From positions 55,628 through 119,627 of the forward strand of contig MHUT01000018.1 of NCBI GenBank assembly GCA_001823535.1: a stretch of DNA of 64,000 bases, written 5' to 3'. The notes under the pieces were generated by a model. That model was not told the origin of the DNA, did not search any database, and saw only the letters and a program-made list of their open reading frames with translations. The translations under genes and the position numbers were made by a program. This DNA is from Candidatus Yonathbacteria bacterium RIFCSPHIGHO2_02_FULL_44_14. GTDB taxonomy: Bacteria > Patescibacteriota > Minisyncoccia > Phycocordibacterales > UBA1550. This document shows, piece by piece, positions 1-64,000 of the stretch (within the stretch, counting starts at the first letter, position 1; the number at the start of each line of letters is the position of its first letter).

Positions 1-482
<482 letters not shown>

Positions 483-935
483 CTAGTAGTCAACACGGAG
501 TCCGCGTTCAACAATACGCGGATTTGTCCCCGATGTAACAGCAGAACAGGAAACATTATATCCGCGCGCATTGATTGTCGTAAATGGGTAAGCTGCGTTC
601 TTGGCAATTTCAACTCGCACACACCCGCCATACACATCCATCGAGATTGTTTGTGGTGTGCCAACAACAACTATTGGCCATGATGCTGCAATATTTCCAA
701 AGCAAGTATAGTTTGCCGCAGGATGCAAGTCCCAATACATTGCGCACTCAAGACCCGTATCTGCCGCCGAAAATGCCACCTGTGCCTGTCTCCAAAATGA
801 GGCAAAAAGAAGCTCTTTATATGTGCGGTTATATACCCCCATTCCTACGGCAAGAGCGACAGACGCCACAAGGACAGAGATGAGGAGGGCCACGCCACGA
901 TTTGCTGTGTTTGTTTTTGTGATCATAATGCCCAA
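483..935 (-). CDS. membrane-anchored hypothetical protein at distal end of pilus locus
   Basis: 150-aa ORF with N-terminal hydrophobic anchor, co-oriented and contiguous with the pseudopilin genes. No recognisable motif. Confidence 0.35.
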   Translation of the reverse strand: MGIMITKTNTANRGVALLISVLVASVALAVGMGVYNRTYKELLFASFWRQAQVAFSAADTGLECAMYWDLHPAANYTCFGNIAASWPIVVVGTPQTISMDVYGGCVRVEIAKNAAYPFTTINARGYNVSCSAVTSGTNPRIVERGLRVDY

Positions 936-1537
936 TTAAAAATATTTTCCGTGACGGTAATAGAACCTTGCTGTCCTCCAGTATTCCATGTCACCTTTGA
1001 TTCAATCTTGACCTCTTTACCGGCGACAACTTCAGTATTTGTGACAAGCCGCTTGAATTGCGTTTTTGTCCATCCAGCAGAAGGGCTGTTTTTGTCTTGC
1101 CGATACAAACCAATAGCAGAGTCGAGATAAACATCCTGCTTAGTCGCTATGCAGGCCGAATCACAGGAAAGGAGAGACTTTTCTGCCAACCCTGATTGAA
1201 AGACAGCGTATGGATCAATAACAAAATTTGATACCCCGCCAGTAGCATTTTCCATTACCTTATCTGTCACGTCTTTATTATTGAGCATCGAGGTTTCTGC
1301 TGTTGTTCGGACACTCTCAATTCCTTCTTGCGCAAGGTTAACAGCAACCATTTGATCTCTTGCATAGTAAAGCTTATGGAGTGAGTCACCAATTATAGAT
1401 ATGGGACCTGTCACCGCAACGAGAAGTATCGCGATTGCTACCATCGTCTCAAGAAGAGTAAACCCGCCTAAGTTTTTCCTTGAAAAATTTTGGTAGGTAT
1501 ATCCATGTTTAATTTTTACAGGCTGTTTAATGATCAT
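923..1537 (-). CDS. pseudopilin / minor pilin with prepilin-type N-terminal cleavage-methylation domain
   Basis: N-terminus ...KNLGGFTLLETMVAIAILLVAV: the G|FTL(L/I)E class III signal plus hydrophobic helix. Confidence 0.6.
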   Translation of the reverse strand: MIIKQPVKIKHGYTYQNFSRKNLGGFTLLETMVAIAILLVAVTGPISIIGDSLHKLYYARDQMVAVNLAQEGIESVRTTAETSMLNNKDVTDKVMENATGGVSNFVIDPYAVFQSGLAEKSLLSCDSACIATKQDVYLDSAIGLYRQDKNSPSAGWTKTQFKRLVTNTEVVAGKEVKIESKVTWNTGGQQGSITVTENIFNWAL

Positions 1538-2126
1538 ATAATCTCTGTGCTACTGTCGTTTGAATCTTGAACTTTGTTTGAGACGAGCTTCCTGATGCAA
1601 GCTCCCCATCAACCACAATAGTGACAACTGGCTGGAGTTTGTCATTGCCTGCACCAGTCCCGTATGGCAGGCTTCCGTTGACGAAAAACTTAAGATTAGT
1701 GATATTAATCTCGGGTGCAGTAGTGAGTGTATCAGCCACCTCTGGCGCTATTCTTCGCAAAATAGCGCCCCCACTTGAAGTATATTTTATCCGCAAACCA
1801 TCTTGCCCTGTAAAATACAACGTACCGTCGCCGTTTTGGCAGTCGGCGGGAGTCGCAGTGTCAACAGCGCCACAATGATAATCCAACCCTGTCTTGATCC
1901 TGCGCGACATATCCTCAAGCGCAAGATTTAGATTATCGGTGGCAATACGCACCGCGCGCGACTTACGGTCGGCGTTTACAATACTAAGAAATGCGCTTGT
2001 TGCAATAAAGAGAACAATGGTAAATAGCCCAATTGATACAGTCATTTCAACAAGAGTAAACCCGCCTAAGTTTTTCTTTGAAAAATTTTGGCGAGTAAAT
2101 CCTTTTTTTGTTTGCAATATACTCAT
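1527..2126 (-). CDS. pseudopilin / minor pilin (prepilin-type N-terminus)
   Basis: KKGFTRQNFSKKNLGGFTLVEMTVSIGLF... prepilin signal. Overlaps neighbours by a few nt, consistent with an operon. Confidence 0.6.
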   Translation of the reverse strand: MSILQTKKGFTRQNFSKKNLGGFTLVEMTVSIGLFTIVLFIATSAFLSIVNADRKSRAVRIATDNLNLALEDMSRRIKTGLDYHCGAVDTATPADCQNGDGTLYFTGQDGLRIKYTSSGGAILRRIAPEVADTLTTAPEINITNLKFFVNGSLPYGTGAGNDKLQPVVTIVVDGELASGSSSQTKFKIQTTVAQRLYDH

Positions 2127-2127
2127 A

Positions 2128-2679
2128 CTATTGAATAGATACTTGCCCAGCGCGGCTTATTGTAACGATGCTGGTCTTTGTACCTTTTGTAATTGTTACC
2201 GTAGCAATACTATACACAGTGCCAGCTCCATCCTTAATGACTGCATCAACATTGGGCCGCCTAAACGTTACACTGAGCTCATTGCCTCCGCAAGGACCTC
2301 CGTCACAGCTTATAGATAAAGAGGTAATCACATTTTGCCAGTTTATCGTTTCAACAATAGGGTTGTCAGCTGTTGTATATTTCCCGTCAGGCGCTGCATC
2401 CCTGTCTGCAAAAAGTAGAATTTGATTTGGCGTTGACTGCTTCAAGTATACTCCGTATGGAATTGTAAACGAAGCACCCTCGCCTTTCACCCCTACACCG
2501 TACACCTGAGCTTGCCGGATCGCAAGAACGATATCTTCGGAGGCGTTCGCGAATTTCGCATTTGTATCAAAACCGCGGTAATTTGCCAAAACAACACTGG
2601 TCAGCACCACAAAAACGCCGACAGTAACTAGAAGCTCGACAAGTGTGAACCCTAATGATTGTTGTGGGTGTTTGTTCAT
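2128..2679 (-). CDS. pseudopilin (GspH/FimT-like minor pilin)
   Basis: LGFTLVELLVTVGVFVVL N-terminus, 183 aa. Confidence 0.6.
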   Translation of the reverse strand: MNKHPQQSLGFTLVELLVTVGVFVVLTSVVLANYRGFDTNAKFANASEDIVLAIRQAQVYGVGVKGEGASFTIPYGVYLKQSTPNQILLFADRDAAPDGKYTTADNPIVETINWQNVITSLSISCDGGPCGGNELSVTFRRPNVDAVIKDGAGTVYSIATVTITKGTKTSIVTISRAGQVSIQ

Positions 2680-3494
2680 ATAAAAGTAAAGAAATTAACC
2701 GAGCCGTCAAAAAAGTTAACTTTTGTAAAGTATACAATAATTGTAGCCAAAATAAGAAATGGTCCAAATGGAATTTCACTTTGCATCGAGAGTTTTCCAT
2801 TTGTGCAGTAACGGAACAAAAAGGGAATTTTTTGTATCCCCATAATCATTATTGCCCACGTCGCACCTATCCAAAACGCAAGCATTATTGCCGAACCGCC
2901 GAGCGTTGCACCGAGGAACCACCCAATACCGAGCGCGAGCTTACCATCGCCAAGCCCAAGCCATCGCCCGCTCGAAACGAACCATAGTGCCCAAAATGGG
3001 AGGAAGAGCATCGGCCCTGCGATGAGTGTCCACACATAAGGGAAGTGAAATGCACTAGAGATATCGACTGTGAGGAAAAAATTTGCGAGCGCAAATATGG
3101 AAAAAAGTGCAACCAAACCATCAGGGATGATTTGATGACGCAAATCATACACCGCAATCACGATGAGCGTCGAAAAAATAGAGAGCAGGAGCGTTGTTTC
3201 AGAAACTGACTTACTAAGAAGAAACACTGCAACAAACACAAGCCCGGTGAGGGTTTCAACGATAGGATACTGCCACGACAATCGTACACCGCATTCTGCG
3301 CAGCGCCCTTTTGAAACAAGGAAACTTACAATAGGAATGAGCTCGCGCCACGACAATGTTTTACCACACGAAAAACAATGCGAACGGCCAGTGAGTGGCG
3401 AGTTTCCACTATTGTAACGATAAATAACGACGTTCAAAAAACTTCCAATAATAGAACCGAAGATAAAAACGGTAATGAGAATTAAAACGTCCAT
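2676..3494 (-). CDS. pilD: prepilin peptidase (A24 family)
   Basis: Polytopic membrane protein with N-terminal CxxC...CxxC zinc module (HCFSCGKT...CAECG) typical of PilD/A24 peptidases. Confidence 0.8.
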   Translation of the reverse strand: MDVLILITVFIFGSIIGSFLNVVIYRYNSGNSPLTGRSHCFSCGKTLSWRELIPIVSFLVSKGRCAECGVRLSWQYPIVETLTGLVFVAVFLLSKSVSETTLLLSIFSTLIVIAVYDLRHQIIPDGLVALFSIFALANFFLTVDISSAFHFPYVWTLIAGPMLFLPFWALWFVSSGRWLGLGDGKLALGIGWFLGATLGGSAIMLAFWIGATWAIMIMGIQKIPFLFRYCTNGKLSMQSEIPFGPFLILATIIVYFTKVNFFDGSVNFFTFI

Positions 3495-3572
3495 GATGCC
3501 ATTCTACCACATGCTTCGCACAAAATGCTCACCTATCAATGTTAAACCTTGATAATTCTTGGTGAAACGAGC

Positions 3573-4070
3573 CTACGGACAAAAAGTTGTGTTTGCTGGA
3601 ATGGGTCCCGTAATCTGCTTTCCTATATTTAGACTGTCAACACACCAAGATAGCGCAGCGTTGGTGTTTAGCGGAACTGAGACCGCCCACGCATCACGCG
3701 TGGCAGACATAGCGCAAGTAGCGACCCATGTTGCATTACTATCTGAAAGTTTCTCTGCTGCAACGATAGCAGGGTTGATGCTTAATGTTGCCGCCGGATC
3801 AAACACAGTATTCGCAGTTGAACAGGCAGCAACGGTAGTGGCATAAACAAGAGCTCCGGCAGTGCCATAATTATTATTTGTATTATAGTAATTCTGAGCT
3901 TGTGTACGAAAATCTCCCAATATTGTCTTGATTGACGCATCTGCGGCCTTTGCGCGAGCGGCCTGGAGCGATACAATAACAACCGATGCAAGAATACCAA
4001 TGATGGCAATCACAACGAGAAGTTCGATAAGTGTAAAACCTTTTGATTTCATAAAATAATGTCTCGTCAA
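3573..4070 (-). CDS. type IV major pilin-like protein
   Basis: MKSKGFTLIELLVVIAIIGILASV... canonical type IVa pilin N-terminus, 165 aa. Confidence 0.75.
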   Translation of the reverse strand: MTRHYFMKSKGFTLIELLVVIAIIGILASVVIVSLQAARAKAADASIKTILGDFRTQAQNYYNTNNNYGTAGALVYATTVAACSTANTVFDPAATLSINPAIVAAEKLSDSNATWVATCAMSATRDAWAVSVPLNTNAALSWCVDSLNIGKQITGPIPANTTFCP

Positions 4071-4237
4071 TTGTTAATAAATGTGTTAGCACCGATATCA
4101 GCCTCATGGCTCAGAAACGCAGGTGGTCTGCAGGATGCTATTAGGTACTTAAGAGCAATGGACGATTACCCCTTCATCCACTTCATATTGCTAATAACAC
4201 TTTTATTCTACCAATAAATACGAATCCTTGCAAAACA

Positions 4238-4275
4238 AAACACCTGCCGTATAGCAGGTGCTTTGTTTAGAAAAG
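4238..4275 (-). terminator. intrinsic terminator downstream of pilA (CACCTGC hairpin + T-run on minus strand)
   Basis: The minus strand reads AAAGCACCTGC-tatacg-GCAGGTG-TTTTGTTTTG. Confidence 0.45.
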
Positions 4276-4313
4276 CGTACATAATGCTTTTCCTGCGAGA
4301 TTCAAAAAACTGA

Positions 4314-4796
4314 CTATGAAGCTGAGCAAACAGTTACGCCTGATGCAATGAGTGCGGCATTTGCGCGAGAGGCACCCATGCTATCAATACACCAATAACC
4401 TGCTCCCTTCAATTTTACTGAAGCTGCATAGGCGTCACCAGTAGCAGTGATATTACATGTTGCGTCTGTACCACCGTTCGTTGATACAGCATGATCAATT
4501 GCAGCTTGAACATTAGTATCCTGGAAAATATGGTTTGCTGTCGTAATAGGGCTTACTACTGCAATGGCTCCGCAAGCCGCAGAGTTTAGAACGGCTGCTG
4601 TCCCACTGTATTTATTGCCAATCGTATCAAACAGAACCTCAGCAGACGCGCGAATACCTGCGAGATCTGCTTTAATAGCCGCGTCTGAACCCTTCGCACG
4701 TGCACTGTTGAGTGACGCGAGAACAACCGATGCGAGAATACCGATGATTGCAATAACAACCAAGAGTTCGATAAGTGTAAAACCTTTTGATTTCAT
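4314..4796 (-). CDS. pilA: type IV major pilin (PilA-like)
   Basis: MKSKGFTLIELLVVIAIIGILASVVLASLNSARAKG... Near-identical N-terminus to the neighbouring pilin, i.e. paralogous pilins. Confidence 0.8.
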   Translation of the reverse strand: MKSKGFTLIELLVVIAIIGILASVVLASLNSARAKGSDAAIKADLAGIRASAEVLFDTIGNKYSGTAAVLNSAACGAIAVVSPITTANHIFQDTNVQAAIDHAVSTNGGTDATCNITATGDAYAASVKLKGAGYWCIDSMGASRANAALIASGVTVCSAS

Positions 4797-4884
4797 ATTT
4801 TTAAAAACGAGTAATTAACCTGATAAATTCTCTTTTGTGAGAGAGAGTGGCATGGCCATCGGCCACCCTCTCTATCACTCCTAT

Positions 4885-4914
4885 ATTATACCACCTATCT
4901 TATTTTATGTGCAA
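4885..4914 (-). promoter_or_regulatory. candidate sigma70-type promoter for pilA (TTGCAC-18 nt-TATAAT), followed by a 5'UTR hairpin (4840-4872)
   Basis: On the minus strand, TTGCAC ...18 nt... TATAAT lies about 90 nt upstream of the pilA start. The imperfect hairpin GAGAGAGTGGC/GCCACCCTCTC sits in the leader. Confidence 0.35.
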
Positions 4915-5037
4915 GGGAGTTGGGGATAAGTGTCGTAGAATAATTGACATCTGACAGGTACTCTTGACGGGAATACACAAGAAGGGTTTGCAAGGCGGTG
5001 TCAAATGTCAAATGTTATCAAGAAGCCTTGCTTCTGG

Positions 5038-6234
5038 CTACACATTCCCCGCAATCTGGTAAATAGGAATGAGCACTGAGGCAAGCACTCCGCCGACACC
5101 GATACCGAGCGCCACAATCATGACTGGCTCAATCATAGAAATCACTGTATTGATGGCATTTGTTACCTCGCGCTGATAAAGAAGCGAGAGTTTCTGAAGA
5201 ATATTACCGAGCTCTCCTGTTTCTTCGCCAACCTTGACCATCTGAATCATTACGTTTGGTATTTCAGGGTGCCCCATAAGCGTAGCTGAAAGCGGTGCAC
5301 CACCCTTCACGGCGATAACTGCTTTCGATAGAATGTCTTGATAAATTTGATTATCAACTACTTTCGCGGTGATCTCGATGGACCGCACCATAGAGATACC
5401 ATTGCTTAGCATCACATGCATGTTGTCTGTAATGCGAGATAAATAGAGCATGCGATAGAGATTGCCGACGACAGGGAGCCAGAGTTTCAGATGCGCTAGA
5501 AAGGCTGTACCGCGTGTGTACCGCCATACAAAAAAGATTCCTGCGACAAGGACCATGAGAACAAATACACCGTAATTTACGAGGATAAAACTGGCTTTAA
5601 TCACGACTGTCGTATAAAACGGCACTTCTTGCCCGCCCTGAGTAATAACATCTGAAAGTTTTGGGATTACCAACGTGAGCATAAGCACCATCACGACAAT
5701 AAAGGTAAAAATAACAAAAGACGGATAAATGAGAGCACCGCGCGCTTTCGACATAAGCTCATACGATCGCTCGAGGTAGTCCGCGAGAGCCTCAAAAGTC
5801 TCCGAGAGTTTACCTGACTCTTCTCCTCCAATAACCATATTTACATAAAAATCTGAAAATAGACTTGGGTGCTTCAAAAAAGCGCCGGAAATAGGAACAC
5901 CGTTTTGAATGTCATCGGATATCTCAGTAAACTTCTTTGTGATTAATGGGTTCTCTGCCTCGGCAGCAATCAGGCGAAATGTTTTTAGCGCAGGAACATG
6001 CGCGTCAAGAAGCGTTGCAATTTGACGCGAAATAATCGAGATTTCTTTTACAGAAACACGATTAAAAATATTAATATCTATCTCAAAGAGGCCTTTTTTG
6101 TCGATGTCTCGCACTGAAATAACCACGAGGCCACTTCTTTGAAGCGCATTGATTGCAGAATCCTGGTTTTGTGCTTCGATATTGCCAGAGGTTTCTCCGC
6201 CTTCTTTTGTAACTGCTTTGTATGCAAAAAGCAT
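5038..6234 (-). CDS. pilC: type IV pilus assembly platform protein PilC (GspF family)
   Basis: 398 aa with the two-repeat GspF architecture and three TM segments; adjacent to pilT and pilB. Confidence 0.85.
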   Translation of the reverse strand: MLFAYKAVTKEGGETSGNIEAQNQDSAINALQRSGLVVISVRDIDKKGLFEIDINIFNRVSVKEISIISRQIATLLDAHVPALKTFRLIAAEAENPLITKKFTEISDDIQNGVPISGAFLKHPSLFSDFYVNMVIGGEESGKLSETFEALADYLERSYELMSKARGALIYPSFVIFTFIVVMVLMLTLVIPKLSDVITQGGQEVPFYTTVVIKASFILVNYGVFVLMVLVAGIFFVWRYTRGTAFLAHLKLWLPVVGNLYRMLYLSRITDNMHVMLSNGISMVRSIEITAKVVDNQIYQDILSKAVIAVKGGAPLSATLMGHPEIPNVMIQMVKVGEETGELGNILQKLSLLYQREVTNAINTVISMIEPVMIVALGIGVGGVLASVLIPIYQIAGNV

Positions 6235-6248
6235 TGTGATTGTGTAAA

Positions 6249-7325
6249 TTACGACTGAAGCATTCGCTCAAGTCCCTTTGGGTTAAAGGAGTAGAGAAGC
6301 GCGTTTTCCGGAGTAACCTCGCCTTTGAGCACAAGTGCTGAAAGGCTTCGGTTCATATCAATCATACCCTCTCTCATCCCTGTCTCGATGACAATATCGA
6401 CCTCGTGGGTGCGTGAGTCACGAATAAGACTTGAAACAGCGGTATTGTTTATCAAAAGCTCGTATGCAGGAATGAGTCCGCCGGAAATACGCGGAACGAG
6501 GCGCTGTGAAAAGATACCGATTAAGCTCCCTGCAAGCTGAACACGAATCTGCGGCTGTTGATCACCGGGGAACGAGTCGATGATACGATCTATCGTCTGT
6601 GATGCATTGTTAGTATGAAGAGTAGAAAGAACGAGATGCCCAGTCTCTGCGGCTGTTACTGCGGTAGAAATAGTTTCGGGGTCACGCATTTCACCAATCA
6701 TAATAACATCAACGTCTTGACGAAACGCCGCTTGAAGACCTGACCTAAAATCCTTGGTATCGATACCGACCTCACGCTGATCTATTGTCGCTTTTTGTGA
6801 GTTGAACAAGTACTCTATTGGGTCCTCAATCGTCACAATATGTTCTGAGCGCTCACGATTGATAAGCTCGACCATAGATGCAAGAGTTGTAGACTTACCC
6901 TGCCCTACTGGCCCCACAACAAGAAAAAATCCTTGTTTCTTTCTTGTGAACACCTCGAGTATAGGAGGAAGGTTGAGCTCGCTAATCGTCTTTACGTGAG
7001 TAGGAATCGCACGAAGAGCGATTCCTACTGCTCCTTTCTGATAAAAAGCGTTCCCACGAAAACGACCCTTGTTAAAAAATTCGTACGAAAAATCGACCTC
7101 TTTGTTTGCCAGAAATCGCTCCTTGAAATCGGGTGCAATGATCTGGGTCAACATTCCCATCGTGTCCTCGGGGGTGAGTACAGATAGATTCATCAATGGT
7201 ACCAAACTACCAGAGATTCGAAAAGTAGGGTAACGCCCTGCTGCGAGATGGACATCCGATGCGCCGTCAGAAATGGCGCGCATGATTAGAACCTCAATCT
7301 CCTCTTTATAGTTACGATTTGGCAT
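6249..7325 (-). CDS. pilT: twitching motility retraction ATPase PilT
   Basis: 358 aa. Walker A GPVGQGKSTT, Asp box, and His box (LVLSTLHTNNA). Length typical of PilT. Confidence 0.85.
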   Translation of the reverse strand: MPNRNYKEEIEVLIMRAISDGASDVHLAAGRYPTFRISGSLVPLMNLSVLTPEDTMGMLTQIIAPDFKERFLANKEVDFSYEFFNKGRFRGNAFYQKGAVGIALRAIPTHVKTISELNLPPILEVFTRKKQGFFLVVGPVGQGKSTTLASMVELINRERSEHIVTIEDPIEYLFNSQKATIDQREVGIDTKDFRSGLQAAFRQDVDVIMIGEMRDPETISTAVTAAETGHLVLSTLHTNNASQTIDRIIDSFPGDQQPQIRVQLAGSLIGIFSQRLVPRISGGLIPAYELLINNTAVSSLIRDSRTHEVDIVIETGMREGMIDMNRSLSALVLKGEVTPENALLYSFNPKGLERMLQS

Positions 7326-7345
7326 TTTTAGAAATGGTATAGATA

Positions 7346-7759
7346 TTAGTCTACTTGAGCGAACGATTCTTCGCCGCCCAAAACAATTACAACTTTTTCG
7401 ACAACCTCAGATGGGGTCGCTGATGCCTTTATTACATACCCATTTGCTCCAAGGTTGCGACCTTTTTCAACATCAGCAGGTTGACCTAAATTTGAAAGCA
7501 CGATAATCTTCGCGTTTGGCGCAAGTTTTTCAGATTTTATAAGCTCAAGAAGTTCAAAGCCGTCCATTGCGGGCATAACGATATCGAGAAGAATTACATC
7601 GGGAACAATTCCACCCTTTAACTTGTTTAATGCATCGATGCTTCCAAACGCCTGAATAACTTCAAATCCTTTCTCTTTAAACTTAAAAGTGTACATATCG
7701 AGAAGAAACTTGTCATCGTCAACAATAAATATTTTTTTGGATATCTGATTTGGTTCCAT
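7346..7759 (-). CDS. single-domain response regulator (CheY-like receiver)
   Basis: KIFIVDDD...PDVILLDIVMPAMDGFELL...K: phospho-acceptor Asp and conserved Lys pattern. 137 aa, no output domain. Confidence 0.7.
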   Translation of the reverse strand: MEPNQISKKIFIVDDDKFLLDMYTFKFKEKGFEVIQAFGSIDALNKLKGGIVPDVILLDIVMPAMDGFELLELIKSEKLAPNAKIIVLSNLGQPADVEKGRNLGANGYVIKASATPSEVVEKVVIVLGGEESFAQVD

Positions 7760-7804
7760 AATAGTGTCAGTATATCACGACACCGTTTAAAATGTCCACA
7801 AAAC

Positions 7805-9529
7805 TTACAATGTATTTATCTCCTGAAACGGAACAATTTTATCAATGCTCTTCAAGAGGGCATCTTCTTTCATGGTAAGCATTCCTTTTTTGCGTGATGC
7901 TTCAGAGAGACGAACATCTGTTGGTTCAGCCAAAATAATCTTTTCAATATCCTTATCCACCGGAAAGACCTCAAAAACTGGAAGTCGCCCGCGAGTCCCT
8001 GATGAACATTCAGAAGTTGACACAGCTTCGTGAAGTGGACCCGTGAGGTTAAGTTTATTTTTAAATTCTGGAGGAAGATCCTGAAACTGTTTTTCGATCA
8101 TCATTTTGATTGCCCCCTCGTTGGGAATTTCTTTTGCTCCGCCTGGGCAAATCTTTTTTACGAGGCGCTGTGCGACCGAAAGGATTAATGTTGGCGCAAT
8201 AAGGTATGGGTCAATACCCATGTCCACGAGACGCGGAATGGCACCAATAGCGGTATTGGTGTGAAGTGTCGAGAGAACAAGGTGTCCCGTAAGTGCTGCT
8301 TGAATAGCAAGCTGTGCTGTTTCCGCATCGCGAATCTCACCAACCATAATAATATCGGGATCTTGACGAAGCGTAGTGCGGAGCCCTGTCGCAAAAGTGT
8401 AGCCAATCTCTGGGCGTACTTGCGACTGACTGATTCCTACCATATTATATTCAACCGGATCTTCGAGTGAAACAATATTTTTTGTCTCTTTGTCGAGTTC
8501 GTTCAACATAGAATACAGTGTGGTTGATTTACCGGACCCCGTAGGTCCGGTAATCAAAATAATTCCGTACGGACGCGCGAGAGCACTGCGTACCATAGCA
8601 AGGTGTTCCGGTCGGAACCCAATATTATCGAGCAGTTGAACGCCTTTCTGCGAGTCCAAAATACGCATTACTACTTTTTCTCCATAATATGCAGGGAATG
8701 TAGAAACACGAAAATCAATCTTGCGCCCGTCAATACGCGCCGAGAAACGCCCGTCTTGAGGCTTCCTCTTTTCGTCAAGCTTGAGCGAAGCGAGAATTTT
8801 AATGCGCGCCACAACCGAGTTGTGTACGTCGATTGGCAAAACGAGGCTCGTAAAAAGCTCGCCGTCAACGCGAAAACGCACACGCACGGCTTCACCTGTG
8901 TGTTCAATGTGTACATCAGACGCACCACCTTCTGTCGCATGACGCAAGATCACTGCGGTAATCTTTGCGACCGGAGCATCCTCTACAACATGCGCTTCTT
9001 TTTTTGCGGATGCGCGTTCCTTTTCACCACCTTCTTTAATAAGCGCCGCTTTATCAACTTCATTGATATCAACCTCAAGTTCGGAGAGTGCTTTTGTTAC
9101 TTCCCCTGTAAGCCCGCGGTAACTCTCGAGAATTACTTTCAAATCATCGTTTGATATCAAAAATATCTTGAACGGCATTCCAAGCTTAGTCGCGATAAAT
9201 TGAAGCGCATCGCGCGCCTCAATGTTTTCTGGGTCGGTAATGCCAATCTCTAGAACTTCGTTTACGACCCCAATAGGAGCAAAATGGTAATATGAAGCCG
9301 AGTCTTCGGGAATATATTTCAAAATTTCAAAATCTACGCCTTTACCTTTTAAATCGCGCGTAGGAAGGTTGTAATATAGCCCACGCCCTTTGAGAATATT
9401 TTCTTTTGATACTCCCGCCTTTGCAAGCACATCATCAATAAGAGCTCCTTCATTTATGCGCTTTGAAAGATCTGGAATGGACTCTTTTTTTATGATACCG
9501 TGAATTGCAAATGTATCGAGGATGGCCAT
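7805..9529 (-). CDS. pilB: type IV pilus assembly ATPase PilB (GspE family)
   Basis: 574 aa. N-terminal GspII-like domain, Walker A GPTGSGKSTT, and His box VLSTLHTN. Confidence 0.85.
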   Translation of the reverse strand: MAILDTFAIHGIIKKESIPDLSKRINEGALIDDVLAKAGVSKENILKGRGLYYNLPTRDLKGKGVDFEILKYIPEDSASYYHFAPIGVVNEVLEIGITDPENIEARDALQFIATKLGMPFKIFLISNDDLKVILESYRGLTGEVTKALSELEVDINEVDKAALIKEGGEKERASAKKEAHVVEDAPVAKITAVILRHATEGGASDVHIEHTGEAVRVRFRVDGELFTSLVLPIDVHNSVVARIKILASLKLDEKRKPQDGRFSARIDGRKIDFRVSTFPAYYGEKVVMRILDSQKGVQLLDNIGFRPEHLAMVRSALARPYGIILITGPTGSGKSTTLYSMLNELDKETKNIVSLEDPVEYNMVGISQSQVRPEIGYTFATGLRTTLRQDPDIIMVGEIRDAETAQLAIQAALTGHLVLSTLHTNTAIGAIPRLVDMGIDPYLIAPTLILSVAQRLVKKICPGGAKEIPNEGAIKMMIEKQFQDLPPEFKNKLNLTGPLHEAVSTSECSSGTRGRLPVFEVFPVDKDIEKIILAEPTDVRLSEASRKKGMLTMKEDALLKSIDKIVPFQEINTL

Positions 9530-9571
9530 ATGTGGTTATTTTAGTTTTTAGGAACAGGATTACCTAGGGGA

Positions 9572-9931
9572 TTACTCAAGGGTTTTCATTTTTAGTTTCC
9601 ACGCAGTTGGAACAAACGGGTTTGGCCTTCCTGTGGCCTCAACCGGTATTTCGACTGAAAAATTCTGTAAATTTTTAAAAGCGGGCATGTCAAAAATTAT
9701 TGTCGCACCCGCTACTGCGCGCTCGAGGTCTCCAAGCCCCCTCACAGTTTCATCAATCTCGGCACCGATAGATGCTGTTTCTTCTACTATTGCAGCAATC
9801 GATGGAACTGAATCCACAACAGGAGTCTCTTTTTTCAGAAAAACAAAGTAACCTACAACAAGGACTCCTATTGCGATTGCTGCAGTAGTGATATTTACAA
9901 GAAGTGTTTTTATTTGTTCGCGTGACATATG
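9572..9931 (-). CDS. membrane-anchored pilus-locus protein (PilP-like position)
   Basis: The ORF-track protein likely starts at the internal Met (MSREQIKTLLVNITTAAIAIGVLVV). Start chosen right after the pilO stop; the upstream part of the ORF overlaps pilO. Confidence 0.3.
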   Translation of the reverse strand, partial: HMSREQIKTLLVNITTAAIAIGVLVVGYFVFLKKETPVVDSVPSIAAIVEETASIGAEIDETVRGLGDLERAVAGATIIFDMPAFKNLQNFSVEIPVEATGRPNPFVPTAWKLKMKTLE

Positions 9932-9932
9932 T

Positions 9933-10655
9933 TTATTTAAGCAAGTAAGTCTCCATTTCCAGTGTAAATTGATAAATTGGAGACACGGGGCCTTTCGGCT
10001 TTGAGTCAGCTGAAGTGCGGCCCGTTCGTGGGACAGATTTGTCTTCTGGTAAAGGGACAAAAGAGAGAGATGTTATATCCATTAGTCCTAAGCTTTTTTC
10101 AAGATCATTTAAAAAGAGTTGGAATGTCTCGAAGGTGGCAGTAAATGTAAATTTTGCTTTTGTGGTTGCGTATTTTTTTGCTAAAACTGCCGCACCTGCG
10201 GAACTCTTTGTCACCGCGAATTCTGTATTATTTATTTTTGCGGCTGTAGATTTATCACTTATAGATAGGGTGCCTACTAATCCTTGCGCAGCATTGGTGC
10301 CACTCACGGTAGTTGTTTTTTGTGTGCCATTTGCAGGCCCTTCGACTTTTATATTCGATAAACTAATCCTATTCTTTGTTCCGATGGATTGTATGTTATT
10401 TGCAAAACGAATCTCATCGATTTTTTCAGGGAGGAACACTTCTAAACGAGACATCTCTGCGGGCCCGATACTGCTCAGATTTTTCTTAGTTTTATCAACC
10501 AGCATACTAATTTCGCTAAAAGCGCTAAGTGTCTTTGTAAGAGACCCGACGCTGTCACGGCGCTCCCGATTAATATTGTATGCTGGTACAACATAAAAAA
10601 ATATAAAACCAGTAGAGAGTATCAAGACAACGAATGAGGTGATTGGTTTAGTCAT
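9933..10655 (-). CDS. PilO-like inner-membrane pilus alignment protein
   Basis: Single N-terminal TM followed by a coiled-coil-prone region, in the canonical pilM-pilN-pilO order. Confidence 0.45.
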   Translation of the reverse strand: MTKPITSFVVLILSTGFIFFYVVPAYNINRERRDSVGSLTKTLSAFSEISMLVDKTKKNLSSIGPAEMSRLEVFLPEKIDEIRFANNIQSIGTKNRISLSNIKVEGPANGTQKTTTVSGTNAAQGLVGTLSISDKSTAAKINNTEFAVTKSSAGAAVLAKKYATTKAKFTFTATFETFQLFLNDLEKSLGLMDITSLSFVPLPEDKSVPRTGRTSADSKPKGPVSPIYQFTLEMETYLLK

Positions 10656-10664
10656 AATAGTATC

Positions 10665-11552
10665 TTACCAAAATTTAAACTTCGACCAGAGTAACATTAA
10701 AACAGGCTGTTCTCCTGTGGTTTTTACAGCCTCGCTTGTTGTTGCTGTGTCACGTGGAGCAACAGTCCAATCATTTACCAAACTATTCGCTCCGGAGTCT
10801 GGAACGAAACTAGCCTCCGCATTAGACGATGGCGGTTCTACTGGATAATCCTCAACTGCTTTTAATGTGGGAGTGCTTGTAGTCGATGCGGGAGGTATAG
10901 GTGCATTAATTAGAGAAGCCGGCGGATTAATAACAGGAGTAGATGTAGCCACAACCAAACTGCTTAAGTTGTTTGTATACAATAAGTACTCCGGGTTGAA
11001 CACCATTTCAATGGCAAATGTTATGGTATCAAATTTCGTAAGAACAACATCTCGCACGGAAAATTTTGAAATCTCCGCAGTTTGACTGCGGAGAACATCC
11101 GCCTGATACGCGAGCGCCGAATAAGTTGGCGCCTCGCCTAAAAGCTCCAGCACTAAACCGTCAGGACTATTCTTGAAAGAAAATTTATTATACAAGATAC
11201 TTTCTGTTGTGTTTTTTGACAAAAAAGCAAAGACTGGAGACGTGACCTTGTGCGCATTAAGAAGCTCGCGCGCAAGGTCGGCTCGCGCGCGAAACACCCT
11301 TGCTTCCTCCACCTCTGGGGTACTGCTGAACTCTTTCTGTGCTATTTTTATCTCATTTGTTTTTGCTGCAATCACCTGACTTAGTGAGTTGTTGTTGTAG
11401 TACAATCCGGCATAGGTGCCAATACTCAAAATAAAAAAAGAGATAGCAATGACACCAATCGCACTTCGCGGACGGCGTCGCTCCAAAAAAGATTCCTCGC
11501 GGACAAGCGAGCCTTTTGGGATGAATGAAACTTTTGGGTTAGTGCCGTCCAT
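10665..11552 (-). CDS. PilN-like inner-membrane pilus alignment protein
   Basis: Short cytoplasmic N-terminus, one TM (IGVIAISFFILSIGTYAGLYY), periplasmic remainder. Immediately downstream of pilM. Confidence 0.45.
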   Translation of the reverse strand: MDGTNPKVSFIPKGSLVREESFLERRRPRSAIGVIAISFFILSIGTYAGLYYNNNSLSQVIAAKTNEIKIAQKEFSSTPEVEEARVFRARADLARELLNAHKVTSPVFAFLSKNTTESILYNKFSFKNSPDGLVLELLGEAPTYSALAYQADVLRSQTAEISKFSVRDVVLTKFDTITFAIEMVFNPEYLLYTNNLSSLVVATSTPVINPPASLINAPIPPASTTSTPTLKAVEDYPVEPPSSNAEASFVPDSGANSLVNDWTVAPRDTATTSEAVKTTGEQPVLMLLWSKFKFW

Positions 11553-11582
11553 AATGTAAGTACAGTATACTATACTTTGTAT

Positions 11583-12713
11583 TTATTCTTCTAGTCCTTT
11601 TAATGCTACGCCGACTGCGACGGCGAAGTTTGGGCTTAGCTCTCTTAAGGTTGTGTCTAAAAATGCTGGCGTATCGACCCGTACAAATGGATTACCGATA
11701 GCGATGGATGCGGTCGAGAAACTTTGAGCAACGAGTTTCTCTATCCCCTTTAGACGCGCACCGCCACCAACCAAAATTACCTTCGTGATCTTTGTACTGT
11801 ACTTCCGCTCATAATTCTCTACAAAGCGCACTGTTTCATTCATTATGTTTGCGAGAAGAAGCTCTGCAACCGCCAGGACGTCTCGACCTTCTTCCTCCCC
11901 AATCATGCCCGCACGGCATTTAATCTCCTCCGCCTTGTCAAAAGAAATTCCCTGCGAATGAGCAAGCGCGAGCGTGATATCCTGTCCACCCATCGATATG
12001 ACGTGCGAGCCGCGCACAACTCCTTCATCAACAAGTGCGAGTTTTGTGCTCCCCGCACCTATATCAACAACCAAAACAGGAGCCATGTCACGACCAACAA
12101 TAGCCCGAAGCGTGCTAAATATCTCAATCTCAAAATGCGATGCTTCTCCGGGAATCTGAGCATCGCGTTTTATTGATTCATATTTTTTGATGATTTCATT
12201 GTGAATTGCGGCAACGATGACTTCTATCTTGCCGATTTGTTTCACAGGCGCGACTCCGGTAGCTAACACCGGCCTCTCTTCAGACTTACGCCTGGGTAAA
12301 ATCCACCAATCAAGTGATACTTCGGTAATGGGCACGGGAACATACCGACGGGCCTCAATGGGAATCATCGAGTCAAGCTCCTTCCTTCCGACATCAGGAA
12401 GCTCGACCACCGTAAGGAGGCTCGCACTAAACGGGATTGCGATAAGCGTATGACGCGCGGTTATGCCCGTCTCCTTCAACAGGTCGCGGAGGGCCTCTGA
12501 GATCTTTTCTGTCGAAAGATTTGTTGCCTGCCCTACTGCGGCGCCACCTCTTGGACCAAGAGCCAGTTCTCCATAATTTCGCAACACCACCTTTTCGTCT
12601 GCTTTTTCAAGCAACACTACTTTAATCGAGGATGATCCAATGTCGATACCGAGGACAGGCCCCTTGTGCCCCGCACCCAAAACTCCTTTGATTGATTCTA
12701 ATAATGAAGTCAT
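11583..12713 (-). CDS. pilM: type IV pilus assembly protein PilM (actin-like ATPase fold)
   Basis: GIDIGSSSIKVVLLEK... phosphate-1 motif and DIGAGSTKLALV second actin-fold motif. Confidence 0.75.
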   Translation of the reverse strand: MTSLLESIKGVLGAGHKGPVLGIDIGSSSIKVVLLEKADEKVVLRNYGELALGPRGGAAVGQATNLSTEKISEALRDLLKETGITARHTLIAIPFSASLLTVVELPDVGRKELDSMIPIEARRYVPVPITEVSLDWWILPRRKSEERPVLATGVAPVKQIGKIEVIVAAIHNEIIKKYESIKRDAQIPGEASHFEIEIFSTLRAIVGRDMAPVLVVDIGAGSTKLALVDEGVVRGSHVISMGGQDITLALAHSQGISFDKAEEIKCRAGMIGEEEGRDVLAVAELLLANIMNETVRFVENYERKYSTKITKVILVGGGARLKGIEKLVAQSFSTASIAIGNPFVRVDTPAFLDTTLRELSPNFAVAVGVALKGLEE

Positions 12714-12788
12714 GCTGCTGTATACTGTACATATAGTATAGCATGTTCATCGCATTTGTCGGTGTACTAAAATCAAAAAGTTATCCAC

Positions 12789-13448
12789 ATGCAGACGCTC
12801 CTATCAATATTTACATACCTCATCGATACTGTATTCCCTCGAGAATGTGTGGGGTGCGGGGAACGTAGCACTATTTTGTGCGAAAACTGCATGTCACGTA
12901 TCCCAAAAGCAGAGCAACCGGCGCATTCATTTATTACTGCGATATTTGATTATCGAAATCCGACCATACGTGAAGTAATTTGGAAATTCAAATACAAAAA
13001 CGCGCAAGTGCTTGCCAAATATTTTGGGGAGAAACTCTATGAAGAGATACTTGGCGAGCTTGGTGACGATTTAAACGTCTTAGGAAACGAAGCTTTTTTG
13101 CTTGTGCCAGTTCCCCTTCACAAAAAACGCTTGCGAGAACGCGGATACAACCAGAGCGAGCTACTCGCACGTGAAATTATCAAATATGACACAGCAAAAA
13201 TATTTCAACTCGCATCAGAGGTGCTTACCCGAACACGAGCGACAAAACCTCAAGCAAAGTCTGAAAAACGCGCGGCACGATTTGAAACCCTCCGCGGCGC
13301 ATTCGTGACAAACTCTGCACTCGTGCGTGGCAAACATATCATACTCATCGATGATGTCACCACAACAGGCGCGACACTATCGGAAGCGCACAAAACGCTT
13401 CTGCGCGCCGGCGCGCTCACAGTGCGCGCGTATGCGGTGGCGCATTAA
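12789..13448 (+). CDS. comFC: competence protein ComFC (phosphoribosyltransferase domain with N-terminal zinc finger)
   Basis: CVGCGERSTILCENC zinc ribbon plus C-terminal PRTase motif ILIDDVTTTGATL. Confidence 0.75.
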   Translation: MQTLLSIFTYLIDTVFPRECVGCGERSTILCENCMSRIPKAEQPAHSFITAIFDYRNPTIREVIWKFKYKNAQVLAKYFGEKLYEEILGELGDDLNVLGNEAFLLVPVPLHKKRLRERGYNQSELLAREIIKYDTAKIFQLASEVLTRTRATKPQAKSEKRAARFETLRGAFVTNSALVRGKHIILIDDVTTTGATLSEAHKTLLRAGALTVRAYAVAH

Positions 13449-13521
13449 CGCCAAAGTAAATTATACCCTTGACTTCAGGTCGGCGAAGAATACACTTACA
13501 ATATATTTTTTAATAAAAACT

Positions 13522-13893
13522 ATGACATTCCCTTACCCTGATTTTGATCATGTGAACCTAGATAGTCAGCTTAAAAAAGTTATAGACAGTCACGGTCAGC
13601 CCCTAGAAGGGCTGGACGAAGAGATGCGCGATCTCAGGACAAAAGAAGGTGGAATAATGATTAAACCGCACGAGATTCCGTGGATGCAGAAAATGCTAAT
13701 CTTTACGGTAGGTGCCATGGATAGAGAAGCTAGGGATCTTGAAAATTCTATTAACACCTATGGCTCTGGTTCTCCCATAAATTTAACTAATATGCGAGCT
13801 CGATTGGACGAAATAAAACAAAACAAAAAATACTTAAAAGAAAACTTTGCAATAAAGTTTTTTGAAGATTCAAATAATATTGATAAAGCTTAG
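13522..13893 (+). CDS. hypothetical protein (123 aa)
   Basis: The ORF-track ORF 13327..13893 overlaps the comFC 3' end in another frame. The internal Met at 13522 (MTFPYPDF...) is the plausible start. Confidence 0.35.
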   Translation: MTFPYPDFDHVNLDSQLKKVIDSHGQPLEGLDEEMRDLRTKEGGIMIKPHEIPWMQKMLIFTVGAMDREARDLENSINTYGSGSPINLTNMRARLDEIKQNKKYLKENFAIKFFEDSNNIDKA

Positions 13894-13951
13894 TTTTGAT
13901 CCCACATATGTCTTCCGACAGATACAAAAAATGACCGAGGCCCGCTCGGTT

Positions 13952-14101
13952 ATTTTTTATTGCGGAGACGGTGGGTCGGTCACGAGTTTCTAATTCGCTC
14001 CGCTCATAAGAACTCTCGACCCCGGCTCACTGTCGCTTTGCGACATGTTCCGCCTTTCGAATCCCAACACGAGCCAAGCAGTTGGCTCGTTCCGTCTCCG
14101 C
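13952..14101. other. about 150-nt structured element closed by a 10-bp terminal stem that reuses the acceptor-end sequence of the adjacent tRNA-Ser (degenerate tRNA-derived or att remnant)
   Basis: GCGGAGACGG...CCGTCTCCGC terminal stem. 13952-13965 is a 14-bp direct repeat of the tRNA-Ser 3' end (14132-14145). There are internal hairpins and a degenerate T-arm-like piece. Confidence 0.3.
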
Positions 14102-14129
14102 AAAATTAAAACCCCTTTCGGGGTTAATT

Positions 14130-14219
14130 TGGCGGAGACGGTGGGATTCGAACCCACGGGAGTATTACTACCCCGCCTCGTTAGCAGTGAGGTGCCTTCG
14201 GCCGCTCAGCCACGTCTCC
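14130..14219 (-). tRNA. tRNA-Ser (anticodon GCT), long variable arm, CCA encoded
   Basis: Minus strand reads GGAGACGTGGCTGAGCGGCCGAAGGCACCTCACTGCTAACGAGG...GGGTTCGAATCCCACCGTCTCCGCCA: 7-bp acceptor stem, D-arm, anticodon loop CT-GCT-AA, long extra arm, T-loop TTCGAAT. Confidence 0.85.
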
Positions 14220-14299
14220 ATTATTATACTGTTCTCACATTCTAATTCTCCGTTCACGCACATACGAGACGGGGGCACTGAGGTGACTTATTTCTTTAG

Positions 14300-14320
14300 G
14301 GCCGCTCAGCCACGTCTCCA
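14300..14320. repeat. 21-bp direct repeat of the tRNA-Ser 5' end
   Basis: ggccgctcagccacgtctcca at 14200-14220 recurs exactly at 14300-14320, without the rest of a tRNA. Confidence 0.5.
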
Positions 14321-14382
14321 GAATATTTCAAATATTTGTATCTGAAACAAAGCCACCTTATCATATTTTCTCTTCTTTTGCT

Positions 14383-14967
14383 ATGATAATAGGTATGCAA
14401 CACAACCTCACTATCACCGACAAAATTCTTGCAAAAACGCTTCTTTGCATAATTCCTCACTGGATGACCCCAAACCTTGTTTCGTGGCTTCGATTTTGGA
14501 GCGTGCCGTTCATTGGGTATTTCCTATGGAACGAAAGCTATGCGATTGCACTTCCTATTTTCTTTATATCTGCATTTTCCGACGCAGTTGATGGATCACT
14601 TGCGCGCACGAGAAATCTTGTTTCCGATTTTGGGAAAATGTTCGACCCGCTCGCTGACAAACTCCTTGTGGCTACCGCTGCAATTATTCTCATTCCGCGC
14701 TATTTAGACTGGGGCATTATGCTCGCTATAGTTTCAATAGAGCTTATTCTTATCACGAGCGCTTATGTTCAGCAACGTTTTTATGGAAAAACTATTCAAG
14801 CAGAAAACACAGGCAAGCTCAAAATGATTCTGCAATCACTCGGCATCGGCGCAGTTCTTATTTATGCCATCTGGAACATCGCCCTCTTTCTCGTATTTGC
14901 GCAATACTTCTTCTACGCGGCGATATTCTTTGCACTTCTATCTCTGGTAGTGTATCGTGCGATATAA
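14383..14967 (+). CDS. CDP-alcohol phosphatidyltransferase family protein (PgsA-like)
   Basis: DAVDGSLARTRNLVSDFGKMFDPLADK matches the D-G-x2-A-R-x8-G-x3-D-x3-D signature. Multi-TM. Confidence 0.7.
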   Translation: MIIGMQHNLTITDKILAKTLLCIIPHWMTPNLVSWLRFWSVPFIGYFLWNESYAIALPIFFISAFSDAVDGSLARTRNLVSDFGKMFDPLADKLLVATAAIILIPRYLDWGIMLAIVSIELILITSAYVQQRFYGKTIQAENTGKLKMILQSLGIGAVLIYAIWNIALFLVFAQYFFYAAIFFALLSLVVYRAI

Positions 14968-14978
14968 AGTAAAACAAA

Positions 14979-16976
14979 ATGAAACGCCCGCAATACACAC
15001 CTGCAGATTTCGCATGGACAAAATGGTCCGCGTCAGACATCAAAGCCCTTGCGCCTAATATTCTCGCCGAGAAAAAAGCGCGTCTTTCAATAATTAAAAA
15101 AGTCCCCGCAGAAGTGCGCAATTTCGAAAATACGGTATACGCCATTGAAGCGTCTGATTACGGCATTTCAGAGACGATTCTCAAAATCGACCTTCTACAA
15201 AATGTTTCGCTCGAAAAAGCGATTCGCGACGCCGCTAAACGCGCAATAGAAACAATCGAGAAACAAATGATTCGCATTGAACGCGACCCAAAGATCTGGG
15301 CTGCACTCAAAGAATACGAGCGGGGTGCATGGCAAAAAGAGGGGTCTGCCCTCGCTCCGGAAGCCAAAAAACTTTTTCATGATATGTTTCTCAACTACAA
15401 GCGCATGGGCTTTGATCTTGCTCCTAAAGAACAAGAACGTTTAAAGGAGATAATGGAGCGTCTCGCAAAAATATCAAATGAATTTAGACATAATATCAAT
15501 AGTTATAAAGATCACATCATTGTTAGGAAGGAAGAAGCTGCGGGGTTGCCTCCGCGCTACACGCAAGGGCTCAAGCGTGACAAAAAGGAAAACTATATTA
15601 TAACTCTCGCCTACCCCGATTATGTTCCCTTTATGGAGCTCGCACAAAACGAAAGCAAACGAGAAGAGCTCAATAATAAATACCTGCAAAAAGGTGGAAT
15701 AAAGAATATGAAAGTTCTCAGTGAAATGCTTGCACTTCGCGCAGAGCACGCACGCATTCTTGGGTACAAAACGCACGCCGACTATAAAACAGAACTTCGT
15801 ATGGCGAAATCCGGCAAGACTGCTCTTGATTTTGAAATGTCGCTTCTCAAAAAAGTCGCAACCGGCGGAAAAAATGACCTCGACGAACTCCGCGATTTCA
15901 AGCGTACGGTTACAAAAAATAAGCATGCGGAACTTTTTTCCCACGACATCGCCTACTATGGACACGAACTCCAAAAGGAACGTTTCAAATTTAACAGCGA
16001 GGAAGTACGCGGATACTTCCCCCTTGCGCGAGTACTCGAAGGAACATTCAAAATTTACTCGACATTATTCGGTGTAAAATTTGAAAAACTTTCCGGCTTC
16101 CCGCTCTGGCACCGTGACGCAGAGTTGTACGCAGTCAAAAAACCAAATGGCGAAATATTGTCATACTTTGCACTCGACCTGCATCCGCGCGACGGAAAAT
16201 ACGGACACGCTGCAGCGTTTGGCATTGTTGGTGGGCGCAAGGCTTTGTTTACGAATGACACGTATATCGCACCATTTGCAACGATGGTCACCAATTTCAC
16301 GAAACCATCTGCAAAAAATCCGTCCCTCCTTTCGCACAACGAAGTTGAAACATTTCTCCATGAGTTCGGGCATATCATACATTGCATTCTCACGACCGGG
16401 GAATACGCCTCACAATCGGGTTATCATACCGCATGGGACTTCGTCGAAGCGCCATCGCAAATGCTTGAGCACTGGGCGTGGAACAAAAGATCTTTGGCAC
16501 TTTTGTCCGCACATCACGAAACAGGAAAACCTATTCCTCCGTCACTTTTGAAAAACCTCATTGCGAGCGAGGACCATCTCCTTCGCTATACAACTCTGCG
16601 CCAACTTATTCTTGGAATTTTTGACCTCACCTTACACACCACAAACAAGACTCTTGATTCGGCAAAACTTTATCGCGATATGGTGAAAAAATATACAGGT
16701 ATCACAATCTCGAAAGACGCAATCTTCCCTGCAGGCTTTGGTCATCTCGACGGCTACGATGCCGGATACTATGGCTACCTCTGGTCAAAAGTATACGCCG
16801 CAGATATGTTCACCCGTTTTGCAAAAGAAGGAATTCTGAACAAAAAAACCGGCTCCGACTACAAAAAGTGGATTCTTGAAAAGGGCGGGAGTATGAATGA
16901 AATGGATTTAGTAAAGGGATTCCTTGGTCGCACGCCATCAAACAAGGCATTCTTAAAAGAAATCGGAGTTAAGTAA
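14979..16976 (+). CDS. M3-family zinc oligoendopeptidase (thimet / oligopeptidase A / Dcp-like)
   Basis: 665 aa, HEFGHIIH zinc motif (HExxH) in an M3-type context. Confidence 0.75.
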   Translation: MKRPQYTPADFAWTKWSASDIKALAPNILAEKKARLSIIKKVPAEVRNFENTVYAIEASDYGISETILKIDLLQNVSLEKAIRDAAKRAIETIEKQMIRIERDPKIWAALKEYERGAWQKEGSALAPEAKKLFHDMFLNYKRMGFDLAPKEQERLKEIMERLAKISNEFRHNINSYKDHIIVRKEEAAGLPPRYTQGLKRDKKENYIITLAYPDYVPFMELAQNESKREELNNKYLQKGGIKNMKVLSEMLALRAEHARILGYKTHADYKTELRMAKSGKTALDFEMSLLKKVATGGKNDLDELRDFKRTVTKNKHAELFSHDIAYYGHELQKERFKFNSEEVRGYFPLARVLEGTFKIYSTLFGVKFEKLSGFPLWHRDAELYAVKKPNGEILSYFALDLHPRDGKYGHAAAFGIVGGRKALFTNDTYIAPFATMVTNFTKPSAKNPSLLSHNEVETFLHEFGHIIHCILTTGEYASQSGYHTAWDFVEAPSQMLEHWAWNKRSLALLSAHHETGKPIPPSLLKNLIASEDHLLRYTTLRQLILGIFDLTLHTTNKTLDSAKLYRDMVKKYTGITISKDAIFPAGFGHLDGYDAGYYGYLWSKVYAADMFTRFAKEGILNKKTGSDYKKWILEKGGSMNEMDLVKGFLGRTPSNKAFLKEIGVK

Positions 16977-17006
16977 GAAAAAGAGCAGGCGTGATACAAT
17001 GTCGCC

Positions 17007-19178
17007 ATGAAGCAAGGAGATATTGTATCACCAAAAACCCCGCTTGAGACGATTTTTCGCCTCACACCTATTCAGAAAACTGGACTTGCAAAACTTAGCA
17101 TCACAACTGTCGAAGATCTGCTTCGTTATTTTCCTGTACGTTACACGAGTATTGCAGACATAAAGCACATTGCCGACCTTTCAAAAGGTGAGGATGTGAC
17201 AATCTACGGTCGTGTTGTATCATCAAAAACTTCAAAAGGTTTTCGCACGAAAATTCCAATGACGGAAGCGATTATAGAGGATGCGACAGGGCGCGTTAAA
17301 TGCGTATGGTTTCATCAGGCGTACATTGTAAAGATGCTCGTGCCTGAAATGATGGTGAAACTTTCGGGACACGTTGAAGAACGTGGCGAGGTCCCCTATC
17401 TTGCAAACCCAGAGCTCGTGCGCACAAATGAACTCCCCCTTGATGCAAGCGGTTCACTTTTTGAAGATAATCACGAGATGCTCGTTTATCCAGTCTACCC
17501 AGAAACAAAAGGCATCACCTCGCGTTTCATTTATCATCATATTCAAAAACTATTTAGCAAAGGCGCGCTCGGCAATATCGTTGACCCAATACCAGAAGAC
17601 ATCCTCACTAAGTACCACCTGCCAACTCTTAAAACAGCACTCGTGTGGATTCATACTCCTCAAAAAGAAAGTGATGCCGTGGCTGCACGAAAGCGTTTCG
17701 CATTTGAAGAAGTGTTTATGATCCAACTCGCGAGGCAACGCGAACGCGCACAAACCAAAGAGCACCGTGGTTTCATCATTGACCCCGAGCCAAAGGCACT
17801 TGCTCAATTTACCGCACGTTTCCCTTTTAAACCCACCGCATCGCAAACTCATGCACTCGAAGATATTTTTTCTGACATAAAAAAAGGTGTGCCAATGGCA
17901 CGACTCCTTGAAGGCGACGTAGGATCCGGTAAAACATTCGTTGCAGCAACGGCGGCCTATGCCGTTGCTGCAAGCGCACCTGCTGACAATAAATTTGGTA
18001 ATCTTCAGGTTGCCTATATGGCACCGACAGAGATTCTTGCGGAACAGCATTTTAAAAGTTTCATCGAGTATTTCAAAGGATTACCTGTCGAAATTGGGCT
18101 CCTCACGGGAAGTGGTGCGAAAAAATTTCCATCAAAAACCAATGCGAGCGAGGCAACCAAGGTTTCAAGGGTTCAGCTTTTAAAATGGATCGCCGAGGGG
18201 AAACTCCTCATCCTCATCGGCACCCATTCGCTCATTCAAAAAAGTGTGCAGTTCAAAAATCTTGGACTTGCAATCGTTGACGAACAACACCGGTTTGGAA
18301 CACTTCAACGCGGCAAGCTCACAAAAAAGGACATGATCATCCCGCACTTTCTTTCAATGACCGCTACGCCAATCCCCCGCACGCTCGCACTAACCATATA
18401 CGGCAACCTCGATCTCACCCTTCTCGACGAAATGCCCATGGGGCGCTTGCCGATAAAAACGGAATTAGTCGCTAAAAGTAATCGCAAAAAAATGGAGGAG
18501 CATATTCGTGCGGAGATAAACAACGGGCGACAGGCGTACATCATCTGTCCACGCATTGATGAGCCTGATCCAGAAAAAGAACTTGCGCTCCAAGCAAAAT
18601 CAGTTATTGCAGAAGCAAAGCGCATCGCGGAAGACATATTCCCAGAATTTGAAGTAGGAATTCTTCATAGCAAAATGAAACCTGATGAAAAAGAATGGGT
18701 GATGGAAGAATTCAAAAAGGGTGCAATACATATTCTCGTTGCAACATCCGTCATTGAAGTCGGTGTGAATGTGCCAAATGCAACAATGATTGCCATTGAG
18801 GGTGCAGAACGATTTGGTCTTGCGCAACTCCATCAGCTTCGTGGGCGTGTTATTCGTAGTAATCATCAAGCCTATTGCTATATACTCACAGAGAGCACGA
18901 GTGAGATATCTCAAAAGCGACTCAAAGCGCTCGCTACTGCAAAAAATGGATTCGAGCTCGCCGAACTAGACCTCACTCTCCGAGGTTCTGGCGAGCTTTC
19001 TGGTGGAAAGCAGTGGGGCATCTCCGACATCGGAATGGAAGCGATAAAAAATATAAAAATGGTAGAAGCCGCCCGCACTGAAGCTTCGCGAATTATCGCA
19101 GAAGACCTCGAACTCACGAACTATCCCCTCCTCTGTGCTAAAATCAAAACAAATCATCGCGACACCCATTGGGAGTAA
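17007..19178 (+). CDS. recG: ATP-dependent DNA helicase RecG
   Basis: 723 aa. N-terminal wedge region, Walker A GDVGSGKT, DEQHRFG (DEAH box), conserved C-terminal helicase motifs. Confidence 0.85.
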   Translation: MKQGDIVSPKTPLETIFRLTPIQKTGLAKLSITTVEDLLRYFPVRYTSIADIKHIADLSKGEDVTIYGRVVSSKTSKGFRTKIPMTEAIIEDATGRVKCVWFHQAYIVKMLVPEMMVKLSGHVEERGEVPYLANPELVRTNELPLDASGSLFEDNHEMLVYPVYPETKGITSRFIYHHIQKLFSKGALGNIVDPIPEDILTKYHLPTLKTALVWIHTPQKESDAVAARKRFAFEEVFMIQLARQRERAQTKEHRGFIIDPEPKALAQFTARFPFKPTASQTHALEDIFSDIKKGVPMARLLEGDVGSGKTFVAATAAYAVAASAPADNKFGNLQVAYMAPTEILAEQHFKSFIEYFKGLPVEIGLLTGSGAKKFPSKTNASEATKVSRVQLLKWIAEGKLLILIGTHSLIQKSVQFKNLGLAIVDEQHRFGTLQRGKLTKKDMIIPHFLSMTATPIPRTLALTIYGNLDLTLLDEMPMGRLPIKTELVAKSNRKKMEEHIRAEINNGRQAYIICPRIDEPDPEKELALQAKSVIAEAKRIAEDIFPEFEVGILHSKMKPDEKEWVMEEFKKGAIHILVATSVIEVGVNVPNATMIAIEGAERFGLAQLHQLRGRVIRSNHQAYCYILTESTSEISQKRLKALATAKNGFELAELDLTLRGSGELSGGKQWGISDIGMEAIKNIKMVEAARTEASRIIAEDLELTNYPLLCAKIKTNHRDTHWE

Positions 19179-19400
19179 ATAAACTTGCCCGAGTACCGAG
19201 TTTGCTATACTATTGAAAAATCTATCGCACGTAGCCGAATCAGCTGATTCGTGGCTAGGCCATAGAGTCGGTGCTTTGCCCTTAGGTGAATTTGCTGATT
19301 CGAGCACGGAGCCAATAATGACGAACGAGGAGCGTGTGGACGAGTACTCTCGTACACAACGTCAGAGTGCTGTCATTATATGGTACTTTAAATTTTTTGT

Positions 19401-19474
19401 CCGTCCATAGCTCAGTTGGTTAGAGCACAGAGCTTATATCTCTGCGGTCCCAGGTTCAAGTCCTGGTGGACGGA
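19401..19474 (+). tRNA. tRNA-Ile with anticodon TAT (reads AUA), CCA not encoded
   Basis: CCGTCCA acceptor, TA, GCTC-AGTTGGTTA-GAGC D-arm, CAGAG-CTTATAT-CTCTG anticodon arm (anticodon TAT at 19435-19437), CCAGG-TTCAAGT-CCTGG T-arm, TGGACGG acceptor 3' strand, discriminator A. Confidence 0.7.
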
Positions 19475-19490
19475 CAAAGAATTTAAATAC

Positions 19491-19538
19491 CATATATCTC
19501 CGCGGTCGAGGGTATCGAGTCCAAGTGGGTTGACCAAA
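19491..19538 (+). repeat. degenerate duplicate of the 3' half of tRNA-Ile (anticodon loop to 3' end)
   Basis: atatctccgcggtcgagggtatcgagtccaagtgggttgacca aligns to atatctctgcggtcccaggttcaagtcctggtggacgga of the tRNA, 17 nt downstream of it. Confidence 0.45.
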
Positions 19539-19539
19539 A

Positions 19540-20442
19540 ATGGAAAATAAAACACCACGCAAAGTAAATATTTTTTTGATATTATTCACTATTGTCTTTA
19601 TGTGTGCAACGGTATATTTGGGCTACCAAAACTACCAACTCAACCAAGCAAAGCTTTTGCTTGAAACAGAGCTTGTGAACACAAAACAGGATTTTGCATC
19701 AACAACAGAAAAACTTATGGGCGACATCGCAGCATTTAGAGACCTTCTCCTCGCAACACAAGCCGAAAGAGTAAACGCGGAACAAGACGTTCGCAAACAA
19801 CAAGAAGTACTCGATGCAATGTCAAACACACTGGGATCCTACGAGCGACTCGCAAACACCGACCGAGAACTTCTAGCAAAATATTCACGAGTGTATTTCT
19901 TGAACGAAAATTATAGCCCAAAACATTCTGTCACAATACCTCCCTCATACACATATAATGGGGACGGAGAGAAAATGATCTTGTCCGAAGTGTGGCCATT
20001 TCTTCAAAAAATGATCGACGATGCAAGTACCACAAACATTGATTTGAAAGTTGCTTCCGCATTTCGCTCATTCGATACGCAGAGCAAACTAAAATCTGCC
20101 TACACCGTTTCCTACGGCTCTGGTTCAAACAGATTTTCTGCCGACCAAGGATATTCCGAACACCAGCTAGGCACCACAGTAGATTTTACTACCTTAAAAA
20201 TAGGCTCTAATTTTTCCACATTTGAAAAAACAGCAAGTTACACATGGCTCACAGAAAACGCCTACAAATACGGGTTCATCCTTTCATATCCAAAAAAGAA
20301 TGCTTATTACATTTTTGAACCCTGGCACTGGAGATTTGTCGGAAAAGCCTTGGCGCTAAAACTGCATACTGAAAACAAAAACTTCTACGATGTTCCACAA
20401 CGTGACATTAATGAATATCTCATTAACATTTTTAACCAATAG
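19540..20442 (+). CDS. D-Ala-D-Ala carboxypeptidase VanY / peptidase M15B family (LAS metallopeptidase)
   Basis: N-terminal TM anchor. SEHQLGTTVD and EPWHWRFVG motifs match the H-x6-D ... E-x-W-H zinc ligand pattern of VanY-like enzymes. Confidence 0.65.
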   Translation: MENKTPRKVNIFLILFTIVFMCATVYLGYQNYQLNQAKLLLETELVNTKQDFASTTEKLMGDIAAFRDLLLATQAERVNAEQDVRKQQEVLDAMSNTLGSYERLANTDRELLAKYSRVYFLNENYSPKHSVTIPPSYTYNGDGEKMILSEVWPFLQKMIDDASTTNIDLKVASAFRSFDTQSKLKSAYTVSYGSGSNRFSADQGYSEHQLGTTVDFTTLKIGSNFSTFEKTASYTWLTENAYKYGFILSYPKKNAYYIFEPWHWRFVGKALALKLHTENKNFYDVPQRDINEYLINIFNQ

Positions 20443-20468
20443 CGACATTTAAGCCAAAACAGGTCTGC

Positions 20469-20867
20469 CTACAAAATAATCCACACCCACACCATCCCCC
20501 ACACCAAATACACCGACAATGTGCACCAAAAGCACCACGAGCGAATCAGGCGCCATTGAACATATAAAAAATAACACGACATTATCAACCCGCCAGAAAG
20601 AAGCACTGTCTCTCCAAGCACAAGCAAAGGATCATATGGTCCCCAAATGATGGAGTACTCGAGCACTGCTACCGTTGCATAAAAAATAATGCCGAGAACC
20701 TCATTCCCAACGCCAAAGGTTCTGCTGTATGGACTCTCCCACACAAGAGCGCAATCACCGCCAATCACACAAACAGGCGGGCGTTTCTTTTTTCTTTGAT
20801 AAAAAAGGTAGAGCGATTCTGCGACCCCTGCAAGCGCTAAAGTAAAAATAATAATGTGTGCGTTCAT
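20469..20867 (-). CDS. vitamin K epoxide reductase (VKOR) family membrane protein
   Basis: 4-5 TM, loop Cys pair (CVIGGDC) plus membrane CFWC redox motif. Confidence 0.55.
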   Translation of the reverse strand: MNAHIIIFTLALAGVAESLYLFYQRKKKRPPVCVIGGDCALVWESPYSRTFGVGNEVLGIIFYATVAVLEYSIIWGPYDPLLVLGETVLLSGGLIMSCYFLYVQWRLIRSWCFWCTLSVYLVWGMVWVWIIL

Positions 20868-20869
20868 GT

Positions 20870-22849
20870 TTATGCAATTTGTTCTTTATTAAGTTTCTTC
20901 GGCGTGATACCGTTTGCGATGAGAATCTTTTCAAAATCCTCGCGCTCGATGGACTCTTGCACTACAAGCTCATTCGCAATGGCATCAAGCGTTTTGCGAT
21001 GCGTTGTACAAGCCTCACGCGCACGCGCAAACGCATCATTCATGATTTTAGATACCTCCGCGTCAATTTTTGCAGAAACATCCTCCGAATAATCGCGACT
21101 GTCTACTCCGCGACCGCCAAAAAGCGCTCGTCCACCCGATCCCTCCAGCGCCACCGGCCCTAATTTTTCTGACATTCCGTACTTCGTGACCATATCGCGT
21201 GCAAGCGCGGTTGCCACCTGCAGGTCATTTGATGGCCCAGTCGTGATGTCGCCAAAAACCATCTCCTCAGCAACATACCCGCCAAGAGACATCGCGATGT
21301 CGTCCAAAAACTCTTTCCTAGACTGAAGGCGTGTTTCTTCGAGGGGAAGTTTGAGAGTGTACCCGCCCGCATTCCCGCGCGCAATGATTGATACCTTATG
21401 CACCGGATCTGCATGAGGAAGCACTGACGCAACGAGTGCATGCCCTGCTTCGTGGTATGCAGTAATCTTCTTTTCTTCTTTCGAGAGAATATGACTTTTG
21501 CGTTCGGGTCCGAGCATTACTTTTTCAATAGAACGAATAAGATCATATTGCGCAACCGTCTTTCGGTCTTCACGCGCCGCAAGAATAGCGCCTTCGTTCA
21601 TAAGTGACGACAGGTCAGCACCAGAAAATCCAGGTGTGCGCTCGGCAACAACTTTCAAATTAACATCCTCGGCGAGCGGCTTCTTGCGTGCATGAATATT
21701 CAAAATTTCCTCGCGTCCCTCGCGGTCTGGCAACTCAAGTGTGACACGTCGGTCGAAACGACCTGGACGAAGCAGGGCGGGATCGAGTACGTCAGGTCTG
21801 TTTGTCGCCGCCATCACGATAACTTTTTCTGATGGCTCAAAGCCATCCATCTCAACGAGAATTTGATTAAGTGTTTGCTCACGCTCGTCATTTCCTCCAC
21901 CCACGCCACCGCCTCGCACACGTCCGACTGCATCGATTTCATCAACGAAAATAATTGCAGGTGCAGCTTTTTTTGCCATCTTGAAAAGGTCGCGCACACG
22001 CGATGCGCCGACTCCGACAAACATTTCCACAAACTCAGAACCAGAGAGGTGAAAGAATGGCACGGCTGCCTCCCCTGCTACCGCACGCGCGAGGAGAGTC
22101 TTGCCAGTACCCGGTGCTCCCATAAGGAGCACACCCTTTGGAATACGCGCGCCAATGTCCAAAAACTTTTTAGGATTGCGGAGGAAGTCTACAATTTCAA
22201 CGAGCTCCTCTTTCGCCTCTTTTGCTCCAGCGACATCTTTGAATGTTACTTTTTGTCCTTGATCGTTCGGATCAATAATGCGCGCCTTGGATTGCCCAAA
22301 AGAAAACGCTTGCATTCCTGCCCCTTTTACTTGTCGCGAAAGCATCCAGAACACAAAACCGATGAGAAGGATCGGCAAGAGAAACGGCAACATATTGAGC
22401 GCATAGTAACCGAAACCACTTTCGTTTTTCACCTCAACCTCAATCTTTGCTAAATTTTCAGCTGACACGCCATAGTTCACCAGTGTTTGCAATAGAGAGG
22501 ATTCGACTTCCTTTTTGGATTTCTTTTTTGATCCATCAACATATTCGGCATTGATCATTCCGCCCTCAACAATGATCTTTTTTACGGTACCGCTTGAAAT
22601 ATCCTGTGCGATTTTTGAAACAGGCACTTCCTCAACCTTGCCCTTATTGCCCACTACGGCTCCGTAGAGCGTCGAAATAATTAGAAATATAAGGACAGCA
22701 GTGAGAAGGTTTGAGAAAAACTGCCCGCCAGTTGGCATTCCTCCAAACATCCCTGGAACGGGTGGCTTGGTTTTGTTCCCCCCTGTTTTACCCTTGTTTT
22801 TCTCTTTTTTGTTATTCTTCAAAATTTCCATAATATTGTCAGTATACAC
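20870..22849 (-). CDS. ftsH: ATP-dependent zinc metalloprotease FtsH
   Basis: 659 aa. AAA module [21 protein letters not shown], and HEAGHALV zinc site. N-terminal Gly-rich low-complexity extension. Confidence 0.9.
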
Positions 22850-22879
22850 AAATCCCCGTCAGACTGCTAGAATGACCTC

Positions 22880-23326
22880 ATGTCCCTCATAGAGAACAAA
22901 AAAATACACTTTAACTACGAAATACTGGAACGTTATGAAGCAGGTATCGAGCTTTTTGGTATTGAAGTTAAAGCTGTGCGGGCTGGTCGTGGCTCGCTCG
23001 AAGGTTCACATGTGACCGTGCGCGGAGGCGAAGCGTACCTTATTGGTGCGACAATTCAACCATATCAGGCAGGCAATACGCTGAAAGACTATGACGCGAC
23101 AAGAAACCGTAAGCTACTTTTGACAAAAACAGAGATTGCGGAGCTTTCGGCACAGGAGTCCAAAAAGGGCTTGACAATCGTGCCTATTGCGGTGTATAAT
23201 AAAAACCGTAAGCTCAAGGTTGAAATCGCGATTGTACGTGGCAAAAAAACGCACGACAAGCGCGAAACAATCAAAAAACGTGAGGCCGAGAGAGATGTGA
23301 TGCGCGACATTAAATCCGCAAGATAG
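22880..23326 (+). CDS. smpB: SsrA-binding protein SmpB
   Basis: 148 aa with the conserved SmpB core (GIELFGIEVKAVRAG...) and basic C-terminal tail. Confidence 0.85.
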   Translation: MSLIENKKIHFNYEILERYEAGIELFGIEVKAVRAGRGSLEGSHVTVRGGEAYLIGATIQPYQAGNTLKDYDATRNRKLLLTKTEIAELSAQESKKGLTIVPIAVYNKNRKLKVEIAIVRGKKTHDKRETIKKREAERDVMRDIKSAR

Positions 23327-23403
23327 ATGATTCTGCGGAGTCATGTCGCGCACCGTCGATTGAAGCGCGACGCACGTTGATAATTTAGTTAAGCATTTTA
23401 ATA

Positions 23404-23809
23404 CGGGGATGATCGGCCTAGACAGGCGATTCCCTCTTGTAGGTGCTATGCCGAGAATACTCGAGATCTCGTTAAACCTCGAGTACCAACCTAGTTGCAA
23501 AAAACAACCTCGTTGCAAAAGCAAAGTCAATTGTTTCACCTTTCTTTAAGGCGAACGACTTTGCTCCTACTTACGCTTTAGCCTAAGTAGCATTCGCGCT
23601 CAATACGCCCTCTAGGGAGTTGCGGGTGATATAAAAAGAGGGCTCATCGCTTTGAATGACTCTACGAAGTGAAAAAACATAGAGCATCGATAGTGTATAA
23701 TTTAGAATACTTTATATATACATTATTTAAACCCAAAAGAAGTATTCTACGCATAGTAGATTCCCACAAGAGCATCGTCTGCACGGGGGTTCGATTCCCC
23801 CCATCTCCA
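23404..23809 (+). ncRNA. ssrA: tmRNA (ssrA), about 406 nt, immediately downstream of smpB
   Basis: 5' GGGGATG pairs with 3' CATCTCC, including a G3:U70 wobble (the AlaRS identity element). T-arm GGGGG-TTCGATT-CCCCC. Internal tag ORF from resume codon GCG at 23550 encodes ANDFAPTYALA, stop TAA 23583-23585. 3' end followed by discriminator A. Confidence 0.8.
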
Positions 23810-25367
23810 CATCGTGGGAGTTTACACACGCAAACTCCTCAAAAAGCCTTACAGCACAAGGCAGGTTATCGGTTCGATAGCCTGTCTTTTTGCTATACGC
23901 CAGTTTCTCTTCAAAAATGAAGAAATAGAGCCTGTGTTTTTCAAGCACATCGACAGAGCTCCATATCTTGTATGGGCTTTTAAGCAATCCTGTAGCCTTA
24001 TTGAGGGCGGTTTGATAAGGAACCGATGTATCAGACAAATCGATATCAACAGCCCCTATTCCCTCGAACTCAATTACTACTTCCTCAAGCTTGCCCTCGT
24101 ATGCTCTTTTAACCGCATCTGATTTTGCGGCTATAATCAAATCAGTAAGTTCACTAATTTTTACCTCAAGCTCTTGCCTCTTTCTTTGCTTAAGATCCTC
24201 TAACTTACGAATATCTCCAGCCTCTTCTTGCCAGACCCCACTAAAAACTTTTTGCACTAAGACATCTACACCTCCACCCAATATTTGTTTTTTCAAAAGA
24301 GAGGTGAAGGCATCTTCCATATCTTTTTTCCTTATCATCTTGCCATTTTGTTCGCAATTCTTGTTTTGACAATAATAATACGGGTATTTTTTAGACCTTC
24401 CTTTGACCCACGCGCCAGTAAGAGGTTTGTTGCACTCGCCACACACATGCAAACCACGCAACGGAAAGTCATCTGAGACATCCACTCGTATTCTCTTGCT
24501 CAATCCTTGAGATTTAGTCCTTCTTTGATTTATCTCGTATGTATCTAAAGAAATAATTGCCTTATGGTGCCCCTTGCGTCGTTCAACCTCCCACTCGGGA
24601 TATTCGATAGACCCTGAGTAAAACGGATCTCTGAGTATTATCGAAAACTTATCAATGTACTTCTCTGGCGACTGCTTTCCCCAAAACCCATTCTCTACCA
24701 GATACTTGCAGGCATCAATTTTTCTTACAAAGACTCCCGTTGAAAAGCTTTCAAGGGCGTATTTGAGCAATGGTGCCTCTGTTTTATGCGGCACCGCAAG
24801 TTTGCCATGCAAGGGGTCTTTAATCATCGTGTAGCCCTTTTTACTGCCAAACGTCCAGTATCCTGACTCAAGGCGAGCCTTCATTTTCTGAATTACCTGT
24901 CGTGTATTCTGTTTCCTTTCGAGCTGTCCCTGTGCGGCAAATATTGTTTCAACGAACTCACCTTCCGCAGTATCCTCAAAGTTAAAGTTTAAACATTCTG
25001 GCTTTGCATCACGCACCTTTAGTGCCATGCGCAACTTAATGTGAAATTGTGTATCTCGTGCAAACCTTTTTAAGTCATCAAAAATGACAGCAAATCGGAT
25101 AGACGGGTTCTTATCAAGATACTCAATCAACTGAGACATTGCAGGGCGGTTCATAAAATCTCCACCACCACTAAAACTGTCACGAAATACTTTTTCAACA
25201 ACATAACCCTGGCGTGAAGCATATTCACGGCAACGCTGTTCTTGTCCATCTAACCCATGCCCCTCTGTTGCCTGACGATCAGAAGACACGCGACAATAAA
25301 TGAGTGCTCGGTCATATTTAATAACACTTTTATCAAACAAACTCTTTTTCTTTTTAGTTTTACTCAT
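23727..25367 (-). CDS. large serine recombinase (resolvase/invertase catalytic domain + recombinase domain + zinc ribbon)
   Basis: N-terminus ALIYCRVSSDRQ... (catalytic Ser motif of serine recombinases), 546 aa with C-terminal Cys cluster (CGEC...C..C). The last ~27 codons overlap the 3' end of ssrA (GGIEPP = reverse complement of the T-arm). Confidence 0.8.
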   Translation of the reverse strand: MSKTKKKKSLFDKSVIKYDRALIYCRVSSDRQATEGHGLDGQEQRCREYASRQGYVVEKVFRDSFSGGGDFMNRPAMSQLIEYLDKNPSIRFAVIFDDLKRFARDTQFHIKLRMALKVRDAKPECLNFNFEDTAEGEFVETIFAAQGQLERKQNTRQVIQKMKARLESGYWTFGSKKGYTMIKDPLHGKLAVPHKTEAPLLKYALESFSTGVFVRKIDACKYLVENGFWGKQSPEKYIDKFSIILRDPFYSGSIEYPEWEVERRKGHHKAIISLDTYEINQRRTKSQGLSKRIRVDVSDDFPLRGLHVCGECNKPLTGAWVKGRSKKYPYYYCQNKNCEQNGKMIRKKDMEDAFTSLLKKQILGGGVDVLVQKVFSGVWQEEAGDIRKLEDLKQRKRQELEVKISELTDLIIAAKSDAVKRAYEGKLEEVVIEFEGIGAVDIDLSDTSVPYQTALNKATGLLKSPYKIWSSVDVLEKHRLYFFIFEEKLAYSKKTGYRTDNLPCAVRLFEEFACVNSHDVEMGGIEPPCRRCSCGNLLCVEYFFWV

Positions 25368-25530
25368 GTGTTTTGTTTACTTCCTTCTCATCTACACTGA
25401 GGTGTGTTTGTAGTTCGGTTTTTATAACATTTCGACAAAATGCTTCGAGATACTTTAAGCGTTTAGTAATACTTTCATCCGATGTCTTTTGATCATTCAG
25501 TATCTTGCGATACTCCTCAACTGTAACCAT
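25360..25530 (-). CDS. small ORF (56 aa) translationally coupled to the serine recombinase, possible accessory / directionality factor
   Basis: MVTVEEYRKILNDQKTSDESITKRLKYLEAFCRNVIKTELQTHL... Its stop overlaps the recombinase ATG (CATGAGTAA arrangement). Too short for the ORF track. Confidence 0.2.
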   Translation of the reverse strand: MVTVEEYRKILNDQKTSDESITKRLKYLEAFCRNVIKTELQTHLSVDEKEVNKTHE

Positions 25531-25620
25531 GTATTTTCATGATTGCGATACTGATTCAGTTTTTCCTGATAGCACATATCTTTTTTATAATGCTTTGGTT
25601 TTTCCCAATAGCAGAATGTT

Positions 25621-26430
25621 TTATTTAAATCTTTTTTTCTTGGTTACCTCAAGAGACTTAGTTTCTCCGTCCTCCGCCTGAAAAACAACTTTGCCATACA
25701 TTCGATTATTTTTTATCTCTTTTTGTACATCCAAATAAGACTGGGGATTTTGAAACACTTTAGTGCTTTCTATTTCAAATATTTTTCCTTTGTTTAAACG
25801 AACCGAGACTTTTTTATTCTCCTCAGAGCGCAATTCTGAAAGAGTTTCTTGCTCCTCTGCGTTTAGATAGTCAAGAAAATGCATACCAACCACTTTGTGC
25901 CCCAAGTCCTCAAGAATCGCCGCCAGAGAGATTAGGGTAACATCGTAATGGCTCTTAAGTATTTTAAGAAACTGCACCTCAGACGGAGCCGCCAAATGGA
26001 CCTCCCCGTTCGAAATTATAATAATGTAAGGATCATCTGATGTACTTAGAGCCTTGGCGATATAAAACTCAAACAAAAGATAACTGCCGCTTTTTTTATC
26101 TAATTTAAGTAGACTTTCTTTAGCCGACTTAATTTTATCTAAAGATAATCCCGCTTCTCTCATTCTGACAATTGCCTTTATCCAAACAAGTTCAACAAGT
26201 GTAAATTTTCTCCAACCACCTCCCTCAATAACCCCATCTGGCAACAAATTATTTGTAGCCCAATGGTGTATCATTCTGTAGTTAACCTCAGTGTCGCTTA
26301 CTGTAAATTTTTTTGACCTCATATTCTCCCAAAATACTTCGTATTCTGGCGAAGAACAATACTCTTTAAAATCATTGATACGATTCTCGTTTTTCTCAAC
26401 AAAGGCACCTGATATCTCTTTTTTCTTCAT
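25621..26430 (-). CDS. hypothetical protein (269 aa), possible HTH-like segment
   Basis: The segment WRKFTLVELVWIKAIVRMREAGLSLDKIK loosely resembles a MerR/excisionase-type HTH. Otherwise no motif. AT-rich. Confidence 0.35.
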   Translation of the reverse strand: MKKKEISGAFVEKNENRINDFKEYCSSPEYEVFWENMRSKKFTVSDTEVNYRMIHHWATNNLLPDGVIEGGGWRKFTLVELVWIKAIVRMREAGLSLDKIKSAKESLLKLDKKSGSYLLFEFYIAKALSTSDDPYIIIISNGEVHLAAPSEVQFLKILKSHYDVTLISLAAILEDLGHKVVGMHFLDYLNAEEQETLSELRSEENKKVSVRLNKGKIFEIESTKVFQNPQSYLDVQKEIKNNRMYGKVVFQAEDGETKSLEVTKKKRFK

Positions 26431-26626
26431 ATACTAAATTATACATAGATGTAAGCTTTAATCAAACAACTTGTCCACAAAGCCAAATAGTTCCATGTTC
26501 ATCTCCCTTATCAGCCCCCCCAATATACCCAAAGTCTTTATCCTTTATTTTTTTCACCAAAAACCAAACGGACCTTTAAATTAGCCGTAATTCAGCGATT
26601 TTTACTTTTTTAGAAAAGGACAATGT

Positions 26627-26985
26627 TCCCTTTTCCTTCACCCTTTCTTAACCTTGCTCTTCTTTACAAAAAAACAGATCTGTCCTTATAATTAGGACGT
26701 TATTTTAAATTTACGCTCCCGCATTCAAGGTGAAATTAACCATGAAATTCACCTTTTCTTTTCCTTGCTTTTCTTTGCAAAAAACCAACTAACCCTTTTA
26801 ACTAAGGCATTATTGGGGAATTTACGCTTCGCAGTCAAGGACAAATTATCCATGCAATTTACCTTTTCTTTTCATTGACTGCCTATACATAAAATTCATT
26901 AAACCCTTACAGTGAGGGTATTATTTAAAAATTAACACCCTAATTATCAATGATAATCTTTCTTTGCTTTTAACCTTTTTCGAAT
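26627..26985. repeat. three degenerate tandem repeats of about 120 bp in an 800-bp intergenic region, each ending in an AAGGTGAAATT-type inverted repeat (iteron-like)
   Basis: Unit consensus ttcaccttttcttttccttgc...caaaaaac...ttacgct(c/t)cgca(t/g)tcaagg(t/a)(g/c)aaatta(a/t)ccatg(a/c)aat. Perfect 11-bp inverted repeat aaggtgaaatt/aatttcacctt at 26727-26755. Confidence 0.5.
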
Positions 26986-27227
26986 CCGTAGACATACACC
27001 TAATGCCCCATCGGAGTTCGTGTGTACACCTATGCCGTTTGATGATAAAATAACCCTACAACCAAATAAGGAAGTATCCTAAACCATTGAGCAATCGGTG
27101 GCATGGTGAATAAGTCGAGTTAAGCATAAAGAACCCATCATGGGGTCGCTTAACTCGCCATATCGGGAAACCGGTATGAGTGGCTTAGGCCACTACCCGT
27201 GGTGGGCTTTTTGTATATCCAATAAAA

Positions 27228-28229
27228 ATGAAATCTAACAAAATATTAATACTCACCACCGCTTTTGCGAGCATTCTAACTTTGAGTGGTGTTGGTTATG
27301 TCAGTGTAAGGCAATATCAAAATTATCAGGAAGCGAGGGTTGGCGAAGCAAAGCAAGCACAAGAGCAAAGCATTGCCTTAAGAGATGCAGCCGTAGAAAT
27401 TAAAAAACTTAAACAAGAAAGCGAGCTGGCTAAACAAAAGCAAACAAGCCTTGAAGAGAGGGTTGGCGATGCCGCCAAATCGAGTGTACAAAACTTGTCG
27501 ATATCATCAACAGAACTTGCCCCCTACTTAACTGGTGTAGTCGAAATTGACTGTGTAGACACTAAAGGTAGCGGCTCTTTGTGGAATCTACCCGGCGTGG
27601 GTTACGTCGTTTTGACCAATAAGCATGTTGTAACCAAACCTTACCCAGCGACTGGGACATGCTGGGTAATGATTAGCGACTCAGAGAGAAGCAAAATCTC
27701 TGGTGACTTTAACACTATTGGTGTATATGACCTTAATCCAATTAAAAGATTTGCTTATAAATATCAACAGGCAGTGAACAGCAAGGTGGACATTGCCGTC
27801 TATCCAATTGAAAACAAAAATTTTGCAGAAATTAGCAATCCGATTGAAGGCTTAAACTATAAAATTTCTTCGCTAAAAAAGTGTCCTGAAGAGATGCCCG
27901 CCGGCTCCCCTATTGTTTTATTAGGATTCCCAGCATTTACAGAAAAAACAATAGAGGTCTTTGGATCTTCTCAAAACAAATCTTTCAGAACGATTACCAA
28001 TGGCATAATTAGCGCTCATGACACTTCAGTTACTGGCATATTTGGCGATTTGCCGTACGTCAATTATTTCGTCTCAGCAAAAATCGACAGTGGTAATTCT
28101 GGTGGAATTGCGTTTTCAAAGGATTCAAGGGGGTTGTGCGTCTTAGGAATCCCCACGTGGCTTACTGTTGGTAATTACGAAACACAAGGACTAATTCAAA
28201 ACATACATAATGCCTTTTACTCAAAATAA
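27228..28229 (+). CDS. membrane-anchored / secreted trypsin-like serine peptidase (S1 family)
   Basis: N-terminal TM/signal, coiled-coil linker, then catalytic-triad contexts TNKHVV (His), DIAVYP (Asp), DSGNSGG (Ser). Confidence 0.6.
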   Translation: MKSNKILILTTAFASILTLSGVGYVSVRQYQNYQEARVGEAKQAQEQSIALRDAAVEIKKLKQESELAKQKQTSLEERVGDAAKSSVQNLSISSTELAPYLTGVVEIDCVDTKGSGSLWNLPGVGYVVLTNKHVVTKPYPATGTCWVMISDSERSKISGDFNTIGVYDLNPIKRFAYKYQQAVNSKVDIAVYPIENKNFAEISNPIEGLNYKISSLKKCPEEMPAGSPIVLLGFPAFTEKTIEVFGSSQNKSFRTITNGIISAHDTSVTGIFGDLPYVNYFVSAKIDSGNSGGIAFSKDSRGLCVLGIPTWLTVGNYETQGLIQNIHNAFYSK

Positions 28230-28255
28230 CGAAATAATTTGAACATCAAAAAAAC

Positions 28256-28465
28256 ATGAACAAACCTTTTGTCGCTTGGAATTTAATATGGGTAGTGATA
28301 GCTCTTACTGTCATACTATTTTCTGACAGTTCAACTAACTGGGGCCAAGCTATGCCAGTCGTAGTTGCATCAATAGTCCTCTATTTTTCTATAGGAAAAA
28401 GAATTGACCACCTTGAAAGTAAGATTGACGCAAAAAAATCAAAAACTAATAAACTACATCAATAA
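28256..28465 (+). CDS. small membrane protein (69 aa, 2 TM)
   Basis: Hydrophobic ORF immediately downstream of the protease gene. Confidence 0.3.
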   Translation: MNKPFVAWNLIWVVIALTVILFSDSSTNWGQAMPVVVASIVLYFSIGKRIDHLESKIDAKKSKTNKLHQ

Positions 28466-28470
28466 TAAAA

Positions 28471-30222
28471 CTACTCTTTCGACTCTTCATAGTCGATAGC
28501 CTGTTTAAACTGTTTATAGAACAAAGGATCACTAACACTGAGTTTTACAACCTGTCTATCTCGAACATCAAACTTGAGCTCTTTGTCAGCTAAAGCATCA
28601 GGCATCACATCAGAATTATAGGTCGCAATATACTGAAAAGAATTCTCGTCCAAAGAATGTATATAGTTAACGATGTTGAAAGTAGCATCGTTGTCTATGT
28701 CACCAAAAAGTAGCCTATCGTGGACTAATAATTTTTGCATTTTTTCAGATGTGTGCTCGTTAACCAGTAAGCTCAGATCGTAAATTATCTGCCTAACTCG
28801 ATTTACTCCTTCACTCCCTTGCCGATGTGCTTCTGCTTTTATCTTAAAGAACTCTTTATCTTTTATATTTCTTTTTAGGCTTAAGTCAAAAGCAAATACT
28901 CCATCTTTGTTGCCATAGATTTTCTCGTGAATATCAAGAAAAGTTTTACGAAAAGATACTTCTTTTCCATTGACAACAAAGAAGGCGGCTTCCAGCGTTG
29001 AATACAGTGTTTGAAACTCAGAATTTACCTCTCTTGCATTCTGGTCATATTCATCGTAGGTTTCTATAAGTTTCCCATTATCATTAAAATCATTTATTAA
29101 TTCATGAGAAATCTTCAGCCCTCTTTGAAGATGGTTTCTCCCTTCAGTAATAATTGCTTGATACTTCAACGTATTAACCCTCTGGGTAGTGATGTCGTTT
29201 TCCAAGCGTGCAAGGCTACCCCTGAGAGCGTCTTCTTGCCCTGAGAGCATCTCCGCCTCAAAAACATGGATTTCGTCCCTAAACTTTTTCAACTGTTCTA
29301 AATCTCTTTGCACAAAATCTCCGAGTCCTGCAATATACTTATTAAAAAAACGTTGTAATTGCTTGTCTGTGATAATCGTATCTTCATCTTGATGCCCGAG
29401 AAATTCCTCGATTTCACTAAGTTGGTACTCAATCCTACCCTTCTGTCTAAGGGTGTCAGTCAATGCGTCCTCTGCCTCTTGCAACTTTGATGAATTACTT
29501 GAAACCTCTTTTGAGATTTCGTCGTAGGACAACCCTTGCTCTATTTTTACTATTCTCTCCTCTAAATCCGATTGTAGAGAACGCAGTTTATTAATATCAA
29601 GCCCCTTGTCTTCTATTTTCTTTATTGTCACCCTTGAAACAGTGCTTAGGCTGTCATACTCATCTTGCTTTGATCGAAGTTGTTCAAATAATTTTACAGG
29701 TAGTCCAAAGAAATATAAACTGGTGCGCAACCTATCTATTACATTAGACGGAAAAAAGTAAAGAAAAGTAGAATAAGAGTAATTAGATTCTTTAATTACA
29801 AAATTACATAGTTCCCTAAAAGAAATATCATTACCTAACCCTGAGATGTTAGCAAGTTCATCTTTAGCAGTTTTTTCTGACATCTCCTGGAACTCACCAT
29901 TATCAACCTTCATCAATACTTCATTTTTCTTATTTCGCGCTACCGTAACATCCTTCCCGTTAATGGTAAGGTTCATGTACACGAAGGAATTCTGAGGGAG
30001 AATGCTATCTGGCACCCCGTGTATGCGACCCTCGCTCTCTCTTTTCATCAAAACAAAATTAATTAATTCAATTGAGAGGCTTTTCCCAGACCCATTTCGC
30101 TGCTCATTTACATTGCCATTTTTGTCCTTTGAATTTTCTCCAACAATAAAATTTATCCCCGGTTTAAAAACGAGTTCTTTAAACCTATTTTCCTCAGACC
30201 AGACTCTATTGATTCTTATCAT
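28471..30222 (-). CDS. coiled-coil ABC-type (SMC/RecF-like) ATPase, candidate ABC-3C-system ATPase (DUF2326-like)
   Basis: N-terminal P-loop FKPGINFIVGENSKDKNGNVNEQRNGSGKSLSIELINFVL; about 300 aa predicted coiled coil; C-terminal Walker B / D-loop KLLVHDRLLFGDID. 583 aa. Confidence 0.55.
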   Translation of the reverse strand: MIRINRVWSEENRFKELVFKPGINFIVGENSKDKNGNVNEQRNGSGKSLSIELINFVLMKRESEGRIHGVPDSILPQNSFVYMNLTINGKDVTVARNKKNEVLMKVDNGEFQEMSEKTAKDELANISGLGNDISFRELCNFVIKESNYSYSTFLYFFPSNVIDRLRTSLYFFGLPVKLFEQLRSKQDEYDSLSTVSRVTIKKIEDKGLDINKLRSLQSDLEERIVKIEQGLSYDEISKEVSSNSSKLQEAEDALTDTLRQKGRIEYQLSEIEEFLGHQDEDTIITDKQLQRFFNKYIAGLGDFVQRDLEQLKKFRDEIHVFEAEMLSGQEDALRGSLARLENDITTQRVNTLKYQAIITEGRNHLQRGLKISHELINDFNDNGKLIETYDEYDQNAREVNSEFQTLYSTLEAAFFVVNGKEVSFRKTFLDIHEKIYGNKDGVFAFDLSLKRNIKDKEFFKIKAEAHRQGSEGVNRVRQIIYDLSLLVNEHTSEKMQKLLVHDRLLFGDIDNDATFNIVNYIHSLDENSFQYIATYNSDVMPDALADKELKFDVRDRQVVKLSVSDPLFYKQFKQAIDYEESKE

Positions 30223-30508
30223 GTTTCTTAATAGTTATATACGGTCTTTCAAATTCGATTAACTTTAGTGCATACATTAAAAATATTGCGAAATATATTT
30301 GCCTTCCAGGAACACGCGGGCTGATTTTTCTTATCTGATTGAATAAAGTATAAATTGGGATATTTTTGTCCTCCCGCAACATACCTGGGGCACGAACGTT
30401 ATCTCGCAAAAGTAAATAACAAAGATATATTGGGCTTGAAGTAATCCGGGCATGCTTGTTAAAAAGCGAAAGCTGTACATTTTCCTTTTCTACTAAAACT
30501 TGTTTCAT
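30206..30508 (-). CDS. small (100 aa) protein, candidate middle component of the three-gene system
   Basis: Overlaps the ATPase start by 17 nt. Its start abuts the stop of the upstream gene (30510), indicating translational coupling. Confidence 0.4.
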   Translation of the reverse strand: MKQVLVEKENVQLSLFNKHARITSSPIYLCYLLLRDNVRAPGMLREDKNIPIYTLFNQIRKISPRVPGRQIYFAIFLMYALKLIEFERPYITIKKHDKNQ

Positions 30509-30509
30509 A

Positions 30510-31517
30510 TTATATCTTAATTAAAGGAAAAACGTCGCATTTAAAAAACATATTCAGCAAGAAACTTAAGACATGTGAACTTGGGACAAATCCCAAACCT
30601 AACTCATTTCTCATTTGTAAGGCCATCTGGTTAATAGCATTCACTGGGTCGTTGTTATTCGCGTGAAGCAAAATTGTACTTTTGGTTCTTAGATATCCCT
30701 GTATAACACTCTTGTCGACCTCGTTTAGATCCTGAGAAAATGCTTCTTCTACATATTTGTGGTAGGAAATAAACCTCTCAATCTCAGACCCATCGTCTTT
30801 TAAACCAATGGAGGCTTTATAGATCTGGACCAACGCAGTCCATTCATCATTATATTTTTTCATTTTTTCCGCAGGGCTTGTTATGTACACCAGCTCCTCG
30901 TTCTCAATATTACTTTCCGATGAATTATTTCTCAACGAGAGGTTGAGAGAATTGAATAACATTTTGAACACTTCGGCATCCACATTTCTGTTAGAAATAA
31001 CATCTTCTGGCATAACAATAGATCCTTCGACATACGCACATATTTTCTTCATTTGTTCATCATCTGCATTATCAATCTCACGGAATATTTCGGCTGCAGA
31101 CAAAATCTTCAAAGAATAGCCTTCGTAAGACGGAGCAAATTTTTTAAGGTTATTTGGTAAATCAGTATCCTGAATTACAAAAAGAACCTCTGAAAAATCT
31201 TTATTCTCAGAAAAGGGTGGGATACTTGTGAAGGTATTTTTGATCTTTGATAAATCCTTTTGAACAGTTACTTGAATGCCTTGCTTCTTTTTAGTACTCA
31301 GAACATCAATACCCGGATAATTTACTTTTAATTTTTTTGTTGGTATATATTCTGGGTTATCCTTTTCGTATAGAATATTATATAATCCTGTTATAAAATC
31401 TTCAGCAGAAATTGCCCCGTTATTTCTGTTTGTTTTTGAATCTGTCCTGTTCTTTTGAAAATACAAAAGGGTCTTTGATGTTATTGAGTCCCACATCTTC
31501 TCCCTTAAAGTAATCAT
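30510..31517 (-). CDS. 335-aa protein, candidate effector component (first gene of the operon)
   Basis: First gene of the co-directional trio. Weak PD-(D/E)xK-like spacing around PGIDVL...KQGIQVTVQK. Otherwise unassigned. Confidence 0.35.
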   Translation of the reverse strand: MITLREKMWDSITSKTLLYFQKNRTDSKTNRNNGAISAEDFITGLYNILYEKDNPEYIPTKKLKVNYPGIDVLSTKKKQGIQVTVQKDLSKIKNTFTSIPPFSENKDFSEVLFVIQDTDLPNNLKKFAPSYEGYSLKILSAAEIFREIDNADDEQMKKICAYVEGSIVMPEDVISNRNVDAEVFKMLFNSLNLSLRNNSSESNIENEELVYITSPAEKMKKYNDEWTALVQIYKASIGLKDDGSEIERFISYHKYVEEAFSQDLNEVDKSVIQGYLRTKSTILLHANNNDPVNAINQMALQMRNELGLGFVPSSHVLSFLLNMFFKCDVFPLIKI

Positions 31518-31890
31518 GATTTAAATATTATAGCACCCAATCACACAAGACCGCTACTCAATCGCCAGCTGACTTATTATCAAATTCTTATATTCTCACG
31601 TGGTCAACATCGTGTGACTTCAAAACATCTCATATGGCCTGTTTTATGACCCTACAAGCACCTTTTAAACCTCTTGGTTCTCAAAATATAGAGCTCTGAA
31701 TGACCATTAACTGTGTAGCCTGACTTTCCCACCCATTCTAACTAATACTTAATTCAATACTCTACCTGTGCCCCTCTGATGACTGCTTAATCAAACATTT
31801 GCAAGGGCTAATTGTAGCGCAGGACTGCTTTGATAATATGTCCAAAAGCGAGAAAGATAGGTTTTTACACGGTTTAATGTTTTTTGGCGT

Positions 31891-31954
31891 ATCTCCACAA
31901 ATATGCAAAAAACCCAGAACAAGCGTTCTGGGTTTTTTGCATATTTGTGGAGAT
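31891..31954. repeat. perfect 64-bp palindrome (30-bp arms, 4-nt centre) containing a bidirectional intrinsic-terminator core
   Basis: atctccacaaatatgcaaaaaacccagaac-aagc-gttctgggttttttgcatatttgtggagat. The left arm starts with atctccaca, identical to the last 9 nt of ssrA (23803-23811). Confidence 0.6.
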
Positions 31955-31956
31955 GA

Positions 31957-32455
31957 GCAGTGTGCCTGCGCACACTGCGTGGGGGAATCGAAGCCTCGGA
32001 GCATATTTTTGTTTGCCACCTGCAAACAAAAATGCGAGAGGCAGCCAAAGAACGCGAGATGTTTTATGAATCCGATAGGATGAAATAAAACTCCGCGATT
32101 CTGAGGCGATGAACCTGGGGAATCGAGAAGCAGAAGCGGGCACCTAGTGTACTCACTGGGTCGCTGAGATGGGGCTGAAAGTACTTGGTGCTCGCAGTGA
32201 GTACTCTCACGAGAACACCTAGTAACTTGTAGCCGATGAACCCCAAAGACGCCTGTGCGTCTTGCGTGGGGGAATCGAAAGACGGAGGCATCCCGAGGCT
32301 TCTGCGAAGGAGCCGAGTCGGGGTAGCGGATACTTAATGCTCGCAGGGCGTACTCGCCCGAGAACATTTAGTAATCCGTGACCGATGAACCCTGAATCAA
32401 AAAGCTCAGGCGGATACCCTGTGTACTCACATGGTATCCGAGTTAGGCTGAAAGT
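31957..32455. repeat. tandem array (3-4 copies) of about 140-nt structured repeat units, candidate ncRNA(s)
   Basis: Units end in cgatgaacc (32107-32115, 32234-32242, 32383-32391) and begin with (t)ggggaatcga(g/a)aag. Conserved hairpins with loop TACT whose stems differ by compensatory changes (gcagTGAGtactCTCAcgag 32194-32213 vs gcagGGCGtactCGCCcgag 32343-32362). Confidence 0.5.
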
Positions 32456-32480
32456 AAAAAGCGCTTCCGAAGAAGCGCGT
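32456..32480 (-). terminator. intrinsic terminator downstream of the 32512..32934 gene (minus strand)
   Basis: GCGCTTC-ttcg-GAAGCGC followed by TTTTTAC on the minus strand. Confidence 0.45.
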
Positions 32481-32511
32481 TGTCAAAAATCTCAAAAAAA
32501 GAACAAGTGTA

Positions 32512-32934
32512 TCAACAAACCAAATCTTCTTCGGCCTCGCCTTCATTGGGGCAAGTGCCGGTGAACGCATTGAGACACCAGATATTGTTACAAGATACAC
32601 AACTGGCATCCCGAACTTCTTGGTGGCGTGGCAACTCCCACAATAACACTGCTGCACGGCCGCCTTGTGCCTCGGGTTCCTGCTGATCAACAACATCCGC
32701 TAACTCATGCGGATCCAACACTTCGTCGAAATCGGGCGAATAACCTTGGGGTGTCGTGACACCCTCTTTGATTGGTGGTTTCCAAAAATGAACGAGGTGC
32801 AGCATTGCAATATATCTTGCGTTTTCAGCCATCCCTAAAGATGGAGTGATTTTCCGTGCATAGGGCAAGGAAGCCCTTCTTTCTACATTCATTTTTGTTC
32901 CCCTTTCAAAAAACTGTTCGAAAATATGACCCAT
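32512..32934 (-). CDS. hypothetical protein (140 aa)
   Basis: ORF with Cys-rich C-terminus (CVSCNNIWCLNAFTGTCPNEG). No assignable family. Confidence 0.3.
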   Translation of the reverse strand: MGHIFEQFFERGTKMNVERRASLPYARKITPSLGMAENARYIAMLHLVHFWKPPIKEGVTTPQGYSPDFDEVLDPHELADVVDQQEPEAQGGRAAVLLWELPRHQEVRDASCVSCNNIWCLNAFTGTCPNEGEAEEDLVC

Positions 32935-33055
32935 TTATTGCATAAATATAACTGAAATATTGTATCATATATTGAATGTTTTGTATAGGGCTTCGTGTAT
33001 TATGATATAAGAAAGTTTGTTGTGCCACTTTACAAAACAAAAAAAAGTAGTATAA

Positions 33056-33685
33056 ATGCAAAAGGGTTTGCCCTTTCATTCACACAAGGAGGTTATCATG
33101 TATGAGGAACGAATTTCCTACAACAAGGAAACGTTATTGGATTTAGCTCATTCGCAATTCGGGGGATTCTATAACAGACGAATGGACAAAGAAAATTTCT
33201 TGCAAGACTTGTGGAGTATGCTTGCATCATTTACACGCTATAACAAATGCAACTCACTCATTCAAAGTGCGGTGCTCAACCTTGAGCACAGCGATCTTAT
33301 ACCCCGCACTTTTCTTATCCTCTCGATACAGTACGGATCATTTCACCTCACTCCAAGCAGGATAAGCATTCTCAAGGACTTCATCGGTCTGCTTGATAAA
33401 GATTTTGAGGATGAAGAGTTGCGTGTTTGCGCGTATGCTCACGAAAAAACTTTCACCTTCTTCCCGGAGCTTTATCAGGTTTGGCAGAACATTCGGGAGG
33501 TATATGGAGCAGAAGAATTTAATTTGAGCGTACTCCCTCCAACGCCATACTATGCGTACCACTTTCTCGCACTCAACCGCAGGGGAAAAATGGAAAAGAA
33601 TCCACGGGGTGCGGAATTGTTCGGGGAACTCTGCGCTATTGAACATCAAATGGAAAAGCTTTTTTTGCTCACAACTCCCCTGTAA
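33056..33685 (+). CDS. hypothetical protein (209 aa)
   Basis: Clean ORF with a plausible RBS context. No recognisable motif. Confidence 0.35.
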   Translation: MQKGLPFHSHKEVIMYEERISYNKETLLDLAHSQFGGFYNRRMDKENFLQDLWSMLASFTRYNKCNSLIQSAVLNLEHSDLIPRTFLILSIQYGSFHLTPSRISILKDFIGLLDKDFEDEELRVCAYAHEKTFTFFPELYQVWQNIREVYGAEEFNLSVLPPTPYYAYHFLALNRRGKMEKNPRGAELFGELCAIEHQMEKLFLLTTPL

Positions 33686-33736
33686 AATCGTTCATAACAA
33701 CAATCGATCAAATCAAAAGCCATCCGTAATTCCAGG

Positions 33737-34498
33737 ATGGCTTTTTCTTTACCCTATCCCCCATGCTATACTACACCCATGCCATCCCCTCATCGCATCC
33801 TCCTCAAACTATCAGGCGAGCAATTCGCTGGTAAAAATGCCTTTGGTATTGATACTGATTTCCTTCTCGACCTCGCGCGCGAGCTTCACGAAGTGGTCAC
33901 GGAAACCAAAGTGCAAATCGTTATTGTTGTCGGTGGTGGAAACTTTCTTCGCGGAGCTGCTCTTTCAAAAAATGAAGCGACTATCGAGCGCGCAACTGCC
34001 GACTATATGGGAATGCTCGCAACCGTCATGAACGGCATGGCGCTTGTGGATATCCTCGAGCATTTTGGTCAGCCCGCTCGTCTCCAGACGCGTATTCGCA
34101 TTGATTCGGTCGCTGAACCATTTATTCGCAGGCGCGCAATTCGTCACCTTGAAAAAGGGCGTATCGTAGTCATTGGCGGAGGAACCGGCAACCCCTATGT
34201 GACCACCGACACCGCAGCGGTGTCCACCGCTCTTGAGCTCGGATGCGACATTGTCCTCAAGGCAACAAAAGTAGACGGTGTATATTCACAAGATCCAAAC
34301 AAACACAGCGACGCGGTAAAAATAACACAGATGTCACATCTCGACGTTATTAAAGATGAAAACATTTCAGTAATGGATAATGCGGCAATCTCTCTTGCTA
34401 TGGACAACAAGCTTCCACTTCGAATTTTTGAGCTTCTCACAAAAGGCAATATCAAGCGCATCGCAAACGGTGAAGAAGTGGGTACTCTGGTGAAATAG
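33737..34498 (+). CDS. pyrH: UMP kinase PyrH
   Basis: RILLKLSGE...VIVVGGGNFLRG...GTGNPYVTTDTAA amino-acid kinase family signatures. Confidence 0.85.
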   Translation: MAFSLPYPPCYTTPMPSPHRILLKLSGEQFAGKNAFGIDTDFLLDLARELHEVVTETKVQIVIVVGGGNFLRGAALSKNEATIERATADYMGMLATVMNGMALVDILEHFGQPARLQTRIRIDSVAEPFIRRRAIRHLEKGRIVVIGGGTGNPYVTTDTAAVSTALELGCDIVLKATKVDGVYSQDPNKHSDAVKITQMSHLDVIKDENISVMDNAAISLAMDNKLPLRIFELLTKGNIKRIANGEEVGTLVK

Positions 34499-34506
34499 AT
34501 AAATAA

Positions 34507-34550
34507 AAAATCCCGCATTTGTTCGGTCGAACAAATGCGGGATTTTTTAT
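34507..34550. terminator. bidirectional intrinsic terminator between convergent pyrH and 34551..34985
   Basis: AAAAAATCCCGCATTTGTTCG-gt-CGAACAAATGCGGGATTTTTTAT: 16-bp perfect stem flanked by A-run and T-run. Confidence 0.65.
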
Positions 34551-34985
34551 TTATCTGCTCCAAAACTCACTTGTAAAATAATTGTAGTTAATCATTCCCT
34601 GGTACGCGGCAAAAATATACCAAACAGAAAGAATGAGTCCGATGATTGAAAATATAAGCCCGGTACGTGCCCATTTTTGACGTAATGACCGAAGACCGAT
34701 AATAGAGAGCGTAATACCTGCCAACGAATACACAACACCAAAAAGAATCACAATCCATGAAATCATTGCAACCGCACCAAGAATCATTCCGATGAATGCG
34801 CATCTCTCTCGAGGCCCATCTGTTTTTTTAAGAAGCTCCGGCGGGATAAACGAGAACTTGGGCAATGATGTTAATTTATGTGGTGGTGCAGCGAGAATAA
34901 CTTCCTGCTGTTCTTGAATTGGATTAAAATGTTCTAGTTCCATTGCATATAGTGTACCAGATTTTTTACGCACACAAGATGACAC
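34551..34985 (-). CDS. small integral membrane protein (DUF4190-like, 2 TM at C-terminus)
   Basis: C-terminal pair of TM helices with Gly/Ile-rich pattern. Confidence 0.4.
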   Translation of the reverse strand: MSSCVRKKSGTLYAMELEHFNPIQEQQEVILAAPPHKLTSLPKFSFIPPELLKKTDGPRERCAFIGMILGAVAMISWIVILFGVVYSLAGITLSIIGLRSLRQKWARTGLIFSIIGLILSVWYIFAAYQGMINYNYFTSEFWSR

Positions 34986-35069
34986 CCTGTTGAAAACTTC
35001 ACTAGCTAGTGCATGGATGCAGGTGTATGATTAAATAAAGGTCTTAGTAATTCATTAAACAGAAATATT

Positions 35070-35294
35070 ATGAAAACAATCACATATACGGTTCTTGGTT
35101 TAGTAGCTTTGGTACCAACTCTTGCAAGCGCATGCTTTTCCGATTGGGGTCTTGATGGTGGCTACGGAATGATGGGTTATGGCGGAGGGATGATGGGAAG
35201 TTTTGGGCTACTTGCAATAATGATGTGGAGTGTTTGGCTCGTTGTGGGAATTCTCGCAATTGTTTGGCTTTGGCAACACGTTAATAAAAAGTAA
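35070..35294 (+). CDS. small Gly/Met-rich membrane protein (74 aa)
   Basis: Signal/TM, GYGGGMMG low-complexity segment, C-terminal TM. Confidence 0.3.
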   Translation: MKTITYTVLGLVALVPTLASACFSDWGLDGGYGMMGYGGGMMGSFGLLAIMMWSVWLVVGILAIVWLWQHVNKK

Positions 35295-35477
35295 TCGCTA
35301 AAATACTCGTTTCGGGTGCCAAAAAAGTCACTTTATAGTGACTTTTTTGGCACCCCCCCATAATACCCCAAATTGATTGACTTTTATTTCAAAATAACCT
35401 ACAATCTTCCTGACTCCGCAATGTGTTTGCGGTGTTGTTAGTTTACCCAAGAGCTTTGAAATAGGCTCTCAAATCCA

Positions 35478-35996
35478 TTGACTCCAAAGACGAAAATTAA
35501 CCATCAAATCCGCGCAAAAGAACTCCGTGTTATTACGGATACTGGCGAAATTCTTGGAGTCCTTTCCCTTTCGGAGGCGCTCGCAAAAGCAGAATCACTC
35601 GGGCTTGATCTCATTGAGATCTCCCCAAATGCTGAACCGCCAGTTGCGAAAATAATGGATTATGGTAAATATCAGTACCAACAGAGCAAAAAACAAAAGG
35701 AAGCAAAAGCTCGCGCGCACGTTACGGAAACCAAAACACTGCAGGTAAAGATCGGCACCTCGGAACACGACCTCGAGCTAAAGGCAAAAAACGCATCGAA
35801 ATGGCTCAAGGAAGGTCACCGCGTAAAAATCGATCTTTTCCTTGTAGGACGATCAAAATACGCAGATATGGGGTTCAAAAAGGAGCGACTCGACAGAATT
35901 TTAACCCTCATTTCGGAGGAATACCGATTGCAAGGCGAGCCACTCAAAAGTCCAAAGGGACTCTCAGTCACACTTGAACGCGCATCAAAGAAGTAG
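35478..35996 (+). CDS. infC: translation initiation factor IF-3
   Basis: ELRVITDTGEILGVLSLSEAL...LDLIEISPNAEPPVAKIMDYGKYQY. Non-ATG start (TTG here), as is usual for infC. Confidence 0.85.
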   Translation: MTPKTKINHQIRAKELRVITDTGEILGVLSLSEALAKAESLGLDLIEISPNAEPPVAKIMDYGKYQYQQSKKQKEAKARAHVTETKTLQVKIGTSEHDLELKAKNASKWLKEGHRVKIDLFLVGRSKYADMGFKKERLDRILTLISEEYRLQGEPLKSPKGLSVTLERASKK

Positions 35997-36031
35997 TGAA
36001 AATCAATGAGCGGAGCGATTATGATTTTCCT

Positions 36032-36129
36032 ACCCAGCCCCACTTTTATCGGTTTCCGTCTTTAAATAAACGACTTGTAAATAACACTAAATTATAGTAA
36101 GGTATGACAATATAAAAGTGGGGCTGGGT
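36032..36129 (+). promoter_or_regulatory. long-range hairpin in the infC-rpmI intergenic leader (candidate L20 autoregulatory leader)
   Basis: 18-bp inverted repeat ACCCAGCCCCACTTTTAT (36032-36049) / ATAAAAGTGGGGCTGGGT (36112-36129) enclosing about 60 nt, just upstream of rpmI-rplT. Confidence 0.4.
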
Positions 36130-36170
36130 GGTGATTTTTATGGTCGCCGTGCTCCCTAAAAATCAACCAC

Positions 36171-36362
36171 ATGAAAACAAACAAATCATTTACCAAACGA
36201 CTCAAGGTGACAAAGACTGGAAAGATTCTTGGTCGCAAGCCGGGTCAGAACCACTTTAACGCAAAGGCAAGCCGTTCGAAACAGCTCGCAGGCAAGCGCA
36301 TGAGCGAATTTCCTATGACCAACAAGGACAAAGCGCGATTTTTACCAGGACTTCTAAAATAA
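36171..36362 (+). CDS. rpmI: 50S ribosomal protein L35
   Basis: 63 aa, basic, MKTNKSFTKRLKVTKTGKIL... Confidence 0.85.
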   Translation: MKTNKSFTKRLKVTKTGKILGRKPGQNHFNAKASRSKQLAGKRMSEFPMTNKDKARFLPGLLK

Positions 36363-36368
36363 TCTACT

Positions 36369-36713
36369 ATGACAAGAGTAAAACGAGGAACAACTTCAGC
36401 AAAACATCGCCGAAACGTCCTAGCTCAGGTAAAGGGCTACCGTTTTGGACGTAGCACAAAAGAAATCCAAGCGAACGACGCTATTGCACACGCAGGAGCT
36501 TACGCTTTTGCTCACCGTCGCGACAAGAAGAATGTATTCCGCCGCCTTTGGACTGTAAAAATGAACGCGGCCCTCCGACCTCTTGGCTTTTCATACAGCA
36601 AGTTTATTGATGCGCTCAAGAAAAAGAACATCATCATCGATAGAAAGATTATGGCTGACCTTGCAGAGAATAATCCAGAAACATTTGTAAACGTAGTGAA
36701 TGAAGTAAAGTAA
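36369..36713 (+). CDS. rplT: 50S ribosomal protein L20
   Basis: MTRVKRGTTSAKHRRNVLAQVKGYRFGRS... conserved L20 N-terminus. Confidence 0.9.
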   Translation: MTRVKRGTTSAKHRRNVLAQVKGYRFGRSTKEIQANDAIAHAGAYAFAHRRDKKNVFRRLWTVKMNAALRPLGFSYSKFIDALKKKNIIIDRKIMADLAENNPETFVNVVNEVK

Positions 36714-36725
36714 TAACTCAGAACA

Positions 36726-36790
36726 CCAAGCAAAAAGCTCCAGCTTCTTTTAAAAAAAGCTGGAGCTTTTTGCTTGGTGTTCTACATGAC
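36726..36790. terminator. bidirectional terminator between convergent rplT and 36782..37432 (about 25-bp perfect stem)
   Basis: AACACCAAGCAAAAAGCTCCAGCTT-cttttaaaaa-AAGCTGGAGCTTTTTGCTTGGTGTT. Confidence 0.6.
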
Positions 36791-37432
36791 TCTCTCCCCT
36801 TCCTTTCCTCCAACTCCGTCAAAATTTTCATAAACATATTGAGGGCATTTTTCGCCGAGGTCGCAAACTTTTCGTCCTTGTATAGCATCAATAAGTCTTG
36901 CAACAAGCTGTTTTGGACTCTCGTCAAAAACAACAATGCCCTCTTCTTTACGGTGGCTTTTTTCAAGCATATCTTCCAAAACTTCGTCCATCTCCCATGG
37001 GCCACGAAGAACTCCCAGCGGCTTATGGTCTTCAAAAGCAATGGTGAATTCGTTTACCGTACCAATACGACCGCACCCAACAATTACCCCGTCTGATGCT
37101 CGAGTCAGCAAAAGATTGCGACCAGAGTATCCAAAGCCAGTGTAAATAATAACATCCAAATAATCGAGCGGGAGTCCGTACGTTTCGACGTGTTCTCTTT
37201 CACTCGACGCGGGAGACATCCCAATGGAGACACCGCCCATTTCTTTTGCTCCCATTGCCGCCCACAAAGGAAATCCGGTTGTTGCACCGGTCACCAAAAT
37301 ACCACCCTGGCGAATAATCTCACGTCCGAGCTCTTTTGCATTCTCTATTGCATCATCGCCGCAGTACGTCGTATCTGCCGCACCGGATACACAGATTTTT
37401 ATTTTAAAATGTTGATGTTTTTCGGTTCCCAT
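36782..37432 (-). CDS. LOG / TIGR00725-family Rossmann-fold protein
   Basis: KICVSGAAD...GGILVTGATTGFPLWAAMGAKEMGG pattern of LOG-like nucleotide-binding proteins. Confidence 0.5.
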   Translation of the reverse strand: MGTEKHQHFKIKICVSGAADTTYCGDDAIENAKELGREIIRQGGILVTGATTGFPLWAAMGAKEMGGVSIGMSPASSEREHVETYGLPLDYLDVIIYTGFGYSGRNLLLTRASDGVIVGCGRIGTVNEFTIAFEDHKPLGVLRGPWEMDEVLEDMLEKSHRKEEGIVVFDESPKQLVARLIDAIQGRKVCDLGEKCPQYVYENFDGVGGKEGERVM

Positions 37433-37500
37433 ATTTGCTCATTCTATCAGTAATCACACCTCAGTCAAAACCTCAGCCATGACCTCAGTCAAATTGTTTG

Positions 37501-38859
37501 CTAAAAGTCGATTTCAACGACGTCGCCTGTTTTTGGGACACGGGCATCTATCCCGAGATAGTCACGCACACGCTGTGCAAAGAAAAGTCCAGCTCCCAAT
37601 TCCGCATGCACTACAAAAACTTTTTTTACTGAATCCTGCATCTCAGTCACGAATTCAAGGAGCGCGTTCATATCCTTATGCGCTGAATATCCTTGGAGAG
37701 TAACAACCTTTGCGCGCACCGGCACGTCTTCATCAAAGATCCTAACACTTTTTATTCCTTCTTGAAGTGCGCGTCCCATCGTGCCGACGGCCTGATATCC
37801 TACAAGAAGCAGGGTGCTCTTTGGATCAGGGAGGTAATTGCGCTCGTGATGCATAATACGACCGCCATTCGACATGCCCGATCCTGCAATAATAATTTTG
37901 GGGTTAGGGACATCTTTTATTGCAATTGAGTCTTGCGAGCGCTCCGTAAAGCGGAGTTTTGGAAATTTAAAAATATCATCACCACCACTCATCGTATCTT
38001 GAATATCTTTGTTAAAATACGACTTGCTGTCACTAAACACCTTTGTAACTTTTATTGCAAGAGGAGAGTCCACAAAGACAGGGATTTCAGGAATTGTCTT
38101 TCCTTCTACCATCGCGTTTAATTCGAAAAGTAAGTCTTGCGTTCGCTCGATAGAAAATGCAGGGATCATCAATGTTCCTCCGCGCGCGACTGTTTCCTCG
38201 ATTACTTCCTTGAGGCGATTTGAGCGTTCTAGAAGATTTTCGTGAACACGGTCGCCGTATACTGCTTCCATCACAAGAAAATCAACATTTGAAAGAAGCG
38301 CGGTGTCTGGCATCAATGGTGATGGTGAGTTGCCGAGGTCGCCTGAAAATATGAGTTTCTTGCTATTATGCGTCATTTCAATCATCGCAGAACCGAGAAT
38401 ATGCCCCGCATCGCGAAAACACACGCGGAGATCATTCTTGAAAACGACTTCCTTGTCGTATGGAATCGCTTCCCAGTGCGCAAATGCTTTTCCCACCGCG
38501 TCCTCGTGGTACAAGGGCTCATGTCCATCGGCTTTTGCTTCGCGCGCAATCACTCGAAGCGTGTCTTCGAGCATCAGTTTTGCAATTTCACGAGTAGGCG
38601 GTGTGGAATAAATCTTTCCCTTGAACCCTTCGTTCATGAGTTTTGGAATACGACCCACATGATCAAGATGCGCATGAGTTACAAAGAGCGCATCAATGAT
38701 GGCTGGGTCATATGGAAATGGGTCGTTATTTTTATCATCACAAACCTTCACACCTTGGAAAAACCCGCAGTCAATCATGATATTTACCCCATCTCCTTCA
38801 AGGATATGATTTGAGCCCGTCACCTCCCCTGCCGCACCGTAAAATTTAAGTTTCATCAT
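37501..38859 (-). CDS. MBL-fold beta-CASP family hydrolase (RNase J / CPSF-like ribonuclease)
   Basis: HAHLDHVGRIPKL (HxHxDH motif), downstream beta-CASP motifs. 452 aa. Confidence 0.65.
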   Translation of the reverse strand: MMKLKFYGAAGEVTGSNHILEGDGVNIMIDCGFFQGVKVCDDKNNDPFPYDPAIIDALFVTHAHLDHVGRIPKLMNEGFKGKIYSTPPTREIAKLMLEDTLRVIAREAKADGHEPLYHEDAVGKAFAHWEAIPYDKEVVFKNDLRVCFRDAGHILGSAMIEMTHNSKKLIFSGDLGNSPSPLMPDTALLSNVDFLVMEAVYGDRVHENLLERSNRLKEVIEETVARGGTLMIPAFSIERTQDLLFELNAMVEGKTIPEIPVFVDSPLAIKVTKVFSDSKSYFNKDIQDTMSGGDDIFKFPKLRFTERSQDSIAIKDVPNPKIIIAGSGMSNGGRIMHHERNYLPDPKSTLLLVGYQAVGTMGRALQEGIKSVRIFDEDVPVRAKVVTLQGYSAHKDMNALLEFVTEMQDSVKKVFVVHAELGAGLFFAQRVRDYLGIDARVPKTGDVVEIDF

Positions 38860-38866
38860 GATTAAT

Positions 38867-39271
38867 TTATGGTTTTAATTTCGATCGTACAAATACTAAA
38901 ATCGCAACTGTAGTCCCCCCTAGTATATCAAATAGTAGGTCTCCTAGGGTATCAGGTACTGCATTCATGTGTCCGACAGTAAGAAAACTTACCACCGCCT
39001 CGTATGCTTCCCAGAGTAATCCTATGCTTAAAGCGTAGACAAGACACACTCCAAGGAGGGAGAAAAATCCTTGCGGTGTGACCCCCCGCCGACTGTATTG
39101 CCACCAAACACCAAAGCCTGCGAGCCACATACCCCCCGCAAAGTGCATTGGCATATCAAACCACCGCATCGTCCAATACCAGTGATATAATCCCGCTAAT
39201 CCATTCACTACAGCAATCGCAACAAGAAATATTACGAGAATGATTGGAATCTGGAGCTGTCGTGCTGGCAT
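38867..39271 (-). CDS. hypothetical integral membrane protein
   Basis: 4 TM. The annotated ORF start (39328) lies inside a 14-bp perfect hairpin, so the internal Met (MPARQLQ...) was taken as the start. Uncertain. Confidence 0.3.
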   Translation of the reverse strand: MPARQLQIPIILVIFLVAIAVVNGLAGLYHWYWTMRWFDMPMHFAGGMWLAGFGVWWQYSRRGVTPQGFFSLLGVCLVYALSIGLLWEAYEAVVSFLTVGHMNAVPDTLGDLLFDILGGTTVAILVFVRSKLKP

Positions 39272-39534
39272 TCGGTAAGTATACCCTGGTTTACACACGC
39301 AGCCAAACAACAAATTGAAAAAGCTCATGAGCAGAGGCTCATGAGCTTTTACTGAGGGCTACTGAAGGTATTGACTCTGGATAAATCCAGGTGGGTGCCC
39401 GCAATCATACACCAAGGTGCATGAAGATATGAGGCTCCCTTGTCAATAATTTAGGAGACAATACCTCGAATAACCCTACATTCAATATACGCTTACTAAA
39501 ATATTTTGCAACATTGCAAATTCATTACAAAACA

Positions 39535-39562
39535 AAAACCTTGCGTGATGCAAGGTCTCTGT
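39535..39562 (-). terminator. intrinsic terminator downstream of ndk (minus strand)
   Basis: The minus strand reads CCTTGC-atcac-GCAAGG followed by TTTTTGTTTTG. Confidence 0.45.
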
Positions 39563-39690
39563 GGCCGGGAGCTGTTCACGCGCTACAGATACGAGGCGCG
39601 GGTACATAATTTTTTGGAGCCATACTTTTGATATGGTGACAAAAAATTGTGTACCCGCAACAAAGTATATGTGGATGTGTGAACGGCTAC

Positions 39691-40167
39691 CTAAAATGCT
39701 TCGTCCGCGTACACGTAATCAAAGTTCGATTTCTTATAATCAAAAATTTCTTCTGGTTTAAAGAAACGAGCAACCTCTGCTTTCCCATTTTCTACCGAGT
39801 CTGATGAATGTACGACGTTTGATTGAATAGAGAGAGATAAGTCACCGCGAATACTCCCCGCATCTGCATCAAATCCCTTGGTTGGACCAACAAGAATACG
39901 TGTTGCAGAAACAGCGTTGATACCTGAGAGCACCATTACCACGACTGGCGATGCTTTCATAAACGCCTTGATTCCCACAAAGAACGGTTTGTCCGCAATG
40001 TGCGCGTAATGCGCCTCAAGGAGCGCATCTTCAAGGGCAATCATCTTCATCCCCACAATATTGAGACCTTTGCGCTCAAAACGTGTGGTAATCTCCCCCA
40101 AAAGAGAGCGCTGGATTGCGTCCGGCTTCACGATAATAAGTACCTGCTCCTCTTTTGGATGTGCCAT
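39691..40167 (-). CDS. ndk: nucleoside diphosphate kinase
   Basis: LIIVKPDAIQRSLLGEI...NAVHSSDS (catalytic His context). 158 aa. Confidence 0.85.
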   Translation of the reverse strand: MAHPKEEQVLIIVKPDAIQRSLLGEITTRFERKGLNIVGMKMIALEDALLEAHYAHIADKPFFVGIKAFMKASPVVVMVLSGINAVSATRILVGPTKGFDADAGSIRGDLSLSIQSNVVHSSDSVENGKAEVARFFKPEEIFDYKKSNFDYVYADEAF

Positions 40168-40364
40168 GGTGTTAAAAAATTATTTAATAAGATTTGAACA
40201 TACTAGCAAAAAAGCATCACACGAGCAATGCTCGCAGGGTTTTTTATTTGGTTTATTTCTTGTCCGTTGTTGCAGAAAAATATTCTTCAACCGCCGTATT
40301 TCAAATAGGGAAGCCTTTGTTTTTCGAACATCGCATATCCGAAAACATGCGTATGGCCTATGAT

Positions 40365-41645
40365 TTATAGTACTTCAGGATAAATTCTTTCGACTCCAAA
40401 ATGCCGAACAAACCGCGTGAATGCATTATTATTCCCTTTTATCTGTTCTGCGATGTTCCTAAGTCCTTGATTGCTTATTTTTGCTCCTTCGACAACCCTA
40501 TCAAGGGCACTTGTAACATGAGGCCAGTCAGCTGAACTCTGAGATGAAACAAACCTTCCTACGCTATTTTGAACATTTTTCTGAACTTCCAGGTCATTAA
40601 ACATATCTTCTGTTCCAGGAAGACCTACTACCCTATCCACAGTATACAGGTGAATGTTTTTAGACGATAACAGACCTTCCTTCAGTCTATTCACAATTTC
40701 TGGTTGCGAAGCTATCTTTGGATTATTTTGGAAGCTACCCGACAACCTGTCCACGACATCTGAAATATCGTCCGACTTTGCAATGAGTCTGGCAAGGGCG
40801 GATATTTCTTCTGCGGAAAGATTATTGATAGCCTCTGCCCTCTTTTCCTCAGATCTTATATCAAGAATTCTATTGTTCACTTCAACCGCATCAATCGGCT
40901 TAGATTCCAACGCCTCCGCAACTACTCCTGTGGATCCTGCAGCTTCAACCTTTCCACCCTTAATCTCTTGTGCTTCTTCCTTCTGCTTTTCTTGCACAAG
41001 CGCCTGCTTCTCTTTGTCCTCCCTCATGGCACCAGATACTTTATCACTAAACCCTGGGGCTTCTTTTATTGCATCGGGAATATTCTTCCATGTAGTATCA
41101 TATTGCGTCCTGTCCACACTCCCCCCATCTCTATATGCTCGAGCTGCTTCCACCATCGCATTTATAGCAACAGCTTCATTGGTGTTTTCTTTTTTCTCAA
41201 CATTCACCCCTTTTATCTCCGCTAGTAATGCGTCCGCCTGAGCGAGTTCTGCTTGGCGTCTTGTGGCGCTTTGTTCTGCTTGCTCAGCTTGTGCGACAGC
41301 TTCGGCAGTTGCCTTCTCCGCCTCTGCAACCTTTTTCTCTGCCTCGATTATTTCCTGATTCTCCTGATGAGCATCATCGTAGACTTCCCGAACTTGCCCC
41401 TCTGTCGTCGCCTCTTCTTGCGCACTACTCATCATTTCAGCTTGTTGCGATCGCAGTGCCTTTCGCTCGGCCATAACATTTTCCAAATCATCATCTGTCA
41501 TCTCACTGATATTCGTGCTTTTGATCTCATCCAGTCGCGCCTCCACCTTTGCAAAATCATCCCGCTCAGTACTTGCCGCCCCCGCTCCTGTTGATTCCAT
41601 ATTCATAGTACCCTCATTATGCCCCCACCCCGACCATATAGTCAA
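40365..41645 (-). CDS. coiled-coil-rich hypothetical protein (426 aa, Ala/Glu/Gln-rich)
   Basis: Long low-complexity helical segment (AEAEKATAEAVAQAEQAEQ...). No enzymatic motif. Confidence 0.35.
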   Translation of the reverse strand: MTIWSGWGHNEGTMNMESTGAGAASTERDDFAKVEARLDEIKSTNISEMTDDDLENVMAERKALRSQQAEMMSSAQEEATTEGQVREVYDDAHQENQEIIEAEKKVAEAEKATAEAVAQAEQAEQSATRRQAELAQADALLAEIKGVNVEKKENTNEAVAINAMVEAARAYRDGGSVDRTQYDTTWKNIPDAIKEAPGFSDKVSGAMREDKEKQALVQEKQKEEAQEIKGGKVEAAGSTGVVAEALESKPIDAVEVNNRILDIRSEEKRAEAINNLSAEEISALARLIAKSDDISDVVDRLSGSFQNNPKIASQPEIVNRLKEGLLSSKNIHLYTVDRVVGLPGTEDMFNDLEVQKNVQNSVGRFVSSQSSADWPHVTSALDRVVEGAKISNQGLRNIAEQIKGNNNAFTRFVRHFGVERIYPEVL

Positions 41646-41672
41646 GCAAAAATTCCCACAAGCTAGCAGGTG

Positions 41673-41957
41673 TTATTTATATAGTTGCGCGTGTGTACTA
41701 ATAGCAACAAATGTGACTACATCACCATTCTCAAAAAATATGGCGCGGTAGTCGCCGGTTATATCAATACTGCAACAGCCAGGATATGCCTTATCGACTG
41801 AATGATTATTAAGAATCGGGTCATACATATTCTTAAGGAAAATATTCCTTCGCTCTCTAAAAGCATCTTTGATTTTCTGAGGAAGTTTTGCGTACCTCTT
41901 CTCGAAATGTTTCTGAAGGAAAACACTTTTCATGCTAGAGCGCATTGAGGTACGCAT
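41673..41957 (-). CDS. type II toxin, RelE/YafQ/ParE-superfamily mRNA interferase-like
   Basis: 94 aa. FEKRYAKLPQKIKDAF...GDYRAIFF...VTFVAISTHAQLYK pattern typical of YafQ/RelE toxins. Confidence 0.55.
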   Translation of the reverse strand: MRTSMRSSMKSVFLQKHFEKRYAKLPQKIKDAFRERRNIFLKNMYDPILNNHSVDKAYPGCCSIDITGDYRAIFFENGDVVTFVAISTHAQLYK

Positions 41958-42213
41958 CCATCTCCTTCATGTTCGTAAATGCCGGCGAAAGATTCTTCCC
42001 CGCTTTTATATCCTTAAGCGCGCGGTCAAGCATCTTGCGCGTTTTATCGTTCAACACGGGGCGTTGCACTACCTCGATAGCAAGGCCCCCTTCCACAAAG
42101 GACTTGGTGGCGAGCGTAAGCACTGCTGAAAAAGGGATGCCCTCGGCGCGCGCTTTTTTCATCGCCTTTTCCTTGAGCTTTTTATCCATCTTGAAAATTA
42201 CTTGTGTATTCAT
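41935..42213 (-). CDS. antitoxin (RelB/DinJ/ParD-like) partner of the adjacent toxin
   Basis: 92 aa, upstream of and overlapping the toxin gene by 23 nt, the classic TA arrangement. Confidence 0.45.
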   Translation of the reverse strand: MNTQVIFKMDKKLKEKAMKKARAEGIPFSAVLTLATKSFVEGGLAIEVVQRPVLNDKTRKMLDRALKDIKAGKNLSPAFTNMKEMDAYLNAL

Positions 42214-42255
42214 ATATATATATTCTACATATATCTAATATATATGTCAAGTCGC

Positions 42256-45051
42256 CTAATTCCCCCCTCGAAACCGCGCCATAATCTCTGCCTCCACTTC
42301 ATCGCGCGGTGCGCCGTATTTCAAATACGAAAGCTGTTTGAGTTTTTCTGCCATTCTAGGGTCACCCTCTTCTGGTTTCATCGCTGTGATATTGAATGGT
42401 TTTGTTGGCTGACCATTTACGAGCATACTCATGTATGCATTATAGTTGTCGAGACGAGTTAGGTCTTGGGCTGTAAAAGTTGGCTTAAGCTTAGCCTCCA
42501 AATATTCAGCATCTTCAGGGCTCACACGAAAGAACGCCATGTTCCCAACATTACCAAACACTGCATCCTTGATTTCATCAGAAAGTTGCGCAATGAACTG
42601 ATGAGCAGCGATTAACCCTAGGCGATATTTGCGCGCCTCGGATAGAATGGTCGCAATGGACGGCGTTGTTACATTGTAAAATTCATCAATATAGAGGTAA
42701 AAGTCATTCGGTTTTTTACCTGTTCCAAACATATCCACACGAGAAAGCGCTGCCATTGTGATTTTCCCAACAAGAACAAGACCTATGAGTTTCGCATTTA
42801 TATCACCGAGTCGCCCCTTGGACAAATTGACAAGGAGAATCTTTTTTTCGTCCATAATCTTTCTGAAATTAAACGAGGACTCTTTTTGGAGCACCACAGG
42901 GCGCATGATGTCGTTGGAAATGAACGGGTCGAACTTGCTCGAAATATACGGCACAAAGTTTGCGAGTCCTTGGTCGCCGGTTGTCTTTTCCGCGCTCGCC
43001 CAAAATTGTGCAATGATCGGATTCTTGCACCGCGAAAGCTTCAAATCGCGAAACGCCTTGTCGGAAAGCACACGAGTAATATCAAGGAGTGTTGCCTGCT
43101 CGCTCGTGTCTTCCATGACAAGGAAGGCGGCATTTTTGAAATACTGCTCGAACATTGCGCCTCCGCCTGCCTTCATATCAAAAAGCTGATTAAATATGTT
43201 CATCATCTCATTTACCACGAATGTTTTCTGCTCGGGACGGCTGTGGTCATACTCGAGCATATTGAGTCCCATTGGGCGCTCTATATACGACGGATCAAAA
43301 TAAATCACATCATCAGCGCGCTCGGGTGGAATGAGCGCAAGGATATCCTGCACGTCATTCCCGTGCGGGTCGATGAAGCACACGCCGTCGCCATTCCGAA
43401 TATCCTGAATAATCATATTTTTCAGGATGCTCGTCTTGCCGGTCCCTGTCTGACCAATAACATACATATGTCGCACGCGATCCTCGCGTCCCATGCGCAC
43501 AATTGTTTCTTTGTTGTGATAAATATTTTTCCCAAGAATAATTCCCTCGTTCCCCATTTCGATAGGCGCCGGTGCACCTCCTGCCTTTGCCTCCTTGAGT
43601 TCTGATGCAGAAGTTGCGATAACAGGAAAATGAAACATTGTTGCAAGTTCTTTTAAATTAAGCGGAAAACTTTCTTTGTCGCTCCACATACGAAACGAGT
43701 AACGATAAATTGCCTCCGAGAGAGCGCTTCCTTTTGTATCGCGCTCCCACTTAATAGTATTTGATTGTGGTTTCCCAAATTGATTGAATGCGCTTTCGAG
43801 TTCATTCAATATCGTCTCTGCGCGCGCCGAAGTATCCGCCGATGCAATAATGCGAATATTGGTGTCAACAATTGGCGATGCTATTTTCTCCTCAATATTT
43901 TTTATTGCTTCTTCTTCAATTGGCTCATCCTCCTTGCGCAGCTTTACCCCGAAAACAAGACTCTTTGCGACATTTGCAAATTCTGCGGCAAATTGCGCGC
44001 CCGCATTCTTGAGCGCATCCTTTGCCTTTGTGCCCTTTTTGATCTGCTCCACTATCCCATGGTAACGAGTGTTGAACGCCTTACCCGAAGGGCGAATGAC
44101 GAACTGCACAGCCACCCCCTCGCCGTCTCGGTTTATTTTTGAAAATGTGGAGAGGAGCACGTTGAGCGGATCCTGTGTAAATGTTTCAAACGTGCGAAGC
44201 GGGTATGCAACCTCTCCCCCTGTGGTGGCAAAAGAAGCAACGCTTACACCTTTTTCATTAAACGGATTATAGTCTTCGCGATGTTCTTTGAGTCTCGCGT
44301 CCGGGTATACTGCAAGAATTTGTTTTTCAAAAAGGTTTGCGTGCTCAAGTGGAACCGCAGAATAAAATACGATATGCTCGCTGAAATTCGACAGTGCGAG
44401 TTCGAGCGTAAAATAATTTTTTGTGTCGCCAAAGCCCGATTTCGTATTCTCGATTGAAAGCATGCCGGCATAAAAGTGCTCCATGCCGGAAACCAGCTGT
44501 GCAAACTCGCGTTTCTCGCCAGTGGGATCTATGGGCGGTAATGTCACCTCATAAAGACGCATCTTGAGCGCACGCGCAAGCTCCTTATCGCGAGAAATGC
44601 CAGCAAAGTCCCCCGTCTCCAAAATGAGCTGGACGAGCATGCGATGAAAATCATCCTCGATATGCGGATTGTTTAATTTCTCGAGGAGCGCGAGCGCATT
44701 TTTAATGCCTTTTGTCTCCACAATGCGCATCAGCTGGTCAATAGCTTCCTTGTGCTCAACACCAAGCTTCACCACATTGGTTTCAAGCTCATCGATCTTC
44801 ATACGATAGCTTTCTTCAAGAAGTGCCTCGGGAGGTGCGGCGCGATATTCAGCAACCTTTTCACGCACGATCTCTTCACGCTTCTCGAGCGTGCGCTCGG
44901 GTGACCCCGGAGCAATCCCCATCACGCGCTCCTTGTCCGCAATCTGGGCGCGCAAGTATGCTACCTCTTCCTCTGGAGATTGGAATTGTTTCCCCACGCT
45001 TCCGTATTCTGGATTCATATCATGAAAGTATACCATAAAATGTTCTCTCAA
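42256..45051 (-). CDS. large P-loop ATPase of the FtsK/HerA/VirD4 (AAA-like, DUF87 / T4SS coupling-protein-like) class
   Basis: 931 aa. Walker A VIGQTGTGKTS, and downstream YLYIDEF (Walker B-like). About 430-aa N-terminal region of unknown function. Confidence 0.45.
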   Translation of the reverse strand: MREHFMVYFHDMNPEYGSVGKQFQSPEEEVAYLRAQIADKERVMGIAPGSPERTLEKREEIVREKVAEYRAAPPEALLEESYRMKIDELETNVVKLGVEHKEAIDQLMRIVETKGIKNALALLEKLNNPHIEDDFHRMLVQLILETGDFAGISRDKELARALKMRLYEVTLPPIDPTGEKREFAQLVSGMEHFYAGMLSIENTKSGFGDTKNYFTLELALSNFSEHIVFYSAVPLEHANLFEKQILAVYPDARLKEHREDYNPFNEKGVSVASFATTGGEVAYPLRTFETFTQDPLNVLLSTFSKINRDGEGVAVQFVIRPSGKAFNTRYHGIVEQIKKGTKAKDALKNAGAQFAAEFANVAKSLVFGVKLRKEDEPIEEEAIKNIEEKIASPIVDTNIRIIASADTSARAETILNELESAFNQFGKPQSNTIKWERDTKGSALSEAIYRYSFRMWSDKESFPLNLKELATMFHFPVIATSASELKEAKAGGAPAPIEMGNEGIILGKNIYHNKETIVRMGREDRVRHMYVIGQTGTGKTSILKNMIIQDIRNGDGVCFIDPHGNDVQDILALIPPERADDVIYFDPSYIERPMGLNMLEYDHSRPEQKTFVVNEMMNIFNQLFDMKAGGGAMFEQYFKNAAFLVMEDTSEQATLLDITRVLSDKAFRDLKLSRCKNPIIAQFWASAEKTTGDQGLANFVPYISSKFDPFISNDIMRPVVLQKESSFNFRKIMDEKKILLVNLSKGRLGDINAKLIGLVLVGKITMAALSRVDMFGTGKKPNDFYLYIDEFYNVTTPSIATILSEARKYRLGLIAAHQFIAQLSDEIKDAVFGNVGNMAFFRVSPEDAEYLEAKLKPTFTAQDLTRLDNYNAYMSMLVNGQPTKPFNITAMKPEEGDPRMAEKLKQLSYLKYGAPRDEVEAEIMARFRGGN

Positions 45052-45124
45052 AACCGAAAAGTAGCGGTGTTGTCGAGCAACACCGCTACTTTTCGGTTTT
45101 TGTTTCTGTATAACCTACTCCTGC

Positions 45125-46294
45125 CTACTTAAGCCTTGACTCAATTTTTTCTATACGAAGAAGAAGTTCCACATTGTCTGCTTTGAGTTTGTCGTTCTCA
45201 GCCTTTAGCTCTTTGACAGAATTTACCAAAGGGACAACGAACTCAGCGTACGAAAGCGAGTAATAGCCGTCCTTTGTTGCAGGTTTATTGATGCCATAAA
45301 AAGGAATGTCAGTCGCCTCTACTTCTTGAGCGATAAAACCATTGTGAGTTTGATTTGTAGCGTCTGTTGTGAATTTGAAGGATACTGGTCGAAGGCGTGT
45401 AATGAAATCAAGCCCATGTGTGTAATCAACAACATCTTTTTTCAGTCGCGCATCGGAAAGATTTGACCAAGCTACCTGCCCACCGATAACAGTAACTGCT
45501 GTATTGCCAATACGAACTTTGTTTGAGGCGTCGACGAAAGTATACGCACCAATAGCAGTAGCGTTAGTAAGATTAGAAGAAAAAGGCATGGAGGTGAAGG
45601 CCCCAATCGCAGTGTTGTATGTGCCTGTACCGTTAAAACGAAGTGAATCAATCCCAACCCCAGTATTATAGGACCCTGAAGTATTGTAGAAAAGAGATTG
45701 AGTACCCACTGCGGTATTACCGCCTCCATAGGTCGAATAAAGAGCATCGTATCCGTTCGCGGTGTTGTTGCTACCGTCCTCGTTATCATAGAGAGCATAC
45801 CCACCAGTCGCAGTGTTTCGACTACCAGTGCTGTTCATTAGTAAGGATGCAAAACCGCTTGAGGTGTTGTCGGTGCCGGTGATGTTCGAACACAGAGCAC
45901 AATATCCCATCGCGGTATTGTCACCTGATCCAGAACCCCCTACTCCTACCGTAATTCCATTTACGAGAATATCTCCGGGGTCAGATATTCTCCAAGTAAG
46001 AGAAGCTCCGTCCCATCGGACAGTTTGCCCGTCGTCAGTTCCTGTAGGTAGTGCGCCGATTATTGCACTCAAACATTTTCCTGTGATGCACACATCTCCA
46101 GTACTAATGATATCGCCAACCGTCAACGTTCCGGTTTTTGTTTGAGGAGCACTGCCTGTGTTAATTGGTGCATCCACATTCCCCAGAGGGGGTACTGATG
46201 CCGGTGCTGTCCACGCAAGAGCATGGCTCACTCCAAAAGAAACAACGACTGCAAGAGTGATGACTTTAATAGTGGAAAAAATTTGTTTGGTCAT
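45125..46294 (-). CDS. secreted fibre-like repeat protein with C-terminal intramolecular-chaperone (peptidase S74-like) domain
   Basis: Signal peptide then AWTAPASVPPLGNVDAPIN motif. Many NTA(V/I)G repeats. C-terminus SDARLKKDV...GFIAQEVE...LKAENDKLK resembles the self-cleaving chaperone domain of tail-fibre / endosialidase proteins. Confidence 0.5.
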   Translation of the reverse strand: MTKQIFSTIKVITLAVVVSFGVSHALAWTAPASVPPLGNVDAPINTGSAPQTKTGTLTVGDIISTGDVCITGKCLSAIIGALPTGTDDGQTVRWDGASLTWRISDPGDILVNGITVGVGGSGSGDNTAMGYCALCSNITGTDNTSSGFASLLMNSTGSRNTATGGYALYDNEDGSNNTANGYDALYSTYGGGNTAVGTQSLFYNTSGSYNTGVGIDSLRFNGTGTYNTAIGAFTSMPFSSNLTNATAIGAYTFVDASNKVRIGNTAVTVIGGQVAWSNLSDARLKKDVVDYTHGLDFITRLRPVSFKFTTDATNQTHNGFIAQEVEATDIPFYGINKPATKDGYYSLSYAEFVVPLVNSVKELKAENDKLKADNVELLLRIEKIESRLK

Positions 46295-46311
46295 AATATA
46301 GTTAATTACTT

Positions 46312-46881
46312 TTAATGGATCTGAATTTCACTTGCAGAGAATTCTTTCAGTGTCTTTATGTTCTCTGTGGCAGTGGCGACGAGCGCGATGCCAACAGTGA
46401 TACTTGAAGCATCAATAGTGGTAAGAATTGGCTCTGGTGGGCGTGGTAGTGTTGCGCCAGAGCTTTTCCCTGCTTTCATATTTTTGATATATGCATCCCT
46501 TTCAGCCTTATAGGTGTTCATATCTCCTTGAGAAATTTTTATTATTTTGGTGTCCTTTGTAATGACTATGGTTCGATCGAGCATAGCAGGGTCCTCAAAC
46601 GGATTCGTTGACTGCGTGTGGACAGTGATTCGGTCTCCATTGACGGCGGTGACAGCACCGGAAATAGTGCGAATATCATCGGGTGCGCGAAATGCGCGAC
46701 CAATATTACTTTCTTGTGCCAACTTTTTTGCGTTATCGAAACCTGCCTGATAAGTATTCGCTGATACTTGCTTGAAATATATAAACGATGCGCATGTTCC
46801 AACTATAATTCCAACAACAAGCACTCCAATATACTGAGCAGTGTGGGACGGACAAACTAGCGGTGGTGACTGTGTTTCCAT
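46312..46881 (-). CDS. membrane-anchored hypothetical protein (189 aa)
   Basis: Single N-terminal TM. No motif. Confidence 0.3.
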   Translation of the reverse strand: METQSPPLVCPSHTAQYIGVLVVGIIVGTCASFIYFKQVSANTYQAGFDNAKKLAQESNIGRAFRAPDDIRTISGAVTAVNGDRITVHTQSTNPFEDPAMLDRTIVITKDTKIIKISQGDMNTYKAERDAYIKNMKAGKSSGATLPRPPEPILTTIDASSITVGIALVATATENIKTLKEFSASEIQIH

Positions 46882-47007
46882 TTTTTTAATTAACTTATTA
46901 CCAAAAGTATACCACTTTGCGCAGAGAAATACGCAAATATCCTATGTGGATAACTTAAAAATGCCTAAAATACAGGCAAGTGGAAGCTAGTCTTCGTATT
47001 TTTGAAT

Positions 47008-47505
47008 CTACTTTGTTTCAGGAGACCGAGGCTCAGATTCTCTTTTGAGAATTATAAGCGCTATGAGTAGAGCAACAAAAAATATGGCAGAACCATAAAA
47101 ACACGGTGTGGTAAATGGACTTGCGGTCGGTACCCCTGAGCATCCTACCCCCTGCCCCGGCAATGCGGTATAAAAATCGTACACCAAACGCAGAAAATTT
47201 GTCCACGCAAAAACATTACCTGCTGACAACAGGACCAACAAATACTTTTCACTTTTACGTCGCATCTCGCCTTCTTTTTTTAGAAGCGCAACCGACCACG
47301 CAAAAGCAACAGCAAAGGCGATGGCCCCATAAAAACATGGCGTGGTAACAGGGTTCGGATAGATACAATCTTTAATTTTCAAAAGTGTCCCCTCTGCGTT
47401 GTAAAAACGCATAAAATCAACCAATGCGGTCGTCCACGCAAAAACGGTTCCCCCTAGAAGGGTAGCAGTTTGTATCCAATACATCTTCGTTTTCATATTA
47501 AGCAT
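47008..47505 (-). CDS. 4-TM membrane protein with internal tandem duplication (TTPCFYG motif twice)
   Basis: Two homologous halves, each FAWT...P(V/F)TTPCFYG(A/S)(I/A)(A/I)F. Confidence 0.35.
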   Translation of the reverse strand: MLNMKTKMYWIQTATLLGGTVFAWTTALVDFMRFYNAEGTLLKIKDCIYPNPVTTPCFYGAIAFAVAFAWSVALLKKEGEMRRKSEKYLLVLLSAGNVFAWTNFLRLVYDFYTALPGQGVGCSGVPTASPFTTPCFYGSAIFFVALLIALIILKRESEPRSPETK

Positions 47506-47526
47506 TGTATCACTTAACGATTTCTA

Positions 47527-48306
47527 TCAAAACTCTCGCTTCGTCAAAATCTCCGCATCGCCTTCAGTGATTAAAATAGTATGTTCAAAGTGTGCACTGC
47601 GCTTGTGGTCTCGCGTTACGTAAGTGTAGCCGTCAGGCATAAGCTTAATATATCGCGTTCCTTCGTTTACAATAGGCTCAAGAGCGAGCACCATTCCAGC
47701 TTTCAGCTTCATCCCCTGTCCGCGTTCACCGTAATTTGTGATATGCGGATCTTCGTGTTGCTTATACCCTACCCCATGCCCTCCGAGTTCCTCCACAACT
47801 ACAAAACCATGATCCTTTACATATTTTTCGATAGCATAACCAATATCACCGATAGTATTTCCAGCGCACGCTGCATCAATACCTGCAACAAGAGCACCTT
47901 CTGTTGCCAATATAAGCTTTTTTGCGGTGTCATCTATTTTCCCCACTGGCACTGTAAGCGCAGAATCTGTAAAAAAACCCTTATGTTTGACGCCAGTGTC
48001 AATACCGATAATATCGCCCTCTTTAAGGATGCGGTCACTACCGATCCCATGCACAATTTCATTGTTCACCGAAACACAAAGCGTTCCCGGGTATGCAGTA
48101 CGGGCGCCTTCTGGTTGATAATTCAAAAAAGCTGGCTCATCTCCTCCGTCGCGCATTAGCTTCTCTGCAAGCTGGTCAAGTTCGCGTGTGGTCACACCCG
48201 GCTTGACAGCATCACGCACCACACTCAAAACACGTGCGAGGCGCTTGCCACCTTCGCGAATAATTGCAATTTCTTCCTCAGTTTTTATCATTTCTTGTTT
48301 TGACAT
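47527..48306 (-). CDS. map: methionine aminopeptidase type I
   Basis: 259 aa with the conserved metal-ligand contexts of MetAP-I (D..D..H..E..E). Confidence 0.9.
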   Translation of the reverse strand: MSKQEMIKTEEEIAIIREGGKRLARVLSVVRDAVKPGVTTRELDQLAEKLMRDGGDEPAFLNYQPEGARTAYPGTLCVSVNNEIVHGIGSDRILKEGDIIGIDTGVKHKGFFTDSALTVPVGKIDDTAKKLILATEGALVAGIDAACAGNTIGDIGYAIEKYVKDHGFVVVEELGGHGVGYKQHEDPHITNYGERGQGMKLKAGMVLALEPIVNEGTRYIKLMPDGYTYVTRDHKRSAHFEHTILITEGDAEILTKREF

Positions 48307-48344
48307 TTAAATTAACTTTTTATACAGGATGGAGCTTTGCGAAA

Positions 48345-48938
48345 CTAAAAACCAAGTCCTTTTTTGATATCATTAAACACTTCTTCGGGAGTTTGCTCGC
48401 CGTTAATTTCAAGAAAACGATATGTTGGATTGTTTCGATAGTAATCAATCACAGGAACCACGTCTTTTGTAAAGAATGCAAATCTTCGCGCTATCACTTC
48501 AGGCTTGATGTCGTCCGCTCTCCCGCGCCCGCGCAAACGCTCTTCTGCCCACTCCTGCGATACATTCAAAAAAACAACTACGGGGTTTATGCGGTCATAA
48601 AAAGGAAGCGCGGTATCAAGAATTTTCGCCTCCGCGAGCGCGCGCGGTGCGCCATCGAACACTAGGTGTTGGTTGCCATGAAAATTTTCTACAAGTGCGG
48701 TTGTCCACATCCATACCGCAAGAAAGTCTGGCTGGCGAGTACCAAGCTCGATAATCTTTCTGGCGCGTACCCATGTGTCACCAGTCTCCTTGATGTATTT
48801 TCTGAAATAATCGCCAGTTTCAATATAAAGAACAGGTAGGTCAGGGGAATGTTCGCCAAGATACCTCTGAAAGTGCTCTGATTGCATTCCTTTCCCAGCA
48901 CCCGAGCGCCCGATAAATATGACCGTCTGCAAATTCAT
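48345..48938 (-). CDS. adk: adenylate kinase
   Basis: IFIGRSGAGKGMQ P-loop. Short form without zinc lid. Confidence 0.9.
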   Translation of the reverse strand: MNLQTVIFIGRSGAGKGMQSEHFQRYLGEHSPDLPVLYIETGDYFRKYIKETGDTWVRARKIIELGTRQPDFLAVWMWTTALVENFHGNQHLVFDGAPRALAEAKILDTALPFYDRINPVVVFLNVSQEWAEERLRGRGRADDIKPEVIARRFAFFTKDVVPVIDYYRNNPTYRFLEINGEQTPEEVFNDIKKGLGF

Positions 48939-49038
48939 ACAGGAAGCATAGCAGGGAAAGACTAAAAAAACAAAAAATGCGTATAAACAAGGACCGCCCT
49001 TAAGAATTCAAGAAGGGCGGTCATTGTTTATATTTGTT

Positions 49039-50310
49039 TTAGTACTCCCTCATCGTTATTTGTGCATCAATCTTTTTTACCAGATCAAGAACGACCGAAA
49101 CAATAATGAGGAGTGCAGTACCACCAATAGAAAGGCTGGCAATCTTGGTTAAATTTTGCATTATAAGCGGCAACACGGCGATTGCACCAAGAAATACTGC
49201 GCCAACGAGTGTAATGCGCGTTATTATCTTTGAGAGATATTCTGCGGTCGATGCGCCAGGTCTGATGCCGGGAATAAAGGCTCCGTTCTTTTGAAGATTA
49301 TTTGAAATTGCCTCCGGATCAAACGTAACTGCAGTGTAGAAAAAAGTAAACACAAACACGAGAATAAAGTAGAGTGCGCCATTTATCCAGCCATTTGCAA
49401 GCACTTTTTGAACAAAAAGCGCTATTGTCTGAATTGGCCCGCTACCCATCGTTGCAAGCGCGTTTGCAACAACAGTAGGAAAAACCAAAATAGAAAGCGC
49501 AAAAATAATCGGGATTACCCCAGCTTGATTCAAACGAAGTGGCAGATATGTCATTGTGCCGCCAACTGAGCGACCGGCACGAACCTGCTTTGCATATGTA
49601 ATAGGAACTGGTCGCTCTGCTTCTGTCATAAACACGACAGCCATAATAAGAAATATTGTTGCAACTATTGCAGCAATAAAAACTGGAATTTGTGACGCAT
49701 CAAAGGAAAATAGGAGTTGTCCTACCGTTGCGGGAATACTTGAAACGATTCCAGCAAAAATAATCAGCGAGACACCATTACCAATGCCAAACTCTGAAAT
49801 AAGCTCGCCAATCCACATAAGGAGCATGGAACCCGCCGCCACGATAATCGTGTTGGTAAAAATCTCGAACGGGGTGAGTCCAACAAGAATCCCTTGTTGT
49901 GTCAAATACGCAATCAGCCCATAACCTTGCGCCAATGCAAGTGGTACCGTAAGAAGGCGTGAATACTGCGTCATCTTGCGGCGACCAATTTCACCCTCCT
50001 CGCTCTGCATCGCCTTAATCTTTGGCGACATCATCGTCAAAAGCTGCATAATAATCGACGCCGTAATGTACGGTCCGACGCCAAGCATCACAATGGAAAC
50101 AGCAGAGAGACCACCGCCCGTAAGGAGATTCAAAAATCCAAGAGCTTGGTCATTTGCGAGGAGTGAGGTTAAATTTTGTCCTGCAGCTGCTGGAATTGGA
50201 ATATTAGCGAGAAGGCGAAATATTACCAGTGCAACAAGCATAAAGAGGACACGCCGACGCAAGGTTGCGTCTTGCACAATCATCTTTAGTTTGCGAACGA
50301 GTGTGTCCAT
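49039..50310 (-). CDS. secY: preprotein translocase subunit SecY
   Basis: 423 aa, 10 TM. Conserved position between rplO and adk. Confidence 0.9.
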   Translation of the reverse strand: MDTLVRKLKMIVQDATLRRRVLFMLVALVIFRLLANIPIPAAAGQNLTSLLANDQALGFLNLLTGGGLSAVSIVMLGVGPYITASIIMQLLTMMSPKIKAMQSEEGEIGRRKMTQYSRLLTVPLALAQGYGLIAYLTQQGILVGLTPFEIFTNTIIVAAGSMLLMWIGELISEFGIGNGVSLIIFAGIVSSIPATVGQLLFSFDASQIPVFIAAIVATIFLIMAVVFMTEAERPVPITYAKQVRAGRSVGGTMTYLPLRLNQAGVIPIIFALSILVFPTVVANALATMGSGPIQTIALFVQKVLANGWINGALYFILVFVFTFFYTAVTFDPEAISNNLQKNGAFIPGIRPGASTAEYLSKIITRITLVGAVFLGAIAVLPLIMQNLTKIASLSIGGTALLIIVSVVLDLVKKIDAQITMREY

Positions 50311-50316
50311 GAGTAT

Positions 50317-50763
50317 TTATTTTACCGTACCTCCAAGCTTTTCTACTGCCGCTTTTGCTGACTCTGAAATCAAACATCCGCGGATATCAAGTTTTTTGTC
50401 GAACTCGCCTGAAGCAAGAATCTTTACCATAGGGACCTTATTCCCTTTTTTTTCTACAAGTGCGCGCTCAAGGAGAACTTTTGGCGTAACACGATCACCT
50501 GACTTGAACTCAATACTCAAAACACCAAGGTTCAAAACGACATAGTGAACGGCTTCAGTCTTGAACTGATTGCGTGACACACCTTCCCCGCGAAGCTTTG
50601 GGAGCTTCTTGATGGTATCGCGCATCTGAGGGCGCTTGCGATGTCCGGCGCGAGCGTCTTGACCCTTGGTTCCGCGGCCAGATGTCTTTCCACGCTTTCC
50701 TCCACGTCCAACAACCTTCTTTACAGCGCGCGGCTTTCTTGTTTTTACTTCGTGTGCTTGCAT
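50317..50763 (-). CDS. rplO: 50S ribosomal protein L15
   Basis: Gly/Arg/Lys-rich N-terminus (GRGGKRGKTSGRG) characteristic of L15. Confidence 0.9.
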   Translation of the reverse strand: MQAHEVKTRKPRAVKKVVGRGGKRGKTSGRGTKGQDARAGHRKRPQMRDTIKKLPKLRGEGVSRNQFKTEAVHYVVLNLGVLSIEFKSGDRVTPKVLLERALVEKKGNKVPMVKILASGEFDKKLDIRGCLISESAKAAVEKLGGTVK

Positions 50764-50777
50764 AATAGTATTTTAAA

Positions 50778-51479
50778 TTACTTTGTTGCTGGCTCTTCAA
50801 CAACCTTCGTTCCTTTAGCGCGAAGCTGTTCAAGTGCCTTTATTGTAGCGCGCGCGTTGTTGAGTTTATTCTTTGAACCAGAAAGGATCTTTGCGCGAAC
50901 ATTCTTGATACCCGCAAGTTCAAGTACATTACGCACCGAGCTTCCAGCAACCATACCACGACCTGCTGCGGGCATAATCATTACTGTTGCTGAAGATTCC
51001 TTTGCCTCTACTTCATGAGGAATCATCATCCCACTTGTGAGGAGAACCTTGATCATATTTTTCTTGGCATTTTTTGTTGCCTTTTCAATAGCGGCTGCAG
51101 TGTCAGCAGCCTTACCAATACCTACACCCACAGAACCCTTGCGGTTCCCCGCTACGAGTGCGACAGAAAATGCAAAACGACGACCTCCAGCAACCACGCG
51201 AGTTACACGACGAATCTGGATGAGTTTGTTGTCAAACTCCGGCTTCACACGCTCGAAACCTGCGCCTCCGCGACCGCCGCGAGGTGAGCCCTTACCAGAA
51301 CCGCCACGGCTGGCGCCTGCGCCTCCCCTCGCTCCACTGCGGCCAGTTGACGAGCCTCCACGTGCTCCACCAAAAGATGGACGTGATGGAGGAGTATGTG
51401 CAGGAGCAGCAGCTGCTGGCGCTGCTACTGTCGTCTGAGCAGTCTCACTGGTATTCTTTTGTGTGGTTGTTTCTGTCAT
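50778..51479 (-). CDS. rpsE: 30S ribosomal protein S5 (with Gly/Arg-rich N-terminal extension)
   Basis: RVTRVVAGGRRFAFSVALVAGNRKGSVGVGIGKA core. rplO follows directly, so no L30 gene. Confidence 0.9.
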   Translation of the reverse strand: MTETTTQKNTSETAQTTVAAPAAAAPAHTPPSRPSFGGARGGSSTGRSGARGGAGASRGGSGKGSPRGGRGGAGFERVKPEFDNKLIQIRRVTRVVAGGRRFAFSVALVAGNRKGSVGVGIGKAADTAAAIEKATKNAKKNMIKVLLTSGMMIPHEVEAKESSATVMIMPAAGRGMVAGSSVRNVLELAGIKNVRAKILSGSKNKLNNARATIKALEQLRAKGTKVVEEPATK

Positions 51480-51492
51480 ATAATTATAAAAT

Positions 51493-51843
51493 TTAGAATA
51501 CTAGACCGCCTTCACGAGCACCGTCAGCAAATGCGCGAACACGTCCAGTAAAGATGAACCCCCCGCGATCAAAGACTACAGCTGAAAGACCCTTTGCCTT
51601 TGCGCTCTTTGCGAGAGCCTCGCCTGCCTCTTTTGCGCGCGCTGTCTTTGTCTTACCTTTGAGGCCCATGTCTGACACAGCAGAAAGTGTCACACCTTTT
51701 GTGTCGTCAATAATCTGAGCATAAATATAACTGTTTGACTTGAAAATAGCGAGGCGCGGGCGCTCTGAAGTACCTGAAACCTTCGCTCGGATGCGGTTGT
51801 GACGACGTGTACGCTGTCCTTTTTTTGTTAATTTTATAGTCAT
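51493..51843 (-). CDS. rplR: 50S ribosomal protein L18
   Basis: 116 aa, [18 protein letters not shown] motif. Confidence 0.9.
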
Positions 51844-51856
51844 ATTAGTTTAAAGA

Positions 51857-52390
51857 TTATGCAGACTTCTTACCCTGCTTGCGACGGATAACTTCCGTCG
51901 AGTAGCGAATACCCTTTCCCTTGTAAGGTTCTGGTTTTTTGTTTGCTCGGATCTGCGCCGCAAACTGCCCTACCGACTCCTTGTTGATTGATGAAATAGT
52001 GAGAACGTTTTTCTCAACGAGAACTTTCACATCTGCGGGGATATTCATAGGAACCTTATGTGAGAAACCAAGTGAGAAGACGAGAACATTCCCCTGTGGC
52101 TCAACCTTGTAACCAACACCTTCAATGATAAGCTTTTTGATGAACGCGGTATTCACGCCGGCAACCATGTTCACAAGGTGTGATGCGTATGTTCCCCAGA
52201 GAGCCTTTGCTTCTTTTGAGCTGTTCTTTGGAGTGAATACTATTGTCGCACCTTCGACCTTAATATCGACAGGACCTGAGAAATCACGAGTAAGATCACC
52301 CAAAGGACCCTTCACTGTAACTACAGTGTCGTTTTGTGCGACGGTTGTGCCCGTCGGAATCGTTACGCCTTTTTTTCCAATTCGTGACAT
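51857..52390 (-). CDS. rplF: 50S ribosomal protein L6
   Basis: MSRIGKKGVTIP... two-domain L6. Confidence 0.9.
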   Translation of the reverse strand: MSRIGKKGVTIPTGTTVAQNDTVVTVKGPLGDLTRDFSGPVDIKVEGATIVFTPKNSSKEAKALWGTYASHLVNMVAGVNTAFIKKLIIEGVGYKVEPQGNVLVFSLGFSHKVPMNIPADVKVLVEKNVLTISSINKESVGQFAAQIRANKKPEPYKGKGIRYSTEVIRRKQGKKSA

Positions 52391-52406
52391 ATATAAATGA
52401 TATTAA

Positions 52407-52796
52407 TTACCAGATCTTAAAGAGAGCTTCGCCACCGACCTGTCCTTTCCTTGCTTCATCGCCAGTCATAATACCCTTTGGAGTCGAGATAACCATCAAG
52501 CCATAACCATTCTTAACCTGCTTAATCTCGTCCGCCTTTAGATAAAAACGGCGTGAAGGCTTTGACATGCGCAGAACATCTGCCACACGCGGCTTCTTGC
52601 CCTCATACGCAATACCGACCTCGAGAGTCTTTTGGACCTTCTTGCCTTTTTTTGCATATGAAGCGATGTAGCCTTCCACAAAGAGAACCTTAGCGATAGA
52701 CTCTTTCATGTTAGAAAAAGGCATCTCGGCTAAATCCTTGCCGGCGTTTCCTGCATTCTTGATGCGAATAAGCATATCTGCGATTGGGTCGTGCAT
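52407..52796 (-). CDS. rpsH: 30S ribosomal protein S8
   Basis: Internal Met MHDPIADMLIRIKNAG taken as the start. The ORF-track start 52880 overlaps rpsN. Confidence 0.85.
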   Translation of the reverse strand: MHDPIADMLIRIKNAGNAGKDLAEMPFSNMKESIAKVLFVEGYIASYAKKGKKVQKTLEVGIAYEGKKPRVADVLRMSKPSRRFYLKADEIKQVKNGYGLMVISTPKGIMTGDEARKGQVGGEALFKIW

Positions 52797-52810
52797 ATAA
52801 AAGTAGTGAA

Positions 52811-52996
52811 TTACCAAGAAGACTTCTTTACTCCGGGAATTTTGCCATCGTTTGCAAGCTCGCGGAAGCAAATACGGCAAAGATCAAAATCACGCATGTA
52901 GCCACGACGACGGCTGCAGTTGAAACAACGGCGCACAATGCGTGAGCTAAATTTTGGCGTCTTTGCGGCGCGTGCGGTTACTGATGTTTTTGCCAT
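52811..52996 (-). CDS. rpsZ: 30S ribosomal protein S14, type Z (zinc-binding, 61 aa)
   Basis: CxxC...CxxC (CFNCSRRRG...CRIC). Confidence 0.85.
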   Translation of the reverse strand: MAKTSVTARAAKTPKFSSRIVRRCFNCSRRRGYMRDFDLCRICFRELANDGKIPGVKKSSW

Positions 52997-53588
52997 AAAT
53001 TAAAATACGATGCTTTTGCCAATATCTCGCGCAAATTCTTTTGAAGACCTTCGCTTGCGCAAAAGTCTTCAAAAGGAGGTGCGCGGATTGCTCAAAAACC
53101 CGTAGAAGCATCCTAGCATATAGGGAAATAATGTCAACAAAAAAAGGCGGCCTTGCGGTCGCCTTTGTCAATTCTGGAGAAAATCGAGTTATGTTATGCG
53201 TAAATTACCGCAAAACGTCTGGTGTTTGCGGTTTGTAGCAGTGAGTCGCTCGAACCCGCGATGGCACGCGACAGAAAGAACATCGGAACGAGTGTGACTG
53301 CTGTGCCCTGACAAAATATCTTTTGAATCTTCGGGGAACATTCCCTGATTACTTGCTGGCGCGCTGGAGCGAGGCTTTCTCTCATTACGGCTGAAATTCT
53401 TCAAAAAACCCCAAATATTCCATGGTGAAGGGCCGCGATTGCGCCCGGTTTGTTCATGACCAACTTGTCCAATTTGACGAGATTTCCGAGATGCCATGAC
53501 TTTTCTCCCCTGTAAAGATCATATCAACGCACACGCGGTGATAGCGAACATCATCCCATATATGAGTACTAAGCACAAGTCCTCTTGT

Positions 53589-53624
53589 AAAAACAGACGG
53601 CCGATGGTTGGGCCGTCTGTTTTG
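53589..53624. terminator. strong bidirectional hairpin terminator inside the rplE-rpsZ spacer
   Basis: AAAACAGACGGCC-gatggttg-GGCCGTCTGTTTT. On the minus strand it is followed by TTTTTAC. Confidence 0.5.
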
Positions 53625-53976
53625 AACCGCTGATTGTTATGAGTGAATCAACCCCACCCTACCCCATGTTGCAAAAAATGCATCTCCGCCGATGTGGCGG
53701 TTGTCGCTATTTTCATTGTCTTGATGAACGCCGTAAGCACATACAGGCTTACCTCCAATGACAATGCTGTCTTGTCCATGGTTTTCCAGATGGTCGGTAT
53801 CAAGGACCCCATCATATCCCAAATGCTTTGGACTCATTACACCACCTTGCATGATTTTCCCCTTTAGGTAAAGAACTCTTGGATACACCCCATGTCTACC
53901 CAATTACGTTGTATTATCCCACCAATGTTTAAAAAACGCAAGGAAAAAGCTGAGAACCTATCACTATCTCGTGGTA

Positions 53977-54091
53977 CCCAGCCTAGAAACCCTTATTTTT
54001 AGGCGAAAACAAGTCGGAGCGCGAGACATAATGAATTATGTCTCGCGTGAGACGAAGTTTTGCAGCCAAAAATAAGGGTTTCTAGGTTGGG
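53977..54091. repeat. 115-nt nested hairpin (25-bp outer stem, 13-bp inner stem) 60 nt downstream of rplE
   Basis: Outer CCCAGCCTAGAAACCCTTATTTTTAGG / CCAAAAATAAGGGTTTCTAGGTTGGG. Inner CGCGAGACATAAT-ga-ATTATGTCTCGCG (54020-54047). Confidence 0.5.
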
Positions 54092-54150
54092 GGAAGATAG
54101 TGGATAGGTTCTCGGTTCAGGATTTACCTGAACTGAGCTTTTTGCATAGT

Positions 54151-54696
54151 CTATTTCTTCGTTGGAACGCCGATGATGTCGAAAAATCGAGATGCCTCAG
54201 CCTTATTCTTTGCAGTGGTTACAATAGTAACCGCCAAACCAAACAGGTCCTTTATGTCTTCGTCTGCAACCTCAGGGAAAATTGTCTGCTCTTTTACACC
54301 GAGAGTTAGGTTCCCCATCTCGTCGATACTCTTTTTGTCGTAGCCACGGAAGTCGCGAGTTCGAGGGATAGCGACGTTGAAAAATTTATCAAGAAAGCCC
54401 ATCATGCGCGCACCGCGGAGTGTTACTGCGACACCGATCTTGTCTCCTTCGCGAAGCTTAAATGCAGCAATAGACTTTTTTGCAGCACGAAGTGAGGGCT
54501 TTTGACCAGTAATCTTTGCAATTCGTCCCATCACCATCTCATTGCGATTCTTGTCTTTTGAGCGACCAGTTGTTGCAGAAACAACAACCTTCACAAGGCG
54601 AGGGGCGGCAAGCTTCGCCTTGTAGCCAAACTCCGCTTTCATTGCATCAAAAGCGTCTGCTTGTCTTTCCTTAACTGTTTTAAATGCTGATTTCAT
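54151..54696 (-). CDS. rplE: 50S ribosomal protein L5
   Basis: 181 aa, conserved L5 core. Confidence 0.9.
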   Translation of the reverse strand: MKSAFKTVKERQADAFDAMKAEFGYKAKLAAPRLVKVVVSATTGRSKDKNRNEMVMGRIAKITGQKPSLRAAKKSIAAFKLREGDKIGVAVTLRGARMMGFLDKFFNVAIPRTRDFRGYDKKSIDEMGNLTLGVKEQTIFPEVADEDIKDLFGLAVTIVTTAKNKAEASRFFDIIGVPTKK

Positions 54697-54714
54697 AATA
54701 TTAAAATTAAAAGA

Positions 54715-55023
54715 CTACTTGAGTTCCGATCCGCTTTTTTTGGTAACGCGAACATTCTTGCCATCGATCAACTTCTTGCCAACGCGCGTACGCTTGCCGG
54801 TTTTTGGGTCAACAACCATCACATTTGAAGCGTTGATTGGCATTGCTCGTTCGATGATTTGACCGCTCTTCCCTTTTGTGCGGGACTTCTCGTGCAGTTT
54901 TGAAATATTTGCACCATCTACGACTACGCGATTAACAAGCGGAAGAACCTGAAGGATTGTTCCTTTCTTTCCTTTGTCCATTCCAGTGATCACGATCACG
55001 TTGTCTCCTTTTTTGAGTTTCAT
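54715..55023 (-). CDS. rplX: 50S ribosomal protein L24
   Basis: MKLKKGDNVIVITGMDKGKKG KOW motif. Confidence 0.9.
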   Translation of the reverse strand: MKLKKGDNVIVITGMDKGKKGTILQVLPLVNRVVVDGANISKLHEKSRTKGKSGQIIERAMPINASNVMVVDPKTGKRTRVGKKLIDGKNVRVTKKSGSELK

Positions 55024-55049
55024 AGTGGTGGTAGAGTAAATAATATTTG

Positions 55050-55421
55050 TTAAAGCACTTCTGGCGCAAGTGAACCAATTTTATTGTATCCGATTTCAGT
55101 AATCTCGCGAGGAATTGGTCCAAAAATACGACCCGCCTTGGCCTCCTTCTTCACTTTGTCGACAATAATAACCGCATTGTCATCAAAACGAATATAAGAT
55201 CCGTCCTTGCGACGATACGCATTGCGCGTACGAACAACGAGTGCCGTAAGAACATCCTTTTTCTTTACTGACTTGCGTGGCTCTGCAACCTGTACCGAGA
55301 GGACAACCAAATCACCAATCATCGCATAGCGCTTCTTCGAGCTCCCGAGCACCTTGAACACACGACCGATCTTTCCGCCAGTGTTATCAGTTATCTTTAC
55401 GATTGTTTGTGGTTGTATCAT
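55050..55421 (-). CDS. rplN: 50S ribosomal protein L14
   Basis: Internal Met MIQPQTIVKITDNTGGK is the conserved L14 start. The longer ORF-track version overlaps rpsQ. Confidence 0.85.
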   Translation of the reverse strand: MIQPQTIVKITDNTGGKIGRVFKVLGSSKKRYAMIGDLVVLSVQVAEPRKSVKKKDVLTALVVRTRNAYRRKDGSYIRFDDNAVIIVDKVKKEAKAGRIFGPIPREITEIGYNKIGSLAPEVL

Positions 55422-55452
55422 GGTAAATTTGTTATCTATTCTACACTTTTGA

Positions 55453-55731
55453 TTATGCGATTTTCTTTCCGATGACCTTGAAAGATTTATCTTTCGAGAT
55501 GGGGCGACATTCTTCAATAGTAACTTGGTCTCCTGTTTTAAATGCACCTTCTTCGTCGTGCGCTTTGTACTTTTTAGAAATTTTCATAAACTTTCCGTAC
55601 TTTGGATGCTTTTTAAAACGATTTACAAGGACCGTTACCGTCTTCATCATCTTGTCTGACACGACAGTTCCTTGAAGTTGCTTACGGGTTACGTTGCTTT
55701 CTGTGCTAGTTTTTTTGTTGGTTTTTTCCAT
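55453..55731 (-). CDS. rpsQ: 30S ribosomal protein S17
   Basis: [29 protein letters not shown]-fold signature. Confidence 0.85.
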
Positions 55732-55741
55732 AATAGTAGTG

Positions 55742-55936
55742 TTATGCGATTACGTTGCGATTGCGCATGTTCTGCTCAGTAAGAATGCGTGCGATTTCTT
55801 TACGCGCGAGCATCGACGCTTTCACGTTCTTTTTTGCAGAACCTGCAATGTCGAAACGGAACGCACGAACTGCCTCCCTTTTTTCACTAAGGAGTTTTAC
55901 CAAATCATCCACGCTTTTTTTCTTGATTTCTTTCAT
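55742..55936 (-). CDS. rpmC: 50S ribosomal protein L29
   Basis: 64 aa helical, position between rplP and rpsQ. Confidence 0.8.
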
Positions 55937-55949
55937 AAGAGTAGCTTAA

Positions 55950-56381
55950 TTATGCAGTTTCCACACGTCGCACGATACGAGTTTTAAGAGGAAGCTTCGC
56001 TCCCGCCTTCTTGAGCGCCTTTACTGCGGTCGCTTCGTCAACACCATCAACTTCAAAAAGCATACGACCTGGACGAACTTCAAACACATATCCTTGAAGC
56101 TCACCTTTACCCTTACCCATACCCACCTGTGCCCCCTTCTGCGTCCATGGTCGGTCTGGGAAAATACGGATCCACATCTTGCCAACTTTAGTAATAGTGC
56201 GAACAATAGCTTTACGTGATGCTTCGATTTGATTTGACTTCACACGCGCCTGTGTCTCAGCCTTTAGTCCAAATGAGCCAAACGCAAGCGTAATACCACG
56301 CGTTTCAGGTGCGGCAAGCTTCGCCTCGCTTTTGCGAGCGTTCTGCCATTTTCTGTACTTTACTTTCTTTGGGAATAACAT
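55950..56381 (-). CDS. rplP: 50S ribosomal protein L16
   Basis: MLFPKKVKYRKWQ... conserved start. Confidence 0.9.
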   Translation of the reverse strand: MLFPKKVKYRKWQNARKSEAKLAAPETRGITLAFGSFGLKAETQARVKSNQIEASRKAIVRTITKVGKMWIRIFPDRPWTQKGAQVGMGKGKGELQGYVFEVRPGRMLFEVDGVDEATAVKALKKAGAKLPLKTRIVRRVETA

Positions 56382-56402
56382 GTTGGTATATTAAAAATTT
56401 GA

Positions 56403-57101
56403 CTATTGGAATGTCTGGGTCTCGGTTGCAACAAGCTTCTTTTTGCTGTCCGCAAAAATCTGACCTTTGTAAACCCAAACTTTGATACCAATAGCACCAT
56501 AAGGAAGGCGAGCAGTGTTCTTTGCAAAATCAATGTCTGCGCGAAAAGTCTGAAGTGGGATACCCCCGCGACGAATCTGCTCGTAGCGCGCCATTTCTGC
56601 ACCACCCAAACGACCAGATATTGCGATACGTGCACCCTTTACTTCGCGATTTGCCATAACCTTTTCAATAGTCTGTTTCAAGATCATGCGGAAAGGTAGG
56701 CGCTTCTCGAGACCCTCGGCAACCATTTCTGCAACAACAGCGGCATTACCTTCTGGCGAACGAACTTCCTCAATATCGAGCTTGAAGTCTTTTGGGATAT
56801 CAAGCTTGAGACGAGTTGCTTCTTTCAAGATATCATTTTTCAGCTTTACTGAACCTTCACCGGCACGACCGATAACCATACCCGGGCGAGCAGTCTTGAT
56901 GAGAATACGAAAAGTCTTTGCATTGCGCTCGATTTCAACACCTGCAATATAGCTGCCACGAAGACGTTTATCGAGAAATTTGCGAATGAGCACGTCACCC
57001 TTGAGAAACTTCTTGAAATCATCTTTTGCGCCAAACCAACGTGATTTCCAATCACGGATGATTCCCAAACGGTGCGCATATGGATGTACGATGTGTGTCA
57101 T
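56403..57101 (-). CDS. rpsC: 30S ribosomal protein S3
   Basis: KH domain + S3 C-terminal domain, 232 aa. Confidence 0.9.
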   Translation of the reverse strand: MTHIVHPYAHRLGIIRDWKSRWFGAKDDFKKFLKGDVLIRKFLDKRLRGSYIAGVEIERNAKTFRILIKTARPGMVIGRAGEGSVKLKNDILKEATRLKLDIPKDFKLDIEEVRSPEGNAAVVAEMVAEGLEKRLPFRMILKQTIEKVMANREVKGARIAISGRLGGAEMARYEQIRRGGIPLQTFRADIDFAKNTARLPYGAIGIKVWVYKGQIFADSKKKLVATETQTFQ

Positions 57102-57102
57102 G

Positions 57103-57561
57103 TTATTTTGTCTTTTTAGCTGCCTTAACCTTTGCTACAGCCTTTACTTTTGCAAGAGCAGTCTTCTTTGACACCTTAGGTGCCTCTACTTCTAATTCAG
57201 TCTTCTTTGCCATCTTCTTTGAAGGCGCAATATCTGCACTTGCAATGAGCTCAATCATGATGTGGCTTGTGTGCTTGTGAATAGGGTGTGCAGTGCCATG
57301 CGACTTTGGCATAGAGCGTTTGAGGATTGTACCCTGGTCCACACGCACTTCTTTTACAAAAAGATCTACTAGTGCAATGCCATCGTTTTCCTTTGCGTTT
57401 GCAACGGCTGACATCAAAAGCTTTTTCATTGGACCTGATGCACGCTTTGGAAGCACGTCGAGTTCAACCAAAGCACGGGGAACAGTCTTCCCTTTAATAA
57501 GATTTGCCACAAGGCGGACCTTGCGTGGCGCTTGACGATAACTTCTAAGAATTGCTTTCAT
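57103..57561 (-). CDS. rplV: 50S ribosomal protein L22 (Lys/Ala-rich C-terminal extension)
   Basis: Conserved L22 core followed by AKKTELEVEAPKVSKKTALAKVKAVAKVKAAKK tail. Confidence 0.85.
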   Translation of the reverse strand: MKAILRSYRQAPRKVRLVANLIKGKTVPRALVELDVLPKRASGPMKKLLMSAVANAKENDGIALVDLFVKEVRVDQGTILKRSMPKSHGTAHPIHKHTSHIMIELIASADIAPSKKMAKKTELEVEAPKVSKKTALAKVKAVAKVKAAKKTK

Positions 57562-57567
57562 GGTTAA

Positions 57568-57915
57568 TTATTTCTTCTTAGCAGCAGGTGTTTCGGATTT
57601 AGCGGCTTTTGCAGCAGTGATTTCTGCTTCTTTCTTCTTTTGCTCAAGCTCCTTCTGCATTTTGCCTCCGTGTCGTACAAATTTCTTTGTAGGAGAAAAC
57701 TCTCCGAGTCTGTGCCCTACCATATCTTCAGTCACGCGAACTTCAAGATGTGTCTTACCATTGTACACACCAAAAAGGAATCCTACCATTTCTGGGGAGA
57801 TTTGGCTCGAACGCGCCCATGTCTTTATCATTGCGGCGGTTGATGCGCTTTTGCCAACAAGTTTCTCCAAGAGTCTTGGGTCAATATATGGTCCTTTTTT
57901 TAGTGATCGTGTCAT
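57568..57915 (-). CDS. rpsS: 30S ribosomal protein S19 (C-terminal Lys-rich extension)
   Basis: Internal Met MTRSLKKGPYIDPRLLEK is the conserved start. Confidence 0.85.
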   Translation of the reverse strand: MTRSLKKGPYIDPRLLEKLVGKSASTAAMIKTWARSSQISPEMVGFLFGVYNGKTHLEVRVTEDMVGHRLGEFSPTKKFVRHGGKMQKELEQKKKEAEITAAKAAKSETPAAKKK

Positions 57916-57945
57916 TTGATAATAGGGTGTCTTTAAACAAAACAA

Positions 57946-58047
57946 CCCAGCCCTTACTTTGTTGCGTAAATTAACCTTTACGCACACAACGCAGAAACTG
58001 CATAATATCCTAACTCCCTAAATTATGCAACAAAGCAGGGGCTGGGT
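57946..58047. promoter_or_regulatory. long imperfect hairpin in the rpsS leader (CCCAGCCC... / ...GGGGCTGGG family)
   Basis: cccagcccttactttgttgcgtaa (57946-57969) vs ttatgcaacaaagcaggggctggg (58024-58047). Same GGGGCTGGG core as the infC-rpmI leader hairpin. Confidence 0.4.
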
Positions 58048-58149
58048 CGTAATGTATCTTACCAAATTGAAGAATAATGTCAAATCGGACGGCGGGCGCT
58101 ATCCGTCTCGATTACAAAAAAGATGTAACAATTGACAAAAGGAGGGTCT

Positions 58150-58185
58150 GCGCTTCGCGCAGACCCTCCTTTTACAGTGTATTTT
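58150..58185. terminator. bidirectional intrinsic terminator separating the inserted secreted-protein genes from rpsS
   Basis: AAAAGGAGGGTCTGCGC-ttcg-GCGCAGACCCTCCTTTT. Confidence 0.55.
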
Positions 58186-58207
58186 TGGCAAACGTCAATT
58201 ATTTTCC

Positions 58208-59146
58208 CTAAAACTGCTTCACTTTGGCCCTGCAATCGGTGGGACAATTGAGGACTGTCTCCCCTGCATCACAGACGCTATTAATGACACAAACTGGAGC
58301 AGGATCCTCTACAACAACATTTTTGGAATCAAAACCCACACCGCAATCCAAACGATAAGAATACGTACCCGCTAGAGAAAGATTCCCTGTGGGAACATTA
58401 GTTCCCGATGATGCTTTTGCTCCCGACCAGCTTCCTGATGCAATACATGCGGTTGGAGGAGTTGTGGTCCATGAAAGAGTCGTCCCGGTGCCCGTTTGGA
58501 TAGTAGTGGCAGCAGGAACAATTAGAACGGTAACGGTAGGAATAGGAAGATGCACACCATTTGCGCCGGCAGAGATCGGAGCAAAGTCAATCCAACCTAC
58601 AACGTCTGAACCCCACGCGTAGCTTGAGAAGACTCCAGTTGCGGGAGCGACTGTCACGCCGTACGATGCGCCACTATCGCTGGTATCTTTTGAAAGCTTA
58701 ATCCAGCCATTCCATCCATCAGTTCTGCTTGCTCCCGTACAATCACCGTTGACCGTTCCCGCACACGCACGCGCCCAACCGGTAACCGTATCATCTGCCT
58801 CAAGGCGAGCTCCGTGATTTGGCACACTCGGATAACCGCTTAAAGGTGCCAAATTAATCCAACCGATATTCTCACTCCATGCGTATCCAGAAAAATCTCC
58901 CGTAGCTGCGCTGACACTTACACCATAGTTGCTCGTTCCGCACGAGCTGTCGTTTGTGCAACTAAAACTGACCCAGCCTATTGTCTCGCTCCATGCCCAC
59001 CCAGACACTGGGCCAGATACAGAAACGGCTTCAGCCTTCGGTGTTTCAAAAAAATTCGGATCTGTAATATAACCTGCGAAAACAACCGCTCCCACCACTG
59101 CGACGGTGAGAATATTTCGTAATTGGTAAATAAAAAATATTTTCAT
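58208..59146 (-). CDS. secreted repeat protein (three AWSENIGW-type repeats, Cys-rich C-terminus)
   Basis: Signal/TM, repeats SGWAWSETIGWVSF / SGYAWSENIGWINL / SSYAWGSDVVGWIDF. Confidence 0.4.
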   Translation of the reverse strand: MKIFFIYQLRNILTVAVVGAVVFAGYITDPNFFETPKAEAVSVSGPVSGWAWSETIGWVSFSCTNDSSCGTSNYGVSVSAATGDFSGYAWSENIGWINLAPLSGYPSVPNHGARLEADDTVTGWARACAGTVNGDCTGASRTDGWNGWIKLSKDTSDSGASYGVTVAPATGVFSSYAWGSDVVGWIDFAPISAGANGVHLPIPTVTVLIVPAATTIQTGTGTTLSWTTTPPTACIASGSWSGAKASSGTNVPTGNLSLAGTYSYRLDCGVGFDSKNVVVEDPAPVCVINSVCDAGETVLNCPTDCRAKVKQF

Positions 59147-59187
59147 ACTAAACAGTATATCACTTTATTTTATACTACCATAAATTA

Positions 59188-60006
59188 TCAATCAATACAT
59201 GTTACAACACAGGACCCTTTGTAATAGCTTATAGTCCATGTGCCATTATATGTGCCAGATACACCGCAAGCATCGCCACCGTTTGCAGCCCCGAAATAAC
59301 CCATAAAACAGGCTTTGTGCACGCCAGGATTTGCACCAGCACTGTACGTGGTCACATTTGAGAAACCGCCGCCACTACCGCTTGCAGATGTCCATGCTGT
59401 TCCGTTGCAAAACTCAGGGGCGTGCGTCGTGTAATTGTAGCGCTGAGTGCCTTCGGTCGAAGCGCTACAAACGGTAACCTGTGTCTCACTTCCCGTTCGC
59501 ACGCCACCCGCGACATCAAGTTTTACATTAGGGTTACCCTTTCCAATGCCGACATTTCCTGAATTCATAAGTGTCATAATTTCAGTAGTGGTGTCATTAA
59601 AAAAAGAAGTACGCCCGCCCACTGAAATATTTCTAATCGTGAACCATTTATCGATACCGCCATCAGACCAAATATTCCCATAAAGATCTCCAAACCCTAT
59701 ATTCCCGAGGATTGGGTCAGGGCTTTTAATTTGAAGTTGGCTTGAAGGGTTCGTCGTCCCTATGCCGACCTTGCCGTCAAATATCGCATTACTGTACCCT
59801 CGAATCAATCCTTCAATTCCAAGCCCTCCTGTGTGTGCAGTAGGATCACCTTTGTACTGGGATGTTCCGCTCACATTAATAGGCGCCGCGACATTCCCCA
59901 CAGGAGGTGTGGCTGTGGGTACTGTCCATGCAAAAGCGTAACCTACCCCAATAGAAAGGGTCAGCGCAACGAGAACGATTTTTAAGAATTGGTTGATATT
60001 TTTCAT
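59188..60006 (-). CDS. secreted fibre-like protein, paralogue of 45125..46294 N-terminal region
   Basis: Signal peptide then AWTVPTATPPVGNVAAPIN, plus GKVGIGTTNPSSQLQIK / GNVGIGKGNPNVKLDVAG tail-fibre-like repeats. Confidence 0.45.
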   Translation of the reverse strand: MKNINQFLKIVLVALTLSIGVGYAFAWTVPTATPPVGNVAAPINVSGTSQYKGDPTAHTGGLGIEGLIRGYSNAIFDGKVGIGTTNPSSQLQIKSPDPILGNIGFGDLYGNIWSDGGIDKWFTIRNISVGGRTSFFNDTTTEIMTLMNSGNVGIGKGNPNVKLDVAGGVRTGSETQVTVCSASTEGTQRYNYTTHAPEFCNGTAWTSASGSGGGFSNVTTYSAGANPGVHKACFMGYFGAANGGDACGVSGTYNGTWTISYYKGSCVVTCID

Positions 60007-60015
60007 GATTATTTG

Positions 60016-60405
60016 TTACTTGTTTGCTGCCGAGCGCATTGCATCTAATTCTAGGACTTGCTGTTCCGCTGTTTCTCCAGTATTTACTGATGTTGTTTTT
60101 TGTTTTACTCGCACAGAATCGAGATTTCTCACTTGATCTTTCATTGTGATTGTTGGTTGTGATATGTTGAGTCCTTGATATTGCGCTCGTAGTTTGTCTA
60201 ATTCTTCGTTCTGATATTTTAACAACTGCTCTGTTTCCGTTGGTTCTGTTGACAACACACTATCTGATCCTCCAGCGGTTCTCCTATCGATAGTTTGATG
60301 ATACCGGTAGTACGCCACAATAACAGCAATAAAAATCACACTAACGAGGATAATTGTTAAAAGTTTTTTCTTGCCTTCACCTGCTATTATGTTTTCGTTG
60401 TCCAC
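60016..60405 (-). CDS. membrane-anchored hypothetical protein (129 aa, GTG start)
   Basis: Single TM then coiled-coil-prone region. A G10 homopolymer lies 24 nt upstream on the coding strand. Confidence 0.35.
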   Translation of the reverse strand: MDNENIIAGEGKKKLLTIILVSVIFIAVIVAYYRYHQTIDRRTAGGSDSVLSTEPTETEQLLKYQNEELDKLRAQYQGLNISQPTITMKDQVRNLDSVRVKQKTTSVNTGETAEQQVLELDAMRSAANK

Positions 60406-60583
60406 GCGTTAAGTATACATTTATGTTGCCCCCCCCCCGCAATAAAATTTACAAAATTGGTGTGTATAACTTTTTGGGCTACTTTCGTAGGAAATCTGAA
60501 TATTCAGAAGATAGAACCCTGGCTTACGCCACATGGTATTGATGTGGAATGAATTTCAGCACTCCAATAACACCCAACAAACT

Positions 60584-60625
60584 ACTATCCCCAATTCCTA
60601 GCTATAGCCAGGAATTGGGGATAGT
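60584..60625. repeat. 42-bp palindrome A downstream of the PaaX-like gene
   Basis: ACTATCCCCAATTCCTAGCTA|TAGCCAGGAATTGGGGATAGT (one mismatch). Confidence 0.6.
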
Positions 60626-60657
60626 AGTAATAGTGGAAAATTGACAAAAAGGAGAAC

Positions 60658-61209
60658 CTAGAAAACACCAAAGTGTTCCTTAAGTTTTCGCACTCCTTCG
60701 ATCTCTTTTGCTTTGATATAGATAATATAGTCACGAACATCGAAAAATTCTCCGATGAAATCAACTTCATCTTTACAGAGATATGGCGACACAAAAACAG
60801 ATTTCTGAATTGGATACAGACCAAGCTCTTTAATCTTTCGACTCACCGCACTGCGTGCTCTCCTTTTTTGCTCCGGAATATCGAACATCACGATACGCCA
60901 CCAGCCGTCCCATTTTGGTGGTACTTTGAGTTTCATGTCGTCAAGATTGTATTCAAGAACTTTTTTCTGGCCTGCTCTAGTGATTTCTACAACTTCGTTG
61001 CCATTTTTTGTGTAGATATTTATAAGTTTCTTCTCTTGAAGACTTCTAATTGTGCGCTTAATTCGATATCGATCTCGTGCTCCTTTAGGCTTAAACAGTG
61101 GCACTATTTTAGTAAGCCCTGGCATTGCAAGACATGCAATAATAAAACCTCCGAGCGCAAGCCCCTTTAATATTTCCTTTGCGAGTTCGCCATTTTGATA
61201 ATCCCTCAT
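60658..61209 (-). CDS. wHTH + Cas2-fold protein (PaaX-like regulator architecture)
   Basis: C-terminal WWRIVMFDIPEQKRRARSAVSRKIKELGLYPIQKSVFVSPYLC matches the Cas2 beta1-alpha1-beta2 signature. The N-terminal 100 aa contains a winged-helix-like segment. 183 aa. Confidence 0.45.
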   Translation of the reverse strand: MRDYQNGELAKEILKGLALGGFIIACLAMPGLTKIVPLFKPKGARDRYRIKRTIRSLQEKKLINIYTKNGNEVVEITRAGQKKVLEYNLDDMKLKVPPKWDGWWRIVMFDIPEQKRRARSAVSRKIKELGLYPIQKSVFVSPYLCKDEVDFIGEFFDVRDYIIYIKAKEIEGVRKLKEHFGVF

Positions 61210-61225
61210 TACCTTTTCAGCATAC

Positions 61226-61273
61226 CATACTATCCCAAAATTCTAGCTATAGCTAGAATTTTGGGATAGTATG
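61226..61273. repeat. 48-bp perfect palindrome B immediately upstream of the PaaX-like gene
   Basis: CATACTATCCCAAAATTCTAGCTA|TAGCTAGAATTTTGGGATAGTATG. Related to palindrome A with symmetric (compensatory) differences. Confidence 0.6.
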
Positions 61274-61366
61274 TTGTCGGTACTATTACTGCTAAACATA
61301 TCGACATACCTGAGAAATAATAAAAGCCAATCTGCTGTACAGCAGATTGGCTTTTATTATTTGTTG

Positions 61367-62206
61367 CTACTTCGAGCGCTTGGTCTTGCGACGGGCGACA
61401 ATGAGATTGTTTGAGTACTTCTTTGGCGAGCGTGTCTTCCTACCTCCTGTTACCTTTCCGTGCTTTGTCTTTGGACGCTTTGTACCGCGACCCTGACGTC
61501 CTTCACCTCCACCGTATGGGTGGTCTACAGGGTTCATCGCTGAACCACGAACTGTTGGGCGAATACCGAGCCAACGGTTACGTCCAGCTTTTCCAATATT
61601 ACGGTGCTTATATTCTTCGTTGGAAACAGCGCCGATTGATGCCCATACGTTTTCTGAAACTTTTCGAATCTCGCCTGAAGGCATTTTCAAATGGCTCTGT
61701 CCTCTGTCGTTTGCAACCACTTCAGCGTAGTTTCCTGCTGAACGCGCGATGCGTGCACCACCGTTCGGCTGAAGTTCAACATTGTAAACAAACGTACCAA
61801 CAGGGACTTTGCGTAAAATCGTACGATTACCTGGCTTTAGAGGAGCATCTTCAGCAATAAGAATACTATCGCCAACCTTTATTCCCTGAGGAAGGAGGTT
61901 ATAGCGACGCTCGCCGTCCGCATAGCAAATCACGCCAATAAAACCAGAGCGATTTGGATCGTACTCAACGGTCTCAACTTTTGAGGGAATGCCGATCTTA
62001 TCAAAACGAAAATCAATTTCACGGAAGGAACGCTTGTGTCCGCCTCCCTTGTGTTGAGTAGTGATGCGACCAAACGCATTGCGTCCAGAACCACGACGGA
62101 AACCAGTCGTGAGTGCCTTCAAAGGCTCGTTGGTTGTGAGTACGCTACGGTATGACACGATGGCCGTGTGGCGATTTGAGGGGGTTGTTGGTTTAAATTT
62201 TTTCAT
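61367..62206 (-). CDS. rplB: 50S ribosomal protein L2
   Basis: 279 aa, conserved GGGHKR / HPVDHP-like motifs (NPVDHPYGGGEGR). Confidence 0.9.
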   Translation of the reverse strand: MKKFKPTTPSNRHTAIVSYRSVLTTNEPLKALTTGFRRGSGRNAFGRITTQHKGGGHKRSFREIDFRFDKIGIPSKVETVEYDPNRSGFIGVICYADGERRYNLLPQGIKVGDSILIAEDAPLKPGNRTILRKVPVGTFVYNVELQPNGGARIARSAGNYAEVVANDRGQSHLKMPSGEIRKVSENVWASIGAVSNEEYKHRNIGKAGRNRWLGIRPTVRGSAMNPVDHPYGGGEGRQGRGTKRPKTKHGKVTGGRKTRSPKKYSNNLIVARRKTKRSK

Positions 62207-62208
62207 AT

Positions 62209-62562
62209 TTATAGAATCTCAATCTTATCACCTTTTTTTAGCGTGACCAACGCCTTGCGAAGACCTGACTTCACACCCTTGCGATTGCGCACAAACACAC
62301 GTGTATCAGGAAGATTTATAATATTCACACGTGCTGGTGTCACATTGTAAAGCGCCTGAATTGCCTTTGCTATCTCAATCTTGTTTGTGTTCTGCGCAAC
62401 CTCGAATACATAGGTACCCTTTTCAGCAAGAATAGCCGCTTTCTCGGTAATATGTGGGCGAACAATAGCGTTCACGCGCTCCCCGAGAGGGCTTCCTTCT
62501 TTCTTAACTTTAGCAACCTTTGGTGCTTTAGCTTCTTTTGTTGTTTTCTTGAAAATAGCCAT
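62209..62562 (-). CDS. rplW: 50S ribosomal protein L23
   Basis: Conserved L23 core after a Lys-rich N-terminal extension. Confidence 0.85.
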   Translation of the reverse strand: MAIFKKTTKEAKAPKVAKVKKEGSPLGERVNAIVRPHITEKAAILAEKGTYVFEVAQNTNKIEIAKAIQALYNVTPARVNIINLPDTRVFVRNRKGVKSGLRKALVTLKKGDKIEIL

Positions 62563-62573
62563 GATGGTATGAG

Positions 62574-63260
62574 TTACTTGGTAGCGACGGCAGCTACTGA
62601 TGGTAGTTTGCCTTCGATAAAACTAATAGCTTTCTCTGGGCTCACAATAACGACGTATTTGTGGTTCAAGAGGTCGATAGGGTTCATATTCTCCACTGCA
62701 TCGAAATCAATGTTCCCAAAGTTTGAAAAACTCTTGCTTACAGCTTCAGACTTTTCTCCTGTAGCAAAGTATGCCGCATTTTTCCTTTTGGTGAGCATTT
62801 TTTCAAAGCCCTTCACGGAAGACAGGGCAGAGAGGATTCCCTTTGCCTCAGCAGTCTTTGGAGATTTCATAGAAATAGTATCAATGAAGAGAACTTCACC
62901 GTTACGGAACTTCTCTGAAAGAACAGTGTAGAGCGCCTTTGCGCGAACTTTCTTGTTGATCTTCTTTGAGTAATCCTTTTCGTTCATTGGGCCGTGTGTA
63001 ACTCCACCATGACGCCAAATTGGTGAACGGGATGAACCGTGACGAGCGCGACCAGTACCCTTCTGAGCCCATGGCTTCTTGCCACCGCCAGACACTGCAC
63101 TGCGGTCTTTCACCTGAGCTGTAGACATACGCGCATTTGAGCGCATAGACTCAACAACCTGGTGAACCAAGTCAGCATTCCACGAGAGGCCCCATACCTT
63201 TTCATTCAAAGCAAGTTTCCCTGCCTCCTTTCCTTTTGTATTGTAAATTGTTGCTTCCAT
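62574..63260 (-). CDS. rplD: 50S ribosomal protein L4
   Basis: 228 aa, KKPWAQKGTGRARHGS motif. Confidence 0.9.
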   Translation of the reverse strand: MEATIYNTKGKEAGKLALNEKVWGLSWNADLVHQVVESMRSNARMSTAQVKDRSAVSGGGKKPWAQKGTGRARHGSSRSPIWRHGGVTHGPMNEKDYSKKINKKVRAKALYTVLSEKFRNGEVLFIDTISMKSPKTAEAKGILSALSSVKGFEKMLTKRKNAAYFATGEKSEAVSKSFSNFGNIDFDAVENMNPIDLLNHKYVVIVSPEKAISFIEGKLPSVAAVATK

Positions 63261-63265
63261 GATAT

Positions 63266-63916
63266 TTATTTAGCTTTAGCGCTTAGCGTTACAGGATTGG
63301 ACTTTATCTCGAGGAGTGCTCCCTTAACACCTGGCACACAGCCAGATACTAGAATCTTCCCATTAGTAGTATCGACCCCGAGCACACGCAAACCTTTTAC
63401 GGTAATACGCTCACCGCCCATACGTCCGGCCATACGACGACCTTTTGAAATCTTCTGCTGTCCTGTTGAACCAATAGAACCTGGCTCACGCTCAGAGTGC
63501 TTCTGTCCGTGAGTACGTGAACCTCCATGAAAACCATGGCGTTTCACTACACCTTGGAAGCCCTTACCCTTTGATGTACCTGAGATTGTTACCTCATCGC
63601 CTATTTCAAAAAGTGATGCATCGATAGTATCGCCTTTCTTCCATGAACTAGAGTCTTCAACGCGAAACTCTCGTATTGTCATAAAGAGACCGAGGTCCTT
63701 TGTGTGTCCCTGAACTGCCTTTGAGATGTTTTTTAGAGCGCGAGTCCCGAAGCCCATTTGAATAGCTTCGTACCCATCGCTTGCTTTCGATTTAACCTGT
63801 GTGATAGACACGGGTCCGACCGAAAGAAGGGTTGCAGCAGTTGCACGCCCGTCGGAGCCGACGAACGAGAACATGCCTTCTTTTTTTCCTAGAATAAATT
63901 TCATATCGGTAACCAT
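63266..63916 (-). CDS. rplC: 50S ribosomal protein L3
   Basis: 216 aa, conserved L3 core (FQGVVKRHGFHGG). Confidence 0.9.
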   Translation of the reverse strand: MVTDMKFILGKKEGMFSFVGSDGRATAATLLSVGPVSITQVKSKASDGYEAIQMGFGTRALKNISKAVQGHTKDLGLFMTIREFRVEDSSSWKKGDTIDASLFEIGDEVTISGTSKGKGFQGVVKRHGFHGGSRTHGQKHSEREPGSIGSTGQQKISKGRRMAGRMGGERITVKGLRVLGVDTTNGKILVSGCVPGVKGALLEIKSNPVTLSAKAK

Positions 63917-64000
63917 TGCAACCTCAGCGGGTTGTTGGTGTTTTAATTAATAATTTTAACGAGTGAAGCGAGATTTAAATTTTACCCAGCCCCACTTCTA

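What the first reader, a model, noticed from the sequence alone, without database searches (positions are those of the whole stretch)
57988..61366. 3.4-kb insertion splitting the conserved rplB-rpsS junction of the S10 operon
In almost all bacteria rplB is directly followed by rpsS. Here four co-oriented genes intervene, each with associated signals: two secreted repeat / fibre-like proteins, a membrane-anchored protein preceded by a G10 tract, and a wHTH-Cas2-fold protein flanked by long palindromes. A strong bidirectional terminator (58150-58185) lies before rpsS, so the downstream r-protein genes must be re-promoted, probably from the hairpin-containing leader 57946-58047. Surface proteins embedded in the most conserved operon of the genome are unexpected and might couple their expression to growth rate.
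Basis: partly seen in the sequence, partly recalled or inferred. Interest (0 to 1): 0.6.

Follow-up and report, generated by a model that had tools for sequence, protein, structure and literature searches.

The report
Variable gene bay between ribosomal operons
The four genes between rplB and rpsS are real, but they do not interrupt an operon: in this bacterial lineage the ribosomal cluster is normally cut there by a terminator and a promoter, and the gap holds fast-changing surface-protein genes plus a small repressor cassette.

Summary
Four co-oriented genes fill the 3,451 nt between rplB and the true rpsS start (57915), identically in at least 10 independent assemblies.

The "one insertion into an intact operon" reading is only partly right.
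- Among 55 related Paceibacteria loci, rplB|rpsS is much the loosest of 12 junctions (median 932 nt, 27 above 1 kb). Eleven are tight.
- A terminator follows rplB in 42 of 63 relatives.
- A conserved extended -10 promoter precedes rpsS in 39 of 55, and a 5' hairpin follows it in 24 of 34.

The site is therefore a lineage-wide boundary between two operons, and its contents vary.
- The GW-repeat/Ig protein (312 aa) sits next to rpsS throughout the Yonathbacteria clade.
- The tail-fibre-like protein (272 aa) and the membrane protein (129 aa) are patchy.
- An ~860-bp cassette is 92-98% identical to a lineage whose rplB DNA is only ~80% identical, so it was exchanged recently. It holds a truncated PaaX-like repressor, two palindromes and a G8-G10 promoter tract.
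- The palindromes match PaaX operator geometry and co-vary with the recognition helix.

Growth-rate coupling is not supported. GC3 is native. This is a new variant of known kinds.

The parts
61367..62206 (-). rplB (L2, 279 aa), the last gene of the upstream rpsJ-rplB transcription unit.
   Evidence: Pfam Ribosomal_L2_N 2.7e-29 and L2_C 3.1e-47.
61315..61362 (.). Perfect 24+24-nt hairpin with A- and T-rich flanks: a bidirectional intrinsic terminator that ends the rplB unit.
   Evidence: Inverted repeat I4, 100% complementary; terminator scan. A terminator-like hairpin within 120 nt after rplB is found in 42 of 63 relatives, against 0.8 expected.
61226..61273 (.). palA, a zero-loop 48-nt palindrome (core CTATCC-N28-GGATAG) ending 12 nt before the ATG of the PaaX-like gene (measured on its 28-nt-arm extension; 16 nt after 61226). 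Proposed autoregulatory operator that overlaps a -10-like TAGTAT.
   Evidence: Dyad covariation across 24 palindromes. Covariation between recognition helix and half-site.
60658..61209 (-). Truncated PaaX-like protein (183 aa): conserved hydrophobic N-terminus, wHTH and Cas2-like PaaX_M domain, with no PaaX C-terminal ligand domain.
   Evidence: Pfam PF20803 2.3e-20; Cas2 1e-5. AF2 pLDDT 79. Foldseek best hit E. coli PaaX 8a39, probability 1.0. 294 homologues, several per genome.
60581..60628 (.). palB, the second copy of the palindrome (84% identical to palA, with three compensated arm changes), 29 nt after the stop codon. Proposed second operator or roadblock in front of the surface-protein genes.
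60406..60442 (-). Candidate promoter TTGCGG-N19-TATACT. Its spacer contains the G10 tract (60429-60438) and it ends 6 nt before the GTG of the 129-aa gene. The tract length varies from G8 to G10 among assemblies.
   Evidence: Sequence. It is the only homopolymer of 9 or more in the window. G10, G9 and G8 alleles. The same element lies upstream of a TM gene in L102. Its role as a promoter is inferred.
60016..60405 (-). 129-aa bitopic membrane protein: a transmembrane helix at about residues 15-35, then a coiled-coil-like region with ELDxLRA repeats.
   Evidence: ORF; no Pfam family. Homologues lie in the same gap in L014 and L027 and in L122.
59188..60006 (-). 272-aa secreted, tail-fibre-like protein, with a signal peptide ...GYAFA|WTVP and GxVGIG...KLDV stalk motifs.
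   Evidence: PHROG tail-fibre families 4.9e-6 and 4.2e-4. Homologues carry Peptidase_S74, Collar, Gly_rich_2 and GP38 domains. Found patchily in the gaps of 6 relatives.
58208..59146 (-). 312-aa surface protein: N-terminal helix, four GW(A/I)W..GW(I/V)xF repeats, an Ig/PKD-like domain, and a Cys-rich tail that ends in ...QF.
   Evidence: AF2 pLDDT 81; no PDB or BFVD match at E <= 0.001 (best 0.025 in PDB, 0.0089 in BFVD). More than 1,875 homologues. Homologous gene in the gap of 12 Yonath-clade relatives, last gene before rpsS in 8 of 8 informative ones.
58137..58173 (.). Intrinsic terminator (17-bp GC-rich stem, 3-nt loop, A4/T4 flanks) that ends the surface-protein unit.
   Evidence: Inverted repeat I7, 100% complementary.
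58056..58083 (-). rpsS-operon promoter: TTGACA, 16-nt spacer, TG, TAAGAT.
   Evidence: 10 of 12 consensus matches plus TG. The motif lies upstream of rpsS in 39 of 55 relatives, P about 1e-51.
57916..58055 (-). rpsS leader: a 5'-terminal long hairpin (arms 58055-58019 and 57973-57937) followed by UUGUUUUGUUU. It is an enlarged version of the small AGCUC-loop-GAGCU hairpin plus U-run found in relatives, and its apical part contains a 10-codon mini-ORF.
   Evidence: dG -57.3 kcal/mol, z -6.9. Hairpin plus U-run in 24 of 34 relatives, against 2.5 expected. Same variant in L016.
57568..57915 (-). rpsS (S19, 115 aa), the first gene of the downstream rpsS-rplE transcription unit.
   Evidence: Pfam Ribosomal_S19 5.4e-31. 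The ATGACA start is conserved in relatives.

Best explanation
In this lineage (class Paceibacteria of the Patescibacteria; the window belongs to a Candidatus Yonathbacteria genome) the 'S10 operon' is two transcription units. rpsJ-rplB ends at an intrinsic terminator. rpsS-rplE restarts from its own strong extended -10 promoter, followed by a 5'-terminal hairpin and U-run. I infer that this hairpin stabilises the mRNA or acts as an attenuator.

The DNA between the terminator and the promoter is free of polar constraints. It has become a lineage-wide gap ('cargo bay') whose content is gained, lost, shuffled and exchanged.

In the Yonathbacteria clade the bay holds a fast-evolving envelope and surface-protein module. 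A GW-repeat/Ig protein is always next to the rpsS promoter. Tail-fibre-like proteins and small membrane proteins are variable. I infer that the module serves cell-surface or host contact.

In this species the module is headed by an ~860-bp regulator cassette. It consists of a truncated PaaX-type repressor (wHTH plus Cas2-like domain) flanked by two copies of its own 6-N28-6 dyad operator. One copy overlaps the repressor's own promoter, which suggests autoregulation. The other lies in front of a promoter whose spacer is a G8-G10 tract. I infer that this promoter drives TM129, P272 and P312 and that the tract gives on/off or graded phase variation.

Shown:
- the anatomy;
- the lineage-wide loose junction;
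- the conserved terminator, promoter and hairpin;
- the layered ages of the cargo genes;
- the covariation between protein and palindrome;
- the G-tract length polymorphism;
- the mosaic identity boundaries of the cassette.

Inferred:
- the transcript boundaries;
- repressor binding;
- phase variation;
- the surface function.
For: 1. The junction is specifically loose.
   - Across related genomes only rplB|rpsS is loose: median 932 nt, 33 of 55 above 300 nt, 27 of 55 above 1 kb.
   - The 11 other junctions from rplC to rplE have medians of -58 to +20 nt and at most 2 loci above 300 nt.
   - In some genomes housekeeping genes (MurJ and LepA; GyrB) or a VirD4-like ATPase follow rplB, with no rpsS within up to 8 kb.
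2. The boundary signals are conserved.
   - A terminator follows rplB in 42 of 63 relatives, against 0.8 expected.
   - A promoter precedes rpsS in 39 of 55, including spacers of only 54 nt.
   - 'Empty' sites of 136-290 nt consist of terminator, promoter and hairpin.
   - A hairpin plus U-run follows the promoter in 24 of 34, against 2.5 expected.
3. The cargo is layered.
   - P312 homologues occur in 12 Yonath-clade loci and are the last gene before rpsS in 8 of 8. They are only 30-40% identical although rplB is 80-96% identical.
   - P272-like, TM129-like and a 184-aa family are patchy.
   - GC3 is native.
4. The same gene families co-occur elsewhere, once next to pilB and pilC.
5. The regulator is PaaX-like and its palindromes behave as its operators.
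   - PaaX_M 2e-20; fold match to PaaX 8a39.
   - The E. coli PaaX operator is TGATTC-N27-GAATCA (PMC9493321). Here it is CTATCC-N28-GGATAG.
   - Nearly every paralogue of 57% identity or more has its own palindrome on both sides.
   - All 20 arm positions show changes on both sides, 98.5% of cells are complementary, and there are almost no G-T pairs, so the symmetry is at the DNA level.
   - Recognition-helix variants track half-site variants.
6. The G tract is polymorphic: G10, G9 and G8 alleles.
7. The cassette was exchanged recently. The ~860-bp cassette is 92-98% identical to L100/L121/L122, while the flanking rplB DNA is about 80% identical and the TM129 homologue about 55%.
Against: - There are no expression data. 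All promoters, terminators and operators are predictions, and read-through from rplB cannot be excluded.
- The G-tract variation among assemblies could partly be homopolymer sequencing or assembly error. The -35 assignment (TTGCGG) is weak, and spacers of 18-19 nt are suboptimal.
- Perfect dyad symmetry over all 40-48 bp goes beyond what a 6-N27-6 operator needs and is not explained by the operator model alone.
- The surface-protein function rests on signal or anchor sequences, Ig and tail-fibre-like domains and gene neighbourhood. The GW-repeat domain has no characterised homologue or fold match.
- The relatives were sampled by rplB similarity (57% or more) from metagenome-assembled genomes, so the breadth of the split outside this sample is unknown.
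Confidence: 0.7

Rival explanations
1. This is a single, recent horizontally acquired 3.4-kb island that broke an otherwise intact rplB-rpsS operon, after which a new promoter had to evolve.
For: - Close relatives differ in content: L012, at 96% rplB identity, has only the P312-like gene in a 1.39-kb gap.
- The ~860-bp cassette was exchanged recently.
Against: - The rpsS promoter and leader and the rplB terminator are shared by most relatives, including those with empty sites.
- P312 is fixed next to rpsS across the clade.
- The TM129 and P272 homologues in the L122 lineage are diverged at the same position.
- GC3 of the genes is 0.35-0.415, against a window mean of 0.419 with sd 0.053.
- No relatives were found in viral contigs.
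Confidence: 0.08
2. The palindrome-gene-palindrome unit is a selfish or mobile element, analogous to a REPtron or an IS200/IS605 element. The flanking hairpins would be recognised as single-stranded DNA, and the Cas2-like domain would act as the nuclease. It would not be a repressor with operators.
For: - The family is multi-copy per genome and sits co-oriented in unrelated operons.
- The palindromes are perfect and have no loop, and their whole arm co-varies, at the DNA level and without G-T pairs.
- The Asp of the Cas2 'FDIP' motif is invariant.
- The cassette was recently exchanged between lineages.
Against: - No HUH, Y1 or DDE domain was found.
- Paralogues are 57-84% identical and each has its own palindrome, so they are old copies and not recent transposition products.
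- No solo palindromes occur in the 64 kb.
- The recently exchanged segment runs 175 nt beyond palB to the TM129 start, so it is not bounded by the palindromes.
- The geometry equals the PaaX operator, and the helix and half-site co-vary.
Confidence: 0.12
3. The four genes are co-transcribed with the ribosomal genes by read-through, so that surface-protein output follows growth rate.
For: - All the genes are co-oriented.
- Intrinsic terminators are rarely 100% efficient (general knowledge).
Against: - A 24-bp-stem terminator lies directly after rplB and a 17-bp-stem terminator lies before the rpsS promoter.
- The cargo has its own repressor, operators and promoter candidates.
- Cargo in other genomes is sometimes on the opposite strand: L049, L061, L062, L074.
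Confidence: 0.07
4. The arrangement is an assembly or binning chimera.
For: None was found.
Against: - The arrangement is identical on at least 10 contigs from independent ENA and JGI assemblies.
- Related genomes show homologous arrangements.
Confidence: 0.01

Closest known systems
Canonical S10 (rpsJ) operon of E. coli and most bacteria: rpsJ-rplC-rplD-rplW-rplB-rpsS-rplV-rpsC-rplP-rpmC-rpsQ, one promoter, and an L4-controlled leader attenuator
   Same: - The gene order is the same, and every other junction is tight.
- A hairpin plus U-run leader stands in front of a ribosomal-protein unit, which is reminiscent of an attenuator.
   Different: - The unit is cut at rplB|rpsS by a terminator and a second promoter, lineage-wide.
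- The leader lies before rpsS, not before rpsJ.
- It matches no Rfam family.
- Its ligand is unknown.
E. coli and Pseudomonas PaaX, the repressor of phenylacetate catabolism (PDB 8a39; operator TGATTC-N27-GAATCA)
   Same: - wHTH plus Cas2-like PaaX_M domain.
- A dyad operator of about 40 bp with 6-bp outer half-sites.
- A position consistent with autoregulation.
   Different: - It lacks the C-terminal domain that binds phenylacetyl-CoA (183 aa; TIGR02277 scores 13.8 bits against a cut-off of 264.55).
- There are no paa genes.
- It has an extra conserved hydrophobic N-terminus.
- Its operators are fully palindromic and are present on both sides of the gene.
- It belongs to a multi-copy paralogue family in Yonathbacteria.
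Phase-variable promoters with homopolymeric spacer tracts, such as Neisseria porA/opc and Haemophilus fimbrial promoters (from my own knowledge)
   Same: - A poly-G tract lies between -35-like and -10-like hexamers, upstream of envelope and surface-protein genes.
- The tract length differs among sampled populations, from G8 to G10.
   Different: - Switching has not been demonstrated.
- The organism is an uncultivated CPR bacterium.
- The mRNA would be leaderless or nearly so (inferred).
- No report of phase variation in Patescibacteria was found in the library searched.
REPtrons (RAYT genes flanked by REP palindromes) and IS200/IS605 elements
   Same: A single small gene is bracketed by two related hairpin-forming palindromes, and each paralogue has its own specific palindromes.
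   Different: - There is no HUH/Y1 transposase domain.
- No dispersed solo palindromes were found.
- The evidence points to a double-stranded DNA operator.
Integration hot spots, or variable islands between conserved core genes (from my own knowledge)
   Same: One fixed inter-gene position accumulates diverse, rapidly turning-over accessory genes across a lineage.
   Different: - The hot spot lies inside the most conserved gene cluster of the genome.
- No integrase, tRNA or att sites were found.
- The cargo is mostly envelope proteins, not mobile-element genes.
Phage tail fibres and their chaperone-of-endosialidase modules
   Same: - P272 shares stalk motifs with PHROG tail-fibre families.
- Its homologues carry Peptidase_S74, Collar and GP38 domains.
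   Different: - It has a Sec-type signal peptide.
- There are no phage genes nearby.
- No relatives were found in viral contigs.
- It has the chromosomal context of a free-standing secreted protein.

Membership tests
Canonical contiguous S10 operon | rplB is followed directly by rpsS, with an intergenic distance of tens of nt at most. | tested here: not met
   The gap is 3,451 nt in the window. Only 13 of 55 relatives have a gap below 120 nt.
Canonical contiguous S10 operon | A single transcription unit from rpsJ to rpsQ. | not testable with these tools
   A predicted terminator follows rplB and a predicted promoter precedes rpsS, and both are conserved across relatives. There are no transcript data.
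PaaX family repressors | [quoted passage not shown] | tested here: met
   The AF2 model shows H44-59, E63-76 and H78-91. Foldseek finds PaaX 8a39 (probability 1.0) and many wHTH proteins.
PaaX family repressors | Central Cas2-like PaaX_M domain. | tested here: met
   PF20803 at 72.9 bits, against a cut-off of 24.
PaaX family repressors | C-terminal helical domain that binds the effector, and full-length equivalog score. | tested here: not met
   The protein ends at residue 183, directly after the Cas2-like domain. TIGR02277 scores 13.8 bits against a cut-off of 264.55.
PaaX family repressors | Binds a dyad operator of 6-bp inverted repeats about 27 bp apart. | tested here: inconclusive
   The geometry matches (CTATCC-N28-GGATAG, against TGATTC-N27-GAATCA), and the recognition helix co-varies with the half-site. 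Binding itself was not tested.
PaaX family repressors | Association with phenylacetate catabolic (paa) genes. | tested here: not met
   The neighbours are ribosomal, pilus, glycogen or surface-protein genes.
CRISPR-associated Cas2 | A Cas2 ferredoxin-like domain with the N-terminal Asp. | tested here: met
   PF09827 at 26.0 bits (cut-off 23.8) and TIGR01573 at 26.8 bits (cut-off 24.5), each over about 40 residues only. D110 of the FDIP motif is invariant in 41 homologues.
CRISPR-associated Cas2 | Stand-alone protein of about 90 aa next to cas1 and a CRISPR array. | tested here: not met
   It is a 183-aa fusion with a wHTH. No repeat array was found in the 64 kb, and none of the neighbourhoods examined contains cas genes.
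Phase-variable contingency locus | A long homopolymer in a promoter or 5' region of a surface-protein gene. | tested here: met
   G10 at 60429-60438, 23 nt upstream of the TM129 start. It is the only tract of 9 or more in the window.
Phase-variable contingency locus | Tract length polymorphism within or between populations. | tested here: met
   G10 in the window and 7 assemblies; G9 in L002, L004, L005, L100 and L121; G8 in L122. Assembly error was not excluded.
Phase-variable contingency locus | Tract length switches expression. | not testable with these tools
   This needs reporter or transcript data.
REPtron / IS200-IS605 | An HUH (Y1) transposase gene between the palindromes. | tested here: not met
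   Only PaaX_M and Cas2-like domains were found.
REPtron / IS200-IS605 | Dispersed solo copies of the palindrome in the genome. | tested here: not met
   There are only the two flanking copies in the 64 kb. The rest of the genome was not available.
Known ribosomal-protein leader RNAs (Rfam) | A match to a curated leader family. | tested here: not met
   No ribosomal-leader family matched at E <= 1 in 57000-62000, or at gathering score in the whole window.
Known ribosomal-protein leader RNAs (Rfam) | A conserved structure upstream of a ribosomal-protein operon. | tested here: met
   A hairpin plus U-run begins 1-20 nt (1-10 nt in 23 of 24) after the -10 box in 24 of 34 relatives, against 2.5 expected.
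Phage tail-fibre-like proteins (P272) | Sequence similarity to tail-fibre families. | tested here: inconclusive
   PHROG 9942 at 4.9e-6 and 18345 at 4.2e-4, over 60-100 residues only. The domains of homologues are supportive. P272 itself has no Pfam hit.

The most novel reading that the evidence does not exclude
Paceibacteria have re-wired the universal S10/spc ribosomal supercluster into several short operons, each behind the same strong promoter and a 5' hairpin. The resulting inter-operon gaps act as exchange sites for host-interaction surface genes.

In Yonathbacteria these genes would be controlled by a lineage-specific, expanded family of minimal PaaX-like repressors. Each repressor would carry its own readable code linking recognition helix to operator. 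Here it would be combined with a poly-G phase-variable promoter.

That would be the first predicted transcription-factor regulon code and the first contingency locus in the Candidate Phyla Radiation.

The conserved AGCUC/GAGCU hairpin before rpsS would be a new autoregulatory ribosomal-protein attenuator.
Probability: 0.3. Interest if true: 0.7.

Novelty: new variant of a known kind. Interest (0 to 1): 0.55.

Why it matters
1. **Phylogenomics and binning.** The S10/spc cluster is treated as the archetype of fixed bacterial synteny, and its 16 proteins are the standard phylogenomic marker block for uncultivated lineages. A whole class of the CPR breaks the cluster at a defined point (rplB|rpsS, and less strongly rplE|rpsN). 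The break carries up to more than 8 kb of variable cargo, and in some genomes the two halves are separated. This matters for contig-based marker concatenation and binning.

2. **Candidate host-contact genes.** The gap gives a fixed address at which to look for the fast-evolving envelope proteins of these episymbiont-like bacteria.

3. **A regulator with its own binding site.** Regulation in these organisms is essentially uncharted. In the PaaX-like cassettes the repressor and its cognate DNA site are written side by side, and the specificity co-varies. Regulons could therefore be predicted directly from sequence.

4. **A testable phase-variation candidate.** The G8-G10 tract can be tested for phase variation directly from metagenomic reads.

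Tried and rejected
- **Rfam.** Scans of the region and of the whole window returned only spurious sub-threshold miRNA hits on the palindromes. There was no ribosomal-leader family.
- **Profile search of the PaaX-like family against PDB sequences.** Nothing was significant.
- **Viral-contig scans for P272 and the PaaX-like family.** No relatives were found, so a prophage origin was rejected.
- **Foreign composition.** Rejected, because GC3 lies within the genome's spread.
- **The 184-aa protein family in relatives.** It occupies the cassette's position, but it is not a diverged PaaX-like protein: BLASTP gives E = 3.9, and it has no flanking palindromes.
- **RNA-hairpin reading of the palindromes** (RNase III sites or mRNA end protection). 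Judged less likely, because G-T pairs are almost absent among 480 arm cells. The constraint is therefore DNA dyad symmetry.
- **Mini-CRISPR reading** (a Cas2-like gene between two repeats). Rejected: there is no array, no cas1, and only two copies of the repeat.
- **Literature.** Searches for an S10-operon split, PaaX-like cassettes or phase variation in CPR or Patescibacteria found nothing relevant.
- **A correction to my own output.** The coordinates printed by my script were 1 nt too low. This caused two failed Pfam calls, and I corrected it.

Full report
**1. What is in the sequence**

On the - strand, rplB (61367-62206) and rpsS are separated by four co-oriented ORFs:
- a 183-aa protein at 60658-61209;
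- a 129-aa protein at 60016-60405;
- a 272-aa protein at 59188-60006;
- a 312-aa protein at 58208-59146.

The conserved start is the ATG at 57915 (MTRSLKKGPY), which reads ATGACA in every relative. The non-ribosomal stretch is therefore 57916-61366, or 3,451 nt.

- Two 48-nt zero-loop palindromes flank the 183-aa gene, at 61226-61273 and 60581-60628. They are 84% alike, differ by compensated changes, and none is expected by chance.
- A G10 tract lies at 60429-60438. It is the only homopolymer of 9 or more in the 64 kb.
- A 17-bp-stem terminator lies at 58137-58173.
- A long leader hairpin spans 57937-58055, with dG -57.3 kcal/mol and z -6.9.

The same arrangement occurs on at least 10 independently assembled ENA and JGI contigs. 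It is therefore not an assembly chimera. The exact 272-aa protein is on record as A2747_02635 of a Candidatus Yonathbacteria MAG.

**2. The junction is open across the lineage**

I fetched 80 related genomes through rplB, at 57-96% amino-acid identity. They are Yonathbacteria, Nomurabacteria and other Paceibacteria. In them I measured 12 consecutive junctions from rplC to rplE.
- Eleven junctions are tight. Their medians are -58 to +20 nt, and at most 2 loci exceed 300 nt.
- rplB|rpsS has a median of 932 nt. It exceeds 300 nt in 33 of 55 loci and 1 kb in 27 of 55.
- In further genomes no rpsS follows within up to 8 kb. There rplB is followed by a VirD4-like ATPase (L015), a 2,422-aa surface protein (L026), MurJ plus LepA (L024) or GyrB (L032).

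The contents of the gap elsewhere are heterogeneous. They include a PLP enzyme, a CNNM transporter, an M3 peptidase on the opposite strand, and a CHASE2 cyclase.

**3. The boundary signals are conserved**

- *Terminator after rplB.* Within 120 nt after rplB, 42 of 63 relatives have a terminator-like hairpin, against 0.8 expected from shuffles.
- *Promoter before rpsS.* An extended -10 promoter (TTGACA-N14-TTTGnTAnnAT) lies within 260 nt upstream of rpsS in 39 of 55 relatives. The background is 0.087 matches per kb, giving a binomial P of about 1e-51. In four genomes the promoter fills a spacer of only 54 nt.
- *Empty sites.* Sites of 136-290 nt consist of terminator, promoter and a small hairpin.
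- *Leader hairpin.* In 24 of 34 leaders a hairpin (typically AGCUC-loop-GAGCU) followed by a U-run starts 1-20 nt (1-10 nt in 23 of the 24) after the -10 box, against 2.5 expected.

The window's promoter is at 58083-58056: TTGACA, 16 nt, TG, TAAGAT, with 10 of 12 consensus matches. Its leader keeps the flanks ACGA...UUGUUUUGU, but the small stem is replaced by a hairpin of about 110 nt. L016 has the same variant.

The rplB|rpsS site is therefore an inter-operon boundary, and cargo placed there has no polar effect. It contradicts 'an insertion splitting a conserved junction'.

A second, weaker boundary of the same kind exists at rplE|rpsN. Its median is 205 nt, and it is 1,154 nt in the window, with the same promoter type at 53137-53110.

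**4. The cargo is layered by age**

- *The 312-aa protein is the oldest resident.* Homologues occur in 12 loci of the Yonathbacteria clade (rplB identity 77% or more). They are the last gene before the rpsS promoter in all 8 loci where both genes are seen. They are only 30-40% identical while rplB is 80-96% identical.
- *The other families are patchy.* Tail-fibre-like (272-aa type) proteins occur in 6 relatives (5 in the Yonathbacteria clade), TM129-like proteins in 2 relatives plus the L122 lineage, and an unrelated 184-196-aa membrane-protein family in 5.
- *Composition is native.* GC3 of the three inserted genes scored (the 129-aa ORF starts with GTG and was not scored) is 0.35-0.415, against a window mean of 0.419 with sd 0.053.
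- *The regulator cassette moved recently.* Contigs L100, L121 and L122 have the same gene order. Their rplB DNA is about 80% identical to the window (88.5% at the amino-acid level), and their TM129 homologue is about 55% identical. The stretch from palA to the TM129 start codon (about 61270-60410, or 860 bp) is 92-98% identical, with sharp edges on both sides.

**5. The proteins**

*P312.* It has an N-terminal helix, four GW(A/I)W..GW(I/V)xF repeats, an Ig/PKD-like domain and a Cys-rich C-terminus that ends in ...QF.
- The AF2 model has pLDDT 81.
- There is no Pfam or PHROG family and no PDB or BFVD fold match at E <= 0.001 (best 0.025 and 0.0089).
- The family has more than 1,875 members, most of those with a source name from Patescibacteria, often with PKD or Ig C-termini.

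*P272.* It has a Sec-type signal peptide and stalk motifs.
- The motifs hit PHROG tail-fibre families, at 4.9e-6 and 4.2e-4.
- Homologues carry Peptidase_S74, Collar, Gly_rich_2 and GP38 domains.
- No relatives were found in viral contigs.

*Co-occurrence elsewhere.* The same families appear together in other genomes. In L097 a member of the 184-aa family sits next to a P312-like gene. In L098 two proteins with a P272-like N-terminus and a P312-like protein lie directly upstream of pilB and pilC.

I infer that these genes form an envelope or surface module, possibly linked to type IV pili and host contact. This function is not shown.

**6. The regulator cassette**

*The protein.*
- It matches PaaX_M at 2.3e-20 and, weakly, Cas2.
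- Its AF2 model (pLDDT 79) is best matched by E. coli PaaX 8a39, then by wHTH proteins and Cas2.
- It lacks the PaaX C-terminal effector domain. TIGR02277 scores 13.8 bits against a cut-off of 264.55.

*The family.* It is one of a multi-copy family, with 294 hits and at least 4 copies in one MAG. Members sit co-oriented in unrelated places:
- between pilin genes and pilB;
- next to pilC and pilD;
- inside a GH57/GH15 glycogen cluster;
- after secY-adk-map;
- after rplB.

*The palindromes.*
- Nearly every paralogue of 57% identity or more has its own 40-58-nt zero-loop palindrome on both sides of the gene.
- In an alignment of 24 such palindromes, all 20 arm positions show changes on both sides.
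- 98.5% of cells are complementary, against 68.6% in shuffles and 33-43% in slid controls.
- G-T pairs are almost absent, so the constraint is DNA dyad symmetry and not RNA folding.

*Match to PaaX.*
- The geometry CTATCC-N28-GGATAG matches the published E. coli PaaX operator, TGATTC-N27-GAATCA (PMC9493321).
- Recognition-helix variants track half-site variants..RIKRTIRSL with CTATCCCC..RINQAFQKL with CTATCATCTAT, and ..RVNRTLTSL with TATCACAGAG.

I therefore read the palindromes as the protein's own operators. palA overlaps a -10-like TAGTAT, which suggests autoregulation. palB stands in front of the downstream genes. Binding itself is inferred.

The full-length perfect symmetry and the invariant Cas2-type Asp (D110) are not explained by this model. 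They keep a hairpin or mobile-element reading alive, at about 0.12.

**7. The G tract**

- The tract lies between TTGCGG (60442-60437) and TATACT (60417-60412). TATACT ends 6 nt before the GTG of the 129-aa gene.
- Its length is G10 in the window and 7 assemblies, G9 in 5 assemblies, and G8 in L122. The corresponding spacers are 19, 18 and 17 nt.
- The same element precedes a TM gene behind the PaaX-like cassette of L102.

This is the anatomy of a phase-variable promoter. Switching is inferred, and homopolymer assembly error is not excluded.

**8. Verdict**

The interpretation needs revising.
- The site is a lineage-wide inter-operon gap that holds variable cargo, not a one-off insertion.
- The surface module is insulated from the ribosomal genes, not coupled to them.
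- Only the repressor cassette moved recently.

Each component has a known analogue: an operon boundary or hot spot, a PaaX-type repressor with a dyad operator, a poly-G promoter, and tail-fibre-like adhesins. I therefore rate the finding a new variant of known kinds, of moderate interest. I found no description of it in the searchable literature.

Noticed in passing
window 52997-54150 (- strand), between rplE and rpsN: This is a second loose junction in the ribosomal cluster. It is 1,154 nt with no convincing ORF. It contains a long inverted repeat (53977-54091), an internal terminator, and the same promoter type (TTGACA...TGCTAGGAT, 53137-53110) with a leader before rpsN. In relatives rplE|rpsN has a median of 205 nt and exceeds 300 nt in 10 of 34. 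Patches at gap positions 245-302 and 1005-1153 are conserved in L012, L017, L019, L022 and L038.
   Followed up: partly
window 57971-58003 (- strand), apical part of the rpsS leader hairpin: A 10-codon mini-ORF (MQFLRCVRKG*) is preceded by GGGAG. L016 has MQFQCCL* at the same place. It could be a leader peptide, or it could be chance.
   Followed up: no
window 42256-47505 (- strand), downstream of secY-adk-map: This looks like a second surface-protein module. The 189-aa protein (46312-46881) belongs to the 184-196-aa family that sits in the rplB-rpsS gap of relatives. The 389-aa protein (45125-46294) shares the signal and AWTxPxxxPPxGNVxAPIN N-terminus of P272. In L102/L103 a PaaX-like cassette with the interrupted G tract sits exactly at this position, after map.
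   Followed up: partly
window 60658-61209, residues 8-33 of the PaaX-like protein: This Gly-rich hydrophobic segment (ELAKEILKGLAxGGxIVACxAxPGL) is nearly invariant across 41 homologues, yet it is modelled with low confidence (pLDDT 41-50). It could be a membrane-associated or oligomerisation element that classical PaaX lacks.
   Followed up: no
window 58208-58290 and the homologues in L012, L016, L022, L025 and L038: The C-terminal motif CGxNGxCxxGETxLxCPxDC(K/R)xxxxQF-stop is conserved in the P312 family, and it always lies at the very C-terminus. It may be a sorting or anchoring signal.
   Followed up: no
L018:8844 and L031:2827: G9 tracts also occur just downstream of rplB in two other relatives, inside their rplB-rpsS gaps.
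   Followed up: no
window 26609-26917 and 27076-27194: Three tandem units of about 110 nt (61-73% alike) lie directly upstream of a LOOT RNA match (85.9 bits). They may be additional diverged copies.
   Followed up: no
L001/L002:2655-5265 (same genome, upstream of the window): Four non-ribosomal genes sit between fusA and tuf in the str operon: a response regulator and ORFs of 270, 118 and 321 aa. This is another opened junction in the ribosomal supercluster.
   Followed up: no
window 31891-31954, 34497-34556, 36720-36783, 45050-45100: Very long perfect hairpins (23-32-nt arms) with A- and T-rich flanks recur between genes. This appears to be the genome's usual style of bidirectional terminator, and the hairpin after rplB is of the same style.
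   Followed up: no

What the first reader, a model, noticed from the sequence alone, without database searches (positions are those of the whole stretch)
60584..61273. Two long palindromes with symmetric (covarying) sequence differences flanking a wHTH + Cas2-fold gene
Palindrome B (48 bp, perfect) sits directly upstream of the 183-aa PaaX-like gene and palindrome A (42 bp, one mismatch) directly downstream. They share ACTATCCC...TAGCTATAGC...GGGATAGT but differ at CCCCAATTCC vs CCCAAAATTC, and the change is mirrored in both arms of each site. Dyad symmetry is therefore maintained independently at each site. That pattern is expected for hairpin or cruciform-forming elements such as IS200/IS605-like ends, MITE termini or recombination sites, or for dimeric operator sites co-evolving with a binding protein. 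A Cas2-fold protein with no CRISPR array nearby and a self-contained palindrome-bounded cassette could be a small mobile or addiction-type module.
Basis: seen in the sequence. Interest (0 to 1): 0.6.

Follow-up and report, generated by a model that had tools for sequence, protein, structure and literature searches.

The report
Palindrome-flanked PaaX-like regulator gene cassette
A small DNA-binding protein gene in a Patescibacteria (CPR) genome is bracketed by two 48-bp palindromes that are most likely its own binding sites, and the same layout recurs in roughly half of the related loci examined, across a large and apparently undescribed protein family.

Summary
A perfect 48-bp palindrome (61226-61273) lies upstream of a 183-aa gene (60658-61209, minus strand). 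A 48-bp palindrome with one mismatch (60581-60628) lies downstream. Their differences are mirrored in both arms.

The pattern holds beyond this window. At least 38 of 80 homologous loci carry such a pair, with locus-specific arms and about 90% arm complementarity. Mirrored differences number 53, against about 23 expected.

The protein has a winged-helix domain and a Cas2-fold domain (Pfam PaaX_M). It lacks PaaX's C-terminal ligand domain. The conserved outer blocks lie 14-20 bp from the centre, matching the E. coli PaaX operator TGATTC-N27-GAATCA. The upstream palindrome abuts or overlaps -10-like hexamers.

In a related groundwater genome, six further solo copies sit in unrelated intergenic regions. 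Their variable mid-arm is exactly mirrored.

Best reading: an autoregulated PaaX-like DNA-binding protein with flanking operators and a few further genomic sites.

I found no evidence for a mobile or addiction module. Synteny is stable, there is no transposase, and no viral copies were found.

Unexplained:
- why non-contacted positions stay perfectly symmetric
- what the downstream site does, although it shows an RNA-hairpin-like G·U bias
- whether the conserved Cas2-type aspartate is catalytic

The parts
61226..61273 (.). Upstream palindrome (U). 48 bp, perfect, no loop: CATACTATCCCAAAATTCTAGCTA|TAGCTAGAATTTTGGGATAGTATG. Proposed operator overlapping the gene's own promoter.
   Evidence: The family-wide equivalent appears. 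A 97%-identical orthologue (L081) differs by one mirrored pair of substitutions.
61224..61232 (-). Candidate -10 region (TAGTAT / TATGGT on the sense strand) at the gene-proximal edge of U. Inferred, not shown.
   Evidence: Read from the sequence. Close relatives have TATGAT here. A -10-like hexamer scoring at least 5/6 occurs on the gene-proximal side of U in 21/38 loci, against 3/38 for the same side of D.
61212..61218 (-). Shine-Dalgarno-like GAAAAGG, 2 nt before the ATG.
   Evidence: Read from the sequence.
60658..61209 (-). 183-aa protein. It has a hydrophobic N-terminal segment, a winged helix (about residues 44-85) and a Cas2-fold domain (about residues 100-183). The Cas2-type motif WRIVMFDIP..QKSVF is conserved.
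   Evidence: Pfam PaaX_M 2.3e-20, CRISPR_Cas2 1e-5. TIGR01573 scores 26.8 against a cut-off of 24.5. Foldseek top hits are PaaX 8a39, Rv0674 3kfw, MarR-type wHTH proteins and Cas2. Invariant residues W100, W104, F109, D110, P112, R119, Q135, S137, C145, E148 and F151 come from 101 sequences.
60581..60628 (.). Downstream palindrome (D). 48 bp with one mismatch, which is a G·T wobble on the sense strand. It has the same outer and central blocks as U and a different, mirrored mid-arm. Proposed second operator, and probably also a 3' RNA hairpin.
   Evidence: It is perfect in orthologue L081 and carries a different single mismatch in L082. Across the family, D sites show a sense-strand G·T over A·C excess (24 vs 8, p=0.007) that U sites lack (15 vs 11). 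Only 11/38 D sites are followed by a T-tract.

Best explanation
The gene encodes a small sequence-specific DNA-binding protein of the PaaX type. It has an N-terminal winged helix and a Cas2-fold domain that, as in PaaX, holds two subunits together with their winged helices far apart.

Proposed binding: a dimer binds each roughly 42-48-bp palindrome through the conserved outer blocks. In this locus these are CTATCCC / GGGATAG, 14-20 bp on either side of the centre.

Proposed roles of the sites:
- The upstream palindrome covers the gene's own core promoter, so the protein represses its own transcription.
- The downstream palindrome is a second site for the same protein. It may act as a looping partner, or as a roadblock that insulates the cassette from its housekeeping neighbours. 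It also forms the 3' hairpin of the mRNA.
- In related genomes the same palindrome type occurs at a handful of other intergenic positions just upstream of promoters, so the protein probably controls a small, heterogeneous set of other genes.

Paralogues in one genome have diverged to different palindromes, which avoids cross-talk.

Perfect symmetry at positions the protein probably does not read is best explained by hairpin-mediated correction between the two arms (intrastrand template switching or conversion), acting on top of selection for two-fold symmetric binding.

Shown: the anatomy, its recurrence in about half of the homologous loci examined, mirrored covariation, promoter overlap, the solo copies and the domain composition.

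Inferred: binding, repression, looping or roadblock action, and the correction mechanism.
For: Protein:
- It contains the PaaX_M Cas2-like domain plus a wHTH, and the nearest structures are PaaX and Rv0674.
- The E. coli PaaX operator is TGATTC-N27-GAATCA, and PaaX autorepresses by occluding RNA polymerase (PMC9493321).

Site geometry:
- The conserved outer blocks lie 14-20 bp from the centre, the same geometry as the PaaX operator.

Recurrence of the architecture:
- At least 38 of 80 homologous loci have a similar U/D pair.
- Arms are locus-specific and about 90% complementary.
- Mirrored U-vs-D differences number 53, against 23.5 +/- 3.7 expected (maximum 38 in 2000 permutations).

Promoter overlap:
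- -10-like hexamers sit on the gene-proximal side of U in 21/38 loci, against 3/38 for D.

Solo copies:
- Solo WIN-type palindromes with no family gene nearby occur in L112, L118, L120, L124, L130, L135 and L084.
- All are intergenic, and 6 of 7 lie 50-120 bp upstream of a start codon.

Selection on the sites:
- Between two paralogous cassettes in L066 the palindromes are conserved while the 3'UTR between stop codon and palindrome is not.
- All three sites in L084 share a derived centre (TACCTATAGGTA), which is concerted change with the local protein.

Vertical inheritance:
- The same protein is found in the same context in 18 contigs.
- Syntenic GH57|cassette|GH15 orthologues occur in divergent MAGs.
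Against: - No binding experiment exists.
- A dimeric reader of the outer half-sites does not need the inner 27 bp to be a perfect palindrome. Yet the variable 6-nt mid-arm is exactly mirrored in 13 of 15 WIN-type sites, with 11 variants. Something beyond PaaX-like binding acts on these sites.
- The genes next to solo sites share no functional theme: response regulator, HD domain, PIF1, TyrRS, PBP1, Nth, ScpA.
- Solo sites sit upstream of promoters rather than on them.
- The Cas2-type aspartate and the QKSVF motif are invariant. That is more than a pure dimerisation role would seem to need.
- The role of D is inferred only.
- The N-terminal hydrophobic segment is unresolved. It could be part of the wHTH core or a membrane anchor.
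Confidence: 0.6

Rival explanations
1. Structure-specific system analogous to REP/RAYT. The palindromes act as extruded DNA hairpins or cruciforms. The wHTH-Cas2-fold protein recognises them, and its conserved aspartate nicks or cleaves them. The protein maintains or propagates its own palindrome family, and its gene sits between two copies.
For: - The gene is flanked by cognate palindromes and solo copies are dispersed in intergenic regions next to unrelated genes.
- The variable mid-arm is exactly mirrored in 13/15 sites, which is what stem pairing demands and duplex reading does not.
- The central 2-4 nt tolerate asymmetry, like a loop.
- All copies in one genome change in concert (L084).
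- One site is chimeric (L084_U).
- The Cas2-type Asp is invariant.
- The gene is vertically stable, as RAYT genes are.
Against: - The protein has no HUH/Y1, DDE or recombinase domain. Cas2-fold proteins are not known to carry out strand transfer (my own knowledge).
- Copy number looks low: about 8 sites of this type in one genome and only 2 in this 64-kb window.
- The conserved outer blocks match PaaX duplex-operator geometry.
- U is positioned on the promoter.
- No solo site was found between convergent genes.
Confidence: 0.15
2. RNA-level autoregulation. Both palindromes are transcribed as 5' and 3' stem-loops of the mRNA. The protein (a Cas2/VapD-like RNase with a helix-binding domain) binds or cuts them to set mRNA stability.
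For: - D sites show an excess of G·T over A·C mismatches on the sense strand (24 vs 8, p=0.007). This is expected if G·U pairs are tolerated in a sense-strand RNA hairpin.
- Very stable hairpins are predicted.
- Some Cas2 and VapD proteins are ribonucleases (my own knowledge).
Against: - U sites show no such bias (15 vs 11).
- U sites abut or overlap -10-like hexamers, so most of U is probably not transcribed.
- Solo sites lie in divergent promoter regions (L118, L130).
- The outer-block geometry matches a DNA operator.
- No Rfam family matches, only sub-threshold generic hairpin hits.
Confidence: 0.08
3. Small mobile cassette (IS200- or MITE-like). The two palindromes are its ends and the protein is its mobilising enzyme.
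For: - Proteins 84% identical with the same palindrome type sit in different contexts: after rplB here, in a type IV pilus cluster in L084, and near a ClpB-like gene in L122.
- Here the cassette and three unannotated genes interrupt the conserved rplB-rpsS junction.
- Several paralogues occur per genome.
- Similarity between the two L066 cassettes begins and ends at the palindromes.
Against: - No transposase or recombinase domain is present.
- Identical proteins are always found in one context across many samples.
- Syntenic orthologues occur across divergent MAGs.
- No near-identical copies were found at different loci, and none in 2.9 million viral contigs.
- The boundary argument is weak, because neutral flanks would be saturated at that divergence.
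Confidence: 0.05
4. The palindromes are ordinary bidirectional terminators or insulators unrelated to the protein.
For: - The consensus scan flags D as terminator-like.
- This genome uses very long perfect palindromes as terminators elsewhere: 31891-31954, 34497-34556, 36720-36783 and 61315-61362.
Against: - U lies upstream of the gene, 16 nt from the ATG.
- Only 11/38 D sites have a T-tract.
- The two sites of a locus share sequence and differ between paralogues.
- The real rplB terminator lies next to U and is unrelated in sequence.
Confidence: 0.03

Closest known systems
PaaX, the phenylacetyl-CoA-responsive repressor of the paa operons (E. coli, Pseudomonas; PDB 8a39, 3l09)
   Same: - N-terminal winged helix followed by a Cas2-like dimerisation domain (Pfam PF20803). 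PaaX is the best structural match.
- The PaaX operator consists of inverted hexamers separated by 27 bp, about 39 bp in total. That geometry matches the conserved outer blocks here.
- PaaX represses its own promoter by occlusion (PMC9493321).
   Different: - This protein has no PaaX_C ligand-binding domain and ends at residue 183.
- TIGR02277 scores far below its cut-off and there are no paa genes nearby.
- The whole interval between the half-sites is a perfect palindrome.
- A second site lies downstream of the gene.
- There are many paralogues per genome.
- The Cas2-type FDIP/QKSVF motif is retained.
Cas2 (CRISPR adaptation protein) and VapD
   Same: The ferredoxin-like domain has the aspartate at the end of the first strand and a QxSVF motif. 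It scores just above the Pfam and TIGRFAM Cas2 thresholds.
   Different: It is fused to a wHTH. There is no cas1 and no CRISPR array in the window. No cas gene appears among the neighbours of 80 loci.
REP elements and their RAYT genes (REPINs)
   Same: - The gene is bracketed by cognate extragenic palindromes.
- Solo copies lie in other intergenic regions.
- Compensatory changes preserve the stems.
- Each paralogue has its own palindrome type.
- The gene is inherited vertically.
   Different: - The protein is not an HUH/Y1 transposase.
- The palindromes are longer and perfect.
- Copy number is apparently a handful, not hundreds.
- One copy overlaps the gene's promoter.
Repressors with auxiliary operators and DNA looping (lac O1/O2, gal, deo)
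   Same: There are two similar sites for one protein a few hundred bp apart, with one at the promoter.
   Different: Here the second site always lies just past the stop codon, so the loop would enclose the regulator's own gene. Looping has not been shown.

Membership tests
PaaX family (TIGR02277 / COG3327) | Central Cas2-like dimerisation domain (PF20803) | tested here: met
   PF20803 at 2.3e-20, 72.9 bits against a cut-off of 24. All 30 sampled homologues match.
PaaX family (TIGR02277 / COG3327) | N-terminal winged-helix DNA-binding domain | tested here: inconclusive
   AF2 predicts helix 44-59, a beta-hairpin wing at 63-76 and preceding helices, with pLDDT 50-78. Foldseek hits PaaX and MarR/PadR wHTH proteins at weak E-values. 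The Pfam PaaX N-terminal model is not hit. Only weak wHTH families appear (DUF6293_C, DUF4364).
PaaX family (TIGR02277 / COG3327) | C-terminal helical PaaX_C domain that binds phenylacetyl-CoA, and a full-length equivalog score | tested here: not met
   The protein ends after the Cas2-like domain at 183 aa. TIGR02277 scores 13.8 bits against a cut-off of 264.55. Homologues are nearly all 180-200 aa.
PaaX family (TIGR02277 / COG3327) | Genomic association with paa catabolic genes | tested here: not met
   Neighbours here are ribosomal protein genes and unannotated ORFs. Neighbours of 80 loci are unrelated housekeeping genes.
PaaX family (TIGR02277 / COG3327) | Operator of inverted half-sites about 27 bp apart, with autorepression at its own promoter | tested here: inconclusive
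   The geometry matches: conserved blocks lie 14-20 bp from the centre, compared with TGATTC-N27-GAATCA. U abuts -10-like hexamers. Binding and repression were not tested.
CRISPR Cas2 | Cas2 fold with a conserved N-terminal-strand aspartate | tested here: met
   PF09827 scores 26.0 against a cut-off of 23.8. TIGR01573 scores 26.8 against 24.5. D110 is invariant.
CRISPR Cas2 | Adjacent cas1 and a CRISPR array | tested here: not met
   No array is present in the 64-kb window. No cas genes appear among the neighbours.
REP/RAYT | HUH-Y1 (IS200/IS605 TnpA-like) transposase domain | tested here: not met
   No such Pfam or NCBIfam hit was found.
REP/RAYT | Gene flanked by its cognate palindromes, with many dispersed extragenic copies | tested here: inconclusive
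   Flanking is met. Dispersed copies exist but are few: at least 6 solo sites in one related genome and none in this window. A whole-genome census was not possible.
IS200/IS605 or MITE-type mobile element | Multiple near-identical copies at different loci, target-site features and presence/absence polymorphism | tested here: not met
   Identical proteins were found in a single context only. None were found in viral contigs. No empty sites could be examined.
Intrinsic terminator | G+C-rich stem followed by a U-tract | tested here: not met
   Only 11/38 D sites have at least 5 T in the next 9 nt. The mean is 3.2, close to what base composition predicts.

The most novel reading that the evidence does not exclude
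The palindromes are not, or not only, duplex operators. They may be hairpin or cruciform substrates of a catalytically active Cas2-fold domain. On this reading the family is a REP/RAYT-like guardian-and-palindrome system built on a Cas2 fold instead of an HUH transposase. The protein would maintain, correct or propagate its own perfectly symmetric palindrome family. This would be a free-living relative of Cas2 that recognises palindromic repeats on its own.
Probability: 0.12. Interest if true: 0.85.

Novelty: new variant of a known kind. Interest (0 to 1): 0.6.

Why it matters
Patescibacteria (CPR) have tiny genomes and few recognisable regulators. This family is large: 519 clusters at 50% identity with E<=1e-30, and several paralogues per roughly 1-Mb genome.

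Each member comes with an unusually long, easily recognised cognate site on both sides of its gene. This gives three things:
- a ready-made set of protein-site pairs for working out a recognition code
- a way to predict regulons in organisms that cannot be cultured
- a natural case of paralogue insulation through operator divergence

The exact mirroring of non-conserved positions also makes these sites a clean natural system for studying how long perfect palindromes are kept symmetric. The retained Cas2 catalytic motif bears on what Cas2-fold proteins do outside CRISPR.

Tried and rejected
- CRISPR connection: no array and no cas genes.
- Known RNA family: Rfam gave only sub-threshold generic hairpin (miRNA-model) hits.
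- Terminator function for D: no consistent T-tract.
- Conserved operon partner or regulon: the nearest neighbours on each side of 76-77 loci match 115 and 76 different Pfam families, and none recurs in more than 3 loci.
- Phage or mobile origin: no family member in viral contigs. Identical proteins are always in one context. One apparent inverted duplication (L097) is an assembler fold-back at the D palindrome.
- Defence-system membership: PADLOC gives only Cas2 domain hits.
- Protein-DNA recognition code: sorting sites against recognition-helix sequences gave no signal that could be separated from phylogeny.
- Membrane anchor: the N-terminal 19-aa window is strongly hydrophobic in 59/69 homologues. 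The deeper AF2 model places it as helix plus strand of the winged-helix domain at low confidence. This is left unresolved.
- Literature: eight full-text searches were run. Terms combined PaaX, Cas2-like, winged helix, Patescibacteria/Parcubacteria, COG3327 and perfect palindromes in CPR. None found a description of this architecture.

Full report
**Observation**

- 61226-61273 is a perfect 48-bp palindrome with no loop.
- 60581-60628 is a 48-bp palindrome with one mismatch.
- Both share ACTATCCC..CTAGCTATAGCTAG..GGGATAGT. They differ only in a 6-nt mid-arm (AAAATT vs CAATTC), and the difference is mirrored in the opposite arm of each site.
- The motif occurs nowhere else in the 64-kb window, with none expected by chance.

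The 183-aa ORF between them is on the minus strand (60658-61209). The perfect palindrome is therefore upstream, 16 nt from the ATG, with a GAAAAGG ribosome-binding site in between. The other palindrome is 29 nt past the stop codon. A third 48-bp palindrome at 61315-61362 is unrelated in sequence. It is the A/T-flanked bidirectional terminator of rplB.

**Genomic setting**

The window is from a Patescibacteria (CPR) genome. The closest homologues of the protein are labelled Yonathbacteria, Minisyncoccia or Paceibacterota.

The cassette and three ORFs without Pfam matches lie between rplB and rpsS, interrupting the ribosomal protein cluster. A 97%-identical orthologue sits at the same place, after rplB, in other assemblies.

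**The protein**

Pfam assigns residues 98-171 to PaaX_M, "PaaX protein central Cas2-like domain" (2.3e-20). Residues 104-144 weakly match Cas2, and TIGRFAM Cas2 scores just above its cut-off. The full PaaX equivalog fails by a wide margin (13.8 vs 264.6 bits), and there is no PaaX_C domain.

Two AlphaFold models give a confident ferredoxin-like domain (residues 100-183, pLDDT about 90) and a lower-confidence winged helix (helix 44-59, wing 63-76). The best structural matches are E. coli PaaX (8a39) and Rv0674, followed by MarR/PadR winged helices and Cas2.

The Cas2 hallmark motif is invariant in 101 homologues (WRIVMFDIP...QKSVF, with D110).

The N-terminal segment is strongly hydrophobic across the family. 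Whether it is a membrane anchor or the first helix and strand of the winged helix remains open.

The family is large and uniform. It has 519 clusters at 50% identity with E<=1e-30 and 2498 with E<=1e-10, nearly all 180-200 aa. There are at least 507 loci in species-representative genomes, often several per MAG.

**The palindrome pair across the family**

In 80 fetched loci, long zero-loop palindromes cluster at the two ends of the homologous gene. With centre-anchored pairing, 38 loci including the window have a clearly related upstream/downstream pair, usually 605-690 bp apart.

The arms are specific to each locus or paralogue. The layout is shared:
- A|T at the centre
- G/C at positions 3-4
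- a variable stretch at positions 5-9
- A/T at positions 10-11
- a conserved block at positions 12-18
- the end of symmetry near position 19-20

About 90% of arm positions are complementary. Where the two sites of a locus differ, the difference is mirrored far more often than chance: 53 cases against 23.5 +/- 3.7, with a maximum of 38 in 2000 permutations.

Micro-evolution shows the same thing. The 97%-identical orthologue L081 differs in the upstream palindrome by one mirrored pair (T>C with A>G). The downstream palindrome is perfect in L081, has one mismatch in the window and has a different one in L082.

Between two paralogous cassettes that flank uvrC in L066, the palindromes are conserved while the 3'UTR is not. 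The sites are therefore under constraint.

**The palindromes are not confined to the cassette**

I scanned metagenome contigs with CTATCCC-N7-TANCTATAGNTA. The scan found cassettes (L106, L122, L128). It also found six palindromic solo sites with no family gene within the fetched DNA: L112, L118, L120, L124, L130 and L135. All come from the Hainich H41 groundwater samples that also hold cassette L122, at similar coverage. L084 has a third site 2.4 kb upstream of its cassette.

All solo sites are intergenic, next to unrelated housekeeping genes. These genes are a response regulator with a DUF5671 protein, an HD-domain protein, PIF1, TyrRS, PBP1, Nth and ScpA. Six of the seven lie 50-120 bp upstream of a start codon. 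Two are in divergent promoter regions and none lies between convergent genes.

Across 15 sites of this type the 6-nt mid-arm has 11 variants. It is exactly mirrored in 13 sites (permutation mean 1.6, maximum 9 in 100,000).

**Evidence for DNA operators of a PaaX-like protein**

The E. coli PaaX operator is TGATTC-N27-GAATCA, and PaaX represses its own promoter by occluding RNA polymerase (PMC9493321). That places its half-sites 14-19 bp from the centre. The conserved outer block here sits at 14-20 bp in the window type and 12-18 bp family-wide. A roughly 40-bp site is therefore what this domain architecture is expected to bind.

The gene-proximal side of the upstream palindromes carries -10-like hexamers in 21/38 loci, against 3/38 for the same side of the downstream palindromes. 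In the window's close relatives TATGAT straddles the palindrome edge. This position fits autorepression.

**The downstream site**

It is not a canonical terminator. It is present whatever the orientation of the next gene.

Its mismatches show a sense-strand excess of G·T over A·C (24 vs 8, p=0.007). The upstream sites, on the same strand a few hundred bp away, do not (15 vs 11). The upstream sites act as an internal control against mutational bias, so this suggests the downstream palindrome is also selected as a hairpin in the mRNA 3' end. The sample is small and phylogenetically non-independent.

I propose that it is both a second protein site (looping or roadblock) and a 3' RNA hairpin. This is inference.

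**What is not supported**

Mobility or addiction:
- No transposase-like domain or conserved partner gene was found.
- Identical proteins are always in one context.
- GH57|cassette|GH15 synteny is kept across divergent MAGs while the palindrome centre drifts.
- No member occurs in viral contigs.

Relocation over long timescales is not excluded. Proteins 84% identical with the same site type sit in different contexts, and the rplB-rpsS junction here has clearly received an insertion.

**What remains odd**

A dimer that reads outer half-sites does not explain why variable inner positions are perfectly symmetric, or why symmetry extends into the -10-like hexamer on the far side of U.

Three explanations are possible:
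- The arms correct each other through hairpin intermediates. This is template switching, a known mutational route for quasi-palindromes (my own knowledge). It fits the transient single mismatches seen in populations and the other very long perfect palindromes in this genome.
- The protein, or a second activity of it, recognises an extruded structure.
- The inner palindrome has a separate RNA or DNA structural role.

The invariant Cas2-type aspartate keeps the nuclease possibility open. All three sites of L084 have changed in concert, and one site appears chimeric (L084_U). These would fit either conversion among sites or co-evolution with the protein.

**Verdict**

The best explanation is an autoregulated PaaX-like DNA-binding protein with two flanking operators and a few further genomic sites (confidence about 0.6).

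It is not a member of PaaX proper, of CRISPR Cas2 or of REP/RAYT. It works most like PaaX and resembles REP/RAYT in layout. I found no description of this architecture in the searchable literature. I rate it a new variant of a known kind, with interest 0.6.

Noticed in passing
window 57988-61366: The conserved rplB-rpsS junction of the ribosomal protein cluster is interrupted by about 3.4 kb. The insert holds the cassette plus three same-strand ORFs (129, 272 and 312 aa) with signal-peptide-like N-termini and no Pfam match. rpsS has its own good promoter-like site (TTGACA-16-TAAGAT, 58083-58056).
   Followed up: partly
window 31891-31954, 34497-34556, 36720-36783, 61315-61362: Unusually long perfect palindromes with arms of 24-32 bp. 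Their cores look like A/T-flanked bidirectional terminators, and two lie between convergent genes. The perfect pairing extends well beyond what termination needs. This suggests that long palindromes in this genome are generally kept symmetric.
   Followed up: partly
window 35314-35355: A 42-bp palindrome (GGGTGCCAAAAAAGTCACT-TTAT-AGTGACTTTTTTGGCACCC) lies in a divergent intergenic region. Its layout resembles the family sites: a G/C outer block, an A-tract and an inner block. It could be the site of another regulator or paralogue encoded outside the window.
   Followed up: no
window 60429-60438: A run of 10 C (G10 on the coding strand) lies about 25-35 nt upstream of the GTG start of the 129-aa gene. 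Such a homopolymer tract could cause slipped-strand phase variation of that promoter.
   Followed up: no
L066 2887-5996: Two paralogous cassettes in inverted orientation flank uvrC. Each has its own palindrome pair, and the two types differ by mirrored changes (CTAG vs TTGG next to the centre). A fifth site lies at 5963-5996.
   Followed up: partly
L135 952-993 and 1696-1737: An endonuclease III (Nth) gene is bracketed by two palindromes of two different types: the window type and an L006-like type. Flanking of a gene on both sides is therefore not exclusive to the regulator's own gene.
   Followed up: partly
L097 1-3718: The whole contig is a perfect 3.7-kb inverted duplication centred on the downstream palindrome. 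This is almost certainly an assembler fold-back artefact. Such palindromes can corrupt metagenome assemblies.
   Followed up: yes
L084 3550-4599: The solo palindrome in this type IV pilus locus lies directly beside an IS element (rve integrase, 3718-4575 by gene call; 3718-4599 by ORF scan). The upstream cassette site in the same locus is a chimera of two mid-arm variants.
   Followed up: no
L118 and L130 flanks of solo sites: Genes next to the solo sites have extended -10 elements (TGGTAGAAT) only 6-8 nt before the start codon. This suggests leaderless mRNAs are common in this lineage.
   Followed up: no
L026, L028, L029, L039: Family members with palindrome pairs (centre TTGCGATCGCAA) occur on contigs assigned to Syntrophaceae or Thermodesulfobacteriota MAGs, one of them 141 kb long. 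The family may not be restricted to Patescibacteria, unless these contigs are binning errors.
   Followed up: no
window 26637-26870: A tandem repeat of a 110-bp unit, 2.1 copies, 77% matches.
   Followed up: no
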